Shown: piece by piece, positions 1 to 64,000 of the stretch
How the letters are laid out: each line of letters starts with the position of its first letter
How positions within the stretch are numbered: position 1 is the first letter of the stretch
Source of the DNA: an uncultured candidatus Porisulfidus sp.
GTDB taxonomy: Bacteria > Pseudomonadota > Gammaproteobacteria > Poriferisulfidales > Poriferisulfidaceae
DNA: 64,000 nucleotides
Assembly: GCA_965116525.1 (NCBI GenBank)
Contig: OZ220694.1
Span: 758,702-822,701, forward strand
Direction of reading: 5' to 3'
Notes under the pieces: generated by a model
Database searches by the model: none
Seen by the model: the letters and a program-made list of their open reading frames with translations, nothing else
Told to the model about the DNA's origin: nothing
Position numbers and translations under genes: made by a program

Positions 1-1631
1 ACGCGAGAGTGGAAATGCGGAACACCTACCACAATGACCTGTCCATCACCCGGATCAGGCGTGCGCTGGACGCCGTGTACAGAGACCCGGACAATCCGAA
101 CAGCGAAATCGTGTGCCGGGCCGCCCTGCCGGATGCCGACGGGGCGGTGGAGGATCCGGACTGCGTGCCCTGGAATATCTTCGAGACCGGGGCGGCGACC
201 CCGGAGATGGTCGGCTACCTGGCCAAGCCCCTGCATGCCCGCGGCACGACTGAACAAATCGTGGCATCCGCCTTCATCGCCGGCGATCTGGATGAACACG
301 ATATCCGGTCCCCGCTCGCCGACAATGCCGTCAGCGTCGTGCTGGGCGGTGAATACCGGAAGGAAATCCTCAACTTCAATCCCGACGAGGGGTTCCGGAC
401 CGGCGACGGCTCCGGCCAGGGGGGCGCCACCCAACCCGTCAGTGGCAGTTACGATGTGGCCGAGCTTTTCGTGGAGGCCAGCATTCCCCTGATCGAAGGG
501 AAAAAATACGCCGAGGAACTGTTGCTCGACACGGCCTACCGTTACTCCGACTACGACTACGATGAGACGACGCATACCTACGCGTTCCGCCTCGGCTGGC
601 AGGTCGATTCGAACGTCAGGGTCCGCAGCAGCTACCAGCGGGCGGTCCGGGGGCCGAACGTGCAGGAATTTTTCCTGCCGGAAAGATTCACCCTGTTCGA
701 GATCGGGGGAGATCCCTGTGCAGGAAAAATCATGGATGGCAAAACTGAATTGGGTTACACCTTCGAGCAATGCCAACTGTCGGGCGTGACCGAGGATCAA
801 TGGGGCAAGATCGAGCATTCGCCAGCCGCCCAGTACAACGCGTTGCAGGGCGGCAACCCCGACCTGTCGCCGGAGATCGCAAAAACCTGGTCGATCGGCA
901 TCGTGTTCACACCCGAAGCCGTCGACGGCCTGTCTCTCATGGTGGACTACTACAACATCCAGATTGAACAAGGCATCCGCTTCCCGGACCCCGAAGAGGT
1001 TATCAAGCAATGCCTCGCCGGTAATCAGCCCCTGTGCGAACAGATCCATCGGGGCAGGAACGGCGATCTGTGGATCGGTTCCGACCTCGAAACCAGCGGG
1101 CATGTGGTCTCGCCCAAATCCAATCTGCCGGGCGAGGAAGTGGCTGGCCTGGATGTCGTGATCGATTATGCCGTTGACATCGGGGTATGGGGCGATCTGT
1201 CGTTCAACAATGTCCTGTCGTACATCGATTCCTGGGACCTGCAGGAACTTGAGGGTGCGCCGACGAAGAGTTGCGCCGGGAACTGGACCTGCGGCCCCCC
1301 GATTCCGGATTTCCAGAATCGGCTACGCGTGACCTGGAATTCCCCATGGGACGTCGCGGCGAGCCTCATGTGGCGCCATATCAACCGGGTCGATGGCGAC
1401 GGGGAGAGCCTGGTCGACCTGTGGAAGATGAATTACCTAGATCTGGCCGTCACCTGGCAGATCACGGACGACGCGAAGATTCGGTTCGGAGCCAACAACC
1501 TCTTGGACAAGTCCCCGCCTGTCGCGGGCAACCCGGCAGGGCCGTCCCGGCTGGGGAACGGCAACGTCTTCCCCGGCACCTACGATGCCTTGGGGCGCTA
1601 CCTGTTCATGGGCGCGAGCATGGAATTCTGA
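1..1631 (+). CDS. TonB-dependent outer-membrane receptor, C-terminal part (5' end lies outside the window)
   Basis: 540-aa ORF runs open to the window edge. The C-terminal beta-barrel region ends ...GRYLFMGASMEF, with an aromatic terminal residue. Beta-strand-rich composition is typical of TonB-dependent receptors. Confidence 0.75.
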   Translation, partial: ARVEMRNTYHNDLSITRIRRALDAVYRDPDNPNSEIVCRAALPDADGAVEDPDCVPWNIFETGAATPEMVGYLAKPLHARGTTEQIVASAFIAGDLDEHDIRSPLADNAVSVVLGGEYRKEILNFNPDEGFRTGDGSGQGGATQPVSGSYDVAELFVEASIPLIEGKKYAEELLLDTAYRYSDYDYDETTHTYAFRLGWQVDSNVRVRSSYQRAVRGPNVQEFFLPERFTLFEIGGDPCAGKIMDGKTELGYTFEQCQLSGVTEDQWGKIEHSPAAQYNALQGGNPDLSPEIAKTWSIGIVFTPEAVDGLSLMVDYYNIQIEQGIRFPDPEEVIKQCLAGNQPLCEQIHRGRNGDLWIGSDLETSGHVVSPKSNLPGEEVAGLDVVIDYAVDIGVWGDLSFNNVLSYIDSWDLQELEGAPTKSCAGNWTCGPPIPDFQNRLRVTWNSPWDVAASLMWRHINRVDGDGESLVDLWKMNYLDLAVTWQITDDAKIRFGANNLLDKSPPVAGNPAGPSRLGNGNVFPGTYDALGRYLFMGASMEF

Positions 1632-2856
1632 TTCTTTCCGCAATCCGGTCGACGTCTGCCTGTACGACACCGTGCTCTTTGGCGAGTTTTCGCCACTGCC
1701 TCAATGAGGCTTTTACCTGCTCGATCATGTCATTGATTCGGGGACGGGGCAGTTCCCCCTCCAAACCCAGCCGGATCAGGTGCTCGATGCTCGGATTCTT
1801 TCCCTCACCCATGACCGTAGTGCTTTGTTCCCCACCCGGACCGGAAGCGAAGGTCAAGTCGTAAGCCGGAGCAAACGTCCAATCCCCCTCCGCATCCATC
1901 AGGAAACTAAAATTCTTGGAATGATCATCCTGATTGTGGGCCAAGACGTTGAACACGGCCAAGCGGAATATTTTTTCTGTTTCCCGAATATCATGCGTCA
2001 ACGCCATTGTCAGCGCCATCAAGTTCTTGTAATCCAGTGACGGCACCCTGGGATCAGCATGCAGCAAGCCGCAGGCACTATGCACGTGAAGGCGGTAGCC
2101 GCCACAACGATCAAACCGCTTCGTTGCGAAGTAGCCCGCGCCTTTTTGCGCCAGAAACAGGTGAACGTCGGTCATATCCAAGCCCGCGTCCTTGGCCATC
2201 AAAGCATAGACGTACTCAACGGCCCCGGCGCTCAATCCATCGCCATGGTTAGGGAATTTCACCAGCCACGGCTCGAAACCCTCCGGCAGTGAATGCCTGC
2301 CGTGAATTGCAGCCCGGCGGTCCGCGTCCAGCCCGATCATCGCCTTGGGCCGCGCGCCTGCCGAAGAGCCATTCAGGGCCAGCAGTTCTTCCAGAACCTC
2401 TTCTGCCTCACCGTCCAGCACCTCCTGCACGTGTCTGGCAAGCTGGTCCAAGTCGATATCACTATCCGGCGCGCCGTCACCAAAGTCAGGTTCATAGACC
2501 AAAGCGCCCATGCCGGTTCTCCCTACATGCGCCAGCCGGTCCAACGGGGTCATCTCTCCAGGAAAGACTCCACTCGACATCATCATGCGGTCGAGCAGCA
2601 GACGCCCCCAACCGTCCGGCAGGCTGTCGTTGAACACGCCAGGCAAGCCATCAAATAAACGGCGATCGAAAGTTTGCACACCGGGACGGAGTGGCAGGTT
2701 GAACGGTGAGATTTCCAAGCCTGCGTCCAGAAAGGCCGGATCGTATTCGAAATAGATTCGGCCCTCGCGAAACGCGAATCTCCCCAAAGGCAGGACTGTC
2801 TCCGTCAACTCGAGGCCGACCTTGATCTGGTTAATGGGCGAATTCATGTGCGCCAT
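1606..2856 (-). CDS. hipA: HipA-family serine/threonine kinase toxin (type II toxin-antitoxin)
   Basis: 416-aa protein whose N-terminal (coupling) and C-terminal kinase-like regions have the HipA layout. It lies immediately downstream of, and overlaps by 13 nt, a small XRE-type HTH gene. Its 3' end overlaps the convergent receptor gene by 26 nt. Confidence 0.8.
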   Translation of the reverse strand: MAHMNSPINQIKVGLELTETVLPLGRFAFREGRIYFEYDPAFLDAGLEISPFNLPLRPGVQTFDRRLFDGLPGVFNDSLPDGWGRLLLDRMMMSSGVFPGEMTPLDRLAHVGRTGMGALVYEPDFGDGAPDSDIDLDQLARHVQEVLDGEAEEVLEELLALNGSSAGARPKAMIGLDADRRAAIHGRHSLPEGFEPWLVKFPNHGDGLSAGAVEYVYALMAKDAGLDMTDVHLFLAQKGAGYFATKRFDRCGGYRLHVHSACGLLHADPRVPSLDYKNLMALTMALTHDIRETEKIFRLAVFNVLAHNQDDHSKNFSFLMDAEGDWTFAPAYDLTFASGPGGEQSTTVMGEGKNPSIEHLIRLGLEGELPRPRINDMIEQVKASLRQWRKLAKEHGVVQADVDRIAERIRIPCSRP

Positions 2857-3152
2857 CCCCGTTGAGGCGTCTTCTTTCTGGCCTCTTTCAATACCTCGTC
2901 AATGGAGGAAAACTCGGCCTGCTCCGGCTTTACCGCTTCAACCACGCGTTCCAAGCCCCCGAGGACCATCAGCAGCTTGAGAAAGGACTCCAGAGAAATC
3001 GCTCCCTTCTGCTCGAATTTTCGCAATGTGGCTAGTTTCACCCCGGAGCGATAGGCCAAACCCTGTTGCGTCAGCCCTATGGCCAAACGTCTCGCTTTGA
3101 CATGTTGCGCAAGTTCCCGTCGCGCTTCTGACAGGGTAACTAGATATTTCAT
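2844..3152 (-). CDS. hipB: HipB-like XRE-family HTH antitoxin / transcriptional regulator
   Basis: 102-aa protein with an XRE helix-turn-helix (RRLAIGLTQQGLAYRSGVKLATLRKFEQ). It is the first gene of a two-gene operon with hipA. Confidence 0.7.
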   Translation of the reverse strand: MKYLVTLSEARRELAQHVKARRLAIGLTQQGLAYRSGVKLATLRKFEQKGAISLESFLKLLMVLGGLERVVEAVKPEQAEFSSIDEVLKEARKKTPQRGWRT

Positions 3153-3240
3153 ATAGAGTAGTTAGTGTAAATATTAACACATAACTACTATTATAATAGT
3201 AATAAATGTAAAATCAACCGGTGCGGTCGACCCGGGGCAT
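3153..3240 (-). promoter_or_regulatory. AT-rich hipBA promoter/operator region containing a perfect 16-bp palindrome TACTATTATAATAGTA (about 3186-3201)
   Basis: GC content drops sharply compared with flanking high-GC DNA. The perfect palindrome has a TATAAT hexamer at its centre. A second imperfect inverted repeat TAGTTAGTGT-N8-ACACATAACTA lies just upstream. Confidence 0.4.
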
Positions 3241-3241
3241 C

Positions 3242-4279
3242 TCAGTAATCCGTCATCCGCTCCATCAGGTAGCACAAGCAGTCTTGTTCCACGATCTTCT
3301 CCCGCGTGGTCAGCATCGACAGGAAAAACGGCTGCCGCACCATCAACTGCCGCCCCTGGTTCTCGAAATACATATCGAAGACATCCTGCCCCTGCTCATC
3401 CTCGACTCGCAGGCGAGGGTGGACTCCTTCTCCCCATTCTCCGAAAGCCGTTCCCACGGCCAACTCCTGGAAGTTGCATTCCACCAGTGCCTCCGGCATG
3501 TAAAAATCAAAGCCCCGGCTCTGGAAACTGAACGACAGGCCCTCGGGAATCCGTACCCGAGCCCGGGTGTGGAACAACTCCAGTTCGTCCGCGCTTGGCT
3601 GATGATCCGGAATGGACTCCTCGAACAACCGCTGCTCCAGGTACGCCTTGGCATGGACAATGCCTTCCGGGCTCTCCGGCAGGCCGCATTCGATGGTCAC
3701 GGACGGGCACAGTTCACTGAATGCCATGGACTGCATCCCAAGCAGCGCGCGGAAATACACCGCGGTCCTGGAGAACCTCTGCGCGAGGTACAGCGAGCGG
3801 CCGTCCAGCCAGTTGACGCAGGCATAGTGGGGATTCGGGCCGGTCGTGTTGTGCACGTCGATACTGGCGATCGGGCTGCGACGGCGCATCTCTTCGACGA
3901 CCTGCCTCGCCATCTGGTGCTCCGGGCTATCGCCGCCATCCCAGATCCGATTGTAATCCGGCTGGTCATCAAGACGGCGCAGGCCGAGACGGGCCGCCTT
4001 GACATTGCCGATCAGGACGGACAGCGAACGCGGCAGGCGCGCTTCGGAGAAATCCCTGAGGACCCCGCGCACCGCCTCCCAGCCCGCGATTTCGTTTCCG
4101 TGGAGCAAGACCGACAGGAACAGTGGGTCGGGCTGCTCCCCGGGAAGATGCAGCAGAGTCGGCCCGCCGAGGACTTCTTCCAGACCTTCGGCCGGGCAGT
4201 CCGCCAGCCCCGGCGGCAAATGGTCCAAGACGTTCAGCATGACTCGCTCACAGCGGCCATTCGTGTACCGGCACTCCAC
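3242..4279 (-). CDS. Succinylglutamate desuccinylase/aspartoacylase (AstE/AspA, M14-like) family zinc deacylase
   Basis: 345-aa protein with an N-terminal HGNE zinc-binding motif (LLHGNEIAGWEA) characteristic of the AstE/AspA family. Its start overlaps the upstream ligase gene by about 30 nt. Confidence 0.65.
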   Translation of the reverse strand: MECRYTNGRCERVMLNVLDHLPPGLADCPAEGLEEVLGGPTLLHLPGEQPDPLFLSVLLHGNEIAGWEAVRGVLRDFSEARLPRSLSVLIGNVKAARLGLRRLDDQPDYNRIWDGGDSPEHQMARQVVEEMRRRSPIASIDVHNTTGPNPHYACVNWLDGRSLYLAQRFSRTAVYFRALLGMQSMAFSELCPSVTIECGLPESPEGIVHAKAYLEQRLFEESIPDHQPSADELELFHTRARVRIPEGLSFSFQSRGFDFYMPEALVECNFQELAVGTAFGEWGEGVHPRLRVEDEQGQDVFDMYFENQGRQLMVRQPFFLSMLTTREKIVEQDCLCYLMERMTDY

Positions 4280-5678
4280 TCTGCTGACGCGTCAGGTAGG
4301 TGCCGACCAGGGATTGCATGTTGCCGTCGTGAGAATAACGCCAGGCGCGCATCCAGCGCGCACCGGTCCGCCTTTTCTCCACACGCGCCTCGATGATGTC
4401 GAGGTAGCGGTCTGATTCGGATTCGTCGAGGCCGCTGGCTTTCAGTCCCCGGCGCGCCATCGGCAGCAAGGTCTCCAGGATCAACTCCGAAATCGGGTAC
4501 TCGGCGCCGTCACCCCAGACAATCCTGGTGTCGAGACCGGTGCAGGCCGCCCGGTAGAAGTTATCCCGTGCTGTCACGAACGGAATGTCCAAAACGGCTC
4601 CCTCTCCCCCCTCCAGGGCTGCCATCATTGCGCCGACCCAAAACGCGACGTTCGCGATCATGTCGATCCCGGTCGGTCCCGAAGGCATGACCCGGTGTTC
4701 GATGCGCAGGTGTGGCACCCCGTCCTCGCTTCCGATCAGCGGGCGATTCCAGCGCCAGATCGTGCCGTTATGAAGCTTCAAGTGCATGAACTGCTCATCC
4801 TCTGACTTGAAAGGCTGCGGCAGGATGACCGGGAAAACGTTCAGGTTTTCCTCGAAGAATTCGAACAGCGACTCGTGCGCGCAATCGCTGCCGCAGCCGA
4901 CTCTCCCGATGCGCTGATGGGCCTGGCCGGCAAACGTGGACAGGCTGACCGACTGCTCGAACAGCGGCACCCGGGTTTCGTCCCACAGATCCCTCCCGAA
5001 CAGGAAGGGCGAGTTGCAGGACATGGCGACCGTGGCCGCGGACAAGGCCATTGAAGCGTTGTAGGCGGCGACCGTGCGCGATTGGGGGACCTGCAGGTGA
5101 ACCTGGAACGAAGTGCAGGCGGATTCCAGCATGACATCCTCGTGCAGGCTGAACAAGTGATCGCGTCCACGGATGTCGATCTGCAACGGACGATTTTTAC
5201 GCAGGTCCATGACGCGCTCGTTGAGCGCCCGGTAGCGCTTGAGCTGGCTCATGCTATCAACCGTCAGGTCACTCTCCTGCACGGTCGGCAGGATGCCGAT
5301 CATGCCGAGCCGCATGTCCATGGACTCCGCCACTTCCGTCGCCCGCGTCCAGGACTCATCCAACTGCTGGTGGAGCAGGGACAGCATGCCGGATCCCACC
5401 GGGGTGTGCGGCGTATTGAATTCGATGTTGAACCGCGACAGTTCCGGCAAGCAGAGCGGATCGTTGTACCGCTCCAGGTAAGCGTCGTTGTGCGGCAGCG
5501 GATGGCAGTCCAGGTCAATCAGCCAGGATTCCAGCTCGAACCCGACCTGATAGGCCTGGTCGTCGAAGCGTCGGTCCCGGAACCAGCGGCCAAGCAATTC
5601 GGTTTCGCGCTCCAGCGCGCCCCGAAAACGCTTCGCGTCGGACTCGCTGAACTGGTCCGTGCGGATCTCGTCACCCAT
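4248..5678 (-). CDS. Glutamate-cysteine ligase family 2 (GCS2 / plant-type gamma-glutamylcysteine synthetase-like) carboxylate-amine ligase
   Basis: 476-aa protein. Length and conserved blocks are consistent with the GCS2 carboxylate-amine ligase superfamily. Its start overlaps the argA stop by 8 nt. Confidence 0.6.
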   Translation of the reverse strand: MGDEIRTDQFSESDAKRFRGALERETELLGRWFRDRRFDDQAYQVGFELESWLIDLDCHPLPHNDAYLERYNDPLCLPELSRFNIEFNTPHTPVGSGMLSLLHQQLDESWTRATEVAESMDMRLGMIGILPTVQESDLTVDSMSQLKRYRALNERVMDLRKNRPLQIDIRGRDHLFSLHEDVMLESACTSFQVHLQVPQSRTVAAYNASMALSAATVAMSCNSPFLFGRDLWDETRVPLFEQSVSLSTFAGQAHQRIGRVGCGSDCAHESLFEFFEENLNVFPVILPQPFKSEDEQFMHLKLHNGTIWRWNRPLIGSEDGVPHLRIEHRVMPSGPTGIDMIANVAFWVGAMMAALEGGEGAVLDIPFVTARDNFYRAACTGLDTRIVWGDGAEYPISELILETLLPMARRGLKASGLDESESDRYLDIIEARVEKRRTGARWMRAWRYSHDGNMQSLVGTYLTRQQSGVPVHEWPL

Positions 5679-7047
5679 TCCGCTCTCCCAAAACCTTGGT
5701 CAGCACCTTTGCGTTGCGCCGGTTGTTGTAGAACTTCCGCCGCGCAACCGGCAGGGACCGGGGCGAGGAGGGCCGGAACCCTTGCTCCCGGAACCAGTGC
5801 ATGGCCCGCGTGGTCAGGGCATAGATCTGCCGAAAGCCGTTCTCGGACGCGCGGGTCTCCGCATCGTCCAGCAAAGTGTGGCCGAATCCCTGACCCTGGT
5901 ATTCCGGGTGGACCGCAAGGCAGATCAGCTCTGCGTGAGTTTCGCTGAGTGGGTGCAGGCACGCGCAGGCCACGATCAGCCCGTCCAGTTCGATCACGCG
6001 GAAATTGTGGATGCGTAACTCCAGTTCCTCCCGGGTCCGCTCCGCCAAGGCGCCCTGGTCGATCAGCGGCGCCAGCAGGCCCACGATGCCGCCGATGTCC
6101 GGGATTTCCGCCTGCCGGGGCGCATAGGCTTCGGTGCGTGTGACCATGAGCCCGGCGCCAGCCCGGGTGAACAGTTCCTGCAGAATCACGCCATCACGAC
6201 GCGCATCCAGAAGGTGGATGCGGCCCACCGAAGACAGGCTGGCATCCACGGCGCCCTGCAGCATCTGCCGCTGGACGGGGCTGAGCCTGCGCCGACGGAT
6301 CAGTGCCAGCGCCTCACCCGAAGTCAACTGTCGGATCAGGCCGCGGCGGGCGCGCAGGGCCGGTTCTGCATGCAGATAGACCAACTTGTCCGCAGAGATG
6401 GACTGGGCCACCGTGCAAGCTAATGCCGCGGCATTGAGATTGAACGTTTCGCCGGTCGCCGAATAGCCCAGCGGCGGAATCAGGACGATCGCATCCTGCT
6501 GCAGCAAGTCTTCGATGGCATTTGCGGCGACCCGCCGCACTTCTCCCGTCTGTTCGAAGTCCACACCGTCATGCACCCCGCGAGGCCGGGCGGCCACCAG
6601 GTTGCCGGTCAGGACGCGCAGCCGCATGCCGGCCATCGGCGTGTTCATCAGTCCCCGGGACAGGCGCGCCTGGATTTCGGACTGAAGGGCTCCCACGGTT
6701 TCCAGCACCGCGGGCATGTCCGCAGCTCGGGTAATCCGGCAATCGGCATGGAAATCCGAACCCGGGAGCCTCCGGTCGATCCGGCACCGCGCGCCGAATA
6801 CGAGCACAAGACGAACCCCCAGGGCCTGCAACTGCGCAATGTCCTGCAGCAACGTATCTTCCCCGGGGTGTTCCAGCACCGCGCTGTCCAGGCACAGGAC
6901 GAACGTGCGGCCCCGGTGGGCGTATACATAGGGCGCGATATCGCGAAACCCTTTCAGGTTGAAGGAATCCAAGGTATTTCCGTGCGCGGCGGCGGCAAAA
7001 TCTCCTGTATATTGTAAGGGTTTGCCCGCCATGTCGACCTCCCTCAC
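5671..7047 (-). CDS. argA: Amino-acid N-acetyltransferase (N-acetylglutamate synthase)
   Basis: 458-aa protein with an N-terminal amino-acid-kinase fold and a C-terminal GNAT domain (HPEYQGQGFGHTLL). This is the classical bacterial ArgA architecture. Confidence 0.85.
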   Translation of the reverse strand: MREVDMAGKPLQYTGDFAAAAHGNTLDSFNLKGFRDIAPYVYAHRGRTFVLCLDSAVLEHPGEDTLLQDIAQLQALGVRLVLVFGARCRIDRRLPGSDFHADCRITRAADMPAVLETVGALQSEIQARLSRGLMNTPMAGMRLRVLTGNLVAARPRGVHDGVDFEQTGEVRRVAANAIEDLLQQDAIVLIPPLGYSATGETFNLNAAALACTVAQSISADKLVYLHAEPALRARRGLIRQLTSGEALALIRRRRLSPVQRQMLQGAVDASLSSVGRIHLLDARRDGVILQELFTRAGAGLMVTRTEAYAPRQAEIPDIGGIVGLLAPLIDQGALAERTREELELRIHNFRVIELDGLIVACACLHPLSETHAELICLAVHPEYQGQGFGHTLLDDAETRASENGFRQIYALTTRAMHWFREQGFRPSSPRSLPVARRKFYNNRRNAKVLTKVLGERNG

Positions 7048-7855
7048 CCGCCTGCACCCCGCGGATACTTCACCCCATCCGTTGTCCGGCCTGTGTCTTG
7101 AACACCGCCTTATCGAACGAGCGGAGGCAGGTCAACCATACATCTACAGCAGTTTCATCATGAGCCTGAACGGGGCCATCGCGATCGACGACGGACAAGG
7201 CAACTGGACACACCCCGCGACCCTGACCGACCCGCGCGACCTCAGGCTCCTGTGCGAACTCATGGCCCAGGCCGACTGCCTGATCACCAGTGCCGGCTAC
7301 CTGCGCGACCTGGAACGCGGCAGCCTCGGGAACCTGCTGCAACTGCCGAAAACGCCGGAATTCCAAGACCTGTCCGACTACCGTGCGCGCCACCACGACA
7401 CATCTTTCCCGACCGTGCTGGTGGTCAGCCGAAGCCTGGATTTCCAGGTTCCGGCATCGATAGAAGAACACGGCCAGACCCTGCGCGTCCTGGCCCCGGG
7501 AAACGCTCCGGAGCGGCGAGTCGCCGAGCTGCGCGACCAGGGAGTCGACGTGATCCTCAGCGAGGATACGGACTGGGTCGAGAGCGAGGCCGTAATCACC
7601 AATCTGAAGGAACTCGGCGCACGGACAGCATATCTTTTCTGCGGCCCCCAGATGAACGGGATCCTGATGAAGTCCGGCCGGGTCAGGCGCCTGTACCTGA
7701 CATGGCTGCACCGGCTGCAGGGCGGGCACCCGGCATTGACGGTCGGGTCGTTCCTGCCGGCTTCGCAATCTTCTTCCCTAGAACTCGTGGAACTGTTCCA
7801 GGCGGAGGTCGAAGGAGATCTTCCAGGGTTTTGGTTCGGCTATTTCGATGCGTGA
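7031..7855 (+). CDS. RibD C-terminal domain (dihydrofolate reductase-like) family protein
   Basis: An internal ATG at 7031 avoids overlap with the argA start. The fold resembles the RibD_C reductase domain (GPQMNGILMKSG...). The substrate is unknown. Confidence 0.5.
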   Translation: MSTSLTRLHPADTSPHPLSGLCLEHRLIERAEAGQPYIYSSFIMSLNGAIAIDDGQGNWTHPATLTDPRDLRLLCELMAQADCLITSAGYLRDLERGSLGNLLQLPKTPEFQDLSDYRARHHDTSFPTVLVVSRSLDFQVPASIEEHGQTLRVLAPGNAPERRVAELRDQGVDVILSEDTDWVESEAVITNLKELGARTAYLFCGPQMNGILMKSGRVRRLYLTWLHRLQGGHPALTVGSFLPASQSSSLELVELFQAEVEGDLPGFWFGYFDA

Positions 7856-7876
7856 AGGCTGGCCGAAAGCCTTCGA

Positions 7877-9067
7877 TCAGCTGTATTCCGGCACCTTGCT
7901 GAAATAATTCCGGATGCCGCTGCGCAGGGCCAGCGCAATCCGGCCTTGGTGCTTCGAGGAACGCAGAAGTTTCTCCTCGTGGACATTGGAGATAAAGCCC
8001 GTCTCCACCAGGATGGAGGGAATGTCGGGCGATTTCAGCACCGCGAACCCCGCCCGTTCGACCCGCTTGCTGTGCATCTTGCCGAGCCGCCCGAGCGAAC
8101 CCACCATGTACTCCCCGGCATGCAGGCTGTACTCCTGCACAGCACCACGGGACATCGACAGCAACACGTCCTGCAGCTCAGGGTCCCGCCCTGATATCTC
8201 GACGCCCCCTTTCAGGTCCGCCGCGTTCTCCCGATTGGCAAGCCACCGCGCGTGAGAACTGCTGGAACCCCTCGTGGAGACCGCGTAGACGGACGCCCCG
8301 CGCGCGCTCCTTCTGCGCGCCGCGTCCGCATGTACCGAAACGAACAGGTCGGCTTCCTTGCTGCGCGCAATCTGGGTGCGTCGATACAGGCGCAGAAAAA
8401 CGTCCCGGTTGCGCGTCAGATGCGGCCTGATCCGGGGGTCCGCCTTGAGCAGCTTGTGCAGCTTTCTTGAGATCGACAGCACCACGTCCTTCTCGCGGGT
8501 GCCACCTTTCCCGACTGCGCCGGGATCCTTGCCGCCATGGCCGGGATCGATCATCACGACCAAGGGCCGCCTTCGGCTTAAGGTCGACGGGGCCGATGTA
8601 CGGCTGGAAGGCTTCTTCGAAGAGGCCGAAGGTTTTCGGCTGGATTTGGGCACGGCGAAGGATCCCAGAAAATCCACCACGACCCGGTCCTTTTTCCCGT
8701 CAGGGGTCAGCCACTTCTTGATCTCCGTAGGCACCAAGCGCTTCAGATCCAGCACCAGCCGCAGGGTTCCGTCCTTCGACACGCTTGAGCGCAGGTCCTT
8801 GACGATGCCGTTGCGGTCAAAGCGCGGAGACGAGGGGACAGATTTCGAGACTCTCGCCTGTCGGATGTCAAAAACGTAACGCGGTGGGTTATCGAGTAGA
8901 AACTTTCTTTCGAGTTTGACCTTCCCATCGAATTCGAACACGATCCGGTTGCGCTTTTCGTTCACGCTCTGGCGCAAAGCCACCAGCCGTCTTGCCGCCA
9001 GCACAGCGGTCGGGAAGCCCAGCGGCAGAAGAGCCAGGAGGTTCAGGAATTTGCGGCGATTCAACAT
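7877..9067 (-). CDS. amiC: N-acetylmuramoyl-L-alanine amidase (AmiB/AmiC type, with AMIN domain)
   Basis: Signal peptide, N-terminal AMIN-like domain, Ser/Lys/Pro-rich linker, and Amidase_3 catalytic domain (MIDPGHGGKDPGA ... SVHADA ... E). Confidence 0.85.
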   Translation of the reverse strand: MLNRRKFLNLLALLPLGFPTAVLAARRLVALRQSVNEKRNRIVFEFDGKVKLERKFLLDNPPRYVFDIRQARVSKSVPSSPRFDRNGIVKDLRSSVSKDGTLRLVLDLKRLVPTEIKKWLTPDGKKDRVVVDFLGSFAVPKSSRKPSASSKKPSSRTSAPSTLSRRRPLVVMIDPGHGGKDPGAVGKGGTREKDVVLSISRKLHKLLKADPRIRPHLTRNRDVFLRLYRRTQIARSKEADLFVSVHADAARRRSARGASVYAVSTRGSSSSHARWLANRENAADLKGGVEISGRDPELQDVLLSMSRGAVQEYSLHAGEYMVGSLGRLGKMHSKRVERAGFAVLKSPDIPSILVETGFISNVHEEKLLRSSKHQGRIALALRSGIRNYFSKVPEYS

Positions 9068-9076
9068 GGCCCTTAA

Positions 9077-9565
9077 TTATGTTGGAGTCGGGACTTTTGG
9101 CAATGCCCCCCACTCCATCTGTTCCAGCAAGCCTTGCCCGCGTTCGCTCGCGGCATCGATTTCAAGCCGCCGCGCCAACTCCGAATCTCCATGGCTAAGA
9201 TGCAGGCGCACATCCGACCGGGCATCGATTTCTGGCCATCGCTCCGGCCATTCCACCAGCATCACCGCGTTGCCGTCCAGAAGTTCCCGGACTCCCAGCG
9301 CCTCCAGTTCGAGCGGGTCCTGCAGACGATACAGGTCCACGTGCCAGACCTTCATGCCACCTGTCTCATAAGGCTCCACCAAGGTGTAGGTGGGGCTCGG
9401 CACGATTCCGTCGTGACCCAGAGCCCGCAGAAAAGCCCTCACCCAGGTCGTCTTGCCTGCGCCGAGCGGGCCGCGAAGGGCGAATACGCACGGCGCATCC
9501 AGTGCCCGGGCTACCGCGGCGGCATGGGCCTCGGTCTGGTCCTGCGTGTCGAGGTCAAACAGCAT
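9077..9565 (-). CDS. tsaE: tRNA threonylcarbamoyladenosine biosynthesis ATPase TsaE (YjeE)
   Basis: 162-aa protein with a Walker A motif (GPLGAGKTT) and the YjeE family pattern. It sits in the conserved nnr-tsaE-amiB gene order. Confidence 0.85.
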   Translation of the reverse strand: MLFDLDTQDQTEAHAAAVARALDAPCVFALRGPLGAGKTTWVRAFLRALGHDGIVPSPTYTLVEPYETGGMKVWHVDLYRLQDPLELEALGVRELLDGNAVMLVEWPERWPEIDARSDVRLHLSHGDSELARRLEIDAASERGQGLLEQMEWGALPKVPTPT

Positions 9566-11018
9566 CCGACAGTGTCCGCAGATGGGGCAGAAGATCGCTG
9601 GCCATCATGCCGTGCATCCCCTGCTCACGGGCGCGATCGCCTGCCGCTGCATGCAGGCAGGCTCCGGAGAGAGCCGCGGGGCCAAGGGCCTGACCCTGAC
9701 CGATCAGGGAAGCGATGACGCCAGTCAGCACATCGCCCATCCCGGCCGTCGCCATGCCGGGGTTGCCCTCGGCACAGACGCTGATCATTCCATCGGCATC
9801 CGCGACGAGCGTGCCGCACCCCTTGAGGACGACGACCCCTCCGTAGGTTTCCCGGATGCGCCCGACCGCCGAGAACCGGTCCTTCTGGATTTCCGCCGTC
9901 GTCGTGCCGAGCAATGCCGCCGCTTCTCCCGGATGCGGGGTCAGGACCCAATCCCCGGATGAATTCTCACGGGGGTCGGCGGCCAACAGGCGGAGCGCAT
10001 CCGCATCCATCACCCGTGGACCGGGCATCTCAAGGACCGCCCCGAGCATATCCTGCGCCCAGGCATCCTGTCCAAGCCCGGGTCCGACGGCAACGACGGA
10101 AGCCACCCCCGCCAATTCACGGAGAGCCCGCCGGTCCGCCACTGCGTGGCACATCAACTCCGGCACCGGGGAACGCGTCCCCGAAGCACCCGGCGGCTGG
10201 GCGAGGCTGACCAGGCCGCTGCCGCAGCGCAGGGCGGCAATGCCGCACAATTCGGCCGCGCCTTGATAACCGGCTCGCCCGCCGATCACCAGCACATGTC
10301 CGTATTCGTTTTTGTGCGAATTACTCCGACGCCGGGGCAACCCCCGGCGGATCTCCGCCCAATCGCACAATGTCACCGACGAAGCATTGCCAGGCTCCAC
10401 TCTCAGGTCGTCGTAACCCACCCGACCCGCACAATCCGGCCCGTCCGCGGTATACAGGCCGCGCTTGCGCGCGATGAACGTCACCGTGTGATCGGCCCTC
10501 ACGGTATGCGGGTCCGCCACCCCGGTATCCGCATCCAAGCCAGACGGAATGTCCACGGAAACAACCCCCGCATCCGACTGGTTGATGCGGTCTACGGCCT
10601 CCGCCCAGTCACCCTCGACCGGGCGGGACAGGCCGGTGCCCAGCAGCGCGTCCACGACCAGATCCTCGTCGATCGGAGCTGCCTCTGCAAACGATTGCAT
10701 GGGAATCTCGGCACGCTCCGCCTCTCCGTAGGCGGCCTCGGCATCGCCTTTCAGGGACTGCCCCGGAGCCAGTTGCACGATGCGCACGGATTTTCCGAAG
10801 CCCTTCATTCGGCAGGCTACGAGATACCCGTCGCCGGCATTGTTGCCGACCCCGGCATAGATCACGATACGGTCGATCTCCGGATATTCCTTCTGAATCA
10901 GCCGGCAAACTGCCTCTGCGGCACGTGTCATGAGTTCCAGGCCGGGAATGTCCTGGCGTTCAATGGCATCCCGGTCGATTGCGCGGGTTTGCTCCGCCGT
11001 GTACAGCGAACGGGTCAC
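9555..11018 (-). CDS. nnr: Bifunctional NAD(P)H-hydrate repair enzyme Nnr (YjeF; epimerase + ADP-dependent dehydratase)
   Basis: The YjeF_N domain ([13 protein letters not shown]...GVGNNAGDG) and the C-terminal carbohydrate-kinase-like dehydratase domain are both present. The GTG start at 11018 forms a GTGA overlap with the upstream hyuB stop. The 197 Gly/Arg-rich codons further upstream in the ORF are judged non-coding. Confidence 0.8.
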
Positions 11019-12550
11019 GCCACGGACCCCCAACCGCCCGCTCCCGGCGTCTCGATCACCAGCCGGTCGCCCTCGGCAGCCGAGCGCTGGCATTTTCCGG
11101 GGAGATCCTCTCCATTGAGACGGTTGCGTCCCGCCTGTCCATCCGTGCCTCCGGCAGCGCCCGGCGGCGTTCGGTATCGGCGTTCCGCCAGCAAGCTGAA
11201 CCGAGCCGGAGCGCGGAACTCGTATTCCCGAATCACCCCCTCCCCGCCCGGATGCTGGCCCTGCCCACCGGAACCACGGCGCAGCGCATAGCGACGCACC
11301 TGCATCGGGTACACCTGTTCCACCACTTCCACCGGCGTGTTCAGGGTGTTCGTCATGTGCGAATGGCGGGCCGACAGCCCCGGGCCTCCGGCATGGGCGC
11401 CCATCCCTCCCGCCAAGGTCTCGTAGTAGGCCCAGGATTCCTTTCCGTCCTGGCCCACGGCAAAGTTGTTCATGGTGCCCTGGCTGGCCGCCGGAATACG
11501 TTCCGGGAGAGCCTCCCGCAATGCCGCAAGGACCAGGTCCACCACGCGCATGGAGGTCTCGACGTTCCCAGCCGCCACCGCCGCAGGAGACTGCGCGTTG
11601 AGCAGGCATCCCTCGGGGGCATGCAGTTCAATGGCATCGAAACACCCGGCGCATGCCGGGGTGTAAGCGGGCATCAGGCAGCGGAATGCGTAATAGACGC
11701 CCGCGGCCGTCACCGAGATCGGGCAGTTGATCGGGCCTTCCACCTGCGCGTCGGTGCCCTCGAAATCGACCCGGACCCGGCCGTCCTGCACCTGGAGGCG
11801 GACCTGCAGGCAAACATCTTCGTGACCCAAACCGTCGTCCTCCATCATTTCGGCCGCCTCGTAGGTCCCGTCCGAAATAGCCTTCAGGGCATTGCGTGCA
11901 ATGGTTCGCCCGTAATCGTTCAGCGCGCTCAAGGCCCGAGCATAAGCCTCCGCCCCCCTTTCCTCAACCTGCTCCCGCAGGCGCGTGCAACCCAGGTCAT
12001 TGACATGCACCTGCGCCAAGAGGTCTCCGCGCATGTCCCGCGGCGCCCGGGTGGCACTTACGATGGCCTCGATTCTCGACTCGTCCAGCCGACCGCCCTG
12101 GCAGATCCGCTGCGGCGGCAGGATCAGGCCTTCCTCCTCCAGCCGGCGCGAGATCGGCATGGAACCCGGCGATTCGGCGCCCACGTCCGCATGATGTGCC
12201 CGGTTCACCGCAAAGCCCTGAAGCTCGCCGCCCAGGAAGCACGGAGTGACCACGGTGATGTCGGGCAGGTGAGTCCCCCCGAGGAACGGATCGTTGAGCA
12301 GGATGGCGTCGCCATCACTCCAATCGAATTGATCCACCAGGTCCTGCATGGCATACGCCATGCTGCCCAGATGCACCGGAATGTGTGCCGCCTGCGCAAC
12401 CAACCGTCCGACACGATCGAAAATCGCGCAGGAGAAATCCAGGCGATCCCGAATGTTGGGCGAGAACGCGGAACGGCGCAGGGTTGCGCCCATCTCTTCG
12501 CACAACGCTTCCATGCGGCTTGAAAATACGGCAAGTTCTACAGGATCCAT
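11015..12550 (-). CDS. Hydantoinase B / oxoprolinase (HyuB) family protein
   Basis: 511-aa protein. The N-terminus [21 protein letters not shown] and overall length match the HyuB/OplaH_B family. No hyuA partner was found in the window. Confidence 0.7.
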
Positions 12551-12691
12551 CTAGTTGCACCGGAATGAACTGCGGGCAGTTTAACAAACCGGGAGCACGC
12601 AGGCAGGAGGAAAACACGGCTCCGGGCGGATCAGCCGCGATGCCTGATTTGATACAATCCGCCTGATAGTGATGTCGCAGGAGACCTCCCA

Positions 12692-13279
12692 ATGAAAAAC
12701 CCCTTGACCTCCGTCAACGGCACCCTGATTTCCGGGTTGATCCTGGCGATCGTCCTGGGCTGGCTGGTCGACATGAAGTTCGCCATCAATCTGCCTTCGC
12801 TGATTGTCTGGACGCATGTCTTCGTCGGCATCATATGGATCGGGTTGCTGTACTACTTCAACTTCGTCCAGATCCCTGCGGTGGCCGAGGCGGCCGCAGA
12901 CACCGATGGCCCGGGACCTGCGGCCATCAACAAGTACATCGCGCCGCGGGCACTGTTGTGGTTCCGCTGGGCTGCGTTGCTGACCTGGTTGACCGGCGCG
13001 GCCGCGCTGGAGACCATGGGCATCGGTTTCGTCAACGCCTTTTCGCTCGCCAGTCCGAACATCGGCATCGGCGTGTGGCTTGGTACTATAATGTTGCTCA
13101 ACGTCTGGGGACTGATCTGGCCCAACCAGAAGAAAGTCCTCGGTATGGTCGAGGCCACCGACGAGGAGAAAGCGAAAGCCAAAAAAGTTGCCATGCTGGC
13201 ATCACGGACCAACACGTTACTGTCGATTCCCATGTTGATGTCGATGGTAGCATTCGGCCACGGGGGGCTGGCTTTCTAG
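12692..13279 (+). CDS. Integral membrane protein (HemJ/PuuD-like fold, function unknown)
   Basis: 195-aa protein with four predicted transmembrane helices. The conserved aromatic-rich helix (WTHVFVGIIWIGLLYYFNF) is reminiscent of the HemJ/PuuD membrane domain superfamily. Confidence 0.45.
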   Translation: MKNPLTSVNGTLISGLILAIVLGWLVDMKFAINLPSLIVWTHVFVGIIWIGLLYYFNFVQIPAVAEAAADTDGPGPAAINKYIAPRALLWFRWAALLTWLTGAAALETMGIGFVNAFSLASPNIGIGVWLGTIMLLNVWGLIWPNQKKVLGMVEATDEEKAKAKKVAMLASRTNTLLSIPMLMSMVAFGHGGLAF

Positions 13280-13302
13280 TACCTCGCACCACCCCCTGTT
13301 GA

Positions 13303-13334
13303 GGGCAAGGCGGCAGCTTCGAGCTGCCGTTTTG
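13303..13334 (+). terminator. Rho-independent terminator-like hairpin (GGCAAGGCGGCAGC-TTCGA-GCTGCCGTTTTGCC)
   Basis: A GC-rich stem of about 12 bp with a 5-nt loop is followed by a TTTTG tract. It lies between the membrane-protein gene and argD. Confidence 0.45.
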
Positions 13335-13345
13335 CCTTAAAGTTC

Positions 13346-14536
13346 ATGTCTGACACCGATTCCGCCCTTCTTCCCACCTACGCCCGGCTCCCGGTACGCT
13401 TCGTGCGCGGGCAGGGGTGCCGGCTGTGGGATGAAAACGGCGACGAATACCTCGATTCGGTCGCAGGGCTCGCTGTCTGCGCGCTGGGGCATTGCCATCC
13501 CGGCGTGACCACCGCCCTGCGCGAACAGGCGGGCACCCTGATCCATACCTCCAACCTTTATCAAGTCGGAGCTCAGGAGGCCCTGGCCCGCCGGTTGACC
13601 GAAGCCTCCGGCATGGAACGTGCCTTCTTCTGCAATTCCGGCGCGGAAGCGAACGAGTGCGCGTTGAAGATCGCGCGGCTGCACGGCGCCCGGAAAAACA
13701 TCGCATCCCCGGAAGTCCTGGTGGTCGAGGGCGCATTCCACGGACGCACCCTGATGGCGCTGAGCGCCTCCTCCGGCGCCCGGGTCCGCGAGGGATTCTC
13801 CCCTTACGCCGAAGGTTTCGTGCGGGTCGGCTTCAACGACCTGTCCATGATGCAGGCCGCCCTGGCCCAGCATCCAAACGTGGTGGCGGTGCTGATCGAG
13901 CCCATCCAAGGCGAGGGAGGCGTCCGCCCGGTAGACGACGACTATCTGGTCGGTTTGCGCAAGTTGTGCGATGCGCACGACGTGCTGCTGATCCTGGACG
14001 AGGTGCAGACCGGAATGGGTCGGACCGGACGGCTGTTCGCCTACCAGCACACCGACATCCTCCCGGATGCCGTGACGCTTGCCAAGGCACTTGGCAATGG
14101 CTATCCTATTGGCGCCTGCCTGACACGGGGAGCCGCAGCGACCGCCATGACGGCCGGACAGCACGGCACAACGTTCGGAGGCAGCCATCTGGCCTGCCAG
14201 GTGGGACTTTCGGTGCTTGACGCCCTGGAAAAAGAACAACTACTGGAACGCGCAGAACAACTGGGGAACACCCTGATGGAACGCTTCCACGCCGCGCTGG
14301 CGGACCTGCCCGGCATCGAATCCATCCGGGGCCGGGGCCTGATGATCGGCATCGAGCTGGGCGAGCCCGCCCCCGACCTGGTCATGCGGGCACTGCAGGC
14401 ACGCCTGCTGATCAACGTGACCCAGGAGCGGGTAGTGCGGCTCCTGCCTCCCCTGGTGATGAGCGACGAGGAAGCCGACCTGCTATGCGAACGCCTGATT
14501 CCCATCTTGGCGGAGGCCGCAGGAGGCACGGCATGA
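13346..14536 (+). CDS. argD: Acetylornithine/succinylornithine aminotransferase (class III PLP aminotransferase)
   Basis: 396-aa protein. The class-III aminotransferase signature ([20 protein letters not shown]-lysine region) and length match ArgD. It is directly followed by argF with an ATGA overlap. Confidence 0.85.
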
Positions 14537-15435
14537 GCGCACAACACTTCCTGAGCCTGATGGACCTGAGCCCGGCGACGCTCGACAGCATTCTTGAACG
14601 GGCGGTGGAACTCAAGGAGATGCGCCAGAGCGGGACCGACTGGGGGCTGCTGGCCGGCAAGACCCTGGCCATGGTGTTCGACAAGAGTTCGACCCGGACC
14701 CGGGTGTCGTTCGAAGCGGGCATGGCCCAGCTCGGCGGCAGCGCGCTGTTCCTGTCCCCGACTGCCACGCAGCAAGGCCGTGGAGAGCCCACCGAAGATG
14801 CGGCACGGGTGTTGTCCTCTATGGTCGACGCGATCATGGTGCGCACGTACGCGCACGAAACCCTGGAGAGTTACGCCCAAGCCTCGTCCGTGCCGGTGAT
14901 CAATGGCCTGACCGACCGGCTGCACCCCTGCCAGCTCCTGGCCGACCTGCTGACGTGGCGGGAGCTGCGCGGCGACATTCGAGGCGCCCAGGTCGCGTTC
15001 GTGGGCGACGGCAACAACATGTGCCGCTCGTACGTCAATGCGGCCCGGCAATTCGACTTTTCCTTGCGCATCGCCACCCCGGCCGGCTACACGCCCGGCG
15101 AGGAGTGGTTGAACTGTGCCCCGGACCGGGTTCAGTGGCATGAAGACCCGGGTGCTGCCGTGACCGACGCCCAGCTGGTCGTCACCGACGTCTGGGCCAG
15201 CATGGGCCAGGAAGACGAACACTCTGACCGATGTCAGGCATTTGAGCCTTATCAAGTCAATGCCGAACTGATGGCCCGGGCCGCCCCGGATGCCCTGTTC
15301 ATGCACTGCCTCCCGGCCCACCGTGGCGAGGAAGTGACGGCCGAGGTCATCGACGGACCTCAAAGCGTGGTGTGGCAGGAAGCGGAAAACCGGTTGCACG
15401 CGCAGAAGGCACTGCTGGAGTTTCTCCTGACCTGA
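14533..15435 (+). CDS. argF: Ornithine carbamoyltransferase
   Basis: The carbamoyl-phosphate binding motif STRTR and the ornithine-binding HCLP motif are present. The start at 14533 overlaps the argD stop. Confidence 0.85.
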
Positions 15436-15509
15436 TTCCCGGGGCGGATCTGCGCCCCTGACCATTCCAGCTGGGTAGTAACGAAAGGTCAGCCAAAACC
15501 GCACTCAAA

Positions 15510-18500
15510 TTGCGGAAAACTGGAGTTGGGTCTATCATAGGAAACCCAGACGCAAGCGCGAGGTGCCCAGTGGCGAAGAGTCTAGCCAAACACCGAGTCT
15601 ATACTCGCTTATCCCTTTTTGATCTCCCTTCAGGCCGGGCACTGCGCCGGTCTGTGCCTCTCGGGATGGTTGCAGGGTTTTTGCTCTGTACGGCATCCGC
15701 CCCAGTGCATGCCGAAGAACATGAAGAGAACAGCGGGACGGAAGAGATTACTGTCACGGGCAGTTTCATCAAGCAGGACGCCAATGACGCCTCCATGCAG
15801 GTGGTCACGATGGACCGGGGCATGCTGGAACTCCAGGGTTCACCCTCCATGGTCGATCTGTTCAAGAACCTGAGTGCAAGCCACGGCATCCTCGGCGAGA
15901 ACAGCAGCTGGTACGGCACCGGCCAGAACCTGGCCGAATCGGTCTCCAATGTGAACCTTCGCGGGCTGGGCGCTTCGCGCACGCTGGTGCTGATCAATGG
16001 TCGCCGACAGGTCTACGTCCCGGCGCGCTTGGTGAGCGGCCGCTTCGTGGACGTGAACGCGATCCCCCAGGTGGCGATCGAACGCATCGACGTCCTGAAG
16101 GAAGGTGCGGCGGCGATCTACGGCTCGGACGCGATGGGCGGCGTGGTCAACTTCCATACGCGCAAGGATTTCGATGGTTTCGAGTTGAGCGCCTCGCATG
16201 ATTCCTTCGAGAATGCGGGCGACAGCACGGTTGCGGGCATCTGGGGTGTCGGCGTCGGTGAAAACGCGCACCTGGTGGTTGCAGCGGAACACTACCGGCG
16301 GCAGGAATTGCAGGCCGGGGAACGCGAGTGGGGGTTGCGGGAGTTCGACGGCCTGCTCAACGGCTGGTCCAGCGTGGGCAACCCGGGTACCTACTATCAG
16401 ATGTCTGACGATCAGACGCGCGTTGCTGACGGACCCACGATAAACGATCCCCGCTGCGAGGAATTCGGCGGATACGCGGAAACCTGGACCTGCCGGTTCC
16501 GCTACAGCCAGTTCGACAATCTGATCGAAAAGCAGGATCACACCCGGGTCTTCGCGGAGCTCAACGGCGAGTTCGAGACCGGCATGGTGTATCACTTCGA
16601 GGCAATGTACTCCGAGGCGGAAATCCCTGAATGGCGCAACACGCCGTCTTACCCGCCAGCCGCCTGGGCGAACATCGATGAGGTCAACTTCATTGCATCA
16701 GGCCATCCCGCTTTCGAGAGCCTTCGCACACTCTTCGATGACGACACGGCTGAAGGTTTCGGCTTCAGGGGCCGGACGGTCGGGCATTCCGGCCCCGCGC
16801 GGTTTTTGAAGCGGGAATCGGAGACTTGGCGCCTGTCGGCGTCGGTCAACGACGAGATCAGCCTTTTCGGAGAGAACCTCTACGAATATGATGTGGGCTT
16901 CTCCTATTCGCATTCCGAAGGCACCGTGGGCCAGCCCGCGGAATACATCACCCGGCGCTTTCTCGCGTACCGCGGCTTCGGCGGCCCGAACTGCGGCGTG
17001 GAAGCACTGCCGGACCGCACAAAGAAGGCTGGCCTAAGACTCCCCGATGACCCCGGCAAGGAACCCGGAGTCGGCGACTGCATGTACTACAACCCTTACA
17101 GTCACGCGCTGCAGTACTCCGAACAGCCCGGGGCTGAGTTCGTCACGCGTCCCAATCCCGACTACGACGAGACGCGGACCAACAGCCGGGAGTTGCTCGA
17201 CTGGATGGTCGGCAGCGAGGTGTCCTTGGACAGCGAGGCAGACCTGTACGTGTTCGACCTTACCCTGACCGGGGATGTGGGCGAGGATATGGGCAGTTTT
17301 GCCGCTGGCTACCAGTTTCGTCGCTTTGAGGCCGAAGCAACCCCGAACCGGGTCGGCAACCTCAGTATCAACCCGTGCCGGGTGAACAAGGATCAGGCCC
17401 CCAGCGCGTCGGACGAGGAGCTTGACTGCGCCGAACAGAACAAGAACCTAGACGATGAAGGCGAGCCCAGCACCACTCCAATCGCATTCACGGATGGACA
17501 GATTGGCGCGTTCGGCTTCACCGTTGGAAACCACCCCTATTCCACGCACCAGACGACCCATTCGTTCTTCGGCGAATGGGCCTACGACCTCAGCGACACG
17601 ATGAGCACGCAGCTTGCCGTCCACTACGAGGAACACGACGAGTCCAGCACGTTCGACCCGAAAGCCGCGCTGCTCTGGGATGTATCAGATTCGGTCACCC
17701 TGCGCGGGTCGGTGCAGACGACCTTCCGCGCCCCCTCGGTGGACGACCTGAACGAAGATCCCTTCTACAGGCAGGAATGGGTCGACGGCGCCTACAAACC
17801 GATCGAGGTACGTGGCAGCAAGGGTCTTGACCCCGAAGAAGCGCTGACGTACAACATCGGCATGTTCGCGGAGTTCGGCAGCGGGGTGGAGGTGACGCTG
17901 GACTACTGGAAATACATCTTCGACGACCCCATCACGGCGACTCCTCATGGCTCCATTCTCAGCACCTACGAGAACAACTGGTATGAGGAAGGGGCTTTCA
18001 ACGGCACCGCAACTGCTTCACCAGTGGACGACCTCATCGTCTGTGCCGCCGGGACCGGGCACACCGCCCAGAACATCTGCCAGGTCGAGGCGATCCGCAC
18101 GCGAATGATCAACGGTCCGACCATCCGCACGTCCGGGCTGGATTTCAATGTGGGCGGCCGTCACGACTCACAGGAGGGCGTCTTCTCATGGGGGCTGGGC
18201 GGCACCTACCTTCTGGAGTATGACGTCGACGCCCTGAATTTCAGGGGGATCCAGCTGAGGGACGAGATCGAAGCGGCCGGCTACTACAACGATCCCAGCG
18301 ACTTCGACATCCCACCGTTGCCGCGGCTGAAAGGGCACGGCTTCACCAGTTACTCCTCGGGCGATTGGACTACCAGCCTCTACATGAACTACATCTCCGC
18401 CTACGACGACAGAAGGTCGGGTAGCCTTTACCCGGACATCGACAGTTTCGTCACCTTGGACATCGGTTTGCGCTGGAAACCACCGGCCGGGAACACGACG

Positions 18501-18635
18501 CTGACGCTCACGGTTCACAACATCGCAGACGAGGACCCGCCGCAGGTGGACTGGGAGGCGGCACACGACAACCTGACCCATGACGTCAAGGGTCGCCGGT
18601 TCAAACTGGGCTTCAAATACAGTTTCGGCGGCTGA
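15510..18635 (+). CDS. Large TonB-dependent outer-membrane receptor (about 990-1040 aa; true start uncertain, possibly near 15666)
   Basis: Signal-like segment MVAGFLLCTASAPVHA, then a plug domain (ITVTGSF...RGLGASRTLVLINGRR...IERIDVLKEGAAAIYGSDAMGGVVNFHT), then a long beta-barrel. Confidence 0.75.
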   Translation: MRKTGVGSIIGNPDASARCPVAKSLAKHRVYTRLSLFDLPSGRALRRSVPLGMVAGFLLCTASAPVHAEEHEENSGTEEITVTGSFIKQDANDASMQVVTMDRGMLELQGSPSMVDLFKNLSASHGILGENSSWYGTGQNLAESVSNVNLRGLGASRTLVLINGRRQVYVPARLVSGRFVDVNAIPQVAIERIDVLKEGAAAIYGSDAMGGVVNFHTRKDFDGFELSASHDSFENAGDSTVAGIWGVGVGENAHLVVAAEHYRRQELQAGEREWGLREFDGLLNGWSSVGNPGTYYQMSDDQTRVADGPTINDPRCEEFGGYAETWTCRFRYSQFDNLIEKQDHTRVFAELNGEFETGMVYHFEAMYSEAEIPEWRNTPSYPPAAWANIDEVNFIASGHPAFESLRTLFDDDTAEGFGFRGRTVGHSGPARFLKRESETWRLSASVNDEISLFGENLYEYDVGFSYSHSEGTVGQPAEYITRRFLAYRGFGGPNCGVEALPDRTKKAGLRLPDDPGKEPGVGDCMYYNPYSHALQYSEQPGAEFVTRPNPDYDETRTNSRELLDWMVGSEVSLDSEADLYVFDLTLTGDVGEDMGSFAAGYQFRRFEAEATPNRVGNLSINPCRVNKDQAPSASDEELDCAEQNKNLDDEGEPSTTPIAFTDGQIGAFGFTVGNHPYSTHQTTHSFFGEWAYDLSDTMSTQLAVHYEEHDESSTFDPKAALLWDVSDSVTLRGSVQTTFRAPSVDDLNEDPFYRQEWVDGAYKPIEVRGSKGLDPEEALTYNIGMFAEFGSGVEVTLDYWKYIFDDPITATPHGSILSTYENNWYEEGAFNGTATASPVDDLIVCAAGTGHTAQNICQVEAIRTRMINGPTIRTSGLDFNVGGRHDSQEGVFSWGLGGTYLLEYDVDALNFRGIQLRDEIEAAGYYNDPSDFDIPPLPRLKGHGFTSYSSGDWTTSLYMNYISAYDDRRSGSLYPDIDSFVTLDIGLRWKPPAGNTTLTLTVHNIADEDPPQVDWEAAHDNLTHDVKGRRFKLGFKYSFGG

Positions 18636-18711
18636 TGCAGGGGGCTTCGCCCTGCCCTGATCGGGGCTTGCGCGGAAGGGTTGACGGACTCGGGGCAGTC
18701 GGAGACCAAAG

Positions 18712-18850
18712 TCAGCCAGCCCACGTTTCTCGGGCACCGGCATCGGTCATGGACTTCATGGCTTTGATCCGGTAGCGCGTGCTGCGGCCACCGCCGGGCA
18801 GTTTTTCGATACAACCCTTGGTCAGCAAGTCGGCCAAGTGCCGCAAGCAA
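18712..18850 (-). pseudogene. Remnant of a winged-HTH C-terminus (Fic-family or AAA-4/HTH-like); no start codon
   Basis: Minus-strand translation gives ...RHLADLLTKGCIEKLPGGGRSTRYRIKAMKSMT*. This carries the G(K/G)GRSTRY wHTH signature. An in-frame stop lies immediately upstream and there is no start, so it is taken as a decayed gene fragment. Confidence 0.3.
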
Positions 18851-18991
18851 GCCGATATGAGCCGTTTAGTTCAGGAAGTGGAGCGCTGCGAGAAAAGCCT
18901 GAGAGATCAAGCGGAGCGCATCTCAAGCAGGGCGTGTTGCCGGACCCAGTCGTCTTAATCGCTGTCCCGTCAGGTTATTCCAGTCCTCTGG

Positions 18992-19720
18992 TCAGACCTG
19001 CGCGTCCGCCAGTTCCTGTTCCACCTGCTCGATCGAGATGTGGCGCAGGTCCTTGCCAAGGACCTGGTACAGCACGTGCTCGCAAATGTTGGCGGCATGG
19101 TCGCCAATACGCTCCAACGCTTTCGCGCACCACAGGACCTCCAGCACCAAGCGAATGGTATGCGGGTCCTCCATCATGAACGTGATCATCTGGCGCATCC
19201 CGGCTTCGTATTCCTCATCGACCTCGAGATCCTCCTTGAGAACTTCCAGCGCCAGGTCCGTGTCCAGACGGGCGAAAGCATCAAGCGCTTTATGCAACAT
19301 GGCCAGGACATGGCGGCCGATGTGCTTCACGGCACGCAGGTGGCGCTTGCGGACCGACTGGTAATCCAGATGGGCCGTCAGCCGCGCGATCTTCTCCGCC
19401 TCGTCCCCGACCCGCTCCAGATCCGTGGTGGCCTTGATTACCGCGATGACCGTGCGCAGGTCCATGGCGACCGGATGCCGCAAGGCTAAAATTTCACTGC
19501 ATTCCTCGTCGATTTTGACTTCCAACGCATTGACTTTGAAATCCGCACGGGCGATTTTCTTCGCCAGCTTCTGATCCCCTTCGAGGAACGCCTGAATCGC
19601 GGACTCGACATGCTGCTCCGCCAGCCCGCCCATCTCCAGGGCATGACCCCGCACGTTCTTCAGAAACCGTGCAAACTCGCTGGATGTGTGCTGGATTACG
19701 TCTTGCGCTTCCATCGCCAT
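18992..19720 (-). CDS. phoU: Phosphate signalling complex protein PhoU
   Basis: 242-aa protein with two PhoU repeats carrying the conserved E/D-xxxD motifs. Length is typical. Confidence 0.9.
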   Translation of the reverse strand: MAMEAQDVIQHTSSEFARFLKNVRGHALEMGGLAEQHVESAIQAFLEGDQKLAKKIARADFKVNALEVKIDEECSEILALRHPVAMDLRTVIAVIKATTDLERVGDEAEKIARLTAHLDYQSVRKRHLRAVKHIGRHVLAMLHKALDAFARLDTDLALEVLKEDLEVDEEYEAGMRQMITFMMEDPHTIRLVLEVLWCAKALERIGDHAANICEHVLYQVLGKDLRHISIEQVEQELADAQV

Positions 19721-19739
19721 CTCTCCCTCTCCGGTCGTA

Positions 19740-21095
19740 TCAACCGCTATCCATTTTACCCACTGACCGGCCTTCCATGAAAGGGGTCAGTCGGCGACGG
19801 TTCATCGCGATCAGCAGAAGGCTCGGAATCACCATCAGGGTCGTAATCACAAAAAACAGCGGCCAGTCTCCGCCCAGCCCGTCAATCAGGATGCCGCTGC
19901 CGGCGGCGAGCAGGGTCCGGGACAGCGTCCCGAGAGACGCCAACGCCGCATATTGAGTGGCCGTCCAGTTCCGGTCGCACAACTGCGACAGGAAGGCGAC
20001 GAAGGCGACCGTGGAGATGGCGGTGGTGAACTGGTCGGCGATCACGGCGACCACGAACAACCACGACGACGGGTACCAGGCCAGCAACGCGAACAGGAGA
20101 TTGGTCAACGCCATCGCCACGCCGCCGATAATGATTCCGCGAAGCAGGCCGTAGCGGGCATTGATCAGGCTTCCGAGCACGGCGAAAATGGCGATGGAGA
20201 TCGCACCGTACCCTTTGGAGTACAACGCGATGTCGGACTTGGAAAAGCCGATTTCTGTATAGAACACCAGCGACATCCGCCCCAGGAAGGCCTCTCCTAT
20301 TTTGAACAGGAAGATCGCCACCAGCAGGAAGACCGCGAGCTGCGCTCCGTAGCGCACCACGAAACTCCGGACCGGACGCACATACATCTCCAAGAGATAA
20401 CCCCCCCAGTCAGCGGGCCGGGGCGCTTCCCGCCGGGGACGGTCCGGTTCCGGCACCAACCAGAGAAATAACCCAACCAACACCCCCACCAGCAAGATCA
20501 GCCACAAATAGCCGTGCTGCCAAGCCCGTTCGACACCGGCTTCCTGCATCCGCTCCACCAGCCACAGGGCGAGTCCCCCGCCCAATCCGTACCCGATCCA
20601 CCAGCCGGAGGTCGCCATCGCCGAGCCTCCGCCGACCTTGCGCGGTTCGTCTTCACGGAACTGTTCGATTCGCAGGGCATCGATCGCGACATCCTGGGTC
20701 GCACCGGCGGCCGCCAGCACTACCGCCCAGACCGCGATCCACTCAAGCTGCCCAGCAGGCTCCAGGCGCGACAGCGCCGCCAGGCACACGACGATCACCG
20801 TCTGCATGGCGACAATCCATGAACGCCGGGGACCCAGCCAGCGGGTCAAGCCGGGAAGGCGCACCGCATCCACGATCGGGGCCCATGCGACATTGACCGC
20901 GTAAACCACCAGCACGAGGCCGAACAGGCCGATGTCCGTCCGGCTGAAACCGCTTTCCTGCAGCCACAGGGTCATCATGGACAGCACCGCGACCTGCGGC
21001 AGGCCGCTCAGCATGCCGATCAAAAGGATCCGCACCATCCGGATGTCCCGGTACATGGCCAGAGCCTCGCGCCAACTCAGCGTATGGATTTCCAT
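19740..21095 (-). CDS. ampG: AmpG-family muropeptide MFS permease
   Basis: 451-aa polytopic MFS protein with AmpG-like conserved blocks (DIGLFGLV..., GYGLGGG). Confidence 0.75.
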   Translation of the reverse strand: MEIHTLSWREALAMYRDIRMVRILLIGMLSGLPQVAVLSMMTLWLQESGFSRTDIGLFGLVLVVYAVNVAWAPIVDAVRLPGLTRWLGPRRSWIVAMQTVIVVCLAALSRLEPAGQLEWIAVWAVVLAAAGATQDVAIDALRIEQFREDEPRKVGGGSAMATSGWWIGYGLGGGLALWLVERMQEAGVERAWQHGYLWLILLVGVLVGLFLWLVPEPDRPRREAPRPADWGGYLLEMYVRPVRSFVVRYGAQLAVFLLVAIFLFKIGEAFLGRMSLVFYTEIGFSKSDIALYSKGYGAISIAIFAVLGSLINARYGLLRGIIIGGVAMALTNLLFALLAWYPSSWLFVVAVIADQFTTAISTVAFVAFLSQLCDRNWTATQYAALASLGTLSRTLLAAGSGILIDGLGGDWPLFFVITTLMVIPSLLLIAMNRRRLTPFMEGRSVGKMDSG

Positions 21096-21102
21096 CGCGT
21101 CC

Positions 21103-21869
21103 TCATTCGGGCAACTCGTAGTCCATGATTAGCGGCGCGTGGTCGGAGAACCGCCGATCCTTGTAGATGCGGACGCGGCGGGCGCAGTTCGCGAGATTCC
21201 GCGACACCACCTGGTAGTCGATCCGCCAGCCCACGTTCTTGTCCCAGGCCCGGCCGCGATTGGACCACCACGTGTACTGCTCGGGTCTCGCATCGACCTC
21301 CGGAAGGCATCCACGAATCCACCTTTTCCGAATACCTGGTCCATCCAGGCACGCTCTTCCGGCAGGAAACCCGAATTCTTCCGGTTCGAACGCCAGTTCT
21401 TCAGGTCGATTTCGCGATGCGCGATGTTCCAGTCGCCGCATATGAGGGCGCGCCGGCGTCGCAGTGACTGAAGGTGCGGCATGAATTCGTCCATGAACCG
21501 GTATTTCGCCTGCTGACGCTCATCGCTTGAAGACCCGGACGGTGCATACAGGGAAATGACCGACAGGCGGCCGAAGCGCGCCTCAAGATAGCGCCCTTCT
21601 CGGTCGAATTCAGCCGATCCGAATCCCTCGATGATCCGATCCGGCCGATCCCGCGTAAACAGACCTACGCCGCTGTAGCCGGGACGTTCGGCTGGATGGT
21701 AGTAGCAGTGGAACGACTTCGGGTAGAAGGCCGGGGTGTCGATCTGATCCAGGTGGGCCTTGAGTTCCTGCAAGCAGACCACGTCCGCCCGCTGGCGGGC
21801 CAGCCACCGGAAAAATCCCTTGCGCTCAGCGCTGCGGATACCGTTCACATTGACCGTGATTATGCGCAT
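21103..21869 (-). pseudogene. xth: Exodeoxyribonuclease III (xth) with an apparent 1-nt frameshift at about 21299-21305; either an authentic pseudogene or a sequencing error
   Basis: N-terminal 190 aa (MRIITVNVNGIRSAERKGFFRWL...GDWNIAHREIDL...GFVDAFR) lie in one frame. The C-terminal EQYTWWSNRGRAWDKNVGWRIDYQVVS...DHAPL lies in the -1 frame. The junction falls in CCGGAGG, where CCGGGAGG would restore ...FREVDARPEQYTWW. Confidence 0.6.
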
Positions 21870-21943
21870 GCCAGCCAAGCTCCCCGCTGCATCAGATAGA
21901 ATTGGAGCCGAAATCCCCACACATTGGCATGCCGCCCCCCTCT

Positions 21944-22594
21944 ATGACCCCGCCAACAGACTATCGGGACGCGTTTCTGCGGCTTGCGCTCGAGTACGAA
22001 TGCTTGAAATTTGGCGATTTCACATTGAAATCGGGCCGCAAGAGCCCGTATTTCTTCAATGCCGGGGCTTTCAACGACGGCGCGGCACTGGAACAGGTCG
22101 GCACGTTTTACGCCCAAGCCGCCGCCGAAACTGACATCCAATTCGACATGCTGTTCGGCCCGGCCTACAAGGGCATCCCCCTGGCCACCGTCGCCGCCTG
22201 CGCCTTCCAGCGCCTGTACGGTCGAACCGTGCCGGTGGGCTTTGACCGAAAGGAAGTCAAGGATCATGGCGACCAGGGGCACACTTTCGGCGCCCCAATC
22301 GAGGGCCGGGTGCTTCTCGTGGATGACGTGATCTCGTCCGGCATCACGGTCCGAGGCTCGGTCGACCTGATTCGCTCGCTTGGCGCCACGCCTGTCGGAC
22401 TGCTCATCCTGATGGACCGCGGCGAGCGCGGGCAGGGACAACTCTCTGCGGCACAAGAACTTGAAGAGCATAGTGGAATTCCGGTCATCTCGGTTGCGTG
22501 CGCCAGTGATTTCCACCAGTTCCTGAAAGACGTCCCGCAGTATCAGCAGCATCACGAGCAAGTCGAGGACTATCTCAGGCAGTACGGGGCTTAG
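21944..22594 (+). CDS. pyrE: Orotate phosphoribosyltransferase
   Basis: PRPP-binding motif VLLVDDVISSGIT. The internal start MTPPTDYRDAFL gives the typical length of about 215 aa. Confidence 0.85.
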   Translation: MTPPTDYRDAFLRLALEYECLKFGDFTLKSGRKSPYFFNAGAFNDGAALEQVGTFYAQAAAETDIQFDMLFGPAYKGIPLATVAACAFQRLYGRTVPVGFDRKEVKDHGDQGHTFGAPIEGRVLLVDDVISSGITVRGSVDLIRSLGATPVGLLILMDRGERGQGQLSAAQELEEHSGIPVISVACASDFHQFLKDVPQYQQHHEQVEDYLRQYGA

Positions 22595-23405
22595 CCGCGG
22601 AACGCAAGCGGTCACGCACCGGCTCAGTATCGGGGCGTACGCCGTGCCACAGCTCGAAACTTTCCGCAGCCTGCTCCACCAACATCCCAAGCCCATCGCA
22701 GACGCGGGCGCAACCCGCCTGACGAGCCCAGGCCAGAAATGCCGTGTCGGCACCGTACATCAAGTCGTAGCAGACCGTCTGCTCCACATCAAGGATTGAA
22801 GCCGGCAAACTCATCGGCGAATCCGACAATCCCGCCGCCGTGGCATTGAGGATCAGGTCGAAGGAAGCGTTGCCCAAATCCCCCAGTCCACATGCTGCCA
22901 AGTTGGCAGAGGCATCGTACGACGCGACCAATACATGCGCACGCTCAGGGGTGCGGTTGGCCACGGTAAGGGACTGAGGGGCGCACGCCAATAAAGGACC
23001 CAGGATGCCCCGGGCCGCGCCGCCCGCGCCCAGCAGCAGAATCCGCATGCCGGACAGGTCCAGACCCAGCGTTTCGGTGAGGTCGCGAACCAGGCCGCTG
23101 CCATCGGTATTGTCAGCAACGACGGCATCTTCTCCAAAGGACAGCCAGTTCGCTGCGCCCGCCGCACGGGCGTGCGGCATGACCTGTGCTGCCAACCCTA
23201 GCGCTGCTTCCTTGTGCGGCACGGTCACGTTGAGACCGCGCCCGCCCGCCTGCCGAAACTCCTGCACGGCAGCCTCGAAATCGGCCGCCGAGACATTCAA
23301 CTGCCGGTAGTGAATCTCCTTGCCGGTCTGCGCCGCGAACCAGGCATGGATCACCGGCGACAGGCTGTGCGTGACCGGATCCCCGATGACGGCATAGCGC
23401 TCCAC
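22575..23405 (-). CDS. aroE: Shikimate dehydrogenase
   Basis: N-terminus AVIGDPVTHSLSPVIHAWFAAQTG, NADP-binding GAGGAARG, and length 276 aa. Confidence 0.85.
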   Translation of the reverse strand: MERYAVIGDPVTHSLSPVIHAWFAAQTGKEIHYRQLNVSAADFEAAVQEFRQAGGRGLNVTVPHKEAALGLAAQVMPHARAAGAANWLSFGEDAVVADNTDGSGLVRDLTETLGLDLSGMRILLLGAGGAARGILGPLLACAPQSLTVANRTPERAHVLVASYDASANLAACGLGDLGNASFDLILNATAAGLSDSPMSLPASILDVEQTVCYDLMYGADTAFLAWARQAGCARVCDGLGMLVEQAAESFELWHGVRPDTEPVRDRLRSAAKPRTA

Positions 23406-23411
23406 GGATTG

Positions 23412-24419
<1,008 letters not shown>

Positions 24420-24497
24420 TTAAGTTTAGGGGATTGCGGCCATTTCCGGAAACCGGAGCGGTCTCCCAGATCACAGGGAGACTACAATATAAGGCCA

Positions 24498-25007
24498 ATG
24501 CGCCGGATCCGAAACCTCCATCTCCTTGGCCTCGTCATCTGCTTGGCCGCCCTCGCTTTTGGTTACTTGTACCTGGAGCACACCCTGGGCCTTGAACCCT
24601 GTCCGCTGTGCATCCTGGACCGGATTATCTTCATCGCATTGGCCGTTGTCTTTGCGCTGGCTTACTTCCAGCGACCCAATGCAGGGGAACGGATTGGCTA
24701 CGACGTCGGCGCGCTAATCATAAGCCTGGGCGGGGTCGGAATCGCCGCACGGCACGTCTACCTCCAAAACCGTCCGGCGGATACCCTGGGCGACTGCGGC
24801 GCGGGATTCTGGCACATGCTTGACCGATTCGGCCTTGAGGGAGCAGTGTCCTCCGCATTGCAGGGCAGTGGCGATTGCGGCAGCATTCAGTGGACGTTCC
24901 TAGGCCTGTCAATCCCTGCCCTGACCCTGGGCCTTTTTGTGGTATTGTTCCTTTTGTCACTGACCGACATGATTGTTGCCATCCGGAACCGTCACAAGGA
25001 GTTCTGA
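24498..25007 (+). CDS. dsbB: Disulfide bond formation protein B
   Basis: 169-aa four-TM protein with the periplasmic-loop cysteine pairs (LEPCPLCI and DCGAGFW...CGS). Only the C-terminal part of a long spurious ORF is taken as the gene. Confidence 0.8.
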   Translation: MRRIRNLHLLGLVICLAALAFGYLYLEHTLGLEPCPLCILDRIIFIALAVVFALAYFQRPNAGERIGYDVGALIISLGGVGIAARHVYLQNRPADTLGDCGAGFWHMLDRFGLEGAVSSALQGSGDCGSIQWTFLGLSIPALTLGLFVVLFLLSLTDMIVAIRNRHKEF

Positions 25008-25008
25008 C

Positions 25009-25437
25009 ATGAAATACGTAAGTTTTGGTACTCTCGCCCTCGTCGCGAGCCTGGCTCTGTCTCCCCTGCAAGCCGAAATGCCCCGGCAGCCCGCGCCCGA
25101 AGGCTCTGGTGTGTATTTCATCGAACCCGCCGATGGCGCAACCGTCCAGTCCCCCTTCAAGGTGTCATTCGGCCTGCACGGCATGGGAGTCGCTCCGGCC
25201 GGCGTAGACAAGCCGGACACCGGACACCACCACCTGCTGATCAACTCCCCGGAAGTCGATCTCGGCATGCCGTTGGCTAAAACCGACCAGGTCCGCCATT
25301 TCGGCGGCGGACAGACGGAAACCATGCTGACGCTGGAGCCGGGCAGCTACACCCTCCAGCTGGTGTTGGGAGATTACGCGCATATCCCGCACGACCCGCC
25401 GGTCGTGTCTGGGACGATTACGGTAACCGTCGAATAA
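25009..25437 (+). CDS. Periplasmic DUF4399-domain protein
   Basis: Signal peptide MKYVSFGTLALVASLALSPLQA followed by a beta-rich domain with a DTGHHH motif typical of DUF4399. Confidence 0.55.
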   Translation: MKYVSFGTLALVASLALSPLQAEMPRQPAPEGSGVYFIEPADGATVQSPFKVSFGLHGMGVAPAGVDKPDTGHHHLLINSPEVDLGMPLAKTDQVRHFGGGQTETMLTLEPGSYTLQLVLGDYAHIPHDPPVVSGTITVTVE

Positions 25438-26349
25438 TCAGACCCAGTCCCGGGCGCCCAGAAAGCGCTCGGTCAATTCCGACTCCGGAGAGCCCGGCTC
25501 GGGCTGGTAGTCATAGATCCAGCCGCAGTCCGGCGGGAGCGACATCAGGATCGATTCGGTACGGCGGCTGTTCTGAAGCCCGAACAGCGTGCCCCGATCG
25601 TACAGCAGGTTGAACTCGGCATAGCGCCCACGACGGTATTTCTGGAAAGCCCTCTCGCGTTCGCCCCAAGGCGTCTCGCGACGACGCTCCACAATCGGCA
25701 GGTATCCCATGAGAAAGTGGTTCGCGACGGCCTGCATGAACGCAAAGGTCCTCTCGAATCCCCATTCATTGAGATCATCGAAGAACAGTCCGCCGATGCC
25801 GCGCGTCTCGTCGCGGTGCGGCAGGTAGAAGTAGCGGTCGCACCATTCCTTGAATTTCGGATAGACCTCGTCCCCGAAAGGAACACAGGCATCGCGAGCC
25901 GTAGCGTGCCAGTACCGCGCGTCTTCCTCGAATCCGTAGTACGGGGTCAGGTCGAATCCGCCTCCGAACCACCACCGGTCCGTCCCGTCGGGCGCACGGG
26001 CACTGAAGAACCGGACATTGCAGTGTGCTGTGGGCACGTAGGGATTACGCGGATGGGCGACGATCGACACGCCCATCGCGGCGAACGGTTGACCCGCCAG
26101 TTCCGGATGCCGTTCGGTGGCCGCCTCGGGCAGCGCCGTCCCCGATACGTCGGAGAAATTCACGCCCGCCTTCTCGAAGGTTTCACCATCCTCCAGCACC
26201 CGCGTCTCGCCCCGGCTCCCGTCGGGATGGTCCCAAGGATCCCGTTGGAATCTGGCCTCCGGCTCCAATCGCTCCAGTGCGTCGGTCGCCTCTTGCTGGA
26301 ACTTTTCCAGGAAAGCACAGATGGGTCGTGAATCCAGAGGGTCGCTCAT
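25438..26349 (-). CDS. hemF: Oxygen-dependent coproporphyrinogen-III oxidase
   Basis: 303-aa protein with HemF signature blocks ([30 protein letters not shown]). Confidence 0.9.
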
Positions 26350-26870
26350 GTCGCTTGTGCCGGGCGGATTACCCGCCCCGTCAGCAAATCCCTGATTTCG
26401 CTCGGGCCCTCAGCCCCGCCGAGCGGGCCTTCCACAATTCCGTCTATCGTCGAACCGAACATTTCTCGAACCTCTTCGGACGTTCGTGCCGGGGGCATGC
26501 CCTCCGGATTCGCACTGGTCGAAACCAGGGCCCCCACCTCGAGGCACAGCTCACGGCAGAGAGCGTGGTGAGTGATGCGGACCGCCTGTGTCGTATGCGT
26601 TCCCCGCAGCAGGACCGGCGCATCTTCGGCAGCCGGAACCAGCCAGGTCACCGGCTCTCCCGGGGGTTCCAGTTTAGCCTGTTGCGCCTTGTCCAGAGGC
26701 TGGATATACGGCTCCAGGTCTTCGCAACGAACCGCGATGAGAATCAGTCCCTTGTCCGGGTCTCTTTGTTTTGCTTCCAGTAACCGGCTCACTGCGTCCG
26801 AGTGGCTCGGCAGGCAACCCAGGCCCCAGACTCCTTCAGTCGGATAGGCCAGAACCTTGCCTTCCAGCAA
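26346..26870 (-). CDS. tsaC: L-threonylcarbamoyladenylate synthase (YrdC/TsaC family), probable TTG start
   Basis: YrdC-domain motifs ([21 protein letters not shown]). It overlaps the hemF start by 4 nt. Confidence 0.75.
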
Positions 26871-26926
26871 TGCCCTGATGCCTTCTCGGGTGTCCAGCGT
26901 ACCGCCGCCCCTGCCGGAGACGCCTC

Positions 26927-29257
26927 CTAGCTTTTACGTTTTGCGCGTGAGGCGCGGCGCTTGCGCGGCGGCGCGGCAGCCAGGAGTTCCTTGCATTGCT
27001 CCAGTGTCAACTCCGCAGGCTCCTCTCCCTTGGGAACCTTTGCGTTGCGCTTGCCGTTCGTGATGTATGGGCCGTACCGGCCGTTGAGCACCTGGATGTC
27101 GTCCACCCCGAAATCCTGGATCGTCCGGTTCGCTTCGCGGTGCTTGTGCTCTGCAATCAGTTCATCTGCCCGCTCGCGCGTCACCGTCATCGGGTCCTCT
27201 TCTTTCGGCAGGGACACGTATTTTTTCGGGCCGTATTTCACGTAGGGTCCGAAACGGCCGATATTGACCTCGATCAGCTCTCCGTCGTCCCCCGCCCCCA
27301 GCGATCTCGGCAGCACCATCAAGTCCATCGCCTCTTCGAACGTAATCGTCTCGAAACTTTGACCCTCGCGAAGGCTCGCGAACCGTGGTTTCTCCTCGTC
27401 TTCCCGGTCCCCGACCTGAACGAACGGCCCGAAGCGCCCGACCCGCACGCGTACCGGCTTGCCAGATTCCGGGTCGGTGCCAAGTTCACGCATCATCTGC
27501 GCCTTCTGGCGGGACACGGTCTTGTTCTTCTCATCCACCTGCTCATGGAACGGTTTCCAGAAACTGTCCACGACCGGGACCCATTGGGTTTCCCCCCGCG
27601 CGACCCGATCCAGAGAATCTTCCAGTTGGGCCGTGAATTCGTAATCGACATACTTCGAGAAGTGCTCGGTCAGGAAATTGCACACCACCTTGCCGAGCGC
27701 GGTCGGAAAGAATGTGCGCTTGTCGAGGTCCGCATACTTGCGGCTGACCAAAGTCGACAAGGTGTCCGCGTAGGTGGAAGGCCGGCCGATGCCGTATTCC
27801 TCCAGGGTCTTGACCAGGCTCGCTTCGGTGTAGCGCGGCGGCGGTTCCGTGAAATGCTGGTTCGCCTTGACCTCCTGAAGCGCCACGGATTCGCCTTCCC
27901 GCAACTCGGGGAGGTAGCGTTCATCGCCGTTATTCCGGCTTCCGTTCGTCGTTGCTTCGTCCGAACCCTCGCGGTACACCTGCATGAACCCGGGGATCCG
28001 CACATGGGAACCCGTCGCCCGCAACTGGGTGCCGGGGCCGCAGCCAAGATCCACGCTGACCTGGTCGATCACGGCCGGGATCATCTGGCAGGCGACGGTC
28101 CGCTTCCAGATCAGTTCATAAAGCTTCTGCTGGTCGTCGCTCAACTTGCCGCGGGTGCTGTCCGGTGTTCGCGCCGAATCCGTCGGGCGGATCGCCTCAT
28201 GCGCTTCCTGCGCATTGCGGGTTCGGGTCTTGTACCGCCGGGGGGTGGACGGCATCTGGTCTTCCCCGTAACGCTCCCCGATCGTCTGCCGGAGATTGTT
28301 CAGCGCCGTGGTCGCAAGCGTGACCGAATCCGTCCGCATATAGGTAATCAGGCCGACCGGGCCAGAACCCAGATCGACGCCCTCGTACAACTGCTGGGCG
28401 ACCTGCATGGTCCTGCGCGCGGAAAAACGCAGCTTGCGCGACGCTTCCTGCTGCAACGTCGAGGTGGTGAACGGCGGTGCTGGGTTGCGTTTGCGCTCCT
28501 TGCGCTCCACCGAATCAACAACCAACCCTCCAGCGTTCGCCTCGACCTGCCCACGAGCCGCATTTGCCTGCTCCTCGTCCGCCAGATCGAATTTTTTCAG
28601 GCGCTCTCCGTTGAGCACGTGCAACTTGGCCGGGAATCCATGTCCGTCCTTGTCCAGAACCGCATCCACGGTCCAGAATTCTCGGGGCTGGAATGCTTCG
28701 ATCTCGCTTTCACGCTCGACGATCAGGCGCAGGGCCGGACTTTGCACGCGGCCCGCCGACAGCTTGGGGGCGATCTTTCGCCACAGCAGCGGCGACAGGT
28801 TGAATCCGACCAGATAGTCGATGGCCCGTCGCGCCTGGTAGGCGTTGACCAGGTCGTCCGACAAATCCCGCGGATGCTCCAGCGCCTCGCGCACCGCCTC
28901 GGGGGTGATCTCGTAGAACACGACCCGGTAGGTCTTCTTCTCGCCCAGCTTCTTGCGCTTGTTGAGCAGGCTGTACAGCGACCACGAGATCGCCTCGCCC
29001 TCGCGGTCCGGGTCGGAGGCCAGATACAGGGTCTCGCAACTCTCGAGCGCACTCGCGATCTTGCGCAGATGCTTTTCGTGCCCCGGAGTCACTTGGTACT
29101 TGAGAGCGTAGTCGCCTTCCGTATCGACGGCCCCGTCCTTCGGAATCAGGTCCTGCACATGGCCGTACGACGCCAGAACCTGGAAGCCTGGGCCCAGGTA
29201 TTTTTCGATAGTCCGGGCTTTCGCCGGAGACTCCACAACAACCAAATTGTTCGACAT
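26927..29257 (-). CDS. topA: DNA topoisomerase I
   Basis: 776-aa protein with an N-terminal TOPRIM domain (MSNNLVVVESPAKARTIEKYLG) and C-terminal zinc-ribbon/basic tail. Confidence 0.9.
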   Translation of the reverse strand: MSNNLVVVESPAKARTIEKYLGPGFQVLASYGHVQDLIPKDGAVDTEGDYALKYQVTPGHEKHLRKIASALESCETLYLASDPDREGEAISWSLYSLLNKRKKLGEKKTYRVVFYEITPEAVREALEHPRDLSDDLVNAYQARRAIDYLVGFNLSPLLWRKIAPKLSAGRVQSPALRLIVERESEIEAFQPREFWTVDAVLDKDGHGFPAKLHVLNGERLKKFDLADEEQANAARGQVEANAGGLVVDSVERKERKRNPAPPFTTSTLQQEASRKLRFSARRTMQVAQQLYEGVDLGSGPVGLITYMRTDSVTLATTALNNLRQTIGERYGEDQMPSTPRRYKTRTRNAQEAHEAIRPTDSARTPDSTRGKLSDDQQKLYELIWKRTVACQMIPAVIDQVSVDLGCGPGTQLRATGSHVRIPGFMQVYREGSDEATTNGSRNNGDERYLPELREGESVALQEVKANQHFTEPPPRYTEASLVKTLEEYGIGRPSTYADTLSTLVSRKYADLDKRTFFPTALGKVVCNFLTEHFSKYVDYEFTAQLEDSLDRVARGETQWVPVVDSFWKPFHEQVDEKNKTVSRQKAQMMRELGTDPESGKPVRVRVGRFGPFVQVGDREDEEKPRFASLREGQSFETITFEEAMDLMVLPRSLGAGDDGELIEVNIGRFGPYVKYGPKKYVSLPKEEDPMTVTRERADELIAEHKHREANRTIQDFGVDDIQVLNGRYGPYITNGKRNAKVPKGEEPAELTLEQCKELLAAAPPRKRRASRAKRKS

Positions 29258-29365
29258 GGCCGATATTACGCGGGAAAGATCTTGGTTCTGCTAATGCAAC
29301 GGTTCTTAATTTAGAGTAGCACGTTTAAGTGGTTCGGCAGGCGCGGCCAAAAATCCGTTCCAGGT

Positions 29366-30100
29366 TTATTCCGAAACTGGAGCGGGCTCGTGCCGGAAAC
29401 ACCAGGCCGTGGGGCTGCGCACCGAATCGCCCGGTGCGGCAATGGCTTGAGGCTCCAGCAACAACGCATAACTGTAGCTGGGGAAAACGGCCACCACCAC
29501 GGCATGCAGCCAGGCCGAAGGCTCCGTCTCTTTGCCTGCGGGAACCACTGTCAACGCAGTGCCAATCGACAGAAATTCCAGACTGCCTGCATCTATACGG
29601 GCCACCGGCCGGGGCAGTGTCTCATTACTCGGCCAGAACCTTGTTACCTCCTGATGGATCGCACGCGCCGGCTCATGAACATCGGCTTCGGTCAGATCGA
29701 AAGTGAGGTGCTGCGGCGGATGCAACTGCGCATCCGGAATCCATGTAAACGGTTCGACTCCATCAATGGAGAAAGCCTCCAACGCCCGGGCATGCGGCTG
29801 GTCGTCATTGCCGAGTCTGGCGCGCTGGATCCAACTGCGTCCGTTGATTTGCACGCGGACCAGAAGATCCCCCGGCCCCACCGGAATCGAGGGTTCGTAG
29901 CCAGGCCACGGGCACCACACCTCGGGCCAGTGCTGGATCTTCTTGACGAAGCGCAGCGCCGCATCGGTCTCGGCTTCTCCCTGGCGCACCAGATAGACAT
30001 GTGGTGCATCGGCACGCAGCCATTCCCCAGCCGGATCCGCCTCGGAAGAGGCGAACGCTGAACCGAAAACCAGAAAAAGAGACAGTACCGCCGGACGCAT
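29366..30100 (-). CDS. Secreted hypothetical protein
   Basis: Signal peptide MRPAVLSLFLVFGSAFASSEA. No family was recognised. Confidence 0.4.
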   Translation of the reverse strand: MRPAVLSLFLVFGSAFASSEADPAGEWLRADAPHVYLVRQGEAETDAALRFVKKIQHWPEVWCPWPGYEPSIPVGPGDLLVRVQINGRSWIQRARLGNDDQPHARALEAFSIDGVEPFTWIPDAQLHPPQHLTFDLTEADVHEPARAIHQEVTRFWPSNETLPRPVARIDAGSLEFLSIGTALTVVPAGKETEPSAWLHAVVVAVFPSYSYALLLEPQAIAAPGDSVRSPTAWCFRHEPAPVSE

Positions 30101-30154
30101 CTGGCAATTTTAAAGCATGGCGTTACACTACGCCCCTCTCGACCTGTCGATCCC

Positions 30155-31909
30155 GTGAAAGCTACTCTCGTCGCCAACCTGACCCAGGCATGGCAGACCC
30201 TGCACCAGCAGGGCCTGCTGCCCGATGCGAACCCCGACCGCATCGAGGTCGTGTCGACCAAGGACCCCCGGCACGGTGATTACGCCTGCAACCTGGCACT
30301 GGTCCTGGCACGGGAAGCCCAACTCGATGCACGTGAACTGGCCGAACAAATCATCCGGAACCTGCCGGAAAACCCGGGCCTGCTGAAAGCGGATGTGGCC
30401 GGCCCTGGGTTCATCAACTTCCAGTTGCGAGCGGAGGCCAAGGCTGAGATTGTCGACCACATCCTGAACCAAGGCGCGAATTACGGCACCCGACCACCGG
30501 GCAGCGAGCAACGCGTCCTGATCGAATACGTCTCCGCCAACCCGACCGGCCCCCTGCACGTCGGCCACGGTCGTGGCGCCGCGCTTGGCTCCTGCCTCGC
30601 CCGGATTCTTCACGCGGCCGGCCACACGGTCGAGTGCGAATACTTCATCAACGACGCCGGGCGGCAAATGGATATCCTGGCGGTCTCCGTCTGGCTGCGT
30701 TACCTGGAACTGTGCGGCGAACCTGTCACTTTCCCCGAGGCCGGTTACCAAGGAGACTACATCCTGGATATCGCGGCCGACCGCCATCGTGCTCATGGCG
30801 ACGAATGGCACGCCTCATTCGAGAATGTCCAGGCGGGCGCTCCGGACGACGGCCCGGACGAGGACGGCCACAACACGTATCTGGACTTCCTGATCCTGCG
30901 GGCCCGGGATTTTCTGGATGATTCAACCTGGGTGGAGCTGGTCTCGACCGCAACGGACATTCTGCTTGAGCGCATCCGTCGTGATCTGGACAATTTCGGC
31001 GCAAATTTCGACCACTGGCAATCCGAGCGCGAACTGCTGGACAACGACAGGGTCGAGAAAACCATCGCGCAGTTGCGGGAGGCTGGCCACCTGTACGAGC
31101 TGGAAGGCGCCCTGTGGTTCCGCTCAAGCGAATTCGGCGACGAGAAGGACCGCGTCGTCCAGAGAAGCAACGGGCAGTGGACGTATTTCGCAACCGACAT
31201 CGCCTACCATGCCGACAAGATGGCGCGCGGCTACGGCACCGCCATCAATATCTGGGGGGCCGATCATCACGGCTACGCAGGACGGGTGCGCGCCGCCCTA
31301 CAGGCACTGGACATCGACCCGAAACGGCTGGAAATCCTGCTGGTCCAATTCGCCAACCTGTACCGGGGAAAACAGAAAATCTCGATGTCGACACGTAGCG
31401 GGGAGTTCGTGACCCTGCAATCGCTGCAGCGCGAAGTCGGCCGGGATGCGGCACGCTTCTTCTACGTCATGCGCAAATCCGACCAGCACCTAGACTTCGA
31501 CCTGCAACTGGCCGCCGAACAGAGCGTGGACAACCCGGTCTATTACGTGCAGTACGCGCACGCACGGATCTGCAGCATCCTGGAACGGGCGGAGGACGAA
31601 GGCATCAGTATTCCCGAGAACCCCTGCGACCTGTCGTCGCTGACCGACGAGGGTGAGCGCGCGTTGCAGAAACAGCTGTCACGCTACCCGGACGCGGTCC
31701 TGCGCTCGGCCCAGGAGCGTGACCCGCATCACCTGACCGTCTATCTGCGCAAACTGGCTCAGGAATTTCACGCTTACTATAATGCGGTTGCCGTGCTGGT
31801 TGATGACTCTGCCGTATGCCAAGCCCGGCTCCGGTTGATCATGGCAGTTCGCCAGACGCTTGGAAATGGCTTGAACCTGTTGAACATCGACGCCCCCGAG
31901 AGCATGTAA
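30155..31909 (+). CDS. argS: Arginine-tRNA ligase
   Basis: 584-aa class I aminoacyl-tRNA synthetase with the HIGH-region variant (PTGPLHVGHGRGA) and a C-terminal DALR anticodon-binding domain. Confidence 0.9.
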   Translation: MKATLVANLTQAWQTLHQQGLLPDANPDRIEVVSTKDPRHGDYACNLALVLAREAQLDARELAEQIIRNLPENPGLLKADVAGPGFINFQLRAEAKAEIVDHILNQGANYGTRPPGSEQRVLIEYVSANPTGPLHVGHGRGAALGSCLARILHAAGHTVECEYFINDAGRQMDILAVSVWLRYLELCGEPVTFPEAGYQGDYILDIAADRHRAHGDEWHASFENVQAGAPDDGPDEDGHNTYLDFLILRARDFLDDSTWVELVSTATDILLERIRRDLDNFGANFDHWQSERELLDNDRVEKTIAQLREAGHLYELEGALWFRSSEFGDEKDRVVQRSNGQWTYFATDIAYHADKMARGYGTAINIWGADHHGYAGRVRAALQALDIDPKRLEILLVQFANLYRGKQKISMSTRSGEFVTLQSLQREVGRDAARFFYVMRKSDQHLDFDLQLAAEQSVDNPVYYVQYAHARICSILERAEDEGISIPENPCDLSSLTDEGERALQKQLSRYPDAVLRSAQERDPHHLTVYLRKLAQEFHAYYNAVAVLVDDSAVCQARLRLIMAVRQTLGNGLNLLNIDAPESM

Positions 31910-32502
31910 TGGCGGCCCCCAAAAAACGCACAGCAGCCCCAAAACGACGCCCCGCGGCTCCTAAGCGGCGGCCGACCGCCAAAAAACGCAAGACCCGCAC
32001 GCCCCTGCCCCCGTGGCTCCTGCTCGGCGGCGGCCTGCTGGTCGGCATTGCCAGCGTGCTGGTATTCAACGTGGCGAAGGAAGTGGAGTGGCGCAACTTG
32101 TGGGGCGAAACCCCGTCATCCAAAACAGCGTCGTCGGAACCGGCGACAACCCCGCGGTTCGACTTCTATACCATCCTGCCCAGCCAGGAGGTCGTGGTGC
32201 CCGACCGGGCACCGCCCGCCAAAAAGAAAGAAAAACCGGACGACAAGAAAACCAAGCCCGTACCCGAGGGCGTCTACTACCTTCAGGCGGGATCCTTTCG
32301 TAAAATCGACGAGGCCAACAGCATGAGGGCCCGGGTCATCCTGCTCGGGACCGAGGCCTCCATCCAGTCCGTCACCATGGACCGCGATACCTGGCACCGG
32401 GTCCGGGTCGGGCCCTACACGGATCTGGCGCGGCTGCGCGAGGTGCGCCAGCGGCTACGCGACAACAAGATCGAGACGCTGCTGATCCGCGCCCACAAGT
32501 AG
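31909..32502 (+). CDS. SPOR-domain cell-division protein (FtsN-like)
   Basis: Basic N-terminus, one TM helix, Pro/Lys-rich linker, and a C-terminal SPOR domain (VYYLQAGSFRKIDEANSMRARV...HRVRVGPYTDLARLREVRQRL). The start overlaps the argS stop (TAATG). Confidence 0.7.
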   Translation: MAAPKKRTAAPKRRPAAPKRRPTAKKRKTRTPLPPWLLLGGGLLVGIASVLVFNVAKEVEWRNLWGETPSSKTASSEPATTPRFDFYTILPSQEVVVPDRAPPAKKKEKPDDKKTKPVPEGVYYLQAGSFRKIDEANSMRARVILLGTEASIQSVTMDRDTWHRVRVGPYTDLARLREVRQRLRDNKIETLLIRAHK

Positions 32503-32507
32503 CACGG

Positions 32508-32717
32508 CTACTGCGCCTGGATTTCCCCTTCGACCACCACACTCAACGGCGAGGCCGGAGACCGATCCCCGTAATCGGTCAGATCCTCCAGCGTGCAGCG
32601 CAACCGCAGGGGGACGCCTTCCCCCAGAAGTGCCAGATGCCGGACGATGGCCTCGTCCGCCTGCACTCCGAATCGTTTCAGCAACATTCGAATGTCTTTC
32701 CGGTTCTCTTCGCTCAT
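32508..32717 (-). CDS. Small hypothetical protein (about 70 aa)
   Basis: ORF divergent from fur. No family was recognised and coding status is uncertain. Confidence 0.25.
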   Translation of the reverse strand: MSEENRKDIRMLLKRFGVQADEAIVRHLALLGEGVPLRLRCTLEDLTDYGDRSPASPLSVVVEGEIQAQ

Positions 32718-32844
32718 CCGTATCTCCCGCGGGAATCTCCCGAATTCAGTCTTCACACGGGTCAATTGTAGACGGCGGGTGATGGCCTCACAGGGCTCCG
32801 CCTATGCTAGAGTATGAAATTCCCTGATTGGCAAAGATTCTCCC

Positions 32845-33261
32845 ATGTCCAGCGACGATGGATTGCGCAAGGCGGGCCTCAAAAGCACCGTCCCCCGGCT
32901 GAAGATACTGGCTGTGCTGGAGCACAGCGATGTGCGCCACATGTCGGCCGAAGATCTCTATCGCAGACTGCTGGATGCCGACGAAGACATCGGGCTTGCG
33001 ACCGTGTACCGGGTCCTGACCCAGTTCGAGCAGGCGGGCCTGGTGGTCCGGCACAACTTCGATGCGGGCCGGGCTGTCTACGAGCTCAACGACGAATCGC
33101 CGCACGAGCACCTGATCTGCACGGAGTGCAATGCCGTCATCGAGTTTGAGGACCAGGAACTCGTCGAACATCTACGGGACGTCACCCGGCAGGAGCAGTT
33201 CGACCTGCAGAGCCACTCTCTGTATCTGTACGGCGTCTGTAGCGCCTGCCAGGAAAAGTAG
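32845..33261 (+). CDS. fur: Ferric uptake regulator
   Basis: 138-aa protein with conserved Fur blocks (GLKSTVPRLKILAVL, HEHLICTECNAVIEF, CSAC). Confidence 0.9.
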   Translation: MSSDDGLRKAGLKSTVPRLKILAVLEHSDVRHMSAEDLYRRLLDADEDIGLATVYRVLTQFEQAGLVVRHNFDAGRAVYELNDESPHEHLICTECNAVIEFEDQELVEHLRDVTRQEQFDLQSHSLYLYGVCSACQEK

Positions 33262-33281
33262 AGCCCGCCGCCGCAGGGCTC

Positions 33282-33545
33282 ATGTCTAAGGCTGGTGAAG
33301 GGGAACGATTGCTTGAAGAAGCGGTGCTGGAGGTGCTTTTCAAGGCCAGACAGAGCGGCGAGGCAAGTGTCGGGGCAACCGAGATAGCACGACGAGCGGG
33401 AATTTCTGAGGGGTCGTATCCGGCATTTTCCGGTGCCTTCGTCAATGGTGCGCTTGGCAATCTGTATAAGGCCGGTAAGGTCGAACCGGATAGACAAGGC
33501 AGAACTAAGTGGAGACTTGTCAATCCATCCAGATCAATCCCCTAG
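33282..33545 (+). CDS. Small hypothetical protein with HTH-like segment
   Basis: 87-aa ORF with a possible helix-turn-helix (GATEIARRAGISEGS). It has visibly lower GC and atypical codon usage (AGA, ATA, TCT) compared with neighbouring genes. Confidence 0.35.
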   Translation: MSKAGEGERLLEEAVLEVLFKARQSGEASVGATEIARRAGISEGSYPAFSGAFVNGALGNLYKAGKVEPDRQGRTKWRLVNPSRSIP

Positions 33546-33562
33546 CCGACCCAACGCCGCGT

Positions 33563-35860
33563 TCACCACTCCCAGTTGACCCGGGCGTAGATGTTGCGCC
33601 CCGGCCCCGGCAGGCGCTCGCCAACCTCCAAATCTCCCCCGCTGACCCGGTTGAAGCCGTTCATGTGATCGACGTACATGCGGTCCGTCAGGTTCTCCAC
33701 GCCGGCAGACAGCATGAAGCCCATGGACGGATGCGTGTACTCGGTGCGCAGGTTGTATAGCGCATACCCGGAAGTCGACCGGTTGTGATTGTTGCCGCTT
33801 TGGGGGTCGTCCAGCAAAAGCTGCGAGATCTTGGACTGGCGCGCCGCCCAATCCACTTCGACCGACACGATCCAGTCGTCCAGGGTGCGCGAGACGGACA
33901 TCAGGCCGCGTAGCGGCGGCATGCGGTAGACATTGTCGTCCCGAATCGTGTGGGTCGTCCCGTCCTCCCGTTCCTGGCTCTCGAAAGACTCGCGCAGTTT
34001 GCCGCGCACGTAACTGACCGTGCCGTCCAATCGCCAGTCATCCGTCAGCGGGAATCCGAACACCGCATCGGCCCCGTAGAACTCGGCGTCGACATTCGCG
34101 AACTGGATCGGAGTGGGATCGCCGTTGAGCACGCTGCTGACCCGGATCAGGTGTTCGTCCGTGGCCGGGATCCCGGTGATGTAGTCGTCGACCCTGCGCG
34201 CGAAGACCCGCGGAGAGAATTTCCTACCGCTGTCTTCCCAGTTCAGGCCCAGTTCGACCTGCCAGGAATCCTCGGGCTTTAAGTTGATGTCGCCGACGTA
34301 GTTGTTGCCGTCGCCCAGGCCTGCATTGATCTCAAGCGGAACCCACAGGTAGCGTTCCATGTAGGCCGGCGCCCGGGTCTTGTGAGCCAGGCCGAATTCA
34401 AGGTCAATCGATTCGCCCCAGTCGTAGCGCAGCACGGCAGTCGCATCGATCTCGGTGTCATCCTGGCTGCGGTCTGCCCGGTTGAAGCGCCCGCTGAGCA
34501 TGCCGACCGACATGGCCGGAGGCGGCATCCAGTCCGCCGGCGTCAACGTAGGGTCGTCGCACCCTCTCATGGCAAGGGATCCGTTCGAACCGTACTTGGG
34601 ATGCTCGCCGCTGGCGTTGACCCTGAGTAGCATCTCGCAAGTCGGCCGGAAATGCTGGACGAAATCGGCATCCGTGCGCGTATGGTGCACTCGTACGCCG
34701 AATTCTCCGCTCCACGGGCCTGTGAGATCACCGCTCCACTCGATGAACGCCCCGTACTCGTCCGTCGTCGCATCATCGAAATTCTCGACGAAGAAAGGGG
34801 GCGCATCCGGATCGTAGACCGTTGCCCCGCTTTCGCTCTGCCTGAAATCCAGCCCCATGCGCAAGGTCCCGTCCCCCCAGGGATGGCTCCCGATCAGTTT
34901 TCCTCCGATCGACAGCCCGTCGACCAGCACCAGGCGCTTGTCGGTCCCGCGAAACGGCGGCAGGATGTTGGCCTGACTGAAGTCCGGCGGGTCGCGCAGG
35001 GCGTAGTTGGACATGTCGTGATCGGTTTCCTGGTAGTGGATCTGCGCCTCCATGTGCCACTCCCCGACATCACCGTGGTAGCGCAGGTTCATCAGGTCCG
35101 TGTGGTAGAAGTGAATATCCATCGGCAGGGCCGGCACGCCGGCATTCCCCGTATTGTTCCGGGCATAGTCGAACATCAGTTCGCCCTGCCCCAACTGGTG
35201 GCCCGTGCCGAACCCGAAGAAATCGCGCTTGTAATGGGAAGTCCGGATTTTTATGTCCGCGCTGTTCGTCTCATCGCCTTGGTCGTGTGCCCCGTACAGG
35301 TGGTATCGGGCACGATCATTCGACACCGCCAGGAACACGCTTGCGCTGTTGCCGTCATTGAATGAAAGGTTGTCCGCCGTGACCCGCCCATGAAATTCGT
35401 AATCCTCGGACAAGTTGTAACGACTGGTGTACGAGAGCGCGTCGATGTAGCCGCCAATCGCAGAACCTGACCCCACCGGCGCGATGCCGCGATGCACCTG
35501 CACCGAATCCATGAGGGAACTGGGCATGTAATGCAGCGGGCTGTCCATCCAGGCAGGTCCGGCCGTATGCGGTTGTCGACCATCCAGATGGGTCTGAACC
35601 CGGTAAGTGTGCTGGCCCCGATATTGCGGGATGCTGGTCAGGGCGCCGTTGCGACTGACCGCGCCACCCGGCGCCAGGCGAATCAGGTTGGGAGTATCTG
35701 TCGGAACGCCGGCATGCTGGAACATCGCCCTGGAACCAAAGACCGTGATGATTTCCTGCGCATGGACGGCTGCCGTCGTGAACAGGAATGCCGTAACGGC
35801 CAGCAGGCCCGAGAGAGAAAAGCCGCATATCTGCATGCAGATCATCCCACAATGCGCCAT
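33563..35860 (-). CDS. TonB-dependent outer-membrane receptor (likely Fur-regulated iron or siderophore uptake)
   Basis: Signal peptide, plug domain, and 22-strand barrel ending ...IYARVNWEW, with a terminal aromatic residue. It lies immediately downstream of fur and convergent to it. Confidence 0.8.
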   Translation of the reverse strand: MAHCGMICMQICGFSLSGLLAVTAFLFTTAAVHAQEIITVFGSRAMFQHAGVPTDTPNLIRLAPGGAVSRNGALTSIPQYRGQHTYRVQTHLDGRQPHTAGPAWMDSPLHYMPSSLMDSVQVHRGIAPVGSGSAIGGYIDALSYTSRYNLSEDYEFHGRVTADNLSFNDGNSASVFLAVSNDRARYHLYGAHDQGDETNSADIKIRTSHYKRDFFGFGTGHQLGQGELMFDYARNNTGNAGVPALPMDIHFYHTDLMNLRYHGDVGEWHMEAQIHYQETDHDMSNYALRDPPDFSQANILPPFRGTDKRLVLVDGLSIGGKLIGSHPWGDGTLRMGLDFRQSESGATVYDPDAPPFFVENFDDATTDEYGAFIEWSGDLTGPWSGEFGVRVHHTRTDADFVQHFRPTCEMLLRVNASGEHPKYGSNGSLAMRGCDDPTLTPADWMPPPAMSVGMLSGRFNRADRSQDDTEIDATAVLRYDWGESIDLEFGLAHKTRAPAYMERYLWVPLEINAGLGDGNNYVGDINLKPEDSWQVELGLNWEDSGRKFSPRVFARRVDDYITGIPATDEHLIRVSSVLNGDPTPIQFANVDAEFYGADAVFGFPLTDDWRLDGTVSYVRGKLRESFESQEREDGTTHTIRDDNVYRMPPLRGLMSVSRTLDDWIVSVEVDWAARQSKISQLLLDDPQSGNNHNRSTSGYALYNLRTEYTHPSMGFMLSAGVENLTDRMYVDHMNGFNRVSGGDLEVGERLPGPGRNIYARVNWEW

Positions 35861-36002
35861 TAAGGAATCTCCTTGCAAGTCCTTGGACAATCAAAAGGCC
35901 GATCAGAGCCCTAAAACTCCGGTCGGCCGGATAAAACGGGCTGCCCGAAGGCTTCGACCCCGGACAACCGGCGGCAATAGTACCAAATAAGGAAGGTAGC
36001 GG

Positions 36003-37712
36003 CTAACGGCCGACCGCCTCCAGCCACAGGCACTGGTACGGCGCCAGCGTCAGATCCACGTGGCGGCGGAGAACCCGGATGCGATTTTTCCCGATCAGGT
36101 CGTCCACCGTGCGCGGCTGCCCCAGCGGATGCGTGTCCAGATGCACGCGCTGCGGGTGCGGCGTGATGTTGCAGAGCACCAGAATCTTCTGCTGGGGCGA
36201 CTCCCGCACCAGGCCGAGGAATCCCGAGCCGAGAGCCAAGGGCGTCATCGATGCCCGTGGTGCGAACGCGGGCTGCGCAGCACGCAAACGGATCAGGTCC
36301 AGCAAGGCCTCCAGCACCTCCCGGCGCGGGTGCCCCGGTTCGTCCAGCTGCCGTTCAAGCTCCGCCCGGTCCAACTGCCCGCGGTTGATCGAGCGCACGC
36401 GCCCGGTCTCGCGCACTTTCTCCTCGTCGTTCGGTGAAGCCAGCAAGCTGTGGATGTAGAAGGCCGGGATTCCCGGCAACGACAGAAGGATCGTGTGCGC
36501 ACACAGCATCCGGGCGATCTGGAAATCGTCTTCGCCGAAGCGGGTGCCGCGCAGAGCATCGAACAGCGTGATGTTGATTTCATAGGGGTGCTCGCGGCCG
36601 TCGTCACCCACCCGGGTGCTGATCCGCCCGCCGAAGCGGCGCATCGTCTGCAGGAGATCTTCCAGTTCCTCCGGGGTGACGATCCGCTCGACCGGACGCA
36701 CGCCAATGCCGTCGTGGGACGCGATGAAATTCAGGAACGTGCAACTCGGCGGCAACTCCGGCCAATCGCGGAGCCACCGATTCAGGTAGACGGAACTGCC
36801 GCGATGCAGGGCCTGCAGCACCAAGGACGGCAGCGCGAACTGGTAGACCAGGTCCGCTTCGTCTCCCGTACCGAAGTAGCTCAGGTTCTCGTGCTGCGGG
36901 ACGTTGGTTTCGGTGATCAGCCGGCAGGCTGGCGCATACTCCCCGAGAATCGCATGGAGCAACCGGATGACCCGGTGCGTCTGAGGCAGATGGATGCAAG
37001 TCGTCCCGGGTTCCTTCCACAGATAAGCGACCGCATCCAGCCGCAGCAGGCGTGTACCGGCGGCCACATACTGCGCCATTACGTCGACGATTTCGAGCAA
37101 AACCTCCGGGTTGCGGTAGTTGAAGTCCAACTGGTCGTCGCTGAACGTGGTCCAGACCCCGCGGCTCCGCGGGTCGTTCGGCAGCGGAGTGATTAATGGG
37201 GTTGCCCGTGGTCGGACGACCTTGGAAGTGTCCATTGCCGAATCCACCACATGAAACCAGGGTTCCGCGCTGGCATCTCCGGACCACAGGCGCTGCGCCA
37301 GCAGGTGATCCCGCGAACAGTGATTAAGCACCAGGTCGGTCATCAGGTCGAATTCCCCGGCGATCCGGGAAACATCCTCCCAGTCTCCCAGATCGGGGCG
37401 CACCTCCCGGTAGGACGAGATCGCGAAGCCGTCATCCGAGGTGAACGGGAAATAGGGAAGCAGATGCACGGCGCTGAACGCGTCCTGCAGGTGGGCTTCC
37501 AGAAAATCGGCCAGGGTGCGCAGCGGCGCCACCCCGGGTTCGGTCAGGGTATCGGCATAGGTGATCAGCAGCGCGTCTTTCTCCGACCACTCCCGGTTCG
37601 GGCGGCGCGGTGCATACGCATGCCGCTCAAAGCTCTCGCCGATCCTCTGCTGCAGCGCATCCGCGTCCGCCTCCGGGTACAGCGCCCGGAGATGCTTGGA
37701 AATGACGTTCAT
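36003..37712 (-). CDS. GH13 sucrose-phosphorylase-like glycoside phosphorylase (sucrose / glucosylglycerate phosphorylase family)
   Basis: 569-aa protein from the internal start MNVISKHL. GH13 catalytic blocks are present (LRLDAVAYLWK with the nucleophile Asp; NFIASHDGIGVR). Length and motifs fit the sucrose phosphorylase subfamily. It has an ATGA overlap with queG. Confidence 0.65.
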   Translation of the reverse strand: MNVISKHLRALYPEADADALQQRIGESFERHAYAPRRPNREWSEKDALLITYADTLTEPGVAPLRTLADFLEAHLQDAFSAVHLLPYFPFTSDDGFAISSYREVRPDLGDWEDVSRIAGEFDLMTDLVLNHCSRDHLLAQRLWSGDASAEPWFHVVDSAMDTSKVVRPRATPLITPLPNDPRSRGVWTTFSDDQLDFNYRNPEVLLEIVDVMAQYVAAGTRLLRLDAVAYLWKEPGTTCIHLPQTHRVIRLLHAILGEYAPACRLITETNVPQHENLSYFGTGDEADLVYQFALPSLVLQALHRGSSVYLNRWLRDWPELPPSCTFLNFIASHDGIGVRPVERIVTPEELEDLLQTMRRFGGRISTRVGDDGREHPYEINITLFDALRGTRFGEDDFQIARMLCAHTILLSLPGIPAFYIHSLLASPNDEEKVRETGRVRSINRGQLDRAELERQLDEPGHPRREVLEALLDLIRLRAAQPAFAPRASMTPLALGSGFLGLVRESPQQKILVLCNITPHPQRVHLDTHPLGQPRTVDDLIGKNRIRVLRRHVDLTLAPYQCLWLEAVGR

Positions 37713-38761
37713 GCGTGGCGCTCCAGCGCCCACGCGACATGCTCGCGCACCAGTTCGCTGGGGTGTCCGGCGCGGGCTCTCAGCGACGCGACCACGGCCT
37801 CGTCGCGCGGGGCATTGCCCAGCGCCACGGCGACATTGCGCAACCACTGGAGGTGGCCGATGCGGCGCATCGCCGTGCTCTCGGTGTGGCGCAGGAAATC
37901 CTCCTCTTCCCAAGCCATCATCTCTACCAGCGATGATCCCTCCAGCGCCGCCCGCGGCTGGAAATCCTCCACGGAGGCCAGTTGCGCGTAGCGGTTCCAA
38001 GGACAGACCAACTGGCAATCGTCGCAGCCGTAGACCCGGTTCCCGATCAGTGGCCGCAATGGTACGGGTATCGGCCCCTTTAGCTCAATCGTCAGGTACG
38101 AGATGCAGCGGCGCGCATCCAACTGGTACGGCGCGACAATCGCCTGGGTCGGGCAAACGTCGATGCAGGCTCGGCAGCTCCCGCAGTGCTCTTCTTCGGT
38201 CGGCGGATCGGGCGTCAACGGCAGGTTCGTATAAATCTCGCCGAGGAAAAACCAGGATCCCGCGTCCTTATCCAACAGGTTGGTGTGCTTGCCGATCCAG
38301 CCCAGTCCGGCCCGCTCGGCCAAGGCTTTCTCGAGCACCGGCGCGCTGTCGGTGAACACACGGTAGCCGAATGGGCCCGCCACTTCCTCCATACGTTTCA
38401 CCAAGCGCCGCAGACGACTGCGCAACACCTTGTGGTAGTCCCGCCCCAAGGCATACCGAGACACATAGCCGCAGGCCGGGTCCGCCAGTGCCTGTTCTGC
38501 GCGATCGATCCCGTGCGGCAGGTAGTTGAGCCGCACCGAAATCACCCGCTGCGTCCCGGGTACCAATTCCTTCGGGCGCGAACGGCGCACCCCGTGGCGC
38601 TGCATGTAGCCCATCTCGCCATGCCAGCCCCGCCCCAGCCAGTCCAGCAGGCGTGCCTCATGCTCCTCCAGGTCCAGGTCGGCAATGCCCACCCGATCGA
38701 AGCCCAACTCCCGGCCCCACCGGTGGACGGCATGCGAAAGATCCGGCAGTGAATCGGACAT
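37709..38761 (-). CDS. queG: Epoxyqueuosine reductase
   Basis: 350-aa protein with two 4Fe-4S ferredoxin-type cysteine clusters (CGSCRACIDVCP, CDDCQLVCPWN) and a C-terminal HEAT-like region typical of QueG. Confidence 0.85.
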   Translation of the reverse strand: MSDSLPDLSHAVHRWGRELGFDRVGIADLDLEEHEARLLDWLGRGWHGEMGYMQRHGVRRSRPKELVPGTQRVISVRLNYLPHGIDRAEQALADPACGYVSRYALGRDYHKVLRSRLRRLVKRMEEVAGPFGYRVFTDSAPVLEKALAERAGLGWIGKHTNLLDKDAGSWFFLGEIYTNLPLTPDPPTEEEHCGSCRACIDVCPTQAIVAPYQLDARRCISYLTIELKGPIPVPLRPLIGNRVYGCDDCQLVCPWNRYAQLASVEDFQPRAALEGSSLVEMMAWEEEDFLRHTESTAMRRIGHLQWLRNVAVALGNAPRDEAVVASLRARAGHPSELVREHVAWALERHA

Positions 38762-38805
38762 GGCGGAAAAGGACTCCCTAAAAGGGTTCTACTATACTGA
38801 CTACT

Positions 38806-40587
38806 GTGTGTGGAATCGCGGGAGAAAGGCATTTCAAGGGGCTGGCCGACCCCGCCCGCATCGCCCGCATGCTCGGCCCCCTGGCCCGGCGCGGGCCTGA
38901 TCACGAGGGCCAGTGGCATCAGGGCCCGGTCGCCCTGGGGCACCGGCGCCTGTCGGTCATCGACCTGAATCCCCGCGCGCACCAGCCGCTGCTGGATCCC
39001 GATTCCGGGCGGGTCCTGGTGTTCAACGGCTGCATCTACAACTACCCGCAGTTGCGAACGCTGCTCCAGGAGCGCGGCCACCACTTTCGGACCACGGGGG
39101 ACAGCGAAGTCATCCTGAAAGCCTATGACGAATGGGGCGAAGACTGCGTCAGACGCCTGCACGGCATGTTCGCCTTCTCCTTGTGGGATCCGGATGCGGA
39201 GCAACTGTTCCTAGCCCGAGATCGGCTGGGCATCAAGCCGCTCTACTACCACCAGACCCCCGACACCTTCCGTTTTGCCTCCAACGTGCAGGCGCTGCTC
39301 GCCACCGGAGACGTCGACCTTGCGCTCGACGGAGTCGCCCTGCACCATCACCTGAGCCTGCACGCGGTCGTCCCGGCGCCCCGCACCCTGCTGCGCTCCA
39401 TCCGCAAGCTCGCGCCGGGCCACTGCCTGACGGTTGATGCGCATGGCACGGTGAAAGAGAGCGGTTACTGGCAACTGGATGCGCGCAATCCGGATCCCGC
39501 GCGCAGTGAAGAGGAATGGTTGGAACAGGTACACATCGAGCTTCGGGAGGCCGTGCGCAAGCGGGTGGAAGTTTCCGACATCCCGGTCGGCGTGCTGCTG
39601 TCCGGCGGCCTGGATTCCAGCCTGCTGGTGGCCCTGCTGGCCGAGCATGGTGCCTCGCCTATTCGCACCTACAGCATCGGCTTCGAGGATGCGGGCGGGG
39701 AAGCCGGAAACGAATTCGATTACTCGGATGCGGTCGCCCGGCACTACGCCACCGAACATCACCGCTATTTCATCCGCAACGATCAGTTACTGGAGCGTCT
39801 GGATGAAGCCATCGGCTGCATGAGCGAACCCATGGTGGCGCAGGACGCGGCGGCATTCTTCCTTCTGGCCGAACAGGTCAAGCCGGACATCTCGGTCGTA
39901 CAGAGCGGACAAGGAGCGGACGAAGTCTTCGCGGGTTATTCCTGGTATCCGAAGATGCACGAGAGGCAAGCGGACGGGCTGGATGCCTTCTGCCGCTATT
40001 ACCTGGATCGCACCCACGGCGAATTCGGCGAGGCGCTAATGCCCGAATGGGTTGGCGAAGATCATACCCGGGCATTGCTCTGCGAACGGCTGGAATGCGG
40101 CGAGGATGTCGAATTCCTGAATGCCGTGCTGCGCATGGATGCAACCATGCTGATCACCGACGACCCGGTCAAGCGGGTCGATAACATGACCATGGCATGG
40201 GGGCTCGAGGCGCGCGTGCCGTATCTCGACCATCAATTGGTGGAGTGCGTTGCCGGGATGCCGGCGGAACTGAAACTGCGCGACGGCGGCAAGTACCCGT
40301 TGCGCGCCCTGGCCCGAACGCGACTGCCAGCGGAAGTGATCGACCGGCCGAAAGGATACTTCCCGGTGCCTGCCCTCAAGTATGTACAAGGACCTTTCCT
40401 GGACTGGGCGCGAGAAACCTTGAGCCAGCCCGAATGCCGGAGTCGCGGGCTGTTTCGGGAGGAATACCTGGACCGGCTGCTTCAGGATCCCCTGAGCCAC
40501 CGGACTGCACTGGACGGCAGCCTCCTATGGCATGCGGCAGCGCTGGAGTGCTGGCTGCAGCAACACGTGGACGGAATCAATCCCTGA
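38806..40587 (+). CDS. Glutamine-hydrolysing asparagine synthase family amidotransferase (AsnB/AsnO-like)
   Basis: N-terminal MCGIAG with the Cys2 nucleophile, a class II glutamine amidotransferase domain, and the PP-loop SGGLDSS in the synthetase domain. Length is 593 aa. Confidence 0.8.
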   Translation: MCGIAGERHFKGLADPARIARMLGPLARRGPDHEGQWHQGPVALGHRRLSVIDLNPRAHQPLLDPDSGRVLVFNGCIYNYPQLRTLLQERGHHFRTTGDSEVILKAYDEWGEDCVRRLHGMFAFSLWDPDAEQLFLARDRLGIKPLYYHQTPDTFRFASNVQALLATGDVDLALDGVALHHHLSLHAVVPAPRTLLRSIRKLAPGHCLTVDAHGTVKESGYWQLDARNPDPARSEEEWLEQVHIELREAVRKRVEVSDIPVGVLLSGGLDSSLLVALLAEHGASPIRTYSIGFEDAGGEAGNEFDYSDAVARHYATEHHRYFIRNDQLLERLDEAIGCMSEPMVAQDAAAFFLLAEQVKPDISVVQSGQGADEVFAGYSWYPKMHERQADGLDAFCRYYLDRTHGEFGEALMPEWVGEDHTRALLCERLECGEDVEFLNAVLRMDATMLITDDPVKRVDNMTMAWGLEARVPYLDHQLVECVAGMPAELKLRDGGKYPLRALARTRLPAEVIDRPKGYFPVPALKYVQGPFLDWARETLSQPECRSRGLFREEYLDRLLQDPLSHRTALDGSLLWHAAALECWLQQHVDGINP

Positions 40588-40605
40588 CCAGACCCAAGCT
40601 ACCCG

Positions 40606-41100
40606 TCAAGCCGGATTTTTCGGGGTGTCCACCTCGCGCAGGGTGCAGACGGCAGGGCCCAAGTCCCGCCAGGAGCCGCAGTCCACATCCAGACGCACCA
40701 CCGCACAGGTCGGGAGGTCTCCCAGAATTTCATTGGCCAGATACTCGGCAACCCCGCTGGTCGCAGGGTTGTGGCTGAAGACCGCGACCCGGTCAGCGGC
40801 ATCGTCCAGTTCGCGCAATTCGCGCAGCAGGTCATTAGGCGAGAAGGTGTAGAAGCCTTTCCGCAGACGGATGTCCTCCGGATCCATCCCTAGGGCTGAA
40901 GCGAAATGGCCTGCGGTGTCTAGCGCCCGGCGCGCAACCGAACTGTACAGGGCGTCGATGCCCTCTTGACGATCCGCCAGCCGTCGCCCCATTTCCGGCG
41001 CATCCCGCTCCCCTCGCGGGGCGAGCGGGCATTCGACATCCGGCATACTCCGATCACTGCGATCGGACTTGGCGTGGCGGATGAGAATCAGTTGGCGCAC
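40606..41100 (-). CDS. Histidine-phosphatase superfamily protein (SixA-like phosphohistidine phosphatase)
   Basis: 164-aa protein whose N-terminus LILIRHAKS carries the catalytic RHA/G motif, with a later FSHNP (catalytic His) block. Confidence 0.6.
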   Translation of the reverse strand: MRQLILIRHAKSDRSDRSMPDVECPLAPRGERDAPEMGRRLADRQEGIDALYSSVARRALDTAGHFASALGMDPEDIRLRKGFYTFSPNDLLRELRELDDAADRVAVFSHNPATSGVAEYLANEILGDLPTCAVVRLDVDCGSWRDLGPAVCTLREVDTPKNPA

Positions 41101-41160
41101 AGGAACAAAATCTAGATTAATGACGGCTCATCATACAAGCACGATGGTACGGTTGGATGC

Positions 41161-42012
41161 TCAACGCAGATCACTGGCCAAAGTCGCCAGCACCTGGTCA
41201 CAAGCGACTAGCCCCCACAGATGCCCGACCTTCGGAATGATCGTCAGATAGGAACCGGGGAACATGCGCGAGTAAATAAACGCGGCTTTCGGCACGATCA
41301 CCTTGTCCTCCGCCCCGTGCCAGATCCGCACCGGCGCATCCAGCGCGATCGGCGAAGGAGGGCTTTCGCGATAAAAGTTTCTCGCTTCGAGAGCGGTCGC
41401 GCGCCCACTCCAAAGGACCCCGGCAATGCCCTTGGTGAGGCACCGGCGGATTTCCCGGTCTTTCATAGTCTGTCGATCGCTGTGATTGAGGCCCGGCCCA
41501 ATCAGGAGCCGGGAAAAATTAGGTGCAACGACTGCAGGAATCGCGATCGCCAGAAACATCAATTGAGCTATCGGAATGCTGGCATTGGCCAGTTTCATCA
41601 ACGCCCGGTGCCCCGGACCGGGTTGCACGCCCTGCACGTGCGCGCTGACCAGAGTCAAGGCCCGAATGCGATGCGGCACCTGCCTGGCTGCTTCTGCCGT
41701 ATAGGGACCTCCCCCGGAAAAACCGAATACCGCGAACTTCTCCACCCCGAGATAATCCAGCAACGCCATGGCATCCTCGACATGTCCCGCAATGCTGTGA
41801 TCGGGGCGGTCCTCCGAATCCCCAACCCCTGCCCGGTCCGGTACGACCATGCGGAGTCCATGCTTGCGGGCCGAAGCATCGGCGAGCGAGAAGATATGCC
41901 GGGTTCCCGGCGTGCCGTGCATACCCAGGACCGGGATGCCGTCGGAGTCCCCGTATTCGGCATAGGCCAGCATCCGCCCGTCCGGCAGCCTCATGCTTAA
42001 ATTTTCATTCAT
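41161..42012 (-). CDS. Alpha/beta-fold hydrolase
   Basis: 283-aa protein with the nucleophile elbow GFSGG and a C-terminal catalytic His (GHLW). Confidence 0.7.
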   Translation of the reverse strand: MNENLSMRLPDGRMLAYAEYGDSDGIPVLGMHGTPGTRHIFSLADASARKHGLRMVVPDRAGVGDSEDRPDHSIAGHVEDAMALLDYLGVEKFAVFGFSGGGPYTAEAARQVPHRIRALTLVSAHVQGVQPGPGHRALMKLANASIPIAQLMFLAIAIPAVVAPNFSRLLIGPGLNHSDRQTMKDREIRRCLTKGIAGVLWSGRATALEARNFYRESPPSPIALDAPVRIWHGAEDKVIVPKAAFIYSRMFPGSYLTIIPKVGHLWGLVACDQVLATLASDLR

Positions 42013-43069
42013 GGCCGGCCAAACACTCCAGATATTTCTTGATCGGCTGGGCGACCGGTTCGATCCGTCGGCGCATGACCGACCCTACTGCATCGCTCAC
42101 GCCGAAAATCGGGTCCAATAACCGCTCCCCGACCCGGGCCAGGCACAGCACAGAACGGCGGAATTCGGAGAAGTCCGGGTTCTTCTCCCACGAAGCCTGA
42201 GCCGGAAAAGCATCAGCGTCTCCTTCGAGTTCGCCCAATGTCCGGAACGATGCATCCGCTCCGGGCAGGGAAAACCCCCGCCCGACCGCATTCAGCAAGG
42301 CGACCACCACGTCCTGGTTGGGCGGGCGCGCAAGCGCCTTTTGGGCGGCCGCGAGAAAACCCTGCCCGGATGCATCGAGAGCCCATAGCAGGCGTTGCGC
42401 AAGGGGGCCTTCCGCGTCCGGGCCGATCCCTGCCCGGACCTCTTCCAGTTTCGGATGCGGCGGGTATGCTTCCGGCAAGCATTCGGCACCTGCCGACAGA
42501 AAACCGACCATATAGGCAGACTGGCGCTGAGCACGCTGCCACAAGGCAGACCGCTGTTCCTCCGTCAACGACGGGTGACGCAGCAGACGCTGCAGCGATG
42601 CAATGATGTCGCCGGGCCGCTCCTCGAACGGCAGGAACTCAAGGAGAAACTCCACCAGCGTCGCGCCCAGCGCACTGTCGGCAACAGCCGGGCTGTCCAG
42701 CATTCGGCGGGCGTGCTCGGAATTCGGTTCCACCCACCAGGCCCGTCGCGCGAGCTCCTCCGTCAGCCCCGGCGCATGGACCACCGCCGCCACCGCTTCC
42801 GGTTCGCCCAGCAACAACAATCGCTCCAGCGAGCCGTCGTCGCGCGCCTGACCCATCCGGGTCCAGCGACGGATGTACAGCGGGTAACCGCCCGGAGAGC
42901 CCAGGATCCGGGTGGACAACAAAGCGCGCACTTCGCGCAGGTAGGACTCCGGGCGCGTATTCGGGTGCAACGCCACCCGCGCTTCGCCCTGCTCGGTTAA
43001 GGCCTCCAGACGCATCCGTGATTCATCAATGCGCACCGCCTGCAACGGCTGGGTCAACAGCACGTTCAT
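42005..43069 (-). CDS. Hypothetical alpha-helical protein (354-416 aa; start uncertain)
   Basis: Long ORF co-directional with, and immediately downstream of, the VWA gene. No family was recognised. The internal start MNVLLTQPL (43069) avoids a 150-nt overlap with the VWA gene. Confidence 0.35.
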   Translation of the reverse strand: MNVLLTQPLQAVRIDESRMRLEALTEQGEARVALHPNTRPESYLREVRALLSTRILGSPGGYPLYIRRWTRMGQARDDGSLERLLLLGEPEAVAAVVHAPGLTEELARRAWWVEPNSEHARRMLDSPAVADSALGATLVEFLLEFLPFEERPGDIIASLQRLLRHPSLTEEQRSALWQRAQRQSAYMVGFLSAGAECLPEAYPPHPKLEEVRAGIGPDAEGPLAQRLLWALDASGQGFLAAAQKALARPPNQDVVVALLNAVGRGFSLPGADASFRTLGELEGDADAFPAQASWEKNPDFSEFRRSVLCLARVGERLLDPIFGVSDAVGSVMRRRIEPVAQPIKKYLECLAGHE

Positions 43070-43101
43070 ACGCAACAGGTCGGGTTCAGCCAGCACTGCG
43101 A

Positions 43102-44238
43102 TCAATTCAGCTGGATTCTCTCGCCCCACGGCACGGGTGCGCGGCCCTTGACCAGCCACAGCACCGGGTAAGGCGGCTCGGTATCCGGGTAACGGCCTTG
43201 GGCATCCGTGAAGTACAACAGCAGGTCTGGCATGCGGTCCTGGCGATTCACCCATTCGAAGACCGGGCGAAACGAAGTGCCGCCGCCGCCACTGACCTGG
43301 GTCGGCGCCTCCAGTGTCTCCCAGGGCTCAAACACTTTCGGGCCCCCCGAGGACAGTTCCTGGTCGCATGCCAGCAGCGTGATGCGGGCGCGCAAGGCTC
43401 CCTTGATCGCGTTGACCTCGCCGACGAATTCCGCGATCTCGGCATCCGAGACCGAACCGCTGACGTCCAGCGCGGCCACAAGATCGACTTCACGGCCGCG
43501 AAGGCTCGGGTAGATTGCGGGTCCTTCCCGGCGCGTGGACGTGCGCTGGTAACTGTAGTCGTCGCGTGCCAGTGCGCCGGTATGGCGGGCGAGCAGTTGC
43601 CGCCACGGCAAACGCGGGATCAGTTGCGGGGAAAAATGCCGCTCGAAGCTCTCGGACAGCCGCCCGGCCTGCCGGGTCGCATCCAGAGCGCGTGAAACCC
43701 GGGCCTGCCAAGTAGCCGCCATGGCGTTCTGCTTCGCCGAACTGAGGGGGCGGGGTCCGGCCGCTGGATCCTCGCGGCCCGACGAATCACTGTACATATG
43801 CAGGTCCTGAGTCCGCTTGTCCTCCATTTCGTCGAGACAGGGGTAGATTTCCTCCGCAGTGAGATCCGAGAACTTCGGTTCGTACAAGGCACCCTGGGGG
43901 AGCATCATGTCCTCGGCGACCAGCAGGCAATTCACCGCATAGTCGCAGGCGACATCCCAGCGTCCCCGGACTCGATGGCCTTTCCGGTGCAGGTGCAGCA
44001 GCGCGCAGTGAAGGGCCTCGTGACAGAGCACCGACTGGACTTCCTCACCGGTCAGGCGGTCGATATAGGCAGGGTTGTAGTAGAAATTCTGCGTATCGGT
44101 CGCCGTGGTCCGGCACCAGTCCTCCCCTTCCACCAGCGGCAACTGTAAAACCAAGGCGCCGAGAAAAGGCCGGTCCAAGACCAACCGGGTGCGGGCCTGC
44201 GCCAGTCGGGTCTTCGCGTCGCGCGCCGCGGGCATCAA
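43102..44238 (-). CDS. VWA-domain protein with N-terminal DUF2201 putative metallopeptidase-like domain (MoxR partner)
   Basis: 378-aa protein. The N-terminal region has an HExxH-like motif (LCHEALHCALLH). The C-terminal region is VWA-like with a MIDAS-type DxSGS motif (LDVSGSVSD). It has a 4-nt overlap with the upstream AAA+ gene. Confidence 0.65.
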   Translation of the reverse strand: MMPAARDAKTRLAQARTRLVLDRPFLGALVLQLPLVEGEDWCRTTATDTQNFYYNPAYIDRLTGEEVQSVLCHEALHCALLHLHRKGHRVRGRWDVACDYAVNCLLVAEDMMLPQGALYEPKFSDLTAEEIYPCLDEMEDKRTQDLHMYSDSSGREDPAAGPRPLSSAKQNAMAATWQARVSRALDATRQAGRLSESFERHFSPQLIPRLPWRQLLARHTGALARDDYSYQRTSTRREGPAIYPSLRGREVDLVAALDVSGSVSDAEIAEFVGEVNAIKGALRARITLLACDQELSSGGPKVFEPWETLEAPTQVSGGGGTSFRPVFEWVNRQDRMPDLLLYFTDAQGRYPDTEPPYPVLWLVKGRAPVPWGERIQLN

Positions 44239-45281
44239 TCGTAAACCAGCAGCTCCGCGACCTGATCCGCCCAGGGCTTGAATTCCGGCGCGCTGAACAC
44301 CGGCTCTTCCCCGACCCCGCGCAACAGGTCGCAGACCAGCATGACGCCGATCTCGCGTTGCGGAAACCGTCCGGCGTAAGTCAGGACCGGACCCAACACC
44401 CCATCGAGCTTCGACTCCTTCTTAGCGCGCACTGCTCGGCCGACCAGTGCGGCAGCCACGGCGTACTGCAGATCCACCGATTCCGGAATGGTCGTGTCCT
44501 TGCCTGCCAACACGTCGTCCAGGTCCGGCAATTCCGCGGCGTGCTGAACGAAGGCATTCAACTGCATCCCCGCGGCCGGTCCCACACAGGCCTGAAGCGC
44601 TTCACCCAGCACCGAGGGGTCGGATTCGAACTTGTGCAGCGCCCGGTGCGCGAACTCCCAGGATCGCGGGGTGGGAAACGCGCTGGGATTGTGCTCGGCG
44701 TCGAAGTCGAACAGAAGTTCCGGGCGCAGCCGCAGAAAACCGATCACCCGATCGTCAATCCCCTCTCCGTAGGCCCATTGCACCCAGTCGTCCAAGTGTA
44801 CGTCGAGCTCAAAGTGCGAGAATCGGTTGGCAAGCGGCGAAGGCATCACATAGGTCACGCCGCGGTCGCCCTGCCGATTGCCGGCCGCAAAGATGGCCCA
44901 ACCGTCCGGCACCTGGTAATGACCGAGCCGCCGGTCCAGAATCAACTGGTAGGCGGCCGCGGAAACAGTCGGCGCAGCCGAAGTGATTTCGTCCAGAAAC
45001 AGGATTCCGTTCGGTCCGTGGCGGTCCACATTCGGCAGCATGGCCGGAATCGCCCAATCCACCGTGTCGTCCACGCGAAAAGGTATGCCGCGCAAGTCGC
45101 TCGGCTCCATCTGCGACAGGCGGATATCAATCATCGGCGCCGTATGACGGTCGGCGACCTGCGCCACGATCTGCGACTTGCCCACGCCGGGTGGCCCCCA
45201 GATCATGGCCGGCGTGTGGTGTCCCTTAGCCGCGCTTCGGAACTCCTCTTCCAGTACTCGGGCCAGTTGAGACGGACGCAT
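44235..45281 (-). CDS. MoxR-like AAA+ ATPase (AAA_5 family)
   Basis: 348-aa protein with Walker A (GPPGVGKS), Walker B (ILFLDEI) and sensor regions. The architecture is typical of MoxR/CbbQ-type ATPases. Confidence 0.8.
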   Translation of the reverse strand: MRPSQLARVLEEEFRSAAKGHHTPAMIWGPPGVGKSQIVAQVADRHTAPMIDIRLSQMEPSDLRGIPFRVDDTVDWAIPAMLPNVDRHGPNGILFLDEITSAAPTVSAAAYQLILDRRLGHYQVPDGWAIFAAGNRQGDRGVTYVMPSPLANRFSHFELDVHLDDWVQWAYGEGIDDRVIGFLRLRPELLFDFDAEHNPSAFPTPRSWEFAHRALHKFESDPSVLGEALQACVGPAAGMQLNAFVQHAAELPDLDDVLAGKDTTIPESVDLQYAVAAALVGRAVRAKKESKLDGVLGPVLTYAGRFPQREIGVMLVCDLLRGVGEEPVFSAPEFKPWADQVAELLVYD

Positions 45282-45287
45282 ACGCGA

Positions 45288-45713
45288 TCAGAACCCGGCT
45301 TGCTTGTACAAGGCGCGGGCGCGCTCCACGTCTTGCGGCACTAGCGTCCCTTCCTCGTACATCATGGCCAACGTAGTCAGCGAGCCGGCCAAGCCCTGAG
45401 CCGCCGCCTTTTCGTACCAGTACACGGCCTTTTCTCCGTCCTGCTCAACGCATTCGCCTTCCATGTACATGAACCCCAACCCGTGTTGCGCCAGCGCCAG
45501 ACCTGCCTCGGCCGCCGCAGTCATCCAGATCAAAGCCCGTTCGGCATCTACCACGCACCCCAATCCATTCTGGTACATAATCGCGCATCGGTACTGAGCC
45601 TCCGGGTCTCCCGCCTCGGCCAGCGGCGTCAACAACTGCAGAGCGCGCGCAAACTGCTTGGACGCGAACGCCGAGATGCCGCTTTCCAGGCTCAGTTGAG
45701 TCGATTCATCCAT
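45288..45713 (-). CDS. Sel1-repeat (TPR-like) protein
   Basis: Three or four Sel1 repeats (AQYRCAIMYQNGLGCVVDAERALIWMTAAAEAG..., AQHGLGFMYMEGECVEQDGEKAVYWYEKAAAQG...). Confidence 0.6.
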   Translation of the reverse strand: MDESTQLSLESGISAFASKQFARALQLLTPLAEAGDPEAQYRCAIMYQNGLGCVVDAERALIWMTAAAEAGLALAQHGLGFMYMEGECVEQDGEKAVYWYEKAAAQGLAGSLTTLAMMYEEGTLVPQDVERARALYKQAGF

Positions 45714-45718
45714 GGCCG

Positions 45719-46813
45719 TCACGAACCCGCTTCGAAACGCGCCCGCGCCCGGCCACTGTCGATGGCCTCGCAAACGCTTGGGTAATGCCGCCGGATATCC
45801 CGGCTTCCGTCAAGATGCGCCAGAATCATCGCTGCCGCGTACTGCAGGCTGTCTTTCGCCGGCCCGGCCTGTCCGGCCAATGCCTCAAACCCGACCTCGG
45901 CGGCCGCCTGCGCCACCTGCTCCCCTGACAGGTCGGCATCCGGCAGGGGCACCGCGCGGCTGTCATGCGTGAAATCCAGATCGTCGGCGTGGAAGTCCCA
46001 CTCCGACTCTTCCTCGTCCCCATGGAACCCGAACGCCTTCCCGGCCTGCTTGAGCGAGGGGAACACGCCACCCTCCACGCCGCGCACGATCAGTGCGGAA
46101 GAAAACCCTGCGGCACGGGCCAGATGCGCATACACCGGCGGGTAGGGCTTGTGCACATAGCCGGTGACCAAATGGGTGGCGTCGCGGCCGCGCACCGGCG
46201 CGAGCAGCACTTCCACCGTCGTCAGCACCGGACGCTTGACGATGCGGGTGCGGAGTTCCAGCAACTGGTGCAAGGCAGGACAGAATTGCGACTGGTCCAC
46301 GTAGCTCCAGCCGCACTCGGCATCCCCCACCCGTGCAGCCGCTTCCGCGGTCGTGCGGTCCACGTTCGCGCCGCAGGCCCGCAGGATCTGTCGCGGCGTC
46401 ACCCCGAACTTCGGGCCGACCGCCTCGGCGCCATGGCAGATCGCCGGCACCCCGCAGGCGCTCAGCACGGCCGGCAGGAACGCTCCGACCGGCAGCCCGC
46501 GCACGAAACCGTCATACGGTTCCGCCACATCCACAACCTGCGCAACATCCGCCACGACCGATTCGGTGTGGTCGCGAAGCGCCTCCAGCGAACCGGTGTT
46601 TTCTTCCAGAGTCTCCCGCTTCATGCGCAACGCAATGAAGAAGATCCCCGCCTGTACCGGGTCCGCCTGACCGTCCAGAATCAGGTTTAATGCCGCTCGC
46701 GCCTCTTCTTGCGGGAGATCCTTGCTGTACTCGGGCCCGGTCGCAATACGCTGCAGAACGCTGCGCATGAAGGCTTGCGGTTCAGTCTGCACGACGGAGG
46801 CCAGATCGCTCAT
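45719..46813 (-). CDS. TrpD2 / YbiB-like (anthranilate phosphoribosyltransferase-fold) protein
   Basis: 364-aa protein with a helical N-domain and a Gly-rich nucleotide-binding-like region (GIFFIALRMKRET...) resembling the TrpD/YbiB glycosyltransferase family 3 fold. Confidence 0.5.
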   Translation of the reverse strand: MSDLASVVQTEPQAFMRSVLQRIATGPEYSKDLPQEEARAALNLILDGQADPVQAGIFFIALRMKRETLEENTGSLEALRDHTESVVADVAQVVDVAEPYDGFVRGLPVGAFLPAVLSACGVPAICHGAEAVGPKFGVTPRQILRACGANVDRTTAEAAARVGDAECGWSYVDQSQFCPALHQLLELRTRIVKRPVLTTVEVLLAPVRGRDATHLVTGYVHKPYPPVYAHLARAAGFSSALIVRGVEGGVFPSLKQAGKAFGFHGDEEESEWDFHADDLDFTHDSRAVPLPDADLSGEQVAQAAAEVGFEALAGQAGPAKDSLQYAAAMILAHLDGSRDIRRHYPSVCEAIDSGRARARFEAGS

Positions 46814-46825
46814 CGGTTCTCAAAA

Positions 46826-46899
46826 TGGAGCGGGTGAAGGGAATCGAACCCTCGTTATCAGCTTGGGAAGCTGAAGTTCTACCATTGAACTACACCCGC
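46826..46899 (-). tRNA. tRNA-Gly (anticodon CCC)
   Basis: The reverse complement is GCGGGTGTAGTTCAATGGTAGAACTTCAGCTTCCCAAGCTGATAACGAGGGTTCGATTCCCTTCACCCGCTCCA. This forms a canonical cloverleaf with anticodon loop TTCCCAA, a T-loop GGTTCGATTCC, and a 3' CCA. Confidence 0.85.
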
Positions 46900-46977
46900 T
46901 TGAATTTCTATTCTACTTGCTGCCCTGCCCGCAAAGCACTCCTGTCAGACCGTGGCCGAAACGCACGGATGGGTGCT

Positions 46978-47601
46978 TCAGGGTTTGTCTTCCTCACCGC
47001 TTAGAAGACGGCGCAGGTTCTCTTGGTGCCGATAGACGATCACCGCGCCCAGAAGAAGGCCTGCCAACACGAGGTCCCAGCCCCGGTGCACCGCCCAAGC
47101 ATAGAGCGGCAAGGCGGCGGCAATGGCGATGGAAGCCGCCGAGACCCGTCGGTACAGCGCATAGCCAAGCAGCCAGGTCGCCAACCCCATGGCCAACAAT
47201 ACCGGATTCAATACCGCCATCATTCCGGCCAACGTCGCCACGCCCTTCCCGCCCCGAAAGCGGTAATAGACTGGCCACACGTGACCAATCACCACCATGA
47301 CGCCGGCCACCACGGCTGGCGTCGGCCAAGCAGGCGAAAGGGGCTCCCCGGCAACGTAAAGCGCCAGCGCCACGGCCAGTGCCCCCTTGCCGGCGTCTCC
47401 GGCCAAGGTGGCCACGGCCCATCTCCTGTTTTTGCTGACTCGAAGCATGTTGGTTGCGCCCGGATTGCCGGAACCCTCGGTCCGCGGGTCCGGCAGGCCG
47501 CAAGCCCTGCTTATAATCAAGGCGCTGTTGACCGCGCCGATCAGATAGCTGCCCAGCGCCACACCCAGCAGCATAAGTAGAAAGTGGACTTCAGCACTCA
47601 T
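46978..47601 (-). CDS. plsY: Glycerol-3-phosphate acyltransferase PlsY
   Basis: Conserved LPDPRTEGSGNPGATN and GGKGVAT motifs in a multi-TM protein. The start is taken at MSAEVH; the alternative upstream ATG is at 47619. Confidence 0.8.
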   Translation of the reverse strand: MSAEVHFLLMLLGVALGSYLIGAVNSALIISRACGLPDPRTEGSGNPGATNMLRVSKNRRWAVATLAGDAGKGALAVALALYVAGEPLSPAWPTPAVVAGVMVVIGHVWPVYYRFRGGKGVATLAGMMAVLNPVLLAMGLATWLLGYALYRRVSAASIAIAAALPLYAWAVHRGWDLVLAGLLLGAVIVYRHQENLRRLLSGEEDKP

Positions 47602-48334
47602 GGGCAATCCGGATTCCAAAAGCAGACCGTCGGTGATCCTGATTCACGGATTCGGGTTTCATTCATTCGTATGGGAGCCCGTAGCCGGGCGGCTTGCCTC
47701 CAATTATACGGTTCACCGGCTGACCCTCGCAGGATACGGCGGGGCTCCCGGCCAACGCAATGGCCGGGATTCCGAGCAGTTGGCGGAACATGAGGATGCT
47801 CACTGGGTCGGCTGGTCAATGGGCGGCCTGGTGGCACTTTCCGCACTTGAGGGTGGGCTTCGCCCACGCTCATTGACCCTTCTCGCCTCGCAACCCTGCA
47901 TGGTCGCACGTGGCGACTGGCCCCACGCCATAGAATCCTCGGCCTTCCAAGACTTCCGCCGGCGCATCCGGCTGGATCGAGAAGCCGGCATGCGGCATTT
48001 CGCGAACCTGATCGCCCATGGGGACAGTCAGGCACAACAGATACGCGATCAACTTCAGGCCGCCCCGGTTCCAGATTGTGCGACCCTCGAGCAGGGACTG
48101 GATTTGCTTGAGCACACCGATCTGCGCGGAATATGGGCCCGTAGCCCGGTCGCGCAGCAGTGCATCCTGGGAGAACACGACGCGTTGGTTCCGGCAGATG
48201 CGACCCACCCCCTCCGCGCCCTTTGCCCCGAGACCCACTTCGGCCTGGTTCGGCATTCGGGACACGCGCTCCTGCTGTCGGAACCAGACCAATGCGCGGA
48301 ACTGATGCACACGTTCTGGCAATCGCTCGAATGA
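47600..48334 (+). CDS. bioH: Pimeloyl-[ACP] methyl ester esterase (alpha/beta hydrolase)
   Basis: 244-aa protein with HGFG near the N-terminus and the GWSMGG nucleophile elbow. It is immediately followed by bioC with an ATGA overlap. Confidence 0.7.
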   Translation: MGNPDSKSRPSVILIHGFGFHSFVWEPVAGRLASNYTVHRLTLAGYGGAPGQRNGRDSEQLAEHEDAHWVGWSMGGLVALSALEGGLRPRSLTLLASQPCMVARGDWPHAIESSAFQDFRRRIRLDREAGMRHFANLIAHGDSQAQQIRDQLQAAPVPDCATLEQGLDLLEHTDLRGIWARSPVAQQCILGEHDALVPADATHPLRALCPETHFGLVRHSGHALLLSEPDQCAELMHTFWQSLE

Positions 48335-49182
48335 ACGAATCCGACCGCACCCGACAAACAAGACTACGTCGGAGATTCGACCGCGCTGCGGCCTGCTACG
48401 ACCAGTTTGCCGGCGTGCAGCGCGAGATCACCCTGCGGCTGCTCGAACGGCTGGACCTGGTCCAGGTGGATCCCGGATGCGTTGTGGATCTGGGTGCCGG
48501 AACCGGGGACGGGGCGACACAGCTGGGTCAGCGCTACCCCCGGGCGCAAATCATCGCGGTCGATTTCTCCCACGCCATGCTGAAGCAAGGTCAAAAGGAC
48601 GGGTCGGCTGGAACCTCTGTCGCCGCCGATGCGTTCCAACTACCCTTCGCGCCAGGCACGGTCGACCTGGTCTTCTCAAGTTCCACCCTGCAGTGGTGCC
48701 TGCCGTTGGCTGAAGTGCTGCAGGAAATCAGTCGCGTGCTGCGCCCTGGCGGGCTGCTGATGTTCTCGACCTACGGCCCGGATACCCTGCATGAACTGCA
48801 AGCCGCGCAACGGGCGGCGGGCATGGAGGGTGGAGTCAACGAGTTCAGCGACATGCACCCGATCGGCGACCTGCTACTGGAGGAAGGCTATCAGGATCCG
48901 GTCCTGGATGTCGAGCGATTGGACGCCTCCTACGCTTCGGTCCGCGATCTGGTCCGGGAACTCAAGGGCATCGGTTCGAGTCGTATCGAATCACCTGCCG
49001 CGCAACCCTGCACCCGGGATCAGTGGCAGGCCCTAGCCGAAGCCTACCCGGTGGACGACCAGGGCCGGGTGCACGCGACTTATGAAGCGATCTTCGGCCA
49101 TGCTCTCGCACCTGTTTCGCGCACTCGCGGCGAGACCGCCACGGTGCCGATTTCGGCCATCGGGCGGGGGCCCGGCGGATAA
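48331..49182 (+). CDS. bioC: Malonyl-[ACP] O-methyltransferase
   Basis: SAM-binding motif VVDLGAGTGDG. It is coupled to bioH. Confidence 0.75.
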   Translation: MNESDRTRQTRLRRRFDRAAACYDQFAGVQREITLRLLERLDLVQVDPGCVVDLGAGTGDGATQLGQRYPRAQIIAVDFSHAMLKQGQKDGSAGTSVAADAFQLPFAPGTVDLVFSSSTLQWCLPLAEVLQEISRVLRPGGLLMFSTYGPDTLHELQAAQRAAGMEGGVNEFSDMHPIGDLLLEEGYQDPVLDVERLDASYASVRDLVRELKGIGSSRIESPAAQPCTRDQWQALAEAYPVDDQGRVHATYEAIFGHALAPVSRTRGETATVPISAIGRGPGG

Positions 49183-49256
49183 GCCCAGCCCTTGTGTGCA
49201 AAGAAAAAAGGCTCCCATGAGCATACAATAGGCGGTGCCGCTCAATTTTTCTGGAA

Positions 49257-49745
49257 ATGGCCGATCTAACCCACTTTAACGCCCGGGGCGAAGCCCGTAT
49301 GGTCGATATTTCGGACAAGGAGGCCACGCACCGCGTGGCGGAGGCGGAAGGGCGCATCCTGATGCAAGCGGAGACCTTGGAGCAAATCCGGGAAGGGACC
49401 CATCGCAAAGGCGATGTGCTCGGCATCGCGCGCACCTCGGGAATCATGGCGACCAAACGCACCGCCGATCTGATTCCGCTGTGCCACCCCCTGTCCCTGA
49501 CTCATGTGGCCGTGGAGTTCGAGTTGGAGAATGAGCCTCCCGCCGTGCGCTGTCTCGCCCGTTGTGAAACCCGCGGGCCCACCGGAGTCGAGATGGAGGC
49601 CCTCACGGCAGTGCAAATCTCGCTGTTGACCATCTACGACATGTGCAAGGCTGTCGACCGGGGAATGCGCATCCAAGACATCGGGCTGCTGCGCAAGTCC
49701 GGCGGCCGCTCCGGAGACTGGGCACGCGAATCCGCCTCGTCGTAA
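49257..49745 (+). CDS. moaC: Cyclic pyranopterin monophosphate synthase MoaC
   Basis: 162-aa protein with MoaC signature blocks ([25 protein letters not shown]). Confidence 0.9.
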
Positions 49746-51853
49746 TGTCCGTATTATCCAAAACTTTCCGCTATACCGCTTTCGGCGTCCTGACGCTGGT
49801 GCTCGCCAGCCTGCTGGCCCTCAGCTACCTGGTATTGACCTTCGAGCCCGACGACTACCGGGACGACCTGATCAACCTGGTCGAGGAACAGACCGGACGG
49901 GCGTTCACCATCGACGGAAGCCTGGAGCTGCACCTGGACCCCCCGCTGGTCGGATTCGAGGTCCATGACGTCTCATTCGACAACCCTCCTGGGTTCGGGC
50001 AGGAGCCCATGCTGACCGCAAAGCGCGTTGAAGCATACTTGCAAGTCATCCCTTTGCTGATGGGCGACCTGCGAATCCGCTCCATGCGCCTGGATGGGCT
50101 GCAACTGCGGCTGCGCCGGAAATCGAACGGGCACACCAACTGGGCCGGTCTGCTTGCCGACAAGGAGTCCTCCCGACCCGAAGCCGGGTCCGACTCGGGC
50201 GGGGCGGCAGGAATCGATCTGGGCGAGATCCGCCTGACCGACAGCACCATCGCGATCTGGGACGAACTGCGCAACCGCCGCATGCGGGGATCAAACCTCA
50301 ACCTGAACCTGGAGAACCTGACGTCCGGCGGCAACATGCACGTCGAACTGGACGGCGAATTGATGGCTTGGCTTGACACCCGGGCCGAGAACCGGATCAA
50401 CGCCCAAGTCAAGCTGGCCACCGACCTCACCCTGAAGAAGGGTGGAGAAAAAATCACCGGCGACGACTTGGACATGACACTGGAGTTGACCGGGCCGGCA
50501 TTCGCCTTCACGCGCATCAACCCCACGATCCAGGCACGATCTTTTCAATGGGATCAGGCCAGCGACACTCTGTATCTCGATGGGGCCGAAGCGACGGTCG
50601 AGGGGGCGCAGTTGCGATTCGCTCCGCTGGAGGTGAAATCCCTGTCTGAAAAGCCGGAGCTGATCGGACATGTCGAGGGAGCCGGCGTCGATGTCCTGCA
50701 CTGGCTGGCACTCTGGAATCACCAGATGCCCACCCTTGAAGATCCGACCGCGCTACGGTTCCTGAAATGGGAAAGCGATCTCAGGGTCCATCCGCGAGGC
50801 GTTCAACTGTCGGGACTGGATGCAACACTGGACTCCACCTCGATCCGGGGAGAAATCTCCCTGCTCGACTTCGACCGGCCGCGGCTTGCGCTGAACCTGC
50901 AAGTGGGCGAAATCGACCTGGACCGGTACCTGCCGCAGGAACAGCAAGCCGAAGCCGAGGATCAAGCCGAGCCCGGCGACGACCCCGCGCCTCCGGACGG
51001 CCTGCCGATCGACTGGTTGCGCCAGCAGAAACTCGTGGCCAAGGTGCAACTGGAACAACTGCACTGGCAAGGGCTAGAATTCGCGGAAACGCACGCCCGG
51101 CTGACTGCCGACGAAGGGCTCTGGGAAGTCGAATCACTGAGCGGGAAAGTCAATGATGGCGTAGTCCAGGCCGGGGCGGAGTTGGATGTTTCCGGCGGCA
51201 TCCCCCTGTATAAGCTTGACTTGAAGCTGGAACAACTGGAGCTCGGCCGCGTGCTGGCACTGTTCGACGAGGACGGACACACCCCTATCGAAGGCACGAC
51301 CGACCTGAACCTGGCCCTGAACGCGCGCGGGCACCGCGCCGCCACGGTCTGGCCTTCCCTGACCGGCTTTGTCAGCCTGACCGTGCGCAATGGCGTGCTG
51401 CAGGTCGGCGAGGTCGCCAGGGCTGTGGAAGCCGCCATTGCGATGTTGCAGGAACGTCCCAGCGAAACCACTTCCCAAGGGAAACTGCCGTTTGACCTGT
51501 TGCTCGTAAGTTGGAACGCCAACGACGGTCGGTTGACCAGTCGCGAACTGAAGATGGACGCTGGCGCGATCTCCCTGGACGGGCTGGGTTACATCGACCT
51601 GCCGCATTCGTCGGTCGACTACCAGTTGAACGTCTGGTCCGGCCAGAGCCTGAAGATTCCGGTGCGCATCAAGGGGCCGTTCGACAACCTGTCGCACTCT
51701 CTGGACATGTCGGGACTGGTAGAGGAACAACTGGACAAAGGACTGCAGAAGGGCTTGGGGTCCGTCGTCGACAAGGTTGAGAAAAAAGTCGAAGAAAAAG
51801 CCGGCAAACCCACCGGCAAGGTCCTGCGAAAACTACTCGAAGACCTATTCTGA
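49745..51853 (+). CDS. asmA: AsmA-family outer-membrane assembly protein
   Basis: An N-terminal TM anchor is followed by a long beta-rich periplasmic domain and a C-terminal AsmA-like region. The start overlaps the moaC stop (TAATG). Confidence 0.65.
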   Translation: MSVLSKTFRYTAFGVLTLVLASLLALSYLVLTFEPDDYRDDLINLVEEQTGRAFTIDGSLELHLDPPLVGFEVHDVSFDNPPGFGQEPMLTAKRVEAYLQVIPLLMGDLRIRSMRLDGLQLRLRRKSNGHTNWAGLLADKESSRPEAGSDSGGAAGIDLGEIRLTDSTIAIWDELRNRRMRGSNLNLNLENLTSGGNMHVELDGELMAWLDTRAENRINAQVKLATDLTLKKGGEKITGDDLDMTLELTGPAFAFTRINPTIQARSFQWDQASDTLYLDGAEATVEGAQLRFAPLEVKSLSEKPELIGHVEGAGVDVLHWLALWNHQMPTLEDPTALRFLKWESDLRVHPRGVQLSGLDATLDSTSIRGEISLLDFDRPRLALNLQVGEIDLDRYLPQEQQAEAEDQAEPGDDPAPPDGLPIDWLRQQKLVAKVQLEQLHWQGLEFAETHARLTADEGLWEVESLSGKVNDGVVQAGAELDVSGGIPLYKLDLKLEQLELGRVLALFDEDGHTPIEGTTDLNLALNARGHRAATVWPSLTGFVSLTVRNGVLQVGEVARAVEAAIAMLQERPSETTSQGKLPFDLLLVSWNANDGRLTSRELKMDAGAISLDGLGYIDLPHSSVDYQLNVWSGQSLKIPVRIKGPFDNLSHSLDMSGLVEEQLDKGLQKGLGSVVDKVEKKVEEKAGKPTGKVLRKLLEDLF

Positions 51854-51857
51854 ACCC

Positions 51858-52874
51858 GTGTCGTCGTTTGCCCGCCGGGTAATCCGCTACCAGCGCAGAC
51901 ACGGCCGTCACGACCTGCCCTGGCAGCGTCAACGCACGCTGTACCGGGTCTGGGTCTCCGAAATCATGCTGCAGCAGACCCAGGTCGCAACCGTGATCCC
52001 CTATTTCCAGCGGTTCATGCGGGCATTCCCGAGCGTCAAGCGGCTGGCCGAAGCGCCTCTGGATGCCGTGCTGGCGTGCTGGTCCGGGCTGGGCTACTAC
52101 GCCCGGGCCCGCCACCTGCATCAAGCCGCGCGAATCATTCGAAGTTCGGGAGGCCGGCTGCCGCGCACCGTCGAGGACTGGGTGCGCTTGCCGGGCGTCG
52201 GCCGCAGCACGGCCGGTGCCATTGTTTCGCTGGCCCTGGATCAACCCGCGCCGATGCTGGACGGCAATGCGCGGCGCGTCATCGCACGACATCAAGGCCT
52301 GCCTGCGACCCTCAACGCATCCCTATGGCGTGCTGCCGAGTCGTTGCTGCCGAGGCGGGACGCCGGCCTCTATACCCAAGGCCTGATGGACCTGGGGGCC
52401 CAGTGTTGCACGTCGCGCACTCCCGACTGCGTGCACTGCCCGCTGAACGAAGACTGCGACTACACCAGGCATGGATCCATTGAGCAACCCGGCCGCAAGC
52501 GGTCGCAATTGCCGCACCGAACGGCTTGGGTCGTCATCGTACAGACAGAGAACGGGGAAGTCCTTTTGCGGCAGAGGCAGGCTCATGGCATCTGGGGCGG
52601 GCTGTGGAGCCTGCCGGAATACCCGAGCCGGATTGAGGCACGGCGTTGGACACAGGCCTGCGGAGAAAATCTGGAATGGCGTGAGGAGCCCTCGCTGACT
52701 CATCGCCTGAGTCATCTGGAGCTTTGCCTTCGTCCGCTGCGGGTTCGGATCCGGAATTCGGATCGCAAGAAATTCCGGCAAAGCGGGCGTTGGTTTCACC
52801 CGAAGCAACTGACCGTCGGCGTGGCGACTCCGATTCTGAAACTGATCCAACGCGAGCCACCCCCCGCCGCATAG
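51858..52874 (+). CDS. mutY: A/G-specific adenine DNA glycosylase MutY
   Basis: HhH-GPD domain (WSGLGYYARARHL), 4Fe-4S cluster loop (CTSRTPDCVHCPLNEDC), and C-terminal NUDIX-like domain. The GTG start at 51858 lies just after the asmA stop. Confidence 0.8.
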   Translation: MSSFARRVIRYQRRHGRHDLPWQRQRTLYRVWVSEIMLQQTQVATVIPYFQRFMRAFPSVKRLAEAPLDAVLACWSGLGYYARARHLHQAARIIRSSGGRLPRTVEDWVRLPGVGRSTAGAIVSLALDQPAPMLDGNARRVIARHQGLPATLNASLWRAAESLLPRRDAGLYTQGLMDLGAQCCTSRTPDCVHCPLNEDCDYTRHGSIEQPGRKRSQLPHRTAWVVIVQTENGEVLLRQRQAHGIWGGLWSLPEYPSRIEARRWTQACGENLEWREEPSLTHRLSHLELCLRPLRVRIRNSDRKKFRQSGRWFHPKQLTVGVATPILKLIQREPPPAA

Positions 52875-52945
52875 CCTCACACTCTCCTTAATAAGACACC
52901 GCGTGGTACAGTCATCAATGCCGATGTTACATCTAGGGGGGCCAG

Positions 52946-53584
52946 GTGATCACCGTCAGCGAGGAAGTGCTGCTCCTGATGCTCGACCACGACACCGGCG
53001 GGCTGAACGCTGAGTTTTCGCTCCCTTCCCTGCGCCATGCACTCGGCGGCGCCCTCCTGATGGACCTGTCCCTCGCAAACCGGGTGGATGCCGACCTGGA
53101 AAAGCTGTTCGTCGTGAATCCAGAGCCGCTCGGAATTGCCGTTCTCGACGAGGCCCTGGCGAAAATCGCGGCGGAGGACCGACAGCAATCCACCGGCCAT
53201 TGGGTCCGCGTCTTCGCCGATGACTACGAGCACGTCCAGCCACAACTGCTGGAACAGCTGGTCGATCGCGGCATCTTGCTTCGTGCGTCGCTCGATCGGA
53301 TTACTGCTCCTGACGCACAGGATCGTCACACCAAAGAAGACAGGCCCCTATGGGATGTCCGGCAAAGAATCATCTATGAGCTGCTGAGCAGCACGATCCT
53401 TGATGCGCGGGATGTCGCGATTATCAGCCTGATCGAGGCCTGCGGCTTGTGGAGCGGGCTGCTGGATCAGGACAGCCTGGACGAGCTCCGGCCCAAGATA
53501 AAAAAATTCGCAAAGATTGAACTGATCGGCCAGGCCGTGGCGGATGCCATGCAGGAACAATCACGGCGGCAGGATGCGGTTTGA
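52946..53584 (+). CDS. GPP34/GOLPH3-like family protein
   Basis: The N-terminal EEVLLLMLDHDTGG matches the EELLLLALDDEKG signature of bacterial GPP34 proteins. Length is about 210 aa. Confidence 0.5.
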   Translation: MITVSEEVLLLMLDHDTGGLNAEFSLPSLRHALGGALLMDLSLANRVDADLEKLFVVNPEPLGIAVLDEALAKIAAEDRQQSTGHWVRVFADDYEHVQPQLLEQLVDRGILLRASLDRITAPDAQDRHTKEDRPLWDVRQRIIYELLSSTILDARDVAIISLIEACGLWSGLLDQDSLDELRPKIKKFAKIELIGQAVADAMQEQSRRQDAV

Positions 53585-53636
53585 TCCAGCTGACTATAAT
53601 TCTCTGAATCCGCGACCGCCTTTGGCAGGGACAAGT

Positions 53637-54524
53637 ATGGACAAGGTTAATCAATCCGCCACCCTGCTGCTTGGGATCCTAGTTTGCACAGTATTTCTGG
53701 CCAGTGCCCCGGCTCCGGTTTCCGCAGCGCAGGAAGGCGTTTATATCGGGATTTCCGCCGCTGCGGAAGACCTGGATGTTTCAGTGTTCAAGACCGTCGA
53801 CAACACACCCGACGGAAACATGGCCTTATCCCAAGGCAAGATATTCACGGAACGGGATTCCGACACCAAGACGGCAAGCGGGTTCGGGCTCGTGTTCGGA
53901 TACCAGTGCCCCCTCCATTACGGGAGCCTGTACTGGAGCGGCGAGATCAACCTGGCCTTCCACAGCGGGAAGGCACGCGGAAGGCTTGAAGGAACCGAGG
54001 ATGTCGCGGCGCGAAAAACCCACAACGATGCAAACGACCCGGACTTGCCAGCCTTTTCGGTCGGACCGCAGGTCGGTGAAAACTGGCCGGAGCGCTGGAC
54101 CTTCGAAAAAGATCATAGCTACGGCGTGACGCTCAGGCTGGGCGGGCGGCCGGACTTCCTCACCTCCGCGCTTGGCCCGGACGCCGGACTTTACGTTTTA
54201 GCCGGAGCGCACCGGGTCGAAGCCGAATACGTCAATACCGGAACCGGCTGCTTCGAAGTTCCTCCGGCACTTTGCGCAAGCGAGGAGGAATTCGAGGCGA
54301 GTGCCGTTCGTACCAAAAGAGACTACACCACCTGGACTCTGGGCGTGGGAGTGCACGCGCCGGTCGCGGAGCAGGTGGGCCTGCAAATCGAAACGTACTA
54401 CAAGGACTACGATTCGGAGTCTCTGGTGCAGCTGGACGGAACGGAGGACCTGCGCGTCCGGGCCGTGCACGAGCCGGATGCCGAGGAAATCGGCCTGAGA
54501 ATGAGGCTGCTGCGGTACTTCTAG
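53637..54524 (+). CDS. Outer-membrane beta-barrel protein (paralog 1)
   Basis: Signal peptide LLLGILVCTVFLASAPAPVSA, alternating amphipathic beta-strands, and a C-terminal ...GLRMRLLRYF with terminal Phe. Confidence 0.55.
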   Translation: MDKVNQSATLLLGILVCTVFLASAPAPVSAAQEGVYIGISAAAEDLDVSVFKTVDNTPDGNMALSQGKIFTERDSDTKTASGFGLVFGYQCPLHYGSLYWSGEINLAFHSGKARGRLEGTEDVAARKTHNDANDPDLPAFSVGPQVGENWPERWTFEKDHSYGVTLRLGGRPDFLTSALGPDAGLYVLAGAHRVEAEYVNTGTGCFEVPPALCASEEEFEASAVRTKRDYTTWTLGVGVHAPVAEQVGLQIETYYKDYDSESLVQLDGTEDLRVRAVHEPDAEEIGLRMRLLRYF

Positions 54525-54534
54525 TCTCAGCCGC

Positions 54535-55395
54535 ATGAAGAGATTCGAACGTTCGGGATTTTCCGCGGTCCTAGCCTGCGCGGCTGTACTGACTGGCGCT
54601 CCTGGCCCTTCTTCCGCCATGGAGGAAGGGTTCTACATGGGGTTTTCCGCCTCTGCGGAAAACCTGGACGCCACCTTCTTCAAGACCACGGACAACACGC
54701 ATCCCATGAATGCGACCCCTTCCAGCGGCCGGATTTTTCACGTCCGCGATTCCGACACCAAGACGACAAGCGGGTTCGGCATCCTGGCCGGCTACACTTT
54801 CCACCTGAACAATCGGGGGCTGTATCTGAGCGGTGAAGCCGATTTGGCCTATCACAGCGGAAAAGCTCGGGGCAGGTTGAAGTGGATCAAGGATTCCGCG
54901 GCCCGGGAGAGTGCGGGCAGCGATCCCGACTGGCCGCAATCTGGCGAAAGCTGGCCGGATGACTGGACCTTCGAGAAGGACTACAGCTACGGCCTGACGC
55001 TCAGGTTGGGCGGACAGCCGAACTTCCTGACCTCTGCGTTGGGGCCGGGCTCCGGCCTCCATGTCCTAATTGGCATCCGTCGCACTGAAGCAGAGTACTT
55101 CAATTCCTACGAAGGGTGCCCCGCAAACGATGGCTGTCCTGGCGGAAGGGAAGATGAATCATACGCAAGGGGATTCGACCGGACCGACAGGGACTACACC
55201 GCCTGGACTGCTGGAATCGGCTTGCATACACCGCTCGGCGACCGAACCAGCGTGCAGGTTGAGACGTACTACACCGATTACGACAGGGAAGACCTGGTTC
55301 TCCTGGACAACACGGGCGAACCGTACATCCGGGTCCCGCACGCGCTGGATGCCGAAGAGGTCGGCTTGCGGTTGCGACTGCTCCGGCATTTCTGA
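54535..55395 (+). CDS. Outer-membrane beta-barrel protein (paralog 2, tandem duplicate)
   Basis: Collinear with 53637-54524 and highly similar to it (e.g. WTFEKDxSYGxTLRLGGxPxFLTSALGP, ...GLRLRLLRHF). Confidence 0.55.
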   Translation: MKRFERSGFSAVLACAAVLTGAPGPSSAMEEGFYMGFSASAENLDATFFKTTDNTHPMNATPSSGRIFHVRDSDTKTTSGFGILAGYTFHLNNRGLYLSGEADLAYHSGKARGRLKWIKDSAARESAGSDPDWPQSGESWPDDWTFEKDYSYGLTLRLGGQPNFLTSALGPGSGLHVLIGIRRTEAEYFNSYEGCPANDGCPGGREDESYARGFDRTDRDYTAWTAGIGLHTPLGDRTSVQVETYYTDYDREDLVLLDNTGEPYIRVPHALDAEEVGLRLRLLRHF

Positions 55396-55417
55396 ACACA
55401 CCAGGCTGCTGCAGGCC

Positions 55418-56188
55418 ATGCCTCCCTTGGCATCCCGAACTTCTCTCCGTAGACAGTGCAAGGTTTCCATCTGCGTCATTCTTGCCGCCGGCTTTCACGT
55501 TCCGACCGTTTCGGCCGAAACATGGCGAGGCCTTGTCGTCGAGCCGGAATATCGTTGCGCACCCTACAGAAGCCGTGACTACTCCTACCCGCAGTCGGTG
55601 GAGCCTAGAATCGTCGCTGAACTCGGGAAAATCTACAGCCCCTATAACGGGCAGTGCTTCAGCAGCACCCGGCAGACCGACATCGAACATATCGTGGCCC
55701 GTTCCGAAGCGCATGACAGCGGACTGTGCCGCGCAGATGTTGCCACGCGGAAAAAGTTCAGTGCCGATCTCCTGAACCTGACACTGGCGAGCCCCGCGCT
55801 GAACCGACAGAAGAAACGCGCTTACGATGCTTCCGGATGGACACCTGCCCTCAACCGTTGCTGGTTCGCCCACCGCGTGCTCCAGGTGCGTCTCAAGTAC
55901 GGGCTGAGCATCGACCAGCGCGAAGCGGAGGCTCTGGAGCAGATCCTGTCCGCCTGCACAACCACCGAAATCGAAACATCGGACTGCTCTGCTTCGTTCG
56001 ACCTCCCGGCTTCCCGCCCTGCGTCATCCCCGGATGGAGCGGAGGCCCTCCGCCTCTGGGACGACAACCGGAACGGAAGAATCACTTGCCGAGAAGCGCG
56101 CCGCCACGGCATTACGCCCGTGCCGCGCGGTCATGCTGCCTATCCGTTCATGCATGACGGGGACGGGGATGGTATGGTCTGCGAGTGA
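55418..56188 (+). CDS. Secreted HNH/DUF1524-like nuclease with C-terminal Excalibur Ca-binding domain
   Basis: Signal peptide ...VSICVILAAGFHVPTVSA. The HNH/DUF1524-like core is QTDIEHIVARSEAHDSGLC ... NLTLASPALNRQKKRAYDASGWTP. The C-terminal Excalibur motif is DDNRNGRITCREA...MHDGDGDGMVCE. Confidence 0.5.
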   Translation: MPPLASRTSLRRQCKVSICVILAAGFHVPTVSAETWRGLVVEPEYRCAPYRSRDYSYPQSVEPRIVAELGKIYSPYNGQCFSSTRQTDIEHIVARSEAHDSGLCRADVATRKKFSADLLNLTLASPALNRQKKRAYDASGWTPALNRCWFAHRVLQVRLKYGLSIDQREAEALEQILSACTTTEIETSDCSASFDLPASRPASSPDGAEALRLWDDNRNGRITCREARRHGITPVPRGHAAYPFMHDGDGDGMVCE

Positions 56189-56219
56189 CAAGCCTAACGA
56201 TGGAAACGAAAGGTCGAAA

Positions 56220-56495
56220 TCAACGGAAAAACTCCACATAGAAACGAACCTTGCCGAGCGCCATGACCTCATGCGCAATCTCCGGCTCCACGATTCCGGG
56301 CATCTCCGGTGCAAGTTCCGTATCCTGGGTTTCGGGTTCCAGAATGCGGTAGCGTAAGCGGCCTTCCAGAATAACGATTTTCCCCCAGACCCCCGCACTG
56401 GTCCGGTGCTGTTTCTTGAGATTTTTCGGTATCGTGTCTTCCGTGAATTCAGGAGAACTGGCAAAACTTGAAACTTCTTCGGGCAGGGTTTTCAT
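56220..56495 (-). CDS. DUF1971-domain protein
   Basis: About 90-aa protein with a GVWGKIVILEGRLRY block typical of DUF1971. Confidence 0.45.
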   Translation of the reverse strand: MKTLPEEVSSFASSPEFTEDTIPKNLKKQHRTSAGVWGKIVILEGRLRYRILEPETQDTELAPEMPGIVEPEIAHEVMALGKVRFYVEFFR

Positions 56496-56696
56496 GGCAA
56501 TAACTCCTATATTTCTCTCTGTTACGGATCGTCGACGAACATTCTGCCTGGCCACAATCACCGCGACCATGCACCCTCGCTATAGTGTTGTTCGATTGTA
56601 GCAGTGGCGTGCCCCGCCAAAGCCTTGCCGATAACCCACCGTCAGGCCCATCACTTATAATCGCCTCATCAATTCTCTTTCGGAATCTATCTCACA

Positions 56697-56969
56697 ATGT
56701 CCCGCATGATCCAATGCGTCAAACTCGGCCGCGAAGCCGAGGGTCTGGAGCGGATGCCCTACCCGGGACCGCTCGGGCAGCGCATTTTCAATGAAGTATC
56801 GGCCGAGGCCTGGGGCGGCTGGCTGCGCCACCAGACCATGTTGATCAACGAGTACCGTCTGACCCCGGTCGACCCCAAGGCGCGAGAGTTTCTGGAAGGA
56901 GAAATGGAAAAATATTTCTTTGGGGAAGGCTCTGAAAAACCACAGGAATTTGTTGATCCGGAAAGCTAG
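56697..56969 (+). CDS. yggX: Fe(II)-trafficking / oxidative-damage protection protein YggX
   Basis: 90-aa protein with [18 protein letters not shown]...[16 protein letters not shown], the YggX signature. Confidence 0.85.
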
Positions 56970-57063
56970 GCGCCAATTCGACACGACTTTTCCACGTCGT
57001 TGTAATCAAACTGACATATTCCGCCGGAATAATGTCGGTCTCTGAAAGGCCCGGCGTTCCCTG

Positions 57064-58443
57064 GTGTCCCCACTTTATCTGATCTTCGTACTGCTGGCAT
57101 TGTCGTCGGCAGCCTATTACTTCAGCCAGCGCCGCATGCTGCGGCAGACCCGGGACGCCCACGCCACGCGTCTCAACTCCCTGCCCGAGTATTTTGGGAT
57201 GCTGGGCGCTATTTGGGCTGGCGCCCCCGCCCTGCTGGTGTACTTCGTGTGGCTGGCCTTCGAGGGCGACATCCTCATGGCCCAGGTACTGGAGATGCTG
57301 CCGGATGCGGATTCCATGGCGGCCACCCGGGAGTTGCTGATCGGTGACATCCGCAATGCCATCGAAAACCCTATCAGCTATCGGATAGCCAGCGAGGAAG
57401 TCCGCATGGCGGCGGACCGCTACCGCGAACTGGCTCAGACCGCCACGCTCGCGCTGACCGCGACGTGCCTGTCGGTGTTCGCCGTTTGTTCCGCATTGGC
57501 CCTGAAGTTTATGACTCCCCGCATCCGTGCCCGGGACCAAGTCGAAAAAATCATTCGTGGATTCCTGCTGCTGTGCTCGATGCTGGCCATTTTCATTACC
57601 ATCGGCATCGTGCTTTCGGTGCTGTTCGAGGCCAGCCGATTCTTCCAGACCGTTTCGGTCACAGAGTTCCTGTTCGGACTTGATTGGAGCCCGCAGATGG
57701 CGATCCGCGAGGATCAGGTCGGTTCCAGTGGGGCCTTTGGCGCCGTGCCGCTGTTCGTTGGCACTCTGCTCATCTCGTTCATTGCAATGCTGGTGGCTGC
57801 TCCCGTCGGCCTGATGTCGGCAATTTACCTGTCCGAATATGCTCCGTCCAAGGTTCGAGCCACGGTCAAGCCGCTGCTGGAAATCCTGGCCGGCGTTCCG
57901 ACCGTCGTGTACGGCTTCTTCGCTGCTATCGTGGTCGGTCCGGCATTGCGTGGCTTCGGGCAGTCCGTCGGCCTCGATGTCGCCTCCGAAAGCGCCTTGG
58001 CGGCCGGCTTCGTGATGGGCGTCATGATCATTCCCTTCGTCTCGTCGATTTCCGACGACGTGATCACGGCCGTGCCGCAGGCCATGCGCGACGGTTCGCT
58101 GGCGATGGGGGCCACCCATTCCGAGACCATGCGCCGGGTCATTCTCCCTGCCGCCCTCCCTGGCATCATTGGCGGCCTTCTGCTGGCCATCTCGCGTGCC
58201 ATCGGCGAGACCATGATCGTGGTCATGGCCGCCGGCCTGTCCGCCAACCTGACGGCCAACCCGCTGGAAGCCGTGACCACGGTCACCGTTCAGATCGTCA
58301 CCCTGCTGGTCGGCGACCAGGAATTTGACAGCCCCAAGACGCTGGCCGCGTTCGCCTTGGGCCTGGCTCTGTTCTTCATCACTCTGGTACTCAACTTCAT
58401 CGCCCTCTACGTGGTGCGCAAATACCGGGAACAGTACGAATGA
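57064..58443 (+). CDS. pstC: Phosphate ABC transporter permease PstC (long form with N-terminal extension)
   Basis: Conserved ABC-permease EAA-like loop and PstC blocks (GTLLISFIAMLVAAPVG). Length is 459 aa. Confidence 0.85.
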   Translation: MSPLYLIFVLLALSSAAYYFSQRRMLRQTRDAHATRLNSLPEYFGMLGAIWAGAPALLVYFVWLAFEGDILMAQVLEMLPDADSMAATRELLIGDIRNAIENPISYRIASEEVRMAADRYRELAQTATLALTATCLSVFAVCSALALKFMTPRIRARDQVEKIIRGFLLLCSMLAIFITIGIVLSVLFEASRFFQTVSVTEFLFGLDWSPQMAIREDQVGSSGAFGAVPLFVGTLLISFIAMLVAAPVGLMSAIYLSEYAPSKVRATVKPLLEILAGVPTVVYGFFAAIVVGPALRGFGQSVGLDVASESALAAGFVMGVMIIPFVSSISDDVITAVPQAMRDGSLAMGATHSETMRRVILPAALPGIIGGLLLAISRAIGETMIVVMAAGLSANLTANPLEAVTTVTVQIVTLLVGDQEFDSPKTLAAFALGLALFFITLVLNFIALYVVRKYREQYE

Positions 58444-59714
58444 GCCGCACCGAACAGATCGTCTCCGGGCTGGCCCGGCGACAGCGGGCCGAGAAGCGGT
58501 TCCGACTCTACGGCCTGATTGCCATTGTCCTCGGCATGTCCTTCCTGCTGCTGCTGTTCGGCAGCATCGTCACCAACGGCCACAAAGCGTTCACCCAGAC
58601 CTATATCGAATTGCCGATTTATTTCAACCCCGAAGTCATCGACCCGGGCGGTGAACACGACCCCCAGACCCTGTTTTCGGCCGACTACTGGAAACTGGTG
58701 AAAACCGCCATGTACCAGAAGTTCCCCCAGGTCAGCGGACGGAAAGAACGCCGCGAACTGGCCCGGATGATCAGCGAAGGCTCAGCATATGAACTGCGCG
58801 ATCAGGTCCTGGAGAATCCCGGCCTTATCGGGACTACGCGGTACATCTGGGTGGTGGCCGACGACGACATCGACATGCTGATGAAAGGCTACATCGACCG
58901 GGAGGTGCCGGAAGACGAACGACGCCTGAACGATCGGGTCATCGGCTACGTGGACGACCTGCGCGAGGCTGGCGTCATCGAGCGGCAGTTCAACACCACG
59001 TTCTTCACCGCCGGAGATTCCCGGGAACCGGAACAGGCGGGCATTCTCGGCGCGTTGACGGGGTCGTTCCTGACCCTGATCATCACCTTGCTGCTGTCGT
59101 TTCCGATCGGGGTGGCCGCCGCGATCTACCTGGAAGAGTTCGCACCCCGCAATCGCTTCATCGACCTGATCGAGATCAACATCAACAACCTGGCCGCCGT
59201 GCCCTCGATCATCTTCGGCTTGCTCGGGCTCGCCATCTTCATCAACTGGTTCGGCATGCCCCGCTCCACGGCGATCGTGGGCGGGCTGGTGCTGGCGCTG
59301 ATGACGCTGCCCACGATCATCATTGCCTCGCGCGTCTCCATCCAGGCGGTCCCCCCATCCATCAAGGAAGCCGCGCTCGGCGTCGGCGCTTCGCGCATGC
59401 AGGCGATGTTCCACCACGTGTTGCCCATTGCCATGCCCGGCATGCTGACCGGCACCATCATCGGTATGGCGCGGGCACTCGGCGAAACGGCCCCGCTGCT
59501 AATGATCGGCATGGTGGCTTTCATCGTCGAGCCGCCCAGCGGGTTCACGGACCCGGCCACTGCCCTGCCAGTGCAAATCTTCCTGTGGTCGGACAGCCCC
59601 GAGCGCGGCTTTACCGAGCGCACTTCCGCCGCAATCCTGGTGCTGCTCGCATTTTTGATCGCCATGAACGCCGCTGCCGTCTACCTGCGCGAGAAAGTCA
59701 CCAAGCGATTCTGA
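58440..59714 (+). CDS. pstA: Phosphate ABC transporter permease PstA (long form)
   Basis: Its start overlaps the pstC stop (ATGA). Conserved PstA blocks are present, and it has a large periplasmic N-terminal loop. Confidence 0.85.
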
Positions 59715-59748
59715 CAGACCCGATTTACCCGGACAAACCACTATAATT

Positions 59749-60615
59749 ATGAACATCACCGAAACCTTGGCCATTCCGATTCCGGAACAATCCGCCCCCT
59801 CTTCCGCAACCGGGTTTGCGGATCTTGATCTGACTACGGTCGGGGATGTCACCGTCCCGGATCCGCGGATGAAACTCCGCGACATCAACGTGTTCTATGG
59901 CAAGAAACAAGCCGTCTTCGATGTCAACCTCGATATCGGATCGAACTCGGTCGTGTCCATGATCGGCCCGTCCGGCTGCGGGAAAACGACGCTGCTGCGC
60001 TGCCTCAACCGGATGAACGACACGATCGACGGCTGCCGGGTCGAAGGCCGGGTCGAAATGGACGGCAAAAACGTCTACGCGCGCAAGGTGGACCCGGTCC
60101 TGCTGCGCGCCCGAGTCGGCATGGTCTTCCAGAAACCCAATCCGTTCCCGAAGTCGATCTTCGACAACGTCGCCTACGGCCCACGCATCCACGGACTGGT
60201 TCGCGACCGCACCGACCTGGAGGAAATCGTCCACACCTCGCTGGAGCGGGCAGGCCTGCTCGACGAGGTCAAGGACCGGCTGGATCAGCCCGGCACCGGG
60301 CTGTCCGGCGGCCAGCAGCAGCGCCTGTGCATCGCGCGCGCCATCGCGGTCAGCCCTGAAGTGATCCTGATGGACGAGCCCTGCTCGGCACTGGATCCGA
60401 TCGCCACCGCCAGGATCGAGGAGTTGATCGGCGAATTGCGGAAGAATTTCTCCATCGTCATCGTCACCCACTCCATGCAGCAGGCCGCACGCGTCTCCCA
60501 ACGGACCGCCTACTTTCATTTGGGTTACCTGGTCGAGGTGGGTCCCACCAAGGACATCTTCACCACGCCGAAGCACCAGTTGACCGAGGAGTACATCACG
60601 GGCCGCTTCGGCTGA
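59749..60615 (+). CDS. pstB: Phosphate ABC transporter ATP-binding protein PstB
   Basis: Walker A (GPSGCGKTT), signature LSGGQQQR, and Walker B (ILMDEP). Confidence 0.9.
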
Positions 60616-60621
60616 TTCCGG

Positions 60622-61920
60622 CTAGCGCCCTTTGCGACTCCCCATAGGGGGCGGAAACACGCAGGTGAAGGTGCTGCCTTTGCCCCATTCACTGTCGATC
60701 TGCAGCCGCGCGCCATGGCGCTGCAGGATGTGCTTCACGATTGCAAGCCCGAGCCCCGTGCCGCCGGTACCGCGCGACCGCGCCTTGTCCACGCGATAGA
60801 AGCGCTCGGCCAGCCGGGCGATGTGATCTTTCTCGATGCCGACCCCCTGGTCGGTGACCGACAGGCGGACCCTGTCGTTTTTGCGTTGCCACCCGATGGT
60901 GACCACGCCCCCGTCCGGCGAGTAGCGCAGCGCATTGCTGACCAGGTTGAATAGTGCGCTGTGCAACTCTTCCGGCCGCCCCCGGACCTGAATCCCGGCC
61001 TCGCCCTCCACCTCGATCGTATGCTGGGCTTCCGAAGTCAGGGTCTGGGCTTCATGCCTTACCTCGCTCGCCAGGTGCGCCAGATCCACGTCCTGCAGGT
61101 CATGGTCGCTCAATTCGCTGGCTTCCAGCCGGGACAATTCCAACAGATCGTCTACCAAGCTGCGCATGCGCTGGCACTGGCGCGACATCTCGCGGATGAC
61201 GGATTGTTCCGGGGGCTTGCCCGCGTGGTCTTCGAAGGTCTCCAGGTAGCCGGTGACCACGGTCAGGGGGCTCTTGATTTCGTGCGATACGTTGGCGACG
61301 AACTCTTGGCGCAACCGGTTCATGCGGATTTCCTGGGTCAGATCACGAAACGTGATCAGCCGGGCATGCCGCCCGAACGTCGAGACCTGTATGCTGACCG
61401 GATGCGAGGCGCCCGCGAATGTCTCCAGATTCAACGGCAGGGCGAAGTCTCCTTCCTGCAGGTACTGCACCAGTTCCGGAATGCGCACCACGTGCACCAG
61501 CAAGCGGCCCTGATCATCTGCCTGCAAGTCCAGCAGGGATTCGGCGGCTTCATTGAACCATTCGATCCGCAATTCCGAGTCCACGGCTACGGCGGCATCC
61601 GGCAAGGCGACCGACAGGGCTTCAAATTTCCGTTGAAGGCGCTCCAGCTCCCGCTTGACCTGGGCCGCCTGATGGCGGCGGTCCGCCAGTTCCGCGGCCC
61701 ACTTGCGCCAGACCGGCGCCAGATTATGCGGGATCGGTGCCTGTGGAAGGCGCTCCCATTTCCGTACCTGATGCCACTGCCGCGCGTGCCACAGGAGAAA
61801 AAGAAGCAACGCCAGACTCAGCCCCAGGCTTGAGGCAGCAAAAGGCAAGCCGATCACTACGCCGATCGCCACCATCAGCGCCAGGCGCGCGACCTCTTGG
61901 GAAAGCGGGGATCCCCACAC
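60622..61920 (-). CDS. phoR: Phosphate regulon sensor histidine kinase PhoR
   Basis: Two N-terminal TM helices, a PAS-like region, the H-box (NVSHEIKSPLT), and a HATPase_c domain. It lies adjacent to phoB. Confidence 0.85.
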   Translation of the reverse strand: MWGSPLSQEVARLALMVAIGVVIGLPFAASSLGLSLALLLFLLWHARQWHQVRKWERLPQAPIPHNLAPVWRKWAAELADRRHQAAQVKRELERLQRKFEALSVALPDAAVAVDSELRIEWFNEAAESLLDLQADDQGRLLVHVVRIPELVQYLQEGDFALPLNLETFAGASHPVSIQVSTFGRHARLITFRDLTQEIRMNRLRQEFVANVSHEIKSPLTVVTGYLETFEDHAGKPPEQSVIREMSRQCQRMRSLVDDLLELSRLEASELSDHDLQDVDLAHLASEVRHEAQTLTSEAQHTIEVEGEAGIQVRGRPEELHSALFNLVSNALRYSPDGGVVTIGWQRKNDRVRLSVTDQGVGIEKDHIARLAERFYRVDKARSRGTGGTGLGLAIVKHILQRHGARLQIDSEWGKGSTFTCVFPPPMGSRKGR

Positions 61921-61928
61921 TCGAGTCG

Positions 61929-62669
61929 TCAGGCGGCCTTAGGCCGCTTGACCCTTTCGGATTTCTTCTTGTTTTTCGTGGGCGGGTCGGTGTGAAACTG
62001 GTAGCCCGCGCTATGGATGGTGCGGATGTGACCGGATGCCTTCTTGCCGAGCGCCTTGCGCAAACGCAGGATATGCACGTCGATGGTCCGCTCCTCGATG
62101 TAGCTGTTCTGTCCCCACACCTGATCCAGCAGCTGGTTGCGGCTGTACACCCGATTGGGGTGCGCCATCAGGAAACGCAGCAGCCGGAATTCCGTCGGTC
62201 CCATTTCCACCTGCTTCTTGCCCACCCACACCTCGTGGCGGATTGAGTCGAGCTGGACGTCCCCGTGCTGCAGGCTGGGGCTCGCGATATGCGGCGCGGA
62301 GCGGCGCAGCAGGGCATTGATGCGGGCTTTCAGTTCGCGCGGCGAGAACGGCTTGGACACGTAGTCGTCCGCTCCGCATTCCAGTCCGCGCACCTTGTCG
62401 GATTCCTCCCCGCGGGCGGTCAGCATGATGATCGGGAGTTCGGCCGTCGGCGCGTCCTTGCGCAGACGCCGGGCCATCTCCAGGCCACTTTGCCCGGGCA
62501 GCATCCAGTCGAGCAGAACCAGGTCCGGCTTATGGTCGGCAATCAGTCCGTAGGCCTGCTGTGCGTCTTCCGCTTCCAGCAGTTCGAAATCGGATTGCCT
62601 AAGGGCGTAACTCACCATCTCGCGGATAGCGGGCTCGTCCTCGACGATGAGGATTTTTGCAACAGGCAT
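61929..62669 (-). CDS. phoB: Phosphate regulon response regulator PhoB
   Basis: Receiver domain (ILIVEDEPAIREM...D) plus OmpR/PhoB winged-helix domain. The start is taken at MPVAKIL. It has a Lys-rich C-terminal tail. Confidence 0.85.
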   Translation of the reverse strand: MPVAKILIVEDEPAIREMVSYALRQSDFELLEAEDAQQAYGLIADHKPDLVLLDWMLPGQSGLEMARRLRKDAPTAELPIIMLTARGEESDKVRGLECGADDYVSKPFSPRELKARINALLRRSAPHIASPSLQHGDVQLDSIRHEVWVGKKQVEMGPTEFRLLRFLMAHPNRVYSRNQLLDQVWGQNSYIEERTIDVHILRLRKALGKKASGHIRTIHSAGYQFHTDPPTKNKKKSERVKRPKAA

Positions 62670-62671
62670 TC

Positions 62672-62725
62672 TTATGCTAGTTTGAGTTACAAATATTACA
62701 GTATTCTGACATTTTGCGGGTGCCA
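62672..62725 (-). promoter_or_regulatory. AT-rich phoB upstream region with Pho-box-like direct repeats
   Basis: In the phoB orientation the sequence reads ...TGTCAGAATACTGTAATATTTGTAAC... This is two or three 7-nt CTGTCAT-like repeats spaced by 4 nt, resembling the Pho box consensus. Confidence 0.3.
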
Positions 62726-62851
62726 AAGCCCCTCCGCCAGCAAAATCAGTGTCAAGACAGCCCGACAAAACGCGCCCGCGCCGGGTTCGGGGCGCCGTGC
62801 TTATAATGTTCCCTAAGTTATTCGACGGTGTACAGCCGCAATGGGGGTTCA

Positions 62852-64000
<1,149 letters not shown>

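Follow-up and report, generated by a model that had tools for sequence, protein, structure and literature searches.

The window, by which we mean the whole 64,000-nucleotide stretch of DNA that was analyzed, carries on its minus strand three long open reading frames at 5671-7047 (458 aa), 4248-5678 (476 aa) and 3242-4279 (345 aa), with GC3 values between 0.78 and 0.82. The initial annotation had placed here genes for an N-acetylglutamate synthase, a GCS2-type carboxylate-amine ligase and a deacylase of the AstE/AspA family. Both the positions and the superfamily-level identities were borne out by the ORFs, the NCBIfam and Pfam scores and the AlphaFold2 (AF2) folds. We consider argA, the ligase gene and the deacylase gene to be real genes rather than chance ORFs because of the homologs found at E<=1e-3, 5919 for the ligase and 4032 for the deacylase.

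The first gene of the series, argA (5671-7047, minus strand), codes for an N-acetylglutamate synthase with AA kinase and GNAT domains (Pfam AA_kinase and Acetyltransf_1). Its scores were well over the model cutoffs, with 469.5 bits for NF003641 (cutoff 344) and 426.4 bits for TIGR01890 (cutoff 202.85). Judging from the sequence, ATG at 7032 is more likely the start than GTG at 7047; GAGGGAGG is located 5 nt before this ATG. Upstream of argA, within 6959-7855, is a divergent plus-strand RibD_C gene; therefore argA, the ligase gene and the deacylase gene make up a transcription unit of their own. The minus-strand ORF at 7070-7768 is not the upstream gene of argA.

The argA stop and the ligase start overlap by 8 nt (5671-5678, ATGGGTGA, read directly), and a GGGAGAG Shine-Dalgarno precedes the ligase start; the arrangement points to translational coupling. 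An identical 8-nt overlap is annotated in a relative (L083) whose ligase is 64% identical. Overlapping stops and starts had been claimed for the second junction as well, where they probably do not occur. The deacylase ORF extends upstream to GTG at 4279, and only this start would overlap the ligase gene, while the alignment of 40 homologs begins at ATG 4240 (MLNVLD...), which is why we place the start there. Most likely, then, a 7-nt spacer (4241-4247) separates the ligase stop (4248-4250) from the probable deacylase ATG (4238-4240), and the predicted protein (3242-4240) has 332 aa. The three genes are indeed tightly coupled. Directly 3' of the deacylase stop, a terminator-like hairpin followed by a T-rich tail (3211-3233, minus strand, from a consensus scan and the sequence) is the probable end of the transcription unit, with the number of hits of the consensus scan across the region being at chance level.

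For the 476-aa ligase (4248-5678), the match to Pfam GCS2 was marginal (22.5 bits, cutoff 21), no NCBIfam model was at or above its cutoff, and the GshA models gave 24.4 bits (NF010043, cutoff 409) and 16.5 bits (TIGR01436, cutoff 463). A profile comparison with E. coli GshA detected no similarity, and searches by sequence, profile search included, found no relative among the PDB chains. The AlphaFold model (pLDDT 83), on the other hand, had YbdK (1r8g), plant GCL (2gwc) and yeast GCL (3ig5) as top PDB matches in Foldseek, with 13-16% identity; the structurally closest ligases are all gamma-glutamyl ligases. With YbdK and the plant-type GCL (1r8g, 1tt4, 2gwc) the ligase shares the fold (Foldseek E from 2e-12 to 8e-11, target-normalised TM 0.67-0.77) as well as core motifs of the ExE, N-S-P and R-I-E-x-R types, although it is about 100 residues longer than YbdK and the hhalign probability of their relationship was 14%. 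Invariant in the ligase family are ExE (E48, E50), E86/N88, Q192/H194 and R325-I-E327-x-R329. The family consists of 1033 clusters at 50% identity (E<=1e-30), has full-length members in Actinobacteria (33-37% identity) and in some lineages is fused to CBS domains. The ligase is a member of a distinct, uncharacterised family with a predicted ATP-dependent carboxylate-amine ligase activity and a GCL/YbdK (GCS2) fold. Since the GCS2 match is marginal and the profile similarity to YbdK weak, we infer gamma-glutamyl chemistry from the fold alone.

The deacylase (numbered from M at 4240 = 1) is a predicted zinc N-acyl-amino-acid amidohydrolase with the AstE/AspA (M14-like) fold. It scored 31.7 bits against Pfam AstE_AspA_cat (PF24827, cutoff 25), and the best structural matches of its AF2 model (pLDDT 94) were AstE (1yw4/1yw6), aspartoacylase (ASPA), aminoacylase-3, DoeB and CphZ. 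The HGNE motif reported by the initial annotation is present (H47-G-N-E50) and aligned with the HGNE of AstE; R88, D95-x-N97-R98 (the Arg ... Asp-x-Asn-Arg motif of AstE), D128-x-H130 and E184-C-G match as well. The two-domain fold, the zinc site and the catalytic Glu are shared with AstE and aspartoacylase, and the hhalign probability for E. coli AstE was 85%. However, identity to these enzymes was 14-18%, and the scores were far under the model cutoffs (20 versus 305.65 bits for AstE, TIGR03242; 16.6 versus 180 bits for aspartoacylase, NF002601), in agreement with the earlier view that the textbook function of the AstE family does not apply here; the protein is neither a typical AstE nor a typical aspartoacylase. 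The family has five conserved cysteines and its own C-terminal R-Q-D-C-L-C-Y motif, and no ast genes were seen near the ligase-deacylase pair in any locus surveyed. The best precedent in the AstE family for a gamma-Glu-X hydrolase is CphZ (AotO), which hydrolyses the omega-linked isodipeptide beta-Asp-Arg (PMC9974463). CphZ (PDB 8ein, annotated as 'M14 family metallopeptidase') has the AstE fold and is a structural match, though a weaker one (E 8e-8, TM about 0.45), and its genomic partner is cyanophycin metabolism while that of the deacylase is a GCL-fold ligase.

The co-occurrence of ligase and deacylase was checked in other genomes. Of 76 GTDB species loci, 73 had a deacylase gene, full-length or partial, directly downstream of the ligase gene and on its strand; in the deacylase-anchored metagenome set the ligase gene was directly upstream in 55 of 59 loci. 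The pair occurs in Gamma-, Beta- and Alphaproteobacteria and in Synechococcus JA-3-3Ab, a hot-spring cyanobacterium, and it also appears in a distant clade with the CBS-fused ligase. Single-polypeptide ligase-deacylase fusions occur in several clusters differing by more than 50%. For example, L028 and L041 each have the fusion as one ORF, of 820 and 838 aa, and the two proteins share only 48% identity; among six fusion-size representatives (about 823-831 aa) both of the two scanned carry GCS2 and AstE_AspA_cat. These fusions are ancient. We also observed the ligase without the deacylase (L024, L068, L072) and the deacylase without the ligase (L100, L126, L153, L160), as one would expect of two enzymes with activities of their own and not of the subunits of a single enzyme. 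The suggestion that the ligase is a gshA kept next to argA by synteny, with an unrelated deacylase, fails in view of this pairing, the fusions and the lack of a match to GshA models or profile.

Such a constant AstE-like partner is not found for YbdK and the GCLs (1r8g, 1tt4, 2gwc). Gene pairs of similar composition are PuuA/PuuD and EgtA/EgtC, where a gamma-glutamyl ligase and a hydrolase removing the gamma-glutamyl group are encoded together and bracket a pathway. The hydrolases of the PuuD/EgtC type, however, are glutamine-amidotransferase-type cysteine enzymes and have intermediate enzymes in the operon, whereas the deacylase is of another type and the neighbor survey of loci found no conserved intermediate enzyme accompanying the pair. 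In Gsp, the glutathionylspermidine synthetase/amidase, an ATP-dependent ligase and a redox-controlled amidase for one amide form a single polypeptide. The fused ligase-deacylase proteins resemble it in logic only, not in membership, as the ATP-grasp and CHAP folds of Gsp are unrelated to the GCL and M14-like folds found here.

What was observed directly is the identity of the genes at the level of the fold, the conserved catalytic residues, the pairing and fusion of ligase and deacylase, and the restriction of the argA link to one lineage. Our preferred reading, held with moderate confidence, is that of a coupled ATP-dependent carboxylate-amine ligase and N-acyl-amino-acid amidohydrolase dealing with one gamma-glutamyl-type amide, to which argA was added in this lineage only, and with no role as an ArgE substitute. 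A gamma-glutamyl donor, an amino-acid acceptor and the action of both enzymes on the same compound would be parts of this reading. Among specific substrates, we would put a thiol dipeptide or a stem peptide of peptidoglycan first.

If the ligase were a true glutamate-cysteine ligase, the deacylase would strip the gamma-glutamyl group from gamma-Glu-Cys or S-substituted gamma-Glu-Cys, either by the EgtA/EgtC logic of ergothioneine synthesis or in thiol turnover. Public annotation does name the ligase family 'glutamate--cysteine ligase', the top structural matches are YbdK and GCLs, and to our knowledge all characterised GCS2-family enzymes ligate Glu and Cys (YbdK weakly, plant GCL, EgtA). Redox genes adjoin the pair now and then (GST at L173, AhpC at L170, trxA in Sedimenticolaceae loci), and the five cysteines of the deacylase would suit redox control. 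Still, we regard this role as rather unlikely, with the ligase far under all curated GshA models and lacking detectable profile similarity to the E. coli enzyme. Moreover, the full-length homologs in Actinobacteria belong to a group that, as far as we know, does not make glutathione, and the pair is also present in Alphaproteobacteria and in one cyanobacterium; both groups would normally rely on GshA types of their own. In the loci surveyed gshB did not recur near the pair.

The commonest upstream neighbor of the ligase gene was murU, often preceded by amgK, both being genes of peptidoglycan-sugar recycling. Of the 77 species loci, 36 had murU immediately upstream, often at a distance of 0-10 nt, and so did 25 of 46 metagenome loci; at L126 and L100, where the ligase is absent, the deacylase gene follows murU directly. 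The fusion P0241 has amgK and murU before it and YkuD (L,D-transpeptidase) after it, and dacA, rlpA and mltB are close by. A possible, if doubtful, role of the pair would thus be to handle the peptide part of recycled muropeptides while AmgK and MurU handle the sugar. The deacylase, for instance, might trim the stem peptide or cut it at the gamma-D-Glu-mDAP or the mDAP-D-Ala bond (MpaA-, Csd4- or LdcA-like), and the ligase might re-join a peptide or an amino acid, to an outcome like that of Mpl. Of these two bonds, gamma-D-Glu-mDAP is a gamma-glutamyl amide; Csd4, an M14-fold peptidoglycan peptidase, is among the fold matches of the deacylase, and amiC (7877-9067) and ampG (19740-21095) are present in the window. 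On the other hand, we saw the murU link only in loci labelled as or resembling Gammaproteobacteria; murU was absent at the Thiobacillus, Nitrosomonas, Methylococcales, Methylocystis, Synechococcus and CBS-clade loci, and in the lineage of the window none was seen in the 64 kb. We know of no GCL-fold enzyme acting on muropeptides. Also, the synteny with murU may be passive since the region is a long-conserved housekeeping block (lptD-surA, lipAB, dacA).

With respect to argA, its position directly before the ligase gene was seen in 1 of 77 species-level loci, one of the window's own lineage; L001, L089 and L083/L084, the loci with this position, all belong to that lineage. Within this lineage the argA-ligase-deacylase order, as well as the argA/ligase overlap, is kept down to 64% ligase identity. 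In four other loci, of the Thiogranum group (L003, L005, L007, L011), a convergent argA is located about 1-2 kb downstream. Near the pair no arg gene other than argA recurs in 160 loci. It would have joined the operon in this lineage only, and the unit conserved in evolution is the ligase with the deacylase, not the trio with argA.

The initial annotation had raised the possibility that the deacylase is a non-orthologous N-acetylornithine deacetylase replacing ArgE or ArgJ, hence its co-transcription with argA. The conserved gene order and overlap, the Thiogranum loci and the fold match to DoeB, which deacetylates N-alpha-acetyl-diaminobutyrate, a close analogue of N-acetylornithine, speak in its favor, but the lineage restriction of the argA link makes such a replacement very improbable. 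The constant partner of the deacylase, fusions included, is the ligase, and an ArgE replacement does not need a ligase; the usual upstream gene is murU, and the pair is found in a cyanobacterium, while cyanobacteria use ArgJ. ArgE itself (M20) likewise uses zinc to hydrolyse N-acyl amino acids, and many bacteria regulate it together with arg genes; its fold, however, is unrelated, and across genomes the deacylase tracks the ligase, not arg genes. No argD, argF, argE or argJ was found among the scanned ORFs of the 64-kb window, contrary to the earlier mention of argD and argF. That ligase and deacylase are functionally unrelated and came together by chance or operon hitch-hiking is hardly credible, even with either gene occasionally seen alone, given their adjacency in more than 90% of loci in several phyla and fusions as old and diverged as L028 and L041.

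In the preferred reading of a coupled ligase and amidohydrolase, argA and the two genes would form a single three-gene operon in this lineage. The ligase, with its GCL/YbdK fold and intact invariant acidic, His and Arg residues, would use ATP to form an acyl-phosphate on a carboxylate, most likely the gamma-carboxylate of glutamate or a glutamyl moiety, and would then link it with an amino acid through the amino group of the latter. The deacylase keeps the His-Glu-His zinc site, the catalytic Glu and the Arg and Asn-Arg residues, which in aspartoacylase bind the leaving amino acid by its free alpha-carboxylate; it would hydrolyse a similar N-(omega-acyl) amino acid. Two enzymes that make and hydrolyse one bond run a futile cycle unless either is regulated, and the only hints of regulation are the nucleotide-sensing CBS module fused to the ligase in some lineages and the five conserved cysteines of the deacylase. 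The pair would control how much of one gamma-glutamyl-type amide is present or how fast it turns over, or work on it in direct succession. Since the trio is stable in this lineage to a ligase identity of 64%, it may have a functional link with N-acetylglutamate that is specific to the lineage.

Three consecutive minus-strand genes were found in the window at exactly the coordinates of the initial annotation: argA (5671–7047, probable start ATG 7032), a ligase gene with the GCS2/glutamate-cysteine-ligase (GCL) fold (4248–5678) and a deacylase gene with an AstE_AspA_cat domain (3242–4279). The GC3 values of the three ORFs (0.78–0.82) were in the usual range for real genes here. The stops and starts had all been described as overlapping. 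The sequence bears this out where argA ends and the ligase begins (ATGGGTGA, preceded by a good Shine-Dalgarno sequence), but not at the next junction. In the alignment, 40 deacylase homologs begin at the residue of ATG 4240 (MLNVLD...), the likely start, 7 nt past the ligase stop; the ligase/deacylase ‘overlap’ is probably a longest-ORF artefact.

Upstream of argA, a RibD_C gene on the plus strand runs divergently; behind the deacylase there is a terminator-like hairpin, and a scan of the operon region found no RNA family, tRNA or RNA element. Therefore, the three genes make up a self-contained, tightly coupled transcription unit. A minus-strand ORF at 7070–7768, considered as a fourth gene of the operon, was rejected as a shadow of the plus-strand RibD_C gene. 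Directly downstream of the operon, genes for a HipA-like kinase (416 aa) and a HipB/Y4mF-like antitoxin (102 aa) were observed at 1606–3152 (minus strand); an AT-rich stretch that carries a sigma-70-like promoter (3217–3190) precedes them, and GC falls to 0.58 in the 2–4 kb bin.

The ligase matched Pfam GCS2 marginally (22.5 bits, cutoff 21), and no curated NCBIfam model reached its cutoff. The scores against GshA models were 24.4 bits for NF010043 (cutoff 409) and 16.5 bits for TIGR01436 (cutoff 463), with no further GshA model reported in the curated-model search. The hhalign probability of a match to E. coli GshA was 0.2%, and neither single-sequence nor profile search found a real sequence relative in the PDB. 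In Foldseek comparisons, the AlphaFold model (pLDDT 83) matched YbdK, plant GCL, yeast GCL and E. coli GshA, followed by Dop/PafA and glutamine synthetases; the predicted fold is clearly that of the GCL/YbdK group. The protein belongs to the GCL-fold/GCS2 superfamily but to no curated GshA family, and the earlier description of it as a GCS2-type ligase holds for the superfamily but not for GshA, for which every curated model was below cutoff.

Residues E48/E50 (the ExE strand), E86/N88, Q192/H194, N222-S-P, R312 and R325-I-E327-x-R329 were invariant in the ligase family, and the C-terminal half aligned with YbdK at the N-S-P and (R/T)-(I/V)-E-x-R-V motifs. From the likeness to GCL-family motifs we infer that the invariant residues would be the metal- and ATP-binding set of an active ATP-dependent ligase. 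Several sources name the family ‘glutamate--cysteine ligase’, a name that is unproven. The gshA gene of Allochromatium vinosum was assigned by annotation only (PMC4213376). In the clustering of neighbors, gshB was not recurrent beside the pair.

The description of the third product as an AstE/AspA-family zinc deacylase was confirmed at the superfamily level. The protein scored 31.7 bits against Pfam PF24827 (AstE_AspA_cat, M14-like; cutoff 25), and its model (pLDDT 94) matched AstE, aspartoacylase, aminoacylase-3, DoeB and CphZ. The scores against the AstE model TIGR03242 (20 bits, cutoff 305.65) and the aspartoacylase model NF002601 (16.6 bits, cutoff 180) were far below the cutoffs, and no ast genes were found among the recurrent neighbors in 160 loci. 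The protein belongs to the AstE/AspA superfamily and is neither AstE nor aspartoacylase.

Numbered from ATG 4240, residues H47, E50, H130, E184, R88, N97 and R98 were invariant in 40 deacylase sequences, and the motifs H47-G-N-E50, R88, D95-x-N97-R98, D128-x-H130 and E184 all aligned with AstE motifs. By comparison with aspartoacylase, we take these residues to be the zinc triad, the catalytic base and the clamp that holds the leaving amino acid by its free alpha-carboxylate; with such a clamp, an N-acyl amino acid is the expected substrate. Five cysteines are conserved in the family as well, among them those of a C-terminal Q-D-C-L-C-Y motif that does not occur in the aligned AstE sequences.

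A ligase-profile scan of one genome per GTDB species detected more than 596 relatives, from which 80 loci were taken. The co-occurrence of the pair in other genomes was evident: the deacylase gene was directly downstream on the same strand in 73 of the 76 loci that extended far enough past the ligase, and was full length in 70. In an independent, deacylase-anchored scan of metagenomes, the ligase gene was immediately upstream in 55 of the 59 loci with at least 1.5 kb of upstream sequence, with gaps from −33 to +280 nt. The pair was carried, among others, by Chromatiales, Thiohalomonadaceae, Sedimenticolaceae, tubeworm and Solemya symbionts, Ectothiorhodospira, Methylococcales, Methylophaga, Thiobacillus, Nitrosomonas, Rhodocyclaceae, Methylocystis and Rhodospirillaceae, as well as Synechococcus sp. 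JA-3-3Ab and, in the same species scan, MAGs labelled Planctomycetia and Chthoniobacteraceae.

An exhaustive HMM search over 1.84 billion cluster representatives gave 1033 ligase clusters (50% identity) at E≤1e-30. Among the best 150 clusters there were six proteins of ~823–831 aa, of which the two scanned (P0241 and P0250) contained a GCS2 as well as an AstE_AspA_cat domain. At two relatives' loci, L028 and L041, the fusion protein is encoded in each case by one unbroken ORF, and the two proteins share only 48% identity, which indicates that the fusion is old and not a sequencing error. The same 150 clusters contained ~17 proteins of 590–790 aa, and those scanned had the ligase followed by C-terminal tandem CBS domains; in both contexts examined (P0358 and P0370), an AstE_AspA gene came after the gene of the CBS-ligase. 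The CBS modules suggest a nucleotide-dependent regulation of the ligase.

The ligase and the deacylase form a functional unit. Still, the ligase occurred without the deacylase in three loci (L024, L068 and L072) and the deacylase without the ligase in four (L100, L126, L153 and L160), so the members of the pair behave as two enzymes rather than two subunits. Homologs from Actinobacteria and haloarchaea, at 28–37% identity, stand alone, and the neighbors of distant stand-alone homologs, the actinobacterial ones included (hydrogenase genes, glutaminase, a sugar ABC transporter), gave no functional clue.

We propose a gamma-glutamyl-type chemistry for the pair on three grounds. Every structurally close ligase among the fold matches of the model makes a gamma-glutamyl amide. 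N-succinyl-glutamate, on which AstE acts, is nearly isosteric with a gamma-glutamyl amino acid. Besides, CphZ, a member of the AstE family, cleaves the omega-linked isodipeptide beta-Asp-Arg (PMC9974463). The ligase would form an amide between a glutamyl-type carboxylate and an amino acid, which the deacylase would hydrolyse, or else a close relative of it; the two would either control how a single compound is made and broken down or catalyse consecutive steps on it. In this general form, with one enzyme making and the other hydrolysing a glutamyl-type amide or close relative, we give the proposal an even chance of being right. The fused pair (L028, L041, P0241 and P0250) resembles the glutathionylspermidine synthetase/amidase Gsp, with a ligase and an amidase in one polypeptide; however, the folds differ, the likeness is one of architecture and logic only, and the window has two separate genes.

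Neighbors of all loci were clustered de novo, and one strong association emerged. In 36 of 77 species loci and 25 of 46 metagenome loci, the gene just before the ligase, often at 0–10 nt, encodes a MurU-type nucleotidyltransferase, and murU was often preceded by the gene of an AmgK-type kinase and by divergent lptD-surA. The context of the fusion protein P0241 was amgK-murU-fusion-TPR-YkuD, with lipB, ybeD, a class-IV aminotransferase, dacA, rlpA and an SLT-domain lytic transglycosylase around it. In two loci, L126 (5313–7029) and L100 (929–2783), murU was followed directly by the deacylase and the ligase gene was missing. No substitute ligase was found in L126, where only glycosyltransferases are upstream of murU; the upstream genes of this locus are rho, a GT2 glycosyltransferase and an ArnT-like PMT_2 protein.

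In a more specific version of the proposal, the pair, co-transcribed with amgK-murU, would salvage stem peptides of peptidoglycan, and the relevant amide would be the gamma-D-Glu-mDAP bond. The linkage is nil, however, in the beta- and alphaproteobacterial, cyanobacterial and CBS-clade loci (the distant group with ligases fused to CBS domains), and we consider this version rather unlikely. Specifically, no murU association was observed in Nitrosomonas, Methylococcales, Methylocystis, Synechococcus, the CBS clade or the window, and it was missing in the Thiobacillus loci, where the ligase comes after a putative membrane-protein gene and a second AstE_AspA paralog and is flanked by two different AstE-like genes.

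In Thiobacillus (L019, L060 and L062, ~6100–7900), the paralog (370 aa, 57.9 bits) was immediately upstream of the ligase, and the ~250-aa hydrophobic ORF before it is possibly a TauE-like permease; a TauE gene was also seen near the CBS-type pair in locus L173. In all six Methylococcales loci (L035, L042, L055, L069, L075 and L079), the gene of a ~150-aa CxxCxxCC (YcgN/YkgJ-like) protein overlaps or abuts the deacylase stop; with this cysteine-cluster protein, the unit may have gained a third gene specific to the lineage. Neither amgK nor murU was found in the window. The window does carry genes for an AmpG-family muropeptide transporter (19740–21095, minus strand; 357 bits, cutoff 350) and an AmiC-like amidase (7877–9067, minus strand), with which its organism is probably able to import and process muropeptides.

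With respect to thiols, the ligase could truly make gamma-Glu-Cys and its partner remove the glutamate, following the logic of EgtA/EgtC. The ligase score, below all curated GshA cutoffs, speaks against this option, to which we assign the same low probability as to the peptidoglycan version.

The initial annotation had also raised the possibility that the deacylase replaces ArgE, with reference to argD and argF ‘here’; none of argD, argF, argE and argJ was found among the window ORFs scanned. The argA product itself is, judged by sequence models, an ordinary, bona fide N-acetylglutamate synthase, as had been suggested, with scores above both curated cutoffs (NF003641, 469.5 bits, cutoff 344; TIGR01890, 426.4 bits, cutoff 202.85) and with an N-terminal AA_kinase and a C-terminal GNAT domain (Pfam AA_kinase and Acetyltransf_1). 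ATG 7032 is probably its start. Within the window's lineage, the order argA-ligase-deacylase with the argA-ligase overlap was kept down to 64% ligase identity, and the flanking block nnr-tsaE-amiC was likewise kept; one carrier, L089 (LXNI01000287.1), is a close but not identical relative, with 95–99% protein identity. Among the 77 species loci, argA was directly before the ligase in only one, L001, which belongs to the same lineage, and in four loci of the Thiogranum group it was convergent and downstream. The link to argA is thus genuine, though confined to one lineage. Since the arginine-gene association is limited to argA in one lineage and is not consistent elsewhere, the role of ArgE substitute is very improbable, and the practical outcome for the window is negative: the AstE-like gene is not to be annotated as an ArgE replacement. 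That the ligase and the deacylase are adjacent by pure coincidence is likewise very improbable.

Several other loci in the window are of note. The asparagine-synthase-type gene at 38806–40587 (plus strand) scored 858 bits against TIGR03104, ‘N-acetylglutaminylglutamine amidotransferase’ (cutoff 570); the usual partners of TIGR03104 genes (Ngg GNAT/ATP-grasp, M42 hydrolase) are not beside this copy. Its neighbors, with 36003–38018 (minus strand) and 38186–38752 (plus strand) noted with it, are a 671-aa GH13 protein (sucrose-phosphorylase-like, below cutoff), a 188-aa ORF without family and a histidine-phosphatase-like ORF; this may be an osmolyte locus of unusual composition. A tie between the operon and this asnO-like gene, 32 kb away, was rejected, the sole common point being acetyl-glutamyl chemistry.

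The longest nnr (YjeF) ORF (9555–11609, minus strand, 684 aa) overlaps with its first ~195 residues the hydantoinase-B/caprolactamase-beta-like ORF 11015–12550 (minus strand). In L083, a relative with 64% ligase identity, these are two genes (510 aa and 484 aa), so the nnr start in the window is probably near 11020. In the 597-aa ORF at 23214–25007 (plus strand), a DsbB domain covers only residues 433–583 and the N-terminal 430 residues match no family; it has either a mis-called start or an unusual fusion. A 212-aa protein (52946–53584, plus strand) has a full-length match to Pfam GPP34 (Golgi phosphoprotein 3 family; 111 bits), an uncommon family for a gammaproteobacterial-type genome. At 43102–46813 (minus strand), DUF2201 metallopeptidase/VWA-like, MoxR-type AAA ATPase, Sel1-repeat and YbiB/TrpD-like genes follow in a row, and tRNA-Gly(CCC) comes after them at 46826–46899.

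Both proteins of the pair belong to well-known enzyme superfamilies, so the class of chemistry is not new. Full-text searches, including the GCL/YbdK, AstE, argA and amgK/murU angles, found no literature on the pair; in the literature searched, the conserved pairing, the fusions and the CBS variants appear undescribed. The pair is very widespread, occurring in nitrifiers, methanotrophs, sulfur oxidisers, chemosynthetic symbionts and autotrophs, and public annotation presents it as glutamate-cysteine ligase plus generic peptidase, though it fits no curated model. Tentatively, the annotated ‘glutamate--cysteine ligase’ and ‘M14 peptidase’ might be no glutathione enzyme at all but a widespread undescribed two-enzyme system of more than 1000 clusters (50% identity), either making and hydrolysing a new gamma-glutamyl metabolite or forming the peptide-salvage arm that is missing from AmgK-MurU peptidoglycan recycling, as a non-orthologous replacement of Mpl, LdcA or MpaA. 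The current annotation may mislead reconstructions of glutathione or cell-wall pathways: if the ligase is not GshA, the glutathione-pathway reconstructions for these organisms are wrong, and if the pair belongs to peptidoglycan recycling, it would fill a step downstream of MurU.

Follow-up and report, generated by a model that had tools for sequence, protein, structure and literature searches.

What is the role of a MoxR-like AAA+ ATPase and its VWA partner that are encoded together, in a run of seven genes beside a tRNA gene, in Candidatus Porisulfidus? This sponge-associated gammaproteobacterium oxidises sulfur by the reverse-Dsr route. The original prediction, made for the 64,000-nt stretch of DNA analyzed here (the window), had seen in the cluster a candidate uncharacterised NTPase-based system. 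It had pointed to the description of MoxR-VWA pairs as cores of conflict or signalling systems whose effector genes vary, and to the tRNA gene as a classic insertion point for islands.

The Gene Cluster Beside tRNA-Gly(CCC)

All seven predicted genes were recovered as co-directional ORFs on the minus strand, 3' of tRNA-Gly(CCC). The tRNA gene (46826..46899, minus strand) was called by ARAGORN and matched Rfam RF00005 with 72.9 bits. Its 3' end is 12 nt from the start codon of the first gene (g1), and it precedes the TrpD2-like gene at the same position in seven Porisulfidus loci. As read from the sequence, g1 and g2 are separated by 5 nt and g2 and g3 by 6 nt, g3 and g4 overlap in TTGATG, g4 and g5 overlap in TTGA, g5 and g6 share 8 nt (ATGAATGA), and g6 and g7 are 60 nt apart. 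These junctions bear out the description of an overlapping AAA+/DUF2201-VWA gene pair within a tight cluster, and the earlier domain assignments were upheld by Pfam and NCBIfam profile searches, except that the family of g5 had to be corrected.

The g1 gene (45719..46813, minus strand) encodes a TrpD2/YbiB-like protein of 364 aa with Glycos_trans_3N and Glycos_transf_3 domains. A true anthranilate phosphoribosyltransferase was rejected, since the trpD model gave 83 bits against a cut-off of 199. The protein aligns to YbiB, with the YbiB-type PYDG in place of the TrpD motif GTGGD, and scores 95 bits with the YbiB model (cut-off 185). The g2 gene (45288..45713, minus strand) encodes a Sel1-repeat protein of 141 aa with three repeats (E 5e-29) and no evident signal peptide. 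Its start is most likely at 45713 and not at 45773, in agreement with the gene call in the near-identical locus L083.

The ATPase and the VWA/Zincin Protein

The g3 gene (44235..45281, minus strand) encodes the MoxR-like AAA+ ATPase of 348 aa, whose AAA and AAA_5 matches are weak (E about 1e-7) yet above the Pfam cut-offs. Among 43 ATPase orthologues, conservation is 90% or higher for Walker A (GPPGVGKSQ), Walker B (ILFLDEITSA) and the motifs AAGNRQGDRG and PLANRF. The g4 gene (43102..44238, minus strand) encodes a protein of 377-378 aa that matches both DUF2201_N (1.5e-41) and the VWA-like DUF2201 (6e-26) far above the cut-offs, a Pfam family annotated as 'predicted metal-dependent peptidase' with a VWA-like domain. 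A zincin-like domain with HExxH at the N-terminus is joined in it to a VWA/MIDAS domain at the C-terminus, an arrangement that its homologues share, and conservation extends to the catalytic motifs of both ATPase and zincin (HExxH) and to the MIDAS site. The DUF2201 family has no assigned function and just four incidental mentions in the searchable literature, whereas the subfamily of g4 has a specific sulfur-oxidiser context. In the same literature no functional assignment was found for the ATPase/VWA pair, in keeping with what the original prediction had said of this set of partners.

The pair is similar to CbbQ-CbbO, NorQ-NorD, CoxD-CoxE, RavA-ViaA and the chelatases BchI-BchD and CobS-CobT in being a two-gene unit of an AAA+ and a VWA/MIDAS protein, with overlapping genes, intact Walker, sensor and MIDAS motifs, and a position beside the genes of one metabolic pathway. 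Unlike in these activase pairs, two helical-repeat proteins, Sel1 and DsrS, accompany the ATPase/VWA pair here, and to our knowledge the VWA partners of the activase pairs have no N-terminal HExxH zincin-like domain. The possibility that the pair is simply an orthologue of the CbbQ/CbbO (Rubisco) or NorQ/NorD (nitric oxide reductase) activase, which the original prediction had raised, is almost certainly wrong. The closest solved sequences to g3 are NorQ (E 5e-4), CbbQ (E 3e-3) and midasin (overall range 5e-4 to 5e-3), the VWA domain has a fold like that found in NorD and BchD, and the host is presumably an autotroph. However, the similarity to NorQ and CbbQ is marginal (E-values only 5e-4 to 3e-3, about 20 bits), the CbbQ_C domain is absent, Rubisco or nor genes are not adjacent, and the partner, a DUF2201 protein of 377 aa that includes a zincin domain, departs from the CbbO/NorD architecture and has no sequence relative in the PDB. 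Orthology was rejected on these E-values and on the architecture of the VWA partner.

The zincin-like domain bears on another possible role. Wss1 is driven by Cdc48, and E. coli ybiB is under LexA control. By this model, an SprT/Wss1-like zincin, an AAA+ unfoldase and a DNA-binding TrpD2 protein would form a protease of protein-DNA crosslinks or damaged proteins, directed against sulfite damage from Dsr. The HExxH motif is conserved, its region has a weak SprT-like match (E 0.003), and g1 is YbiB-like. That match is below the cut-off and confined to the zinc-binding motif, however, and the profile of the VWA-protein family has the minimal archaeal protein MJ1213 (E 0.19) as its sole match among solved structures. 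DNA-repair genes are absent from the conserved neighbourhood, and the tight coupling to DsrS would be left unexplained, so that we regard a repair protease as very unlikely.

The Fifth Gene and DsrS

The g5 gene (42005..43105, minus strand) begins with a TTG at 43105 that overlaps the stop codon of the VWA gene, and its product of 366 aa fits the length of its homologues (362-376 aa). It matched no Pfam or NCBIfam model. The homologues are named 'sulfur reduction protein DsrS' by NCBI, and by these names g5 is assigned to DsrS. The PGAP name is also given to the Thiocapsa orthologue of Alvin_1265, the DsrS of Allochromatium vinosum and last gene of dsrABEFHCMKLJOPNRS; membership of g5 in the same family relies on database names, without direct alignment to Alvin_1265. 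The earlier description of an all-alpha protein of 354-416 aa with no recognisable family is superseded as to family. The fold is a helical-repeat, adaptor-like one, a generic alpha-solenoid, and the protein is soluble, with an estimated mass of about 41 kDa and neither a cofactor motif nor a signal peptide in evidence. Arg and Trp are abundant in its most conserved motifs, RRWTRMGQ and ARRAWW. In the searches made here, members of this small family turned up only in genomes and metagenomes of sulfur-oxidiser type.

According to the literature, DsrS is non-essential and without resolved function, while dsrS has its own promoter and is frequently encoded apart from the dsr cluster. In the present locus, unlike in A. 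vinosum, dsrS is outside any dsr operon and is joined to the VWA/zincin and AAA+ genes, a coupling of which no description was found in the searchable literature.

Conservation of the Module Across Genomes

The comparison drew on the top 80 matches of every scan, a non-random set of loci whose neighbouring genes were called by a naive ORF finder. Among the 80 species-level DsrS loci, the order Sel1-MoxR-VWA-DsrS was found in 43, MoxR-VWA-DsrS in 10, and Sel1-DsrS without the pair in 18. In the VWA-anchored scan, DsrS is directly downstream of VWA in 42 of the 69 metagenome loci. The ATPase-VWA-DsrS trio is present in 89 of the 161 pooled loci, in gamma- and betaproteobacteria, and also in the betaproteobacterium Sulfuricella. 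The gene upstream of these 89 trios falls into 28 clusters and the downstream gene into 23, therefore the trio holds together as its surroundings vary. The gap between VWA and DsrS has a median of about 20 nt. Genes whose stop and start codons overlap or nearly touch, as these do, are probably coupled in translation. The Sel1 protein is strongly conserved (47 sequences), and its gene is upstream of DsrS, directly or via MoxR-VWA, in 61 of the 80 loci.

Judged by gene order, the conserved unit runs from the Sel1-repeat protein through the MoxR-like AAA+ ATPase and the VWA/zincin (DUF2201) protein to DsrS, with the TrpD2/YbiB-like gene as a frequent neighbour. Four or five genes of the proposed seven-gene unit are retained in this way, and the last two are not. 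The g6 gene (41161..42012, minus strand) encodes an alpha/beta hydrolase of 283 aa (Abhydrolase_1, 5e-19), which among the DsrS-anchored loci follows DsrS in those of Porisulfidus alone (L001-L007 and L083); elsewhere this slot holds CysG or an unknown 180-aa gene. The hydrolase is a Porisulfidus-specific addition to the operon. The g7 gene (40606..41100, minus strand), for a SixA-like histidine phosphatase of 164 aa (His_Phos_1, 1.4e-11; SixA model 33 bits, below the cut-off of 74.5), is merely the next gene, outside the conserved unit. Neither of the two was found beside DsrS outside Porisulfidus in the loci sampled.

The TrpD2/YbiB-like gene adjoins the module in 31 of the 80 loci, which is consistent with a post-transcriptional regulatory module, in which DsrS and a nucleic-acid-binding TrpD2/YbiB-like protein would sit on dsr mRNA or a ribonucleoprotein and be remodelled by the AAA+/VWA pair. 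A part for DsrS and DsrR in controlling dsr after transcription has reportedly been proposed, and the separate promoter of dsrS, the Arg/Trp-rich motifs of DsrS, the YbiB-type motif of g1 and the deposition of YbiB as a 'DNA-binding protein' all point the same way. Yet no nucleic-acid-binding fold was detected in the generic alpha-solenoid of DsrS, and the TrpD2 gene is on the strand of the module only in Porisulfidus, on the opposite strand elsewhere, and missing from most ATPase-VWA-DsrS trios. We know of no MoxR/VWA pair that acts on RNA, and we consider a regulatory module of this kind improbable.

Sulfur-Pathway Context

The siroheme synthase CysG is encoded directly after DsrS in 29 loci; a distance of 10 kb or less takes in dsrA/B in 8 loci and dsrC-like genes in 16. 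The 64-kb window itself yielded no dsr, sox or cysG genes. The orthologous AAA+/DUF2201 pair of A. vinosum is Alvin_2108 and Alvin_2109 (VWA protein 56% identity), and the A. vinosum genome paper puts these two together with soxYZ ('sox cluster one', Alvin_2108-2112). There, in contrast to the present locus, no Sel1 gene precedes the pair, and the genes after it encode an M48-TPR protease with a signal peptide and SoxYZ, but not DsrS; dsrS is within the dsr operon, apart from the pair beside these periplasmic genes. The pair also adjoins soxYZ in a tubeworm symbiont, where dsrAB and dsrC are near as well.

The pair may alternatively serve proteostasis or signalling in general, without a particular link to Dsr, and would then owe its place beside dsrS to inherited synteny or shared regulation in one gammaproteobacterial lineage. 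In 20 of the 69 VWA-anchored loci the pair is beside unrelated genes (HDOD, GGDEF, Maf, Adk), a number that rises to 27 with the M48-TPR/SoxYZ loci, and the 18 of 80 loci with Sel1-DsrS without the pair are in line with this; the association is therefore frequent, not obligate. Many loci also share a larger syntenic block (2OG oxygenases, GNAT, DUF6866 and an unknown 203-aa gene). A general-purpose pair nevertheless seems unlikely, because the trio is kept while the genes on either side change (more than 20 contexts both upstream and downstream) and reaches into the Betaproteobacteria, its junctions suggest coupled translation, and the alternative neighbours soxYZ, dsrC and dsrAB are sulfur-oxidation genes too.

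A Core-Genome Operon Between Two Insertion Sites

All eight Porisulfidus genomes examined, one of them at only 61-78% protein identity, have the genes between tRNA-Gly and the hydrolase in collinear order, and this block has diverged about as much as its flanks. No GC anomaly was found over the block, and the window again yielded no integrase and no att repeat (copy of the tRNA 3' end). The tRNA locus does serve as an insertion point, as had been suspected, in sister strains, where the inserted DNA is beside the cluster and not within it. The spacer between plsY and tRNA-Gly (46923..46986), empty in this window and recognized by a break in blastn collinearity, is strain-variable and holds an extra 1.5-5.2 kb in L001, L002, L003, L004, L005 and L006; in L005 the inserted genes are those of an AAA_14/DUF4143 protein, a Fic protein, an N6_N4 methylase and a SmaI-like nuclease. 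The second strain-variable site, the g6/g7 spacer (41101..41160), is likewise empty here, and insertions of 1.2-7.5 kb split the two genes in five of the eight genomes: 3-7.5 kb in L002, L004, L005 and L006, and a DUF433 and PIN_10 pair in L083. Products of the insert in L002 are an HD protein, a methyltransferase-HNH protein, a DNA methylase and a kinase-ORC/CDC6-like ATPase. Strain-variable cargo (restriction-modification, Fic, toxin-antitoxin) is found on both flanks and nowhere inside the block.

MoxR-VWA pairs form the cores of conflict systems, and a tRNA-Gly island that encodes an NTPase-based system for conflict or signalling and its variable effectors could be argued from this, from a weak bpMoxR match (17 bits), from weak IteA/IetA matches around the P-loop and from the insertion hot spot. 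But the island was not borne out by the collinear block, which is at the same place in every Porisulfidus genome examined and lacks integrase, att repeat and GC shift, and the variable defence-like cargo is outside it. PADLOC gave no match at E <= 1e-3, with bpMoxR below its cut-off, and the partner genes are constant, not variable, over about 90 loci. The MoxR-vWA ternary conflict systems (Kaur, Iyer, Burroughs, Aravind) have in common with this locus the core of an AAA+ MoxR-like and a vWA protein and the extra linked genes; here, in contrast, beta-propeller, VMAP and effector domains are absent, and the distribution is vertical and syntenic. A conflict system is exceedingly unlikely. The core shows vertical conservation across sulfur oxidisers, and the cluster is a core-genome chromosomal operon, neither mobile nor a conflict system. 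The alternative of a conserved core-genome operon, noted at the outset, has thus held among relatives, without the already-characterised functions for its members that went with it.

A Putative Accessory Module of the Reverse-Dsr Pathway

The reading that we favour, with moderate confidence and by analogy, is an ATP-driven accessory module for assembly or remodelling in the reverse-Dsr pathway. As in CbbQ/CbbO, NorQ/NorD, CoxD/CoxE and BchI/BchD, a ring of the AAA+ protein would dock the VWA protein. The VWA MIDAS site, together with Sel1 and the alpha-solenoid DsrS, would pick out a client among the cytoplasmic proteins of sulfur oxidation (Dsr), and ATP hydrolysis would remodel this client for assembly, cofactor loading or repair, to which the HExxH domain may contribute a proteolytic step. 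The tie between DsrS and an ATP-driven AAA+/VWA machine would offer a testable lead to the role of DsrS.

Gene Organization of the Cluster

Seven minus-strand open reading frames lie between tRNA-Gly(CCC) (46826-46899) and position 40606 of the window, as the original prediction had it, and its domain calls were reproduced by profile searches. The first gene (45719-46813) encodes a TrpD2/YbiB-like protein with both TrpD-fold domains (Glycos_trans_3N and Glycos_transf_3). It is followed by a gene for a protein with three Sel1 repeats, whose start was corrected to 45713 (141 aa) according to the gene call in L083, a 97% identical Porisulfidus genome. The third gene (44235-45281) encodes a MoxR-like AAA+ ATPase matching AAA and AAA_5, and the fourth (43102-44238) encodes a VWA/zincin protein with the domains DUF2201_N (E 1.5e-41) and VWA-like DUF2201 (E 6e-26). 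The start of the fifth gene, called dsrS after its named homologues, was corrected to a TTG codon at 43105, giving 366 aa, and the homologues are 362-376 aa long. The last two genes encode an alpha/beta hydrolase (41161-42012) and a branch-1 histidine phosphatase resembling SixA (40606-41100); the latter matches the superfamily profile His_Phos_1 alone, the SixA equivalog TIGR00249 scoring 33 bits where 74.5 are required.

Read from the sequence, the junctions from the first gene to the seventh are gaps of 5 and 6 nt, the overlaps TTGATG and TTGA, an 8-nt overlap (ATGAATGA) and a gap of 60 nt. Because these junctions are so tight or overlapping, the packing of the first six genes resembles that of a translationally coupled operon. 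No promoter-like sites were found in the promoter scan, and the 10 terminator-like sites (shuffle mean 5.6, sd 2.5; about 1.8 sd higher) have no bearing on the operon boundaries. The 3' end of tRNA-Gly(CCC) is separated from the start codon of the TrpD2-like gene by 12 nt (46813-46826), and since no promoter-like site was detected between them, a single transcript may cover both the tRNA and the operon.

Identity of DsrS

The protein of the fifth gene had been described as having no recognisable family. This holds for Pfam and NCBIfam, in which the profile searches gave no match, but NCBI records of homologues that share 47-53% identity with it (E about 1e-94 to 1e-103) bear the name "sulfur reduction protein DsrS". 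Several of the 4233 homologues retrieved, in Chromatiales, Thiohalophilus and other Gammaproteobacteria, carry the DsrS name, and the Thiocapsa bogorovii orthologue of Alvin_1265, the dsrS gene of Allochromatium vinosum, bears the same GenBank name. Judged by the database names of its homologues, the protein is DsrS. The family is small: when its profile was run against 1.84 billion cluster representatives, only 525 clusters matched at E <= 1e-3. Among the best 150 matches the full-length sequences are each about 340-400 aa and single-domain, and no fusions were found. Named DsrS loci belong to Thiohalophilus, Thiohalobacter, Thiogranum, Ectothiorhodospiraceae, Chromatiales and Sulfuricella. 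Regulation involving DsrS and DsrR is reportedly the subject of a 2011 study by Grimm et al.

DsrS occurs in reverse-Dsr sulfur oxidizers and is genetically linked to dsr genes elsewhere. Its function "is still not resolved," and dsrS has its own promoter (PMC3368242) and is non-essential (PMC5944118). In A. vinosum the gene lies within the dsr operon. Its position as the last dsr-operon gene is not universal: it is frequently outside the dsr cluster, and genome papers list it as "located elsewhere" (PMC5024460, PMC5328954). The Porisulfidus gene differs likewise, being outside any dsr operon here. Candidatus Porisulfidus, to which the window belongs, comprises sponge-associated MAGs with up to 99% identity to the window (scan of one genome per species) and serves as outgroup to the SUP05 sulfur oxidizers (PMC9123188).

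Conservation Beyond Porisulfidus

The seven proteins were compared by tblastn with 80 species-level DsrS loci, each taken with 10 kb on either side; these loci are best-scoring matches and not a random sample. The order Sel1-MoxR-VWA-DsrS was present in 43 of them and MoxR-VWA-DsrS, with Sel1 unseen or truncated, in another 10. Sel1 adjoined DsrS directly in 18 loci, six had neither Sel1 nor MoxR-VWA with DsrS, and three were too short to judge. The co-occurrence of all seven genes, which the original prediction had wished to see examined, is thus partial: the four-gene order recurs, but the hydrolase and the SixA-like gene were found in Porisulfidus only. One rival explanation regards the cluster as a post-transcriptional regulatory module with TrpD2, and the TrpD2-like gene does adjoin in 31 of the 80 loci, on the same strand solely in Porisulfidus.

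Reverse sampling through the VWA protein gave 80 metagenome loci, again the best-scoring and non-random, 69 of them with enough downstream sequence. DsrS lies directly 3' of the VWA gene in 42 of these 69, an M48-TPR protease in seven (SoxYZ being next in three) and other genes in 20, with HDOD at least three times and also GGDEF, Maf, adenylate kinase and Memo. The HDOD signalling proteins replace DsrS after the ATPase and VWA genes in several metagenome loci (L088:7581-8507, L134:8439-9374 and L146:8240-9799). When the loci are pooled, the ATPase-VWA-DsrS trio is present in 89 of 161. A betaproteobacterium, Sulfuricella, has the trio too, with a DsrS of 40% identity. The association is therefore frequent and not obligate. 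Around the 89 trios, neighbours taken from a naive ORF caller, with which shadow ORFs arise in GC-rich DNA, fell into 28 upstream and 23 downstream clusters; the trio is therefore kept together while its surroundings change. This constancy has to be set beside the VWA genes followed by something other than DsrS when the pair is read as a general module whose adjacency to DsrS is merely syntenic, an explanation that we hold to be rather improbable.

Upstream of the module, a larger syntenic block is seen in many sulfur oxidizers (for example L031:1-7000, L045:1707-2762 and L052:6536-7147), consisting of two 2OG-Fe(II) oxygenases, a GNAT acetyltransferase, a DUF6866 protein and a 203-aa protein without a Pfam family.

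Links With Sulfur Metabolism

Outside Porisulfidus, the gene directly 3' of dsrS encodes a CysG-type siroheme synthase (29 loci) or a 180-aa protein (30 loci). Siroheme is the cofactor of DsrAB. Genes for dsrA/B lie within 10 kb in eight loci, and dsrC-like genes in 16. Where dsrS stands outside the dsr cluster, it is usually coupled to the AAA+/VWA-zincin pair and Sel1, and often to siroheme synthase. The window itself has no dsrAB, dsrC, soxYZ, M48-TPR, CysG, DUF6866, 203-aa or 180-aa genes, nor 2OG oxygenase, GNAT or EgtB-like genes.

The 180-aa protein is conserved and has no Pfam family; examples of genes downstream of dsrS are L050:11114-12544, L041:11092-12495 and L078:9880-10422. In some loci a small glutaredoxin-like ORF stands between dsrS and the downstream gene. 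In about 10 loci the dsrS/180-aa pair is followed by EgtB-like (DinB_2 and FGE-sulfatase) and EgtD-like (Methyltransf_33) genes, apparently for ergothioneine-type thiol biosynthesis (for example L026:12511-13803 and L063:11690-13984).

In A. vinosum (CP001896.1, L081:8965-13506), the ATPase/VWA pair is Alvin_2108/Alvin_2109, the VWA protein being 56% identical, and is followed by a signal-peptide M48-TPR protein, SoxY and SoxZ, whereas in Porisulfidus the pair is followed by dsrS. The A. vinosum genome paper presents Alvin_2108-2112 as "sox cluster one" and leaves the first genes uncommented. The order of pair, M48-TPR and soxYZ is the same in the Lamellibrachia symbiont (L085:6369-12333), with dsrAB and dsrC within 7 kb. 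In both organisms a cytoplasmic ATPase/VWA pair thus sits with periplasmic Sox genes.

The ATPase, VWA/Zincin and TrpD2-Like Proteins

The ATPase scores over the cut-off with both AAA (31.4 bits) and AAA_5 (30.6 bits); across 43 orthologues its Walker A, Walker B and sensor motifs are retained, and its gene lies beside that of a VWA/MIDAS partner, as in the MoxR clade. It has no AAA_3 or CbbQ_C match and so falls into no named subfamily (MoxR proper, CbbQ/GvpN/NorQ), and an exact-sequence look-up found no record of it. Its likeness to NorQ, CbbQ and midasin is marginal (E 5e-4 to 3e-3 against NorQ and CbbQ). The VWA/zincin protein has no relative among solved structures by sequence, its family profile giving only one weak match in the PDB. 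Because the ATPase is only marginally similar and its partner lacks a relative of solved structure, the pair is not considered an orthologue of CbbQO or NorQD. Orthology to the CbbQ/CbbO or NorQ/NorD activases, which would have told against a novel system, was looked for and not found in either subunit, and no Rubisco or nor genes adjoin.

The VWA/zincin protein scores 143 bits with DUF2201_N and 91 bits with VWA-like DUF2201 (cut-offs 23 and 26) and contains HExxH, kept in the family as HEALHCALxH. In the domain searches this region gave a weak SprT-like match (E 0.003), and when the VWA-family profile was run against the PDB, its only match, also weak and in the HExxH region, was to MJ1213 (E 0.19). 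Motif and resemblance together make the protein a putative peptidase. A crosslink-protease system is a rival explanation that touches on the same SprT-like region. Sel1, the ATPase, the VWA/zincin protein and DsrS are all strongly conserved, with the ATPase, HEALHCALxH and MIDAS motifs intact and an invariant PFEE loop in DsrS.

In the first protein of the cluster, PYDG aligns with SYNG of YbiB where TrpD has GTGGD, which places it with the TrpD2/YbiB type. It is not an orthologue of Escherichia coli YbiB by NF006005 (95 bits, cut-off 185), and its best model, PRK07394, scores 168 against a cut-off of 287. Homologues of this gene (45719-46813) are widely labelled "anthranilate phosphoribosyltransferase" in public records. 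Since the YbiB-type PYDG replaces the PRPP-binding GTGGD and the trpD-model score is far below the cut-off, this label is probably a misannotation.

Strain-Variable Spacers and the Island Reading

In seven Porisulfidus loci the TrpD2-like gene comes directly after tRNA-Gly, and in one of these the proteins are only 61-78% identical. From tRNA-Gly through the hydrolase (window 46922 to 41160) the nucleotide alignment is collinear in every strain compared, and none of the eight related genomes lacks the block. GC content is 0.61-0.65 in the cluster, the same as in the flanks, and flat across the region. The absence of an integrase or direct repeat noted in the original prediction was seen here as well: there is no integrase domain in the seven genes or among the annotated neighbours in L083, and no second copy of the tRNA-Gly 3' end in the window. 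On these grounds a tRNA-associated genomic island was rejected.

The cluster had also been proposed to be an NTP-dependent conflict or signalling system with variable effectors. Such systems are known with MoxR-VWA pairs at their core, but here the partners are constant and the context is syntenic, PADLOC models gave no match at E <= 1e-3, and bpMoxR scored 17 bits, short of its cut-off of 27; this rival was rejected too.

Comparison of the tRNA-Gly flanks in relatives showed only two variable spacers. That between plsY and tRNA-Gly (46923-46986) is empty in the window and in L083, and is filled with 1.5-5.2 kb in six other strains. In the strain of locus L005 the insert (L005:1011-6179) carries an AAA_14/DUF4143 ATPase, Fic, and an N6_N4 methylase with a SmaI-like nuclease, the last two forming a type II restriction-modification pair. 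The spacer between the hydrolase and SixA-like genes (41101-41160) is empty in the window, L001 and L003 and holds 3-7.5 kb in L002, L004, L005 and L006. The insert of L002 (L002:11942-19409) encodes an HD protein, a methyltransferase-HNH, a DNA methylase and a Ser/Thr kinase fused to an ORC/CDC6-like ATPase, and in L083 (L083:12013-13090) a DUF433/PIN toxin-antitoxin pair is present. Over both spacers, the 1.2-7.5 kb of sister-strain contents are defence-like or mobile cargo.

Because the variation is confined to the two flanks, the reading of an insertion-prone tRNA locus is right for the neighbourhood and wrong for the cluster itself. Despite its resemblance to a tRNA-linked defence island, the cluster belongs to core metabolism, and the mobile cargo of sister strains lies in two spacers beside it.

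In L005, the terminal ~330 bp of the hydrolase gene (window 41160-41487) recur as a second, 93% identical copy (L005:13508-13834) inside the insertion between its hydrolase and SixA-like genes, which suggests that the insertion event duplicated its target.

Proposed Function

The genes form an operon in which the catalytic motifs are conserved, as is the linkage to DsrS and to sulfur-oxidation genes. Neither DsrS nor the MoxR-like ATPases nor the DUF2201 family is new in itself; the operon joining them, a MoxR/VWA accessory module, is apparently undescribed: the literature searched held no description of a Sel1-ATPase-VWA/zincin-DsrS operon and no paper on the role of the ATPase/VWA pair in sulfur oxidizers.

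The preferred reading is drawn by analogy from MoxR/VWA pairs that have been characterised and from the AAA+/VWA chelatases: the ATPase ring would dock the VWA protein, and a client from the cytoplasmic Dsr pathway would be picked by the MIDAS site in concert with two helical-repeat proteins, Sel1 and DsrS. The client would be remodelled through ATP hydrolysis, and the zincin domain may contribute cleavage. More tentatively, and as a reading of low probability, these four proteins would make up a dedicated ATP-driven machine for maturation or repair of reverse dissimilatory sulfite reductase, with DsrS as client-recognition adaptor. Within this maturation reading, one possibility would be loading or exchange of the siroheme/siroamide-[4Fe-4S] cofactor of DsrAB, much as metal cofactors are handled by the related AAA+/VWA chelatases and by the insertases NorQD and CoxDE. 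Speculatively, this is an attractive candidate client process because CysG adjoins dsrS in other loci.

If true, the maturation machine would give DsrS a molecular function and MoxR/VWA systems a new client class. The concrete hypothesis that the Dsr machinery is assembled or remodelled by an ATP-driven process makes the function of DsrS testable, and Alvin_2108 and Alvin_2109 are named candidate genes in the genetically tractable A. vinosum. The large, uncharacterised DUF2201 family obtains its first physiological context.

Follow-up and report, generated by a model that had tools for sequence, protein, structure and literature searches.

We find that the five genes separating mutY from yggX in this genome probably constitute an old envelope locus, inherited vertically and assembled stepwise within one clade, and not a single recent insertion. 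The clade appears to comprise uncultured, sponge-associated Gammaproteobacteria with genomes of roughly 1.6 to 2 Mb. Within the window (the whole 64,000-nucleotide stretch that was analyzed), the core of the locus would be an operon of two paralogous outer-membrane β-barrel genes (OMP1 and OMP2) and a nuclease gene, driven from its own conserved −10 box. To this core, a GPP34_S gene upstream of the OMP promoter and a DUF1971 gene in the stretch from the nuclease to the yggX promoter would have been added later; in one relative (locus L087), an autotransporter would have been gained in the same slot as DUF1971. The locus can probably be seen as an ordinary lineage-specific envelope gene cluster rather than the product of a recent insertion or duplication.

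Open reading frames (ORFs) and Pfam domains confirmed the genes and positions that an earlier note gave for this interval. The interval measures 3,822 bp from the stop of mutY (52874) to the start of yggX (56697). Its left anchor, mutY, encodes an A/G-specific adenine glycosylase (ORF 51777–52874, + strand; HhH-GPD, NUDIX_4 and HHH domains); its orthologs begin to align at residue 17–30, which probably places its real start beyond the first in-frame TTG. The five genes are GPP34 (GOLPH3-like, short form, 212 amino acids; 52946–53584, +; PF05719, Pfam score of 111 bits), OMP1 (8-stranded outer-membrane β-barrel, 295 amino acids; 53637–54524, +; PF13505, 43 bits), its 8-stranded paralog OMP2 (286 amino acids; 54535–55395, +; PF13505), the nuclease (256 amino acids; 55418–56188, +; GmrSD_C/DUF1524 and Excalibur domains), and DUF1971 (YeaR/TehB N-terminal–like, 91 amino acids; 56220–56495, −; PF09313, 77 bits). 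The listed OMP1 ORF begins at 53544, but a start at 53637 fits better with orthologs and the signal peptide; the longest DUF1971 ORF extends to 56570. All five genes are functional, with ω values of 0.1 to 0.3. The right anchor, yggX, encodes an Fe2+-trafficking protein (56697–56969, +; Iron_traffic PF04362, 139 bits). Downstream of it lie the phosphate ABC transporter genes pstC, pstA, and pstB (57064–60615, +; ORFs whose orthologs carry BPD_transp_1 and ABC_tran), phoB (61929–62666, −), and phoR (−).

The split arrangement is derived relative to other Gammaproteobacteria, as the earlier note had supposed. Of 80 other proteobacterial loci with mutY, 58 have yggX starting 0 to 393 bp after it (median near 38 bp), and this adjacency in Gammaproteobacteria is also stated in PMC11078426. 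The Escherichia coli operon mutY-yggX-mltC-nupG (Gifford and Wallace 1999, as cited in PMC11078426) matches the present locus in the order and strand of the two genes. However, 3.8 kb with five genes here parts mutY from yggX, which is preceded by a conserved −10 box of its own and followed by pstCAB-phoRB instead of mltC-nupG.

The second half of that proposal, a single 3.7-kb insertion, did not hold, because relatives carry nested subsets of the interval. OMP and nuclease genes occupy the mutY site in every related genome recovered (loci L001, L081, L083, L087, L100, and L091/L086), a core kept in relatives down to 71% MutY identity. This comes close to what the earlier note had named as evidence against an insertion, namely, the same genes separating mutY and yggX in all related genomes. 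Two loci (L083 and L100) have a single OMP in the order MutY-OMP-Nuc-YggX-PstCAB-PhoRB, with three small ORFs also present in L100, and L081 has MutY-OMP1-OMP2-Nuc-YggX-PstCAB-PhoRB. L001 adds DUF1971 to the latter arrangement; L087 has gained DUF1971 and an autotransporter of 813 amino acids, and its OMP1 is a deleted remnant (pseudogene). L091/L086, the closest loci, both from the Aplysina aerophoba metagenome MKWU01, have GPP34 without DUF1971. At L098 (MoaC-AsmA-MutY-Nuc), mutY is followed by the nuclease gene, with neither yggX nor pst there. We found no flanking repeats, integrase or mobility genes, or flanking tRNA around the interval, and the GC3 of its genes is close to that of their neighbors, DUF1971 excepted. 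The order of gene gains is a parsimony reading of about eight loci, and losses may also have played a part, of the OMP in L098 and of OMP2 in the single-copy genomes.

The GPP34 gene, which sits upstream of the OMP promoter, has a patchy distribution and was added late. Apart from the window, we saw it in just two places, as a copy of 100% identity (P0350) and one of 94% (L091; ω = 0.22 in that comparison); L001, L081, L083, L087, and L100 lack it. A word-based search yielded only six relatives, the nearest outside the species being 48% identical. The GPP34_S family is associated with, and enriched in, sponge symbionts (PMC11706023). Like its members, the protein here consists of a single GPP34 domain of ~210 amino acids, and the closest relatives of the bacterium that encodes it are from sponge metagenomes; unlike many in that study, the gene here has no cytochrome P450 gene within five genes. 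The protein also has no signal peptide. DUF1971, which lies between the nuclease gene and the promoter of yggX, is likewise a patchy addition: the window, L001, and L087 have it, and L081, L083, and L086 do not. In L086, a close relative, 48 bp stand where the window has 496 bp with DUF1971. The gene is a compositional outlier (GC of 0.525 and GC3 of 0.59, versus about 0.62 and 0.72 to 0.85 in its neighbors).

Judging from their sequences, OMP1 and OMP2 are the products of an old tandem duplication followed by asymmetric divergence, both under purifying selection. That they are true tandem paralogs agrees with the earlier note: the proteins share 54% identity over 283 aligned residues (E = 2 × 10−103), above the 40% below which the note would have dropped the claim. 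Both peptide blocks that it quoted (WTFEKDxSYGxTLRLGGxPxFLTSALGP and GLRxRLLRxF) are also present. The recent date that it drew from them is contradicted by the DNA-level alignment, in which identity is 64% (51% at third positions), dS comes to about 1.23, and no exact match is longer than 18 nt. This dS equals or exceeds that to the orthologs in the most distant genomes (0.8 to 1.0). In a neighbor-joining tree with bootstrap (not maximum likelihood), each paralog falls into its own ortholog clade spanning many genomes (OMP1 type, 97%; OMP2 type, 94%), and a third clade of 282–amino acid proteins encoded elsewhere in the genome has 100% support. The OMP1-type clade takes in the single-copy proteins P0073 and P0071; OMP1 is the slower copy (ω of 0.12 to 0.23), grouping with the single-copy form, and OMP2 evolves faster. 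A mosaic dS pattern indicates allele exchange at OMP2. The shared blocks are family-wide (near-)invariant columns, corresponding to a conserved strand of the barrel and to the membrane-insertion signal at the C terminus, and they mark constraint rather than youth because they persist in members of 37 to 40% identity. A single recent 3.7-kb insertion with a recent duplication of the barrels, which draws on mutY-yggX adjacency in most other genomes, on these long identical blocks, and on one 125-nt stretch at 78% identity, is thus highly improbable and already refuted on present evidence: divergence, ortholog clades, the presence of the core in every relative, the differing distributions of the components, and the lack of flanking repeats around the interval all stand against it.

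The functions of the interval proteins can be read, provisionally, from fold and domain content. From sequence, OMP1 and OMP2 appear to be Sec-exported (the OMP1 N terminus is signal-peptide-like, and its C terminus reads ...RLLRYF) and are probably inserted into the outer membrane via a C-terminal ...LRLLR(Y/H)F signal. Structure prediction agreed with the β-barrel assignment, giving tall 8-stranded barrels with strands of 20 to 24 residues, about half of each of which should lie beyond the membrane, judged from hydrophobic alternation in the first strand; a Foldseek search for structural neighbors returned TM-scores of at most 0.46. The modeled architecture is of the NspA, OmpX, Ail, OmpA, and OmpW type, suggesting a surface, structural, or adhesin-type function, and is not that of a diffusion porin. 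Compared with small 8-stranded barrels (PF13505; NspA, the N-terminal domains of OmpA/OprF, OmpW, and OmpX/Ail, with the Legionella Dot/Icm "porin III," 9nh2, also counted among the closest), the OMPs share a Pfam match above threshold, eight antiparallel strands in the model, and a C-terminal aromatic residue. They differ in mature length (about 260 versus about 150 to 190 residues), in their long strands, in a helix-containing second loop, and in a loop with an invariant Cys pair. No PDB chain matched them by sequence, and no NCBIfam model was found for them. With 265 clusters among 1.84 billion representatives, the subfamily is apparently small, restricted to this kind of organism, and without a studied member.

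The nuclease was correctly described as secreted in the earlier note, given its N-terminal signal peptide. It is probably an exported, non-specific, disulfide-stabilized, Ca-binding His-Me finger DNase, an activity predicted from the model; its substrate would be DNA in the periplasm or outside the cell. Among solved structures, Vibrio endonuclease I is nearest in fold, at a sequence identity of only 18%, and no PDB entry matched the nuclease at the sequence level. With that periplasmic or extracellular, non-specific family (Dns/Vvn/EndA), it shares secretion, a ββα-metal (His-Me finger) core, and richness in Cys. However, Pfam assigns it to DUF1524/GmrSD_C and not to Endonuclease_1, and it has a C-terminal Excalibur calcium-binding domain that Vibrio endonuclease I lacks. 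It is a typical DUF1524-Excalibur member, with no notable difference from the putative extracellular nucleases of His-Me finger group 3 (PMC5714182), which have the same two domains and an N-terminal hydrophobic segment; the literature that we found on this class is bioinformatic. The family is large and widespread (4,479 homologs), and homologs elsewhere lie in unrelated gene contexts.

The promoters of the block suggest separate units. A −10-like box, CTATAAT (53594–53600, +), lies 36 nt upstream of the OMP1 start and is invariant in six of six aligned loci, whether mutY or GPP34 is upstream. A default promoter scan missed it because it has no good −35 element; we take it as the putative promoter of OMP1-OMP2-nuclease. 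Co-transcription of the three genes is suggested by this single conserved box and by short gaps (10 nt from OMP1 stop to OMP2 start and 22 nt from OMP2 stop to nuclease start). The start of yggX is preceded, at 35 nt, by a TATAAT (56656–56661, +) that does not vary among the window, L086, L081, L001, L087, and L083, whatever lies upstream, and yggX and pstCAB would keep separate promoters. A Pho box upstream of pstC (TTGTAATCAAACTGACAT; 57000–57017, +) matches the consensus at 11 of 14 half-site positions; it is identical in sequence and place in L086 and L087 and differs by one base in L083. A second (ATGTCAGAATACTGTAAT; 62695–62712, −) lies about 30 nt upstream of phoB, a position that fits phoBR autoregulation and shows the E. 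coli-type consensus to be valid here. Among the promoters that we examined in the block, only that of pstCAB carries a Pho box.

The phosphate-responsive module suggested earlier is not borne out by this distribution, with Pho boxes only upstream of pstC and phoB and separate −10 boxes for the OMP operon and yggX. It seems quite unlikely that OMP1, OMP2, and the nuclease are members of a Pho regulon. In such a scheme, phosphate liberated from extracellular DNA by the nuclease would be imported by the neighboring PstCAB, and the OMPs would help DNA or nucleotides to bind to the surface or pass through it. Bona fide Pho boxes do occur in the neighborhood, and the linkage of OMP, nuclease, yggX, pstCAB, and phoRB is kept across the clade, but descent alone can explain it. 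The nearest fold is that of Vibrio endonuclease I, and extracellular nucleases of Vibrio allow cells to grow with DNA as their source of phosphate. However, across seven loci, no conserved Pho box (at least 10 of 14 matches) precedes OMP1, OMP2, the nuclease, or yggX, although a degenerate or non-canonical one upstream of OMP1 is possible; the pstC box lies downstream of yggX, and the nuclease occurs without yggX or pst in L098 and in unrelated contexts elsewhere. With eight strands, the OMPs also differ from PhoE and OprP, phosphate-selective porins that are 16-stranded trimers.

That the interval gathers factors for life inside a sponge is, in our view, unlikely. GPP34 would then be a putative phagosome-modulating effector, the tall barrels and the L087 autotransporter adhesins, and the nuclease an enzyme acting on host or food DNA. 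Consistent with this, relatives of traceable origin all come from sponge metagenomes, GPP34_S is enriched in sponge symbionts, the L087 autotransporter entered the same slot, the OMP family is small and restricted, and OMP2 shows the mosaic pattern of exchange. However, GPP34 lacks both a signal peptide and a P450 neighbor, the barrels are highly conserved in their extracellular half, where typical adhesins are variable, ω shows no sign of diversifying selection, and DUF1971 falls outside the theme. It is possible, if doubtful, that unrelated genes piled up in a permissive spot once the mutY-yggX operon link had broken, so that their linkage has no functional meaning. Independent gains and losses (the L087 OMP1 pseudogene, the DUF1971 indel, GPP34 in one lineage, and the L100 ORFs) and units with separate promoters point this way, as do the OMP and nuclease homologs elsewhere, which are not neighbors of each other. 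Against it, the short gaps and single −10 box argue for co-expression of OMP1, OMP2, and the nuclease, and OMP and nuclease genes, judged by agreement in the lengths of their longest contigs, apparently occur together on at least 16 contigs.

Five genes separate mutY (ORF at 51777-52874) from yggX (56697-56969) in the window, and ORF and Pfam calls confirmed both this gene content and the peptide blocks quoted by the earlier note from the two outer-membrane proteins. These genes encode a GPP34 protein (52946-53584, plus strand, 212 aa), two tandem paralogous outer-membrane barrels, OMP1 (53637-54524, plus strand, 295 aa, PF13505) and OMP2 (54535-55395, plus strand, 286 aa, PF13505), a nuclease, Nuc (55418-56188, plus strand, 256 aa), which has a signal-peptide-like N-terminus with GmrSD_C/DUF1524 and Excalibur domains, and a DUF1971 protein (56220-56495, minus strand, 91 aa). 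Downstream of yggX lie pstC, pstA and pstB, followed by phoR and phoB, which are both encoded on the other strand. Within this stretch (57064-62666), pstCAB has no pstS directly upstream, where yggX occupies that place, and no phoU directly downstream, where phoR follows on the opposite strand; both features recur in the related loci L081, L083 and L100. On the left flank, the ORFs of asmA and mutY share ~75 nt (49643-52874). The public gene call for L081 has a single 1046-aa product without a recorded Pfam hit at positions 5837-8977, where tblastn locates both AsmA and MutY; a gene fusion or a miscall is the probable cause.

The window layout is unusual among Proteobacteria. A scan of species-representative genomes with MutY placed the start of yggX 0 to 393 bp after mutY in 58 of 80 loci, and MutY lies immediately next to YggX, on its 5' side, in Gammaproteobacteria, as published (PMC11078426). 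The earlier note was thus right to treat adjacency as the norm. Only 1 of the 80 genomes was close to the window (L001, a Gammaproteobacteria genome bin with a MutY 75 to 76% identical). A scan of metagenomes yielded nine loci, and homolog look-up gathered a nested series of arrangements. The least elaborate, L098, reads MoaC-AsmA-MutY-Nuc, without an OMP gene and without yggX. L083 and L100 have AsmA-MutY, a single OMP and Nuc, followed further on by YggX-PstCAB-PhoRB. Two OMPs are present in L081, without GPP34 and without DUF1971, whereas L001 has MutY-OMP1-OMP2-Nuc-DUF1971-YggX-PstCAB-PhoRB, with DUF1971 on the minus strand and GPP34 absent. From an Aplysina aerophoba metagenome, two contigs (L091 and L086) carry MutY-GPP34-OMP1 and OMP2-Nuc-YggX, respectively; they are 92 to 96% identical to the window in DNA and have 48 bp in place of its 496-bp DUF1971 segment. 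In L087, whose AsmA is 97% identical to that of the window, an OMP1 remnant is followed by OMP2-Nuc-DUF1971, an autotransporter and yggX.

These nested arrangements show that the core, one or two OMPs plus Nuc, was already present in the ancestor of the clade. GPP34 and DUF1971 were added separately and occur patchily, and the gap between the nuclease gene and yggX is a variable slot. The autotransporter of L087 (10408-12849, plus strand, 813 aa) lies in this slot, between DUF1971 and yggX; its passenger domain is rich in repeats (GDINLEVRGGSVTTEGQYAYGI), its beta-domain matches PF03797, and the window has no copy. The OMP1 remnant of the same locus (7893-8200) is a pseudogene in which the signal-peptide region is fused to the last ~60 residues, with internal stops and an internal deletion. 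OMP1 is therefore dispensable, as it has decayed there while OMP2 and Nuc are intact. Decay of Nuc in L100, where the gene call is only 164 aa, was considered and rejected, because tblastn recovers a 79% identical alignment of residues 3-256 in a single frame; that gene is probably intact.

The reading of the interval as a single recent 3.7-kb insertion does not survive this comparison, since relatives already carry the OMP/Nuc core and the other two genes are separately patchy. Nor does the block qualify as a genomic island or mobile insertion. We found no direct or inverted repeats, att sites or target duplications around it beyond chance, only the similarity of the paralogs and short chance matches, and no tRNA inside the interval. 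Composition is near that of the neighbors, with GC3 of 0.69 to 0.73 for GPP34, the OMPs and Nuc versus 0.68 to 0.85 in flanking genes; DUF1971 is the sole outlier (GC 0.525, GC3 0.59). Where a classic gene pair is broken, the break may date far back and be shared by a whole clade, and is not necessarily the product of a recent insertion.

The OMP duplication is likewise old. The two proteins are 54% identical over 283 residues, and their genes are 64% identical in DNA (51% at third positions), with dN of 0.35 and dS of 1.23. This paralog dS equals or exceeds the values for the window against the most distant genomes that carry orthologs (0.8 to 1.0). Exact matches reach at most 18 nt, which at 64% DNA identity leaves no gene-conversion tract. 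A neighbor-joining tree of 80 family members (100 bootstraps) resolved an OMP1-type clade (97%), which contains the single-copy forms, an OMP2-type clade (94%) and a third paralog type of 282 aa (100%). The third type has no copy within the window and is located elsewhere in the genome, beside HSP20 and amino-acid kinase genes; copies in L082 (10001-10849) and L088-L090, 58 to 64% identical to OMP2, are kept between these two genes. Given this identity, this dS and the separate ortholog clades, the DNA-level alignment overturns the recent tandem duplication proposed by the earlier note. The identical blocks on which that proposal leaned are family-wide: W144, F146, E147, K148, D149, S151, G153, R157, L158, G159 and G160, and the C-terminal G277-L278-x-x-R281-L282-L283-R284-x-F286, vary little or not at all across 74 sequences and are kept even in members only 37 to 40% identical. 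Identical blocks that match a conserved barrel strand and a membrane-insertion signal are no sign of a young duplication. Both genes are under purifying selection (omega 0.12 to 0.29). Sequence identities indicate that OMP2 evolves faster than OMP1 (77% versus 86% identical to L081; 71% versus 82% to L001).

Both OMPs match the PF13505 OMP_b-brl profile (43.2 bits for OMP1 and 39.7 for OMP2; cut-off, 28.7). The OMP2 model, built with 74 homologs (pLDDT 81), has eight strands of 19 to 24 residues in a closed antiparallel barrel with both termini periplasmic. The N-terminal hydrophobic segments end in ...VSA/AQEG and ...SSA/MEEG, and the C-termini in ...RLLRYF and ...RLLRHF, with F286 nearly invariant; as judged from the residues, the proteins have a putative signal peptide and a C-terminal aromatic beta-signal. 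The first conserved block is predicted to form the fourth strand, where lipid-facing aromatic or aliphatic residues alternate with lumen-facing polar ones, and the second would be the last strand, ending in a Phe, as is typical of proteins of the outer membrane. The alternating hydrophobic pattern of the first strand spans only ~10 residues, so about half of the barrel may extend above the membrane, as it does in OmpX, Ail and NspA. The third outer loop has an invariant C195 and C201. Under the OMP2 model, the listed values were 17.4 for the Legionella Dot/Icm "porin III" (9nh2), 17.2 for NspA, 16.1 for the OprF N-terminal domain, 15.2 for both OmpW and OmpA, and 14.8 for PagL. Foldseek gave generic barrel matches only (TM-scores of 0.46 or less), a search of PDB chains with the OMP sequence profile gave no match, and NCBIfam models cover neither the OMPs nor Nuc. 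The subfamily is small: among 1.84 billion representatives, we found 265 clusters (50% identity) at E ≤ 1e-3 and 62 at E ≤ 1e-30, and every traceable source was a sponge-associated gammaproteobacterium. The locus defines a small, uncharacterized subfamily of 8-stranded outer-membrane proteins that are unusually tall.

Nuc exceeds the Pfam thresholds for GmrSD_C (29.1 bits; cut-off, 23) and Excalibur (32 bits; cut-off, 22), and has the catalytic His and metal-binding Asn on a beta-beta-alpha fold. E90-H91, N120, N129 and six Cys are invariant. With its signal-peptide-like N-terminus and six invariant Cys, it is a putative extracellular nuclease, matching the published class of DUF1524/GmrSD_C-Excalibur His-Me finger putative extracellular nucleases (PMC5714182). 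The family is large, with 4,479 homologs that are up to 68% identical outside the clade; Nuc searched against PDB sequences gave spurious ankyrin-repeat matches only. We rejected a GmrSD-type defense or restriction nuclease, because Nuc has no DUF262 (GmrS) domain and no PADLOC match, and a putative signal peptide is present. PADLOC did not match GPP34 either. The latter is a single-domain protein (PF05719, 111 bits, residues 5-204 of 212) whose length is that of GPP34_S, and it has very few close relatives. Short-form GPP34 was found to be enriched in sponge symbionts in a 2025 study, occurring in 78% of 81 sponge gammaproteobacterial genome bins (PMC11706023). A sponge origin of the window copy is suggested by L091, whose GPP34 is 94% identical and comes from the Aplysina aerophoba metagenome. 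DUF1971 matches the N-terminal domain of TehB.

The default scan called no promoter, and its terminators were no more numerous than expected by chance; conserved -10 boxes became visible only after alignment of the loci. CTATAAT (53594-53600), 36 nt upstream of OMP1, is invariant in six loci, whatever gene lies upstream, as is TATAAT (56656-56661), 35 nt upstream of yggX. The GPP34 stop lies 9 nt before this CTATAAT (53582-53600), so that the -35 region of the OMP1 promoter falls within the coding region of GPP34; upstream of the -10 box, loci that lack GPP34 carry unrelated sequence. Most simply, OMP1, OMP2 and Nuc would form one operon (gaps of 10 and 22 nt), with yggX and pstCAB as separate transcription units. 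Pho boxes were defined as two 7-nt direct repeats 11 nt apart over the -35 region, with at least 10 of 14 positions agreeing with the E. coli consensus. Two sites served as positive controls, each with three mismatches to the consensus: one between yggX and pstC (57000-57017), kept in L083, L086 and L087, and one ~30 nt upstream of phoB (62695-62712, minus strand). Within the window, the mutY-yggX interval contains no such box, nor do six related loci have a conserved one there. The phosphate-responsive module suggested from sequence alone is therefore not supported, as no such box lies upstream of GPP34, OMP1, Nuc or yggX. Among the OMP operon, yggX and pstCAB, visible Pho control appears limited to pstCAB.

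The evidence best supports an old envelope locus that is specific to the clade and was built in steps, in which a core operon would combine surface-type 8-stranded barrels with an exported DNase, and accessory genes would have been added afterwards. A phosphate-scavenging role is possible in view of the pst/pho neighborhood and the type of nuclease, but both the expected regulatory signal and a porin architecture are absent: the OMPs are not the 16-stranded trimers that phosphate-selective or general porins of the PhoE, OprP or OmpF type would be. A role in host interaction is a candidate that fits the sponge origin, GPP34 and the L087 autotransporter. A more specific proposal makes the OMP pair and the endonuclease I-like Nuc one surface unit of a sponge-symbiont clade, its barrels tethering or positioning Nuc or binding DNA, and the mutY-yggX gap a hotspot for host-interaction factors such as GPP34 and the autotransporter. 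We consider this unlikely. If true, small-genome symbionts could use such a unit to obtain phosphate or nucleotides from DNA, or to neutralize DNA of the host or of foreign origin, within the sponge. The parts of the locus have been gained and lost independently, and are therefore not obligately co-functional. Every component is of a known kind; what is new is the OMP subfamily itself and the organization of the locus. The variable slot beside yggX, which gains and loses surface or secreted genes, could serve as a guide when symbiosis factors are sought in these uncultured bacteria.

Divergence across the locus is mosaic. Between the window and L087, dS is 0.08 for AsmA, 0.31 for MutY, 0.79 for OMP2, 0.41 for Nuc, 0.03 for YggX, 0.45 for PstC and 0.09 for PstB. 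Across the compared stretch (49600-60700), PstA also falls in the 0.3 to 0.8 group; against L086, PhoR is 99% and PstA 87% identical in protein. Since dS is raised, and not dN alone, this pattern suggests that diverged lineages have recombined, the OMP2 allele being the most divergent, and does not suggest positive selection. It indicates frequent homologous recombination among related lineages.

A variable spot also adjoins tRNA-Gly-CCC (46826-46899, minus strand; spot within 46826-46990). Window positions 46923 and 46988 are 65 bp apart, and relatives have 1.5 to 2.8 kb between them. In L081 this spot holds Fic and AAA_14/DUF4143 ATPase genes, and the corresponding neighborhood of L083 holds an HTH-peptidase M78 gene and a PIN gene. 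The spot resembles an integration hotspot linked to the tRNA gene, with nothing inserted in the window. Nearby, a 348-aa AAA/AAA_5 ATPase adjoins a 378-aa DUF2201 protein with a putative metallopeptidase and a VWA-like domain (43102-45281, minus strand), and after the DUF2201 gene comes a 416-aa protein (42005-43255) without a Pfam match; none of the three matches PADLOC defense models. The window also carries two TonB-dependent receptor genes (15510-18635, plus strand; 33563-35890, minus strand), and other genes sampled are housekeeping ones (topoisomerase I, ArgRS, asparagine synthase, hydantoinase B and NAD(P)HX repair).
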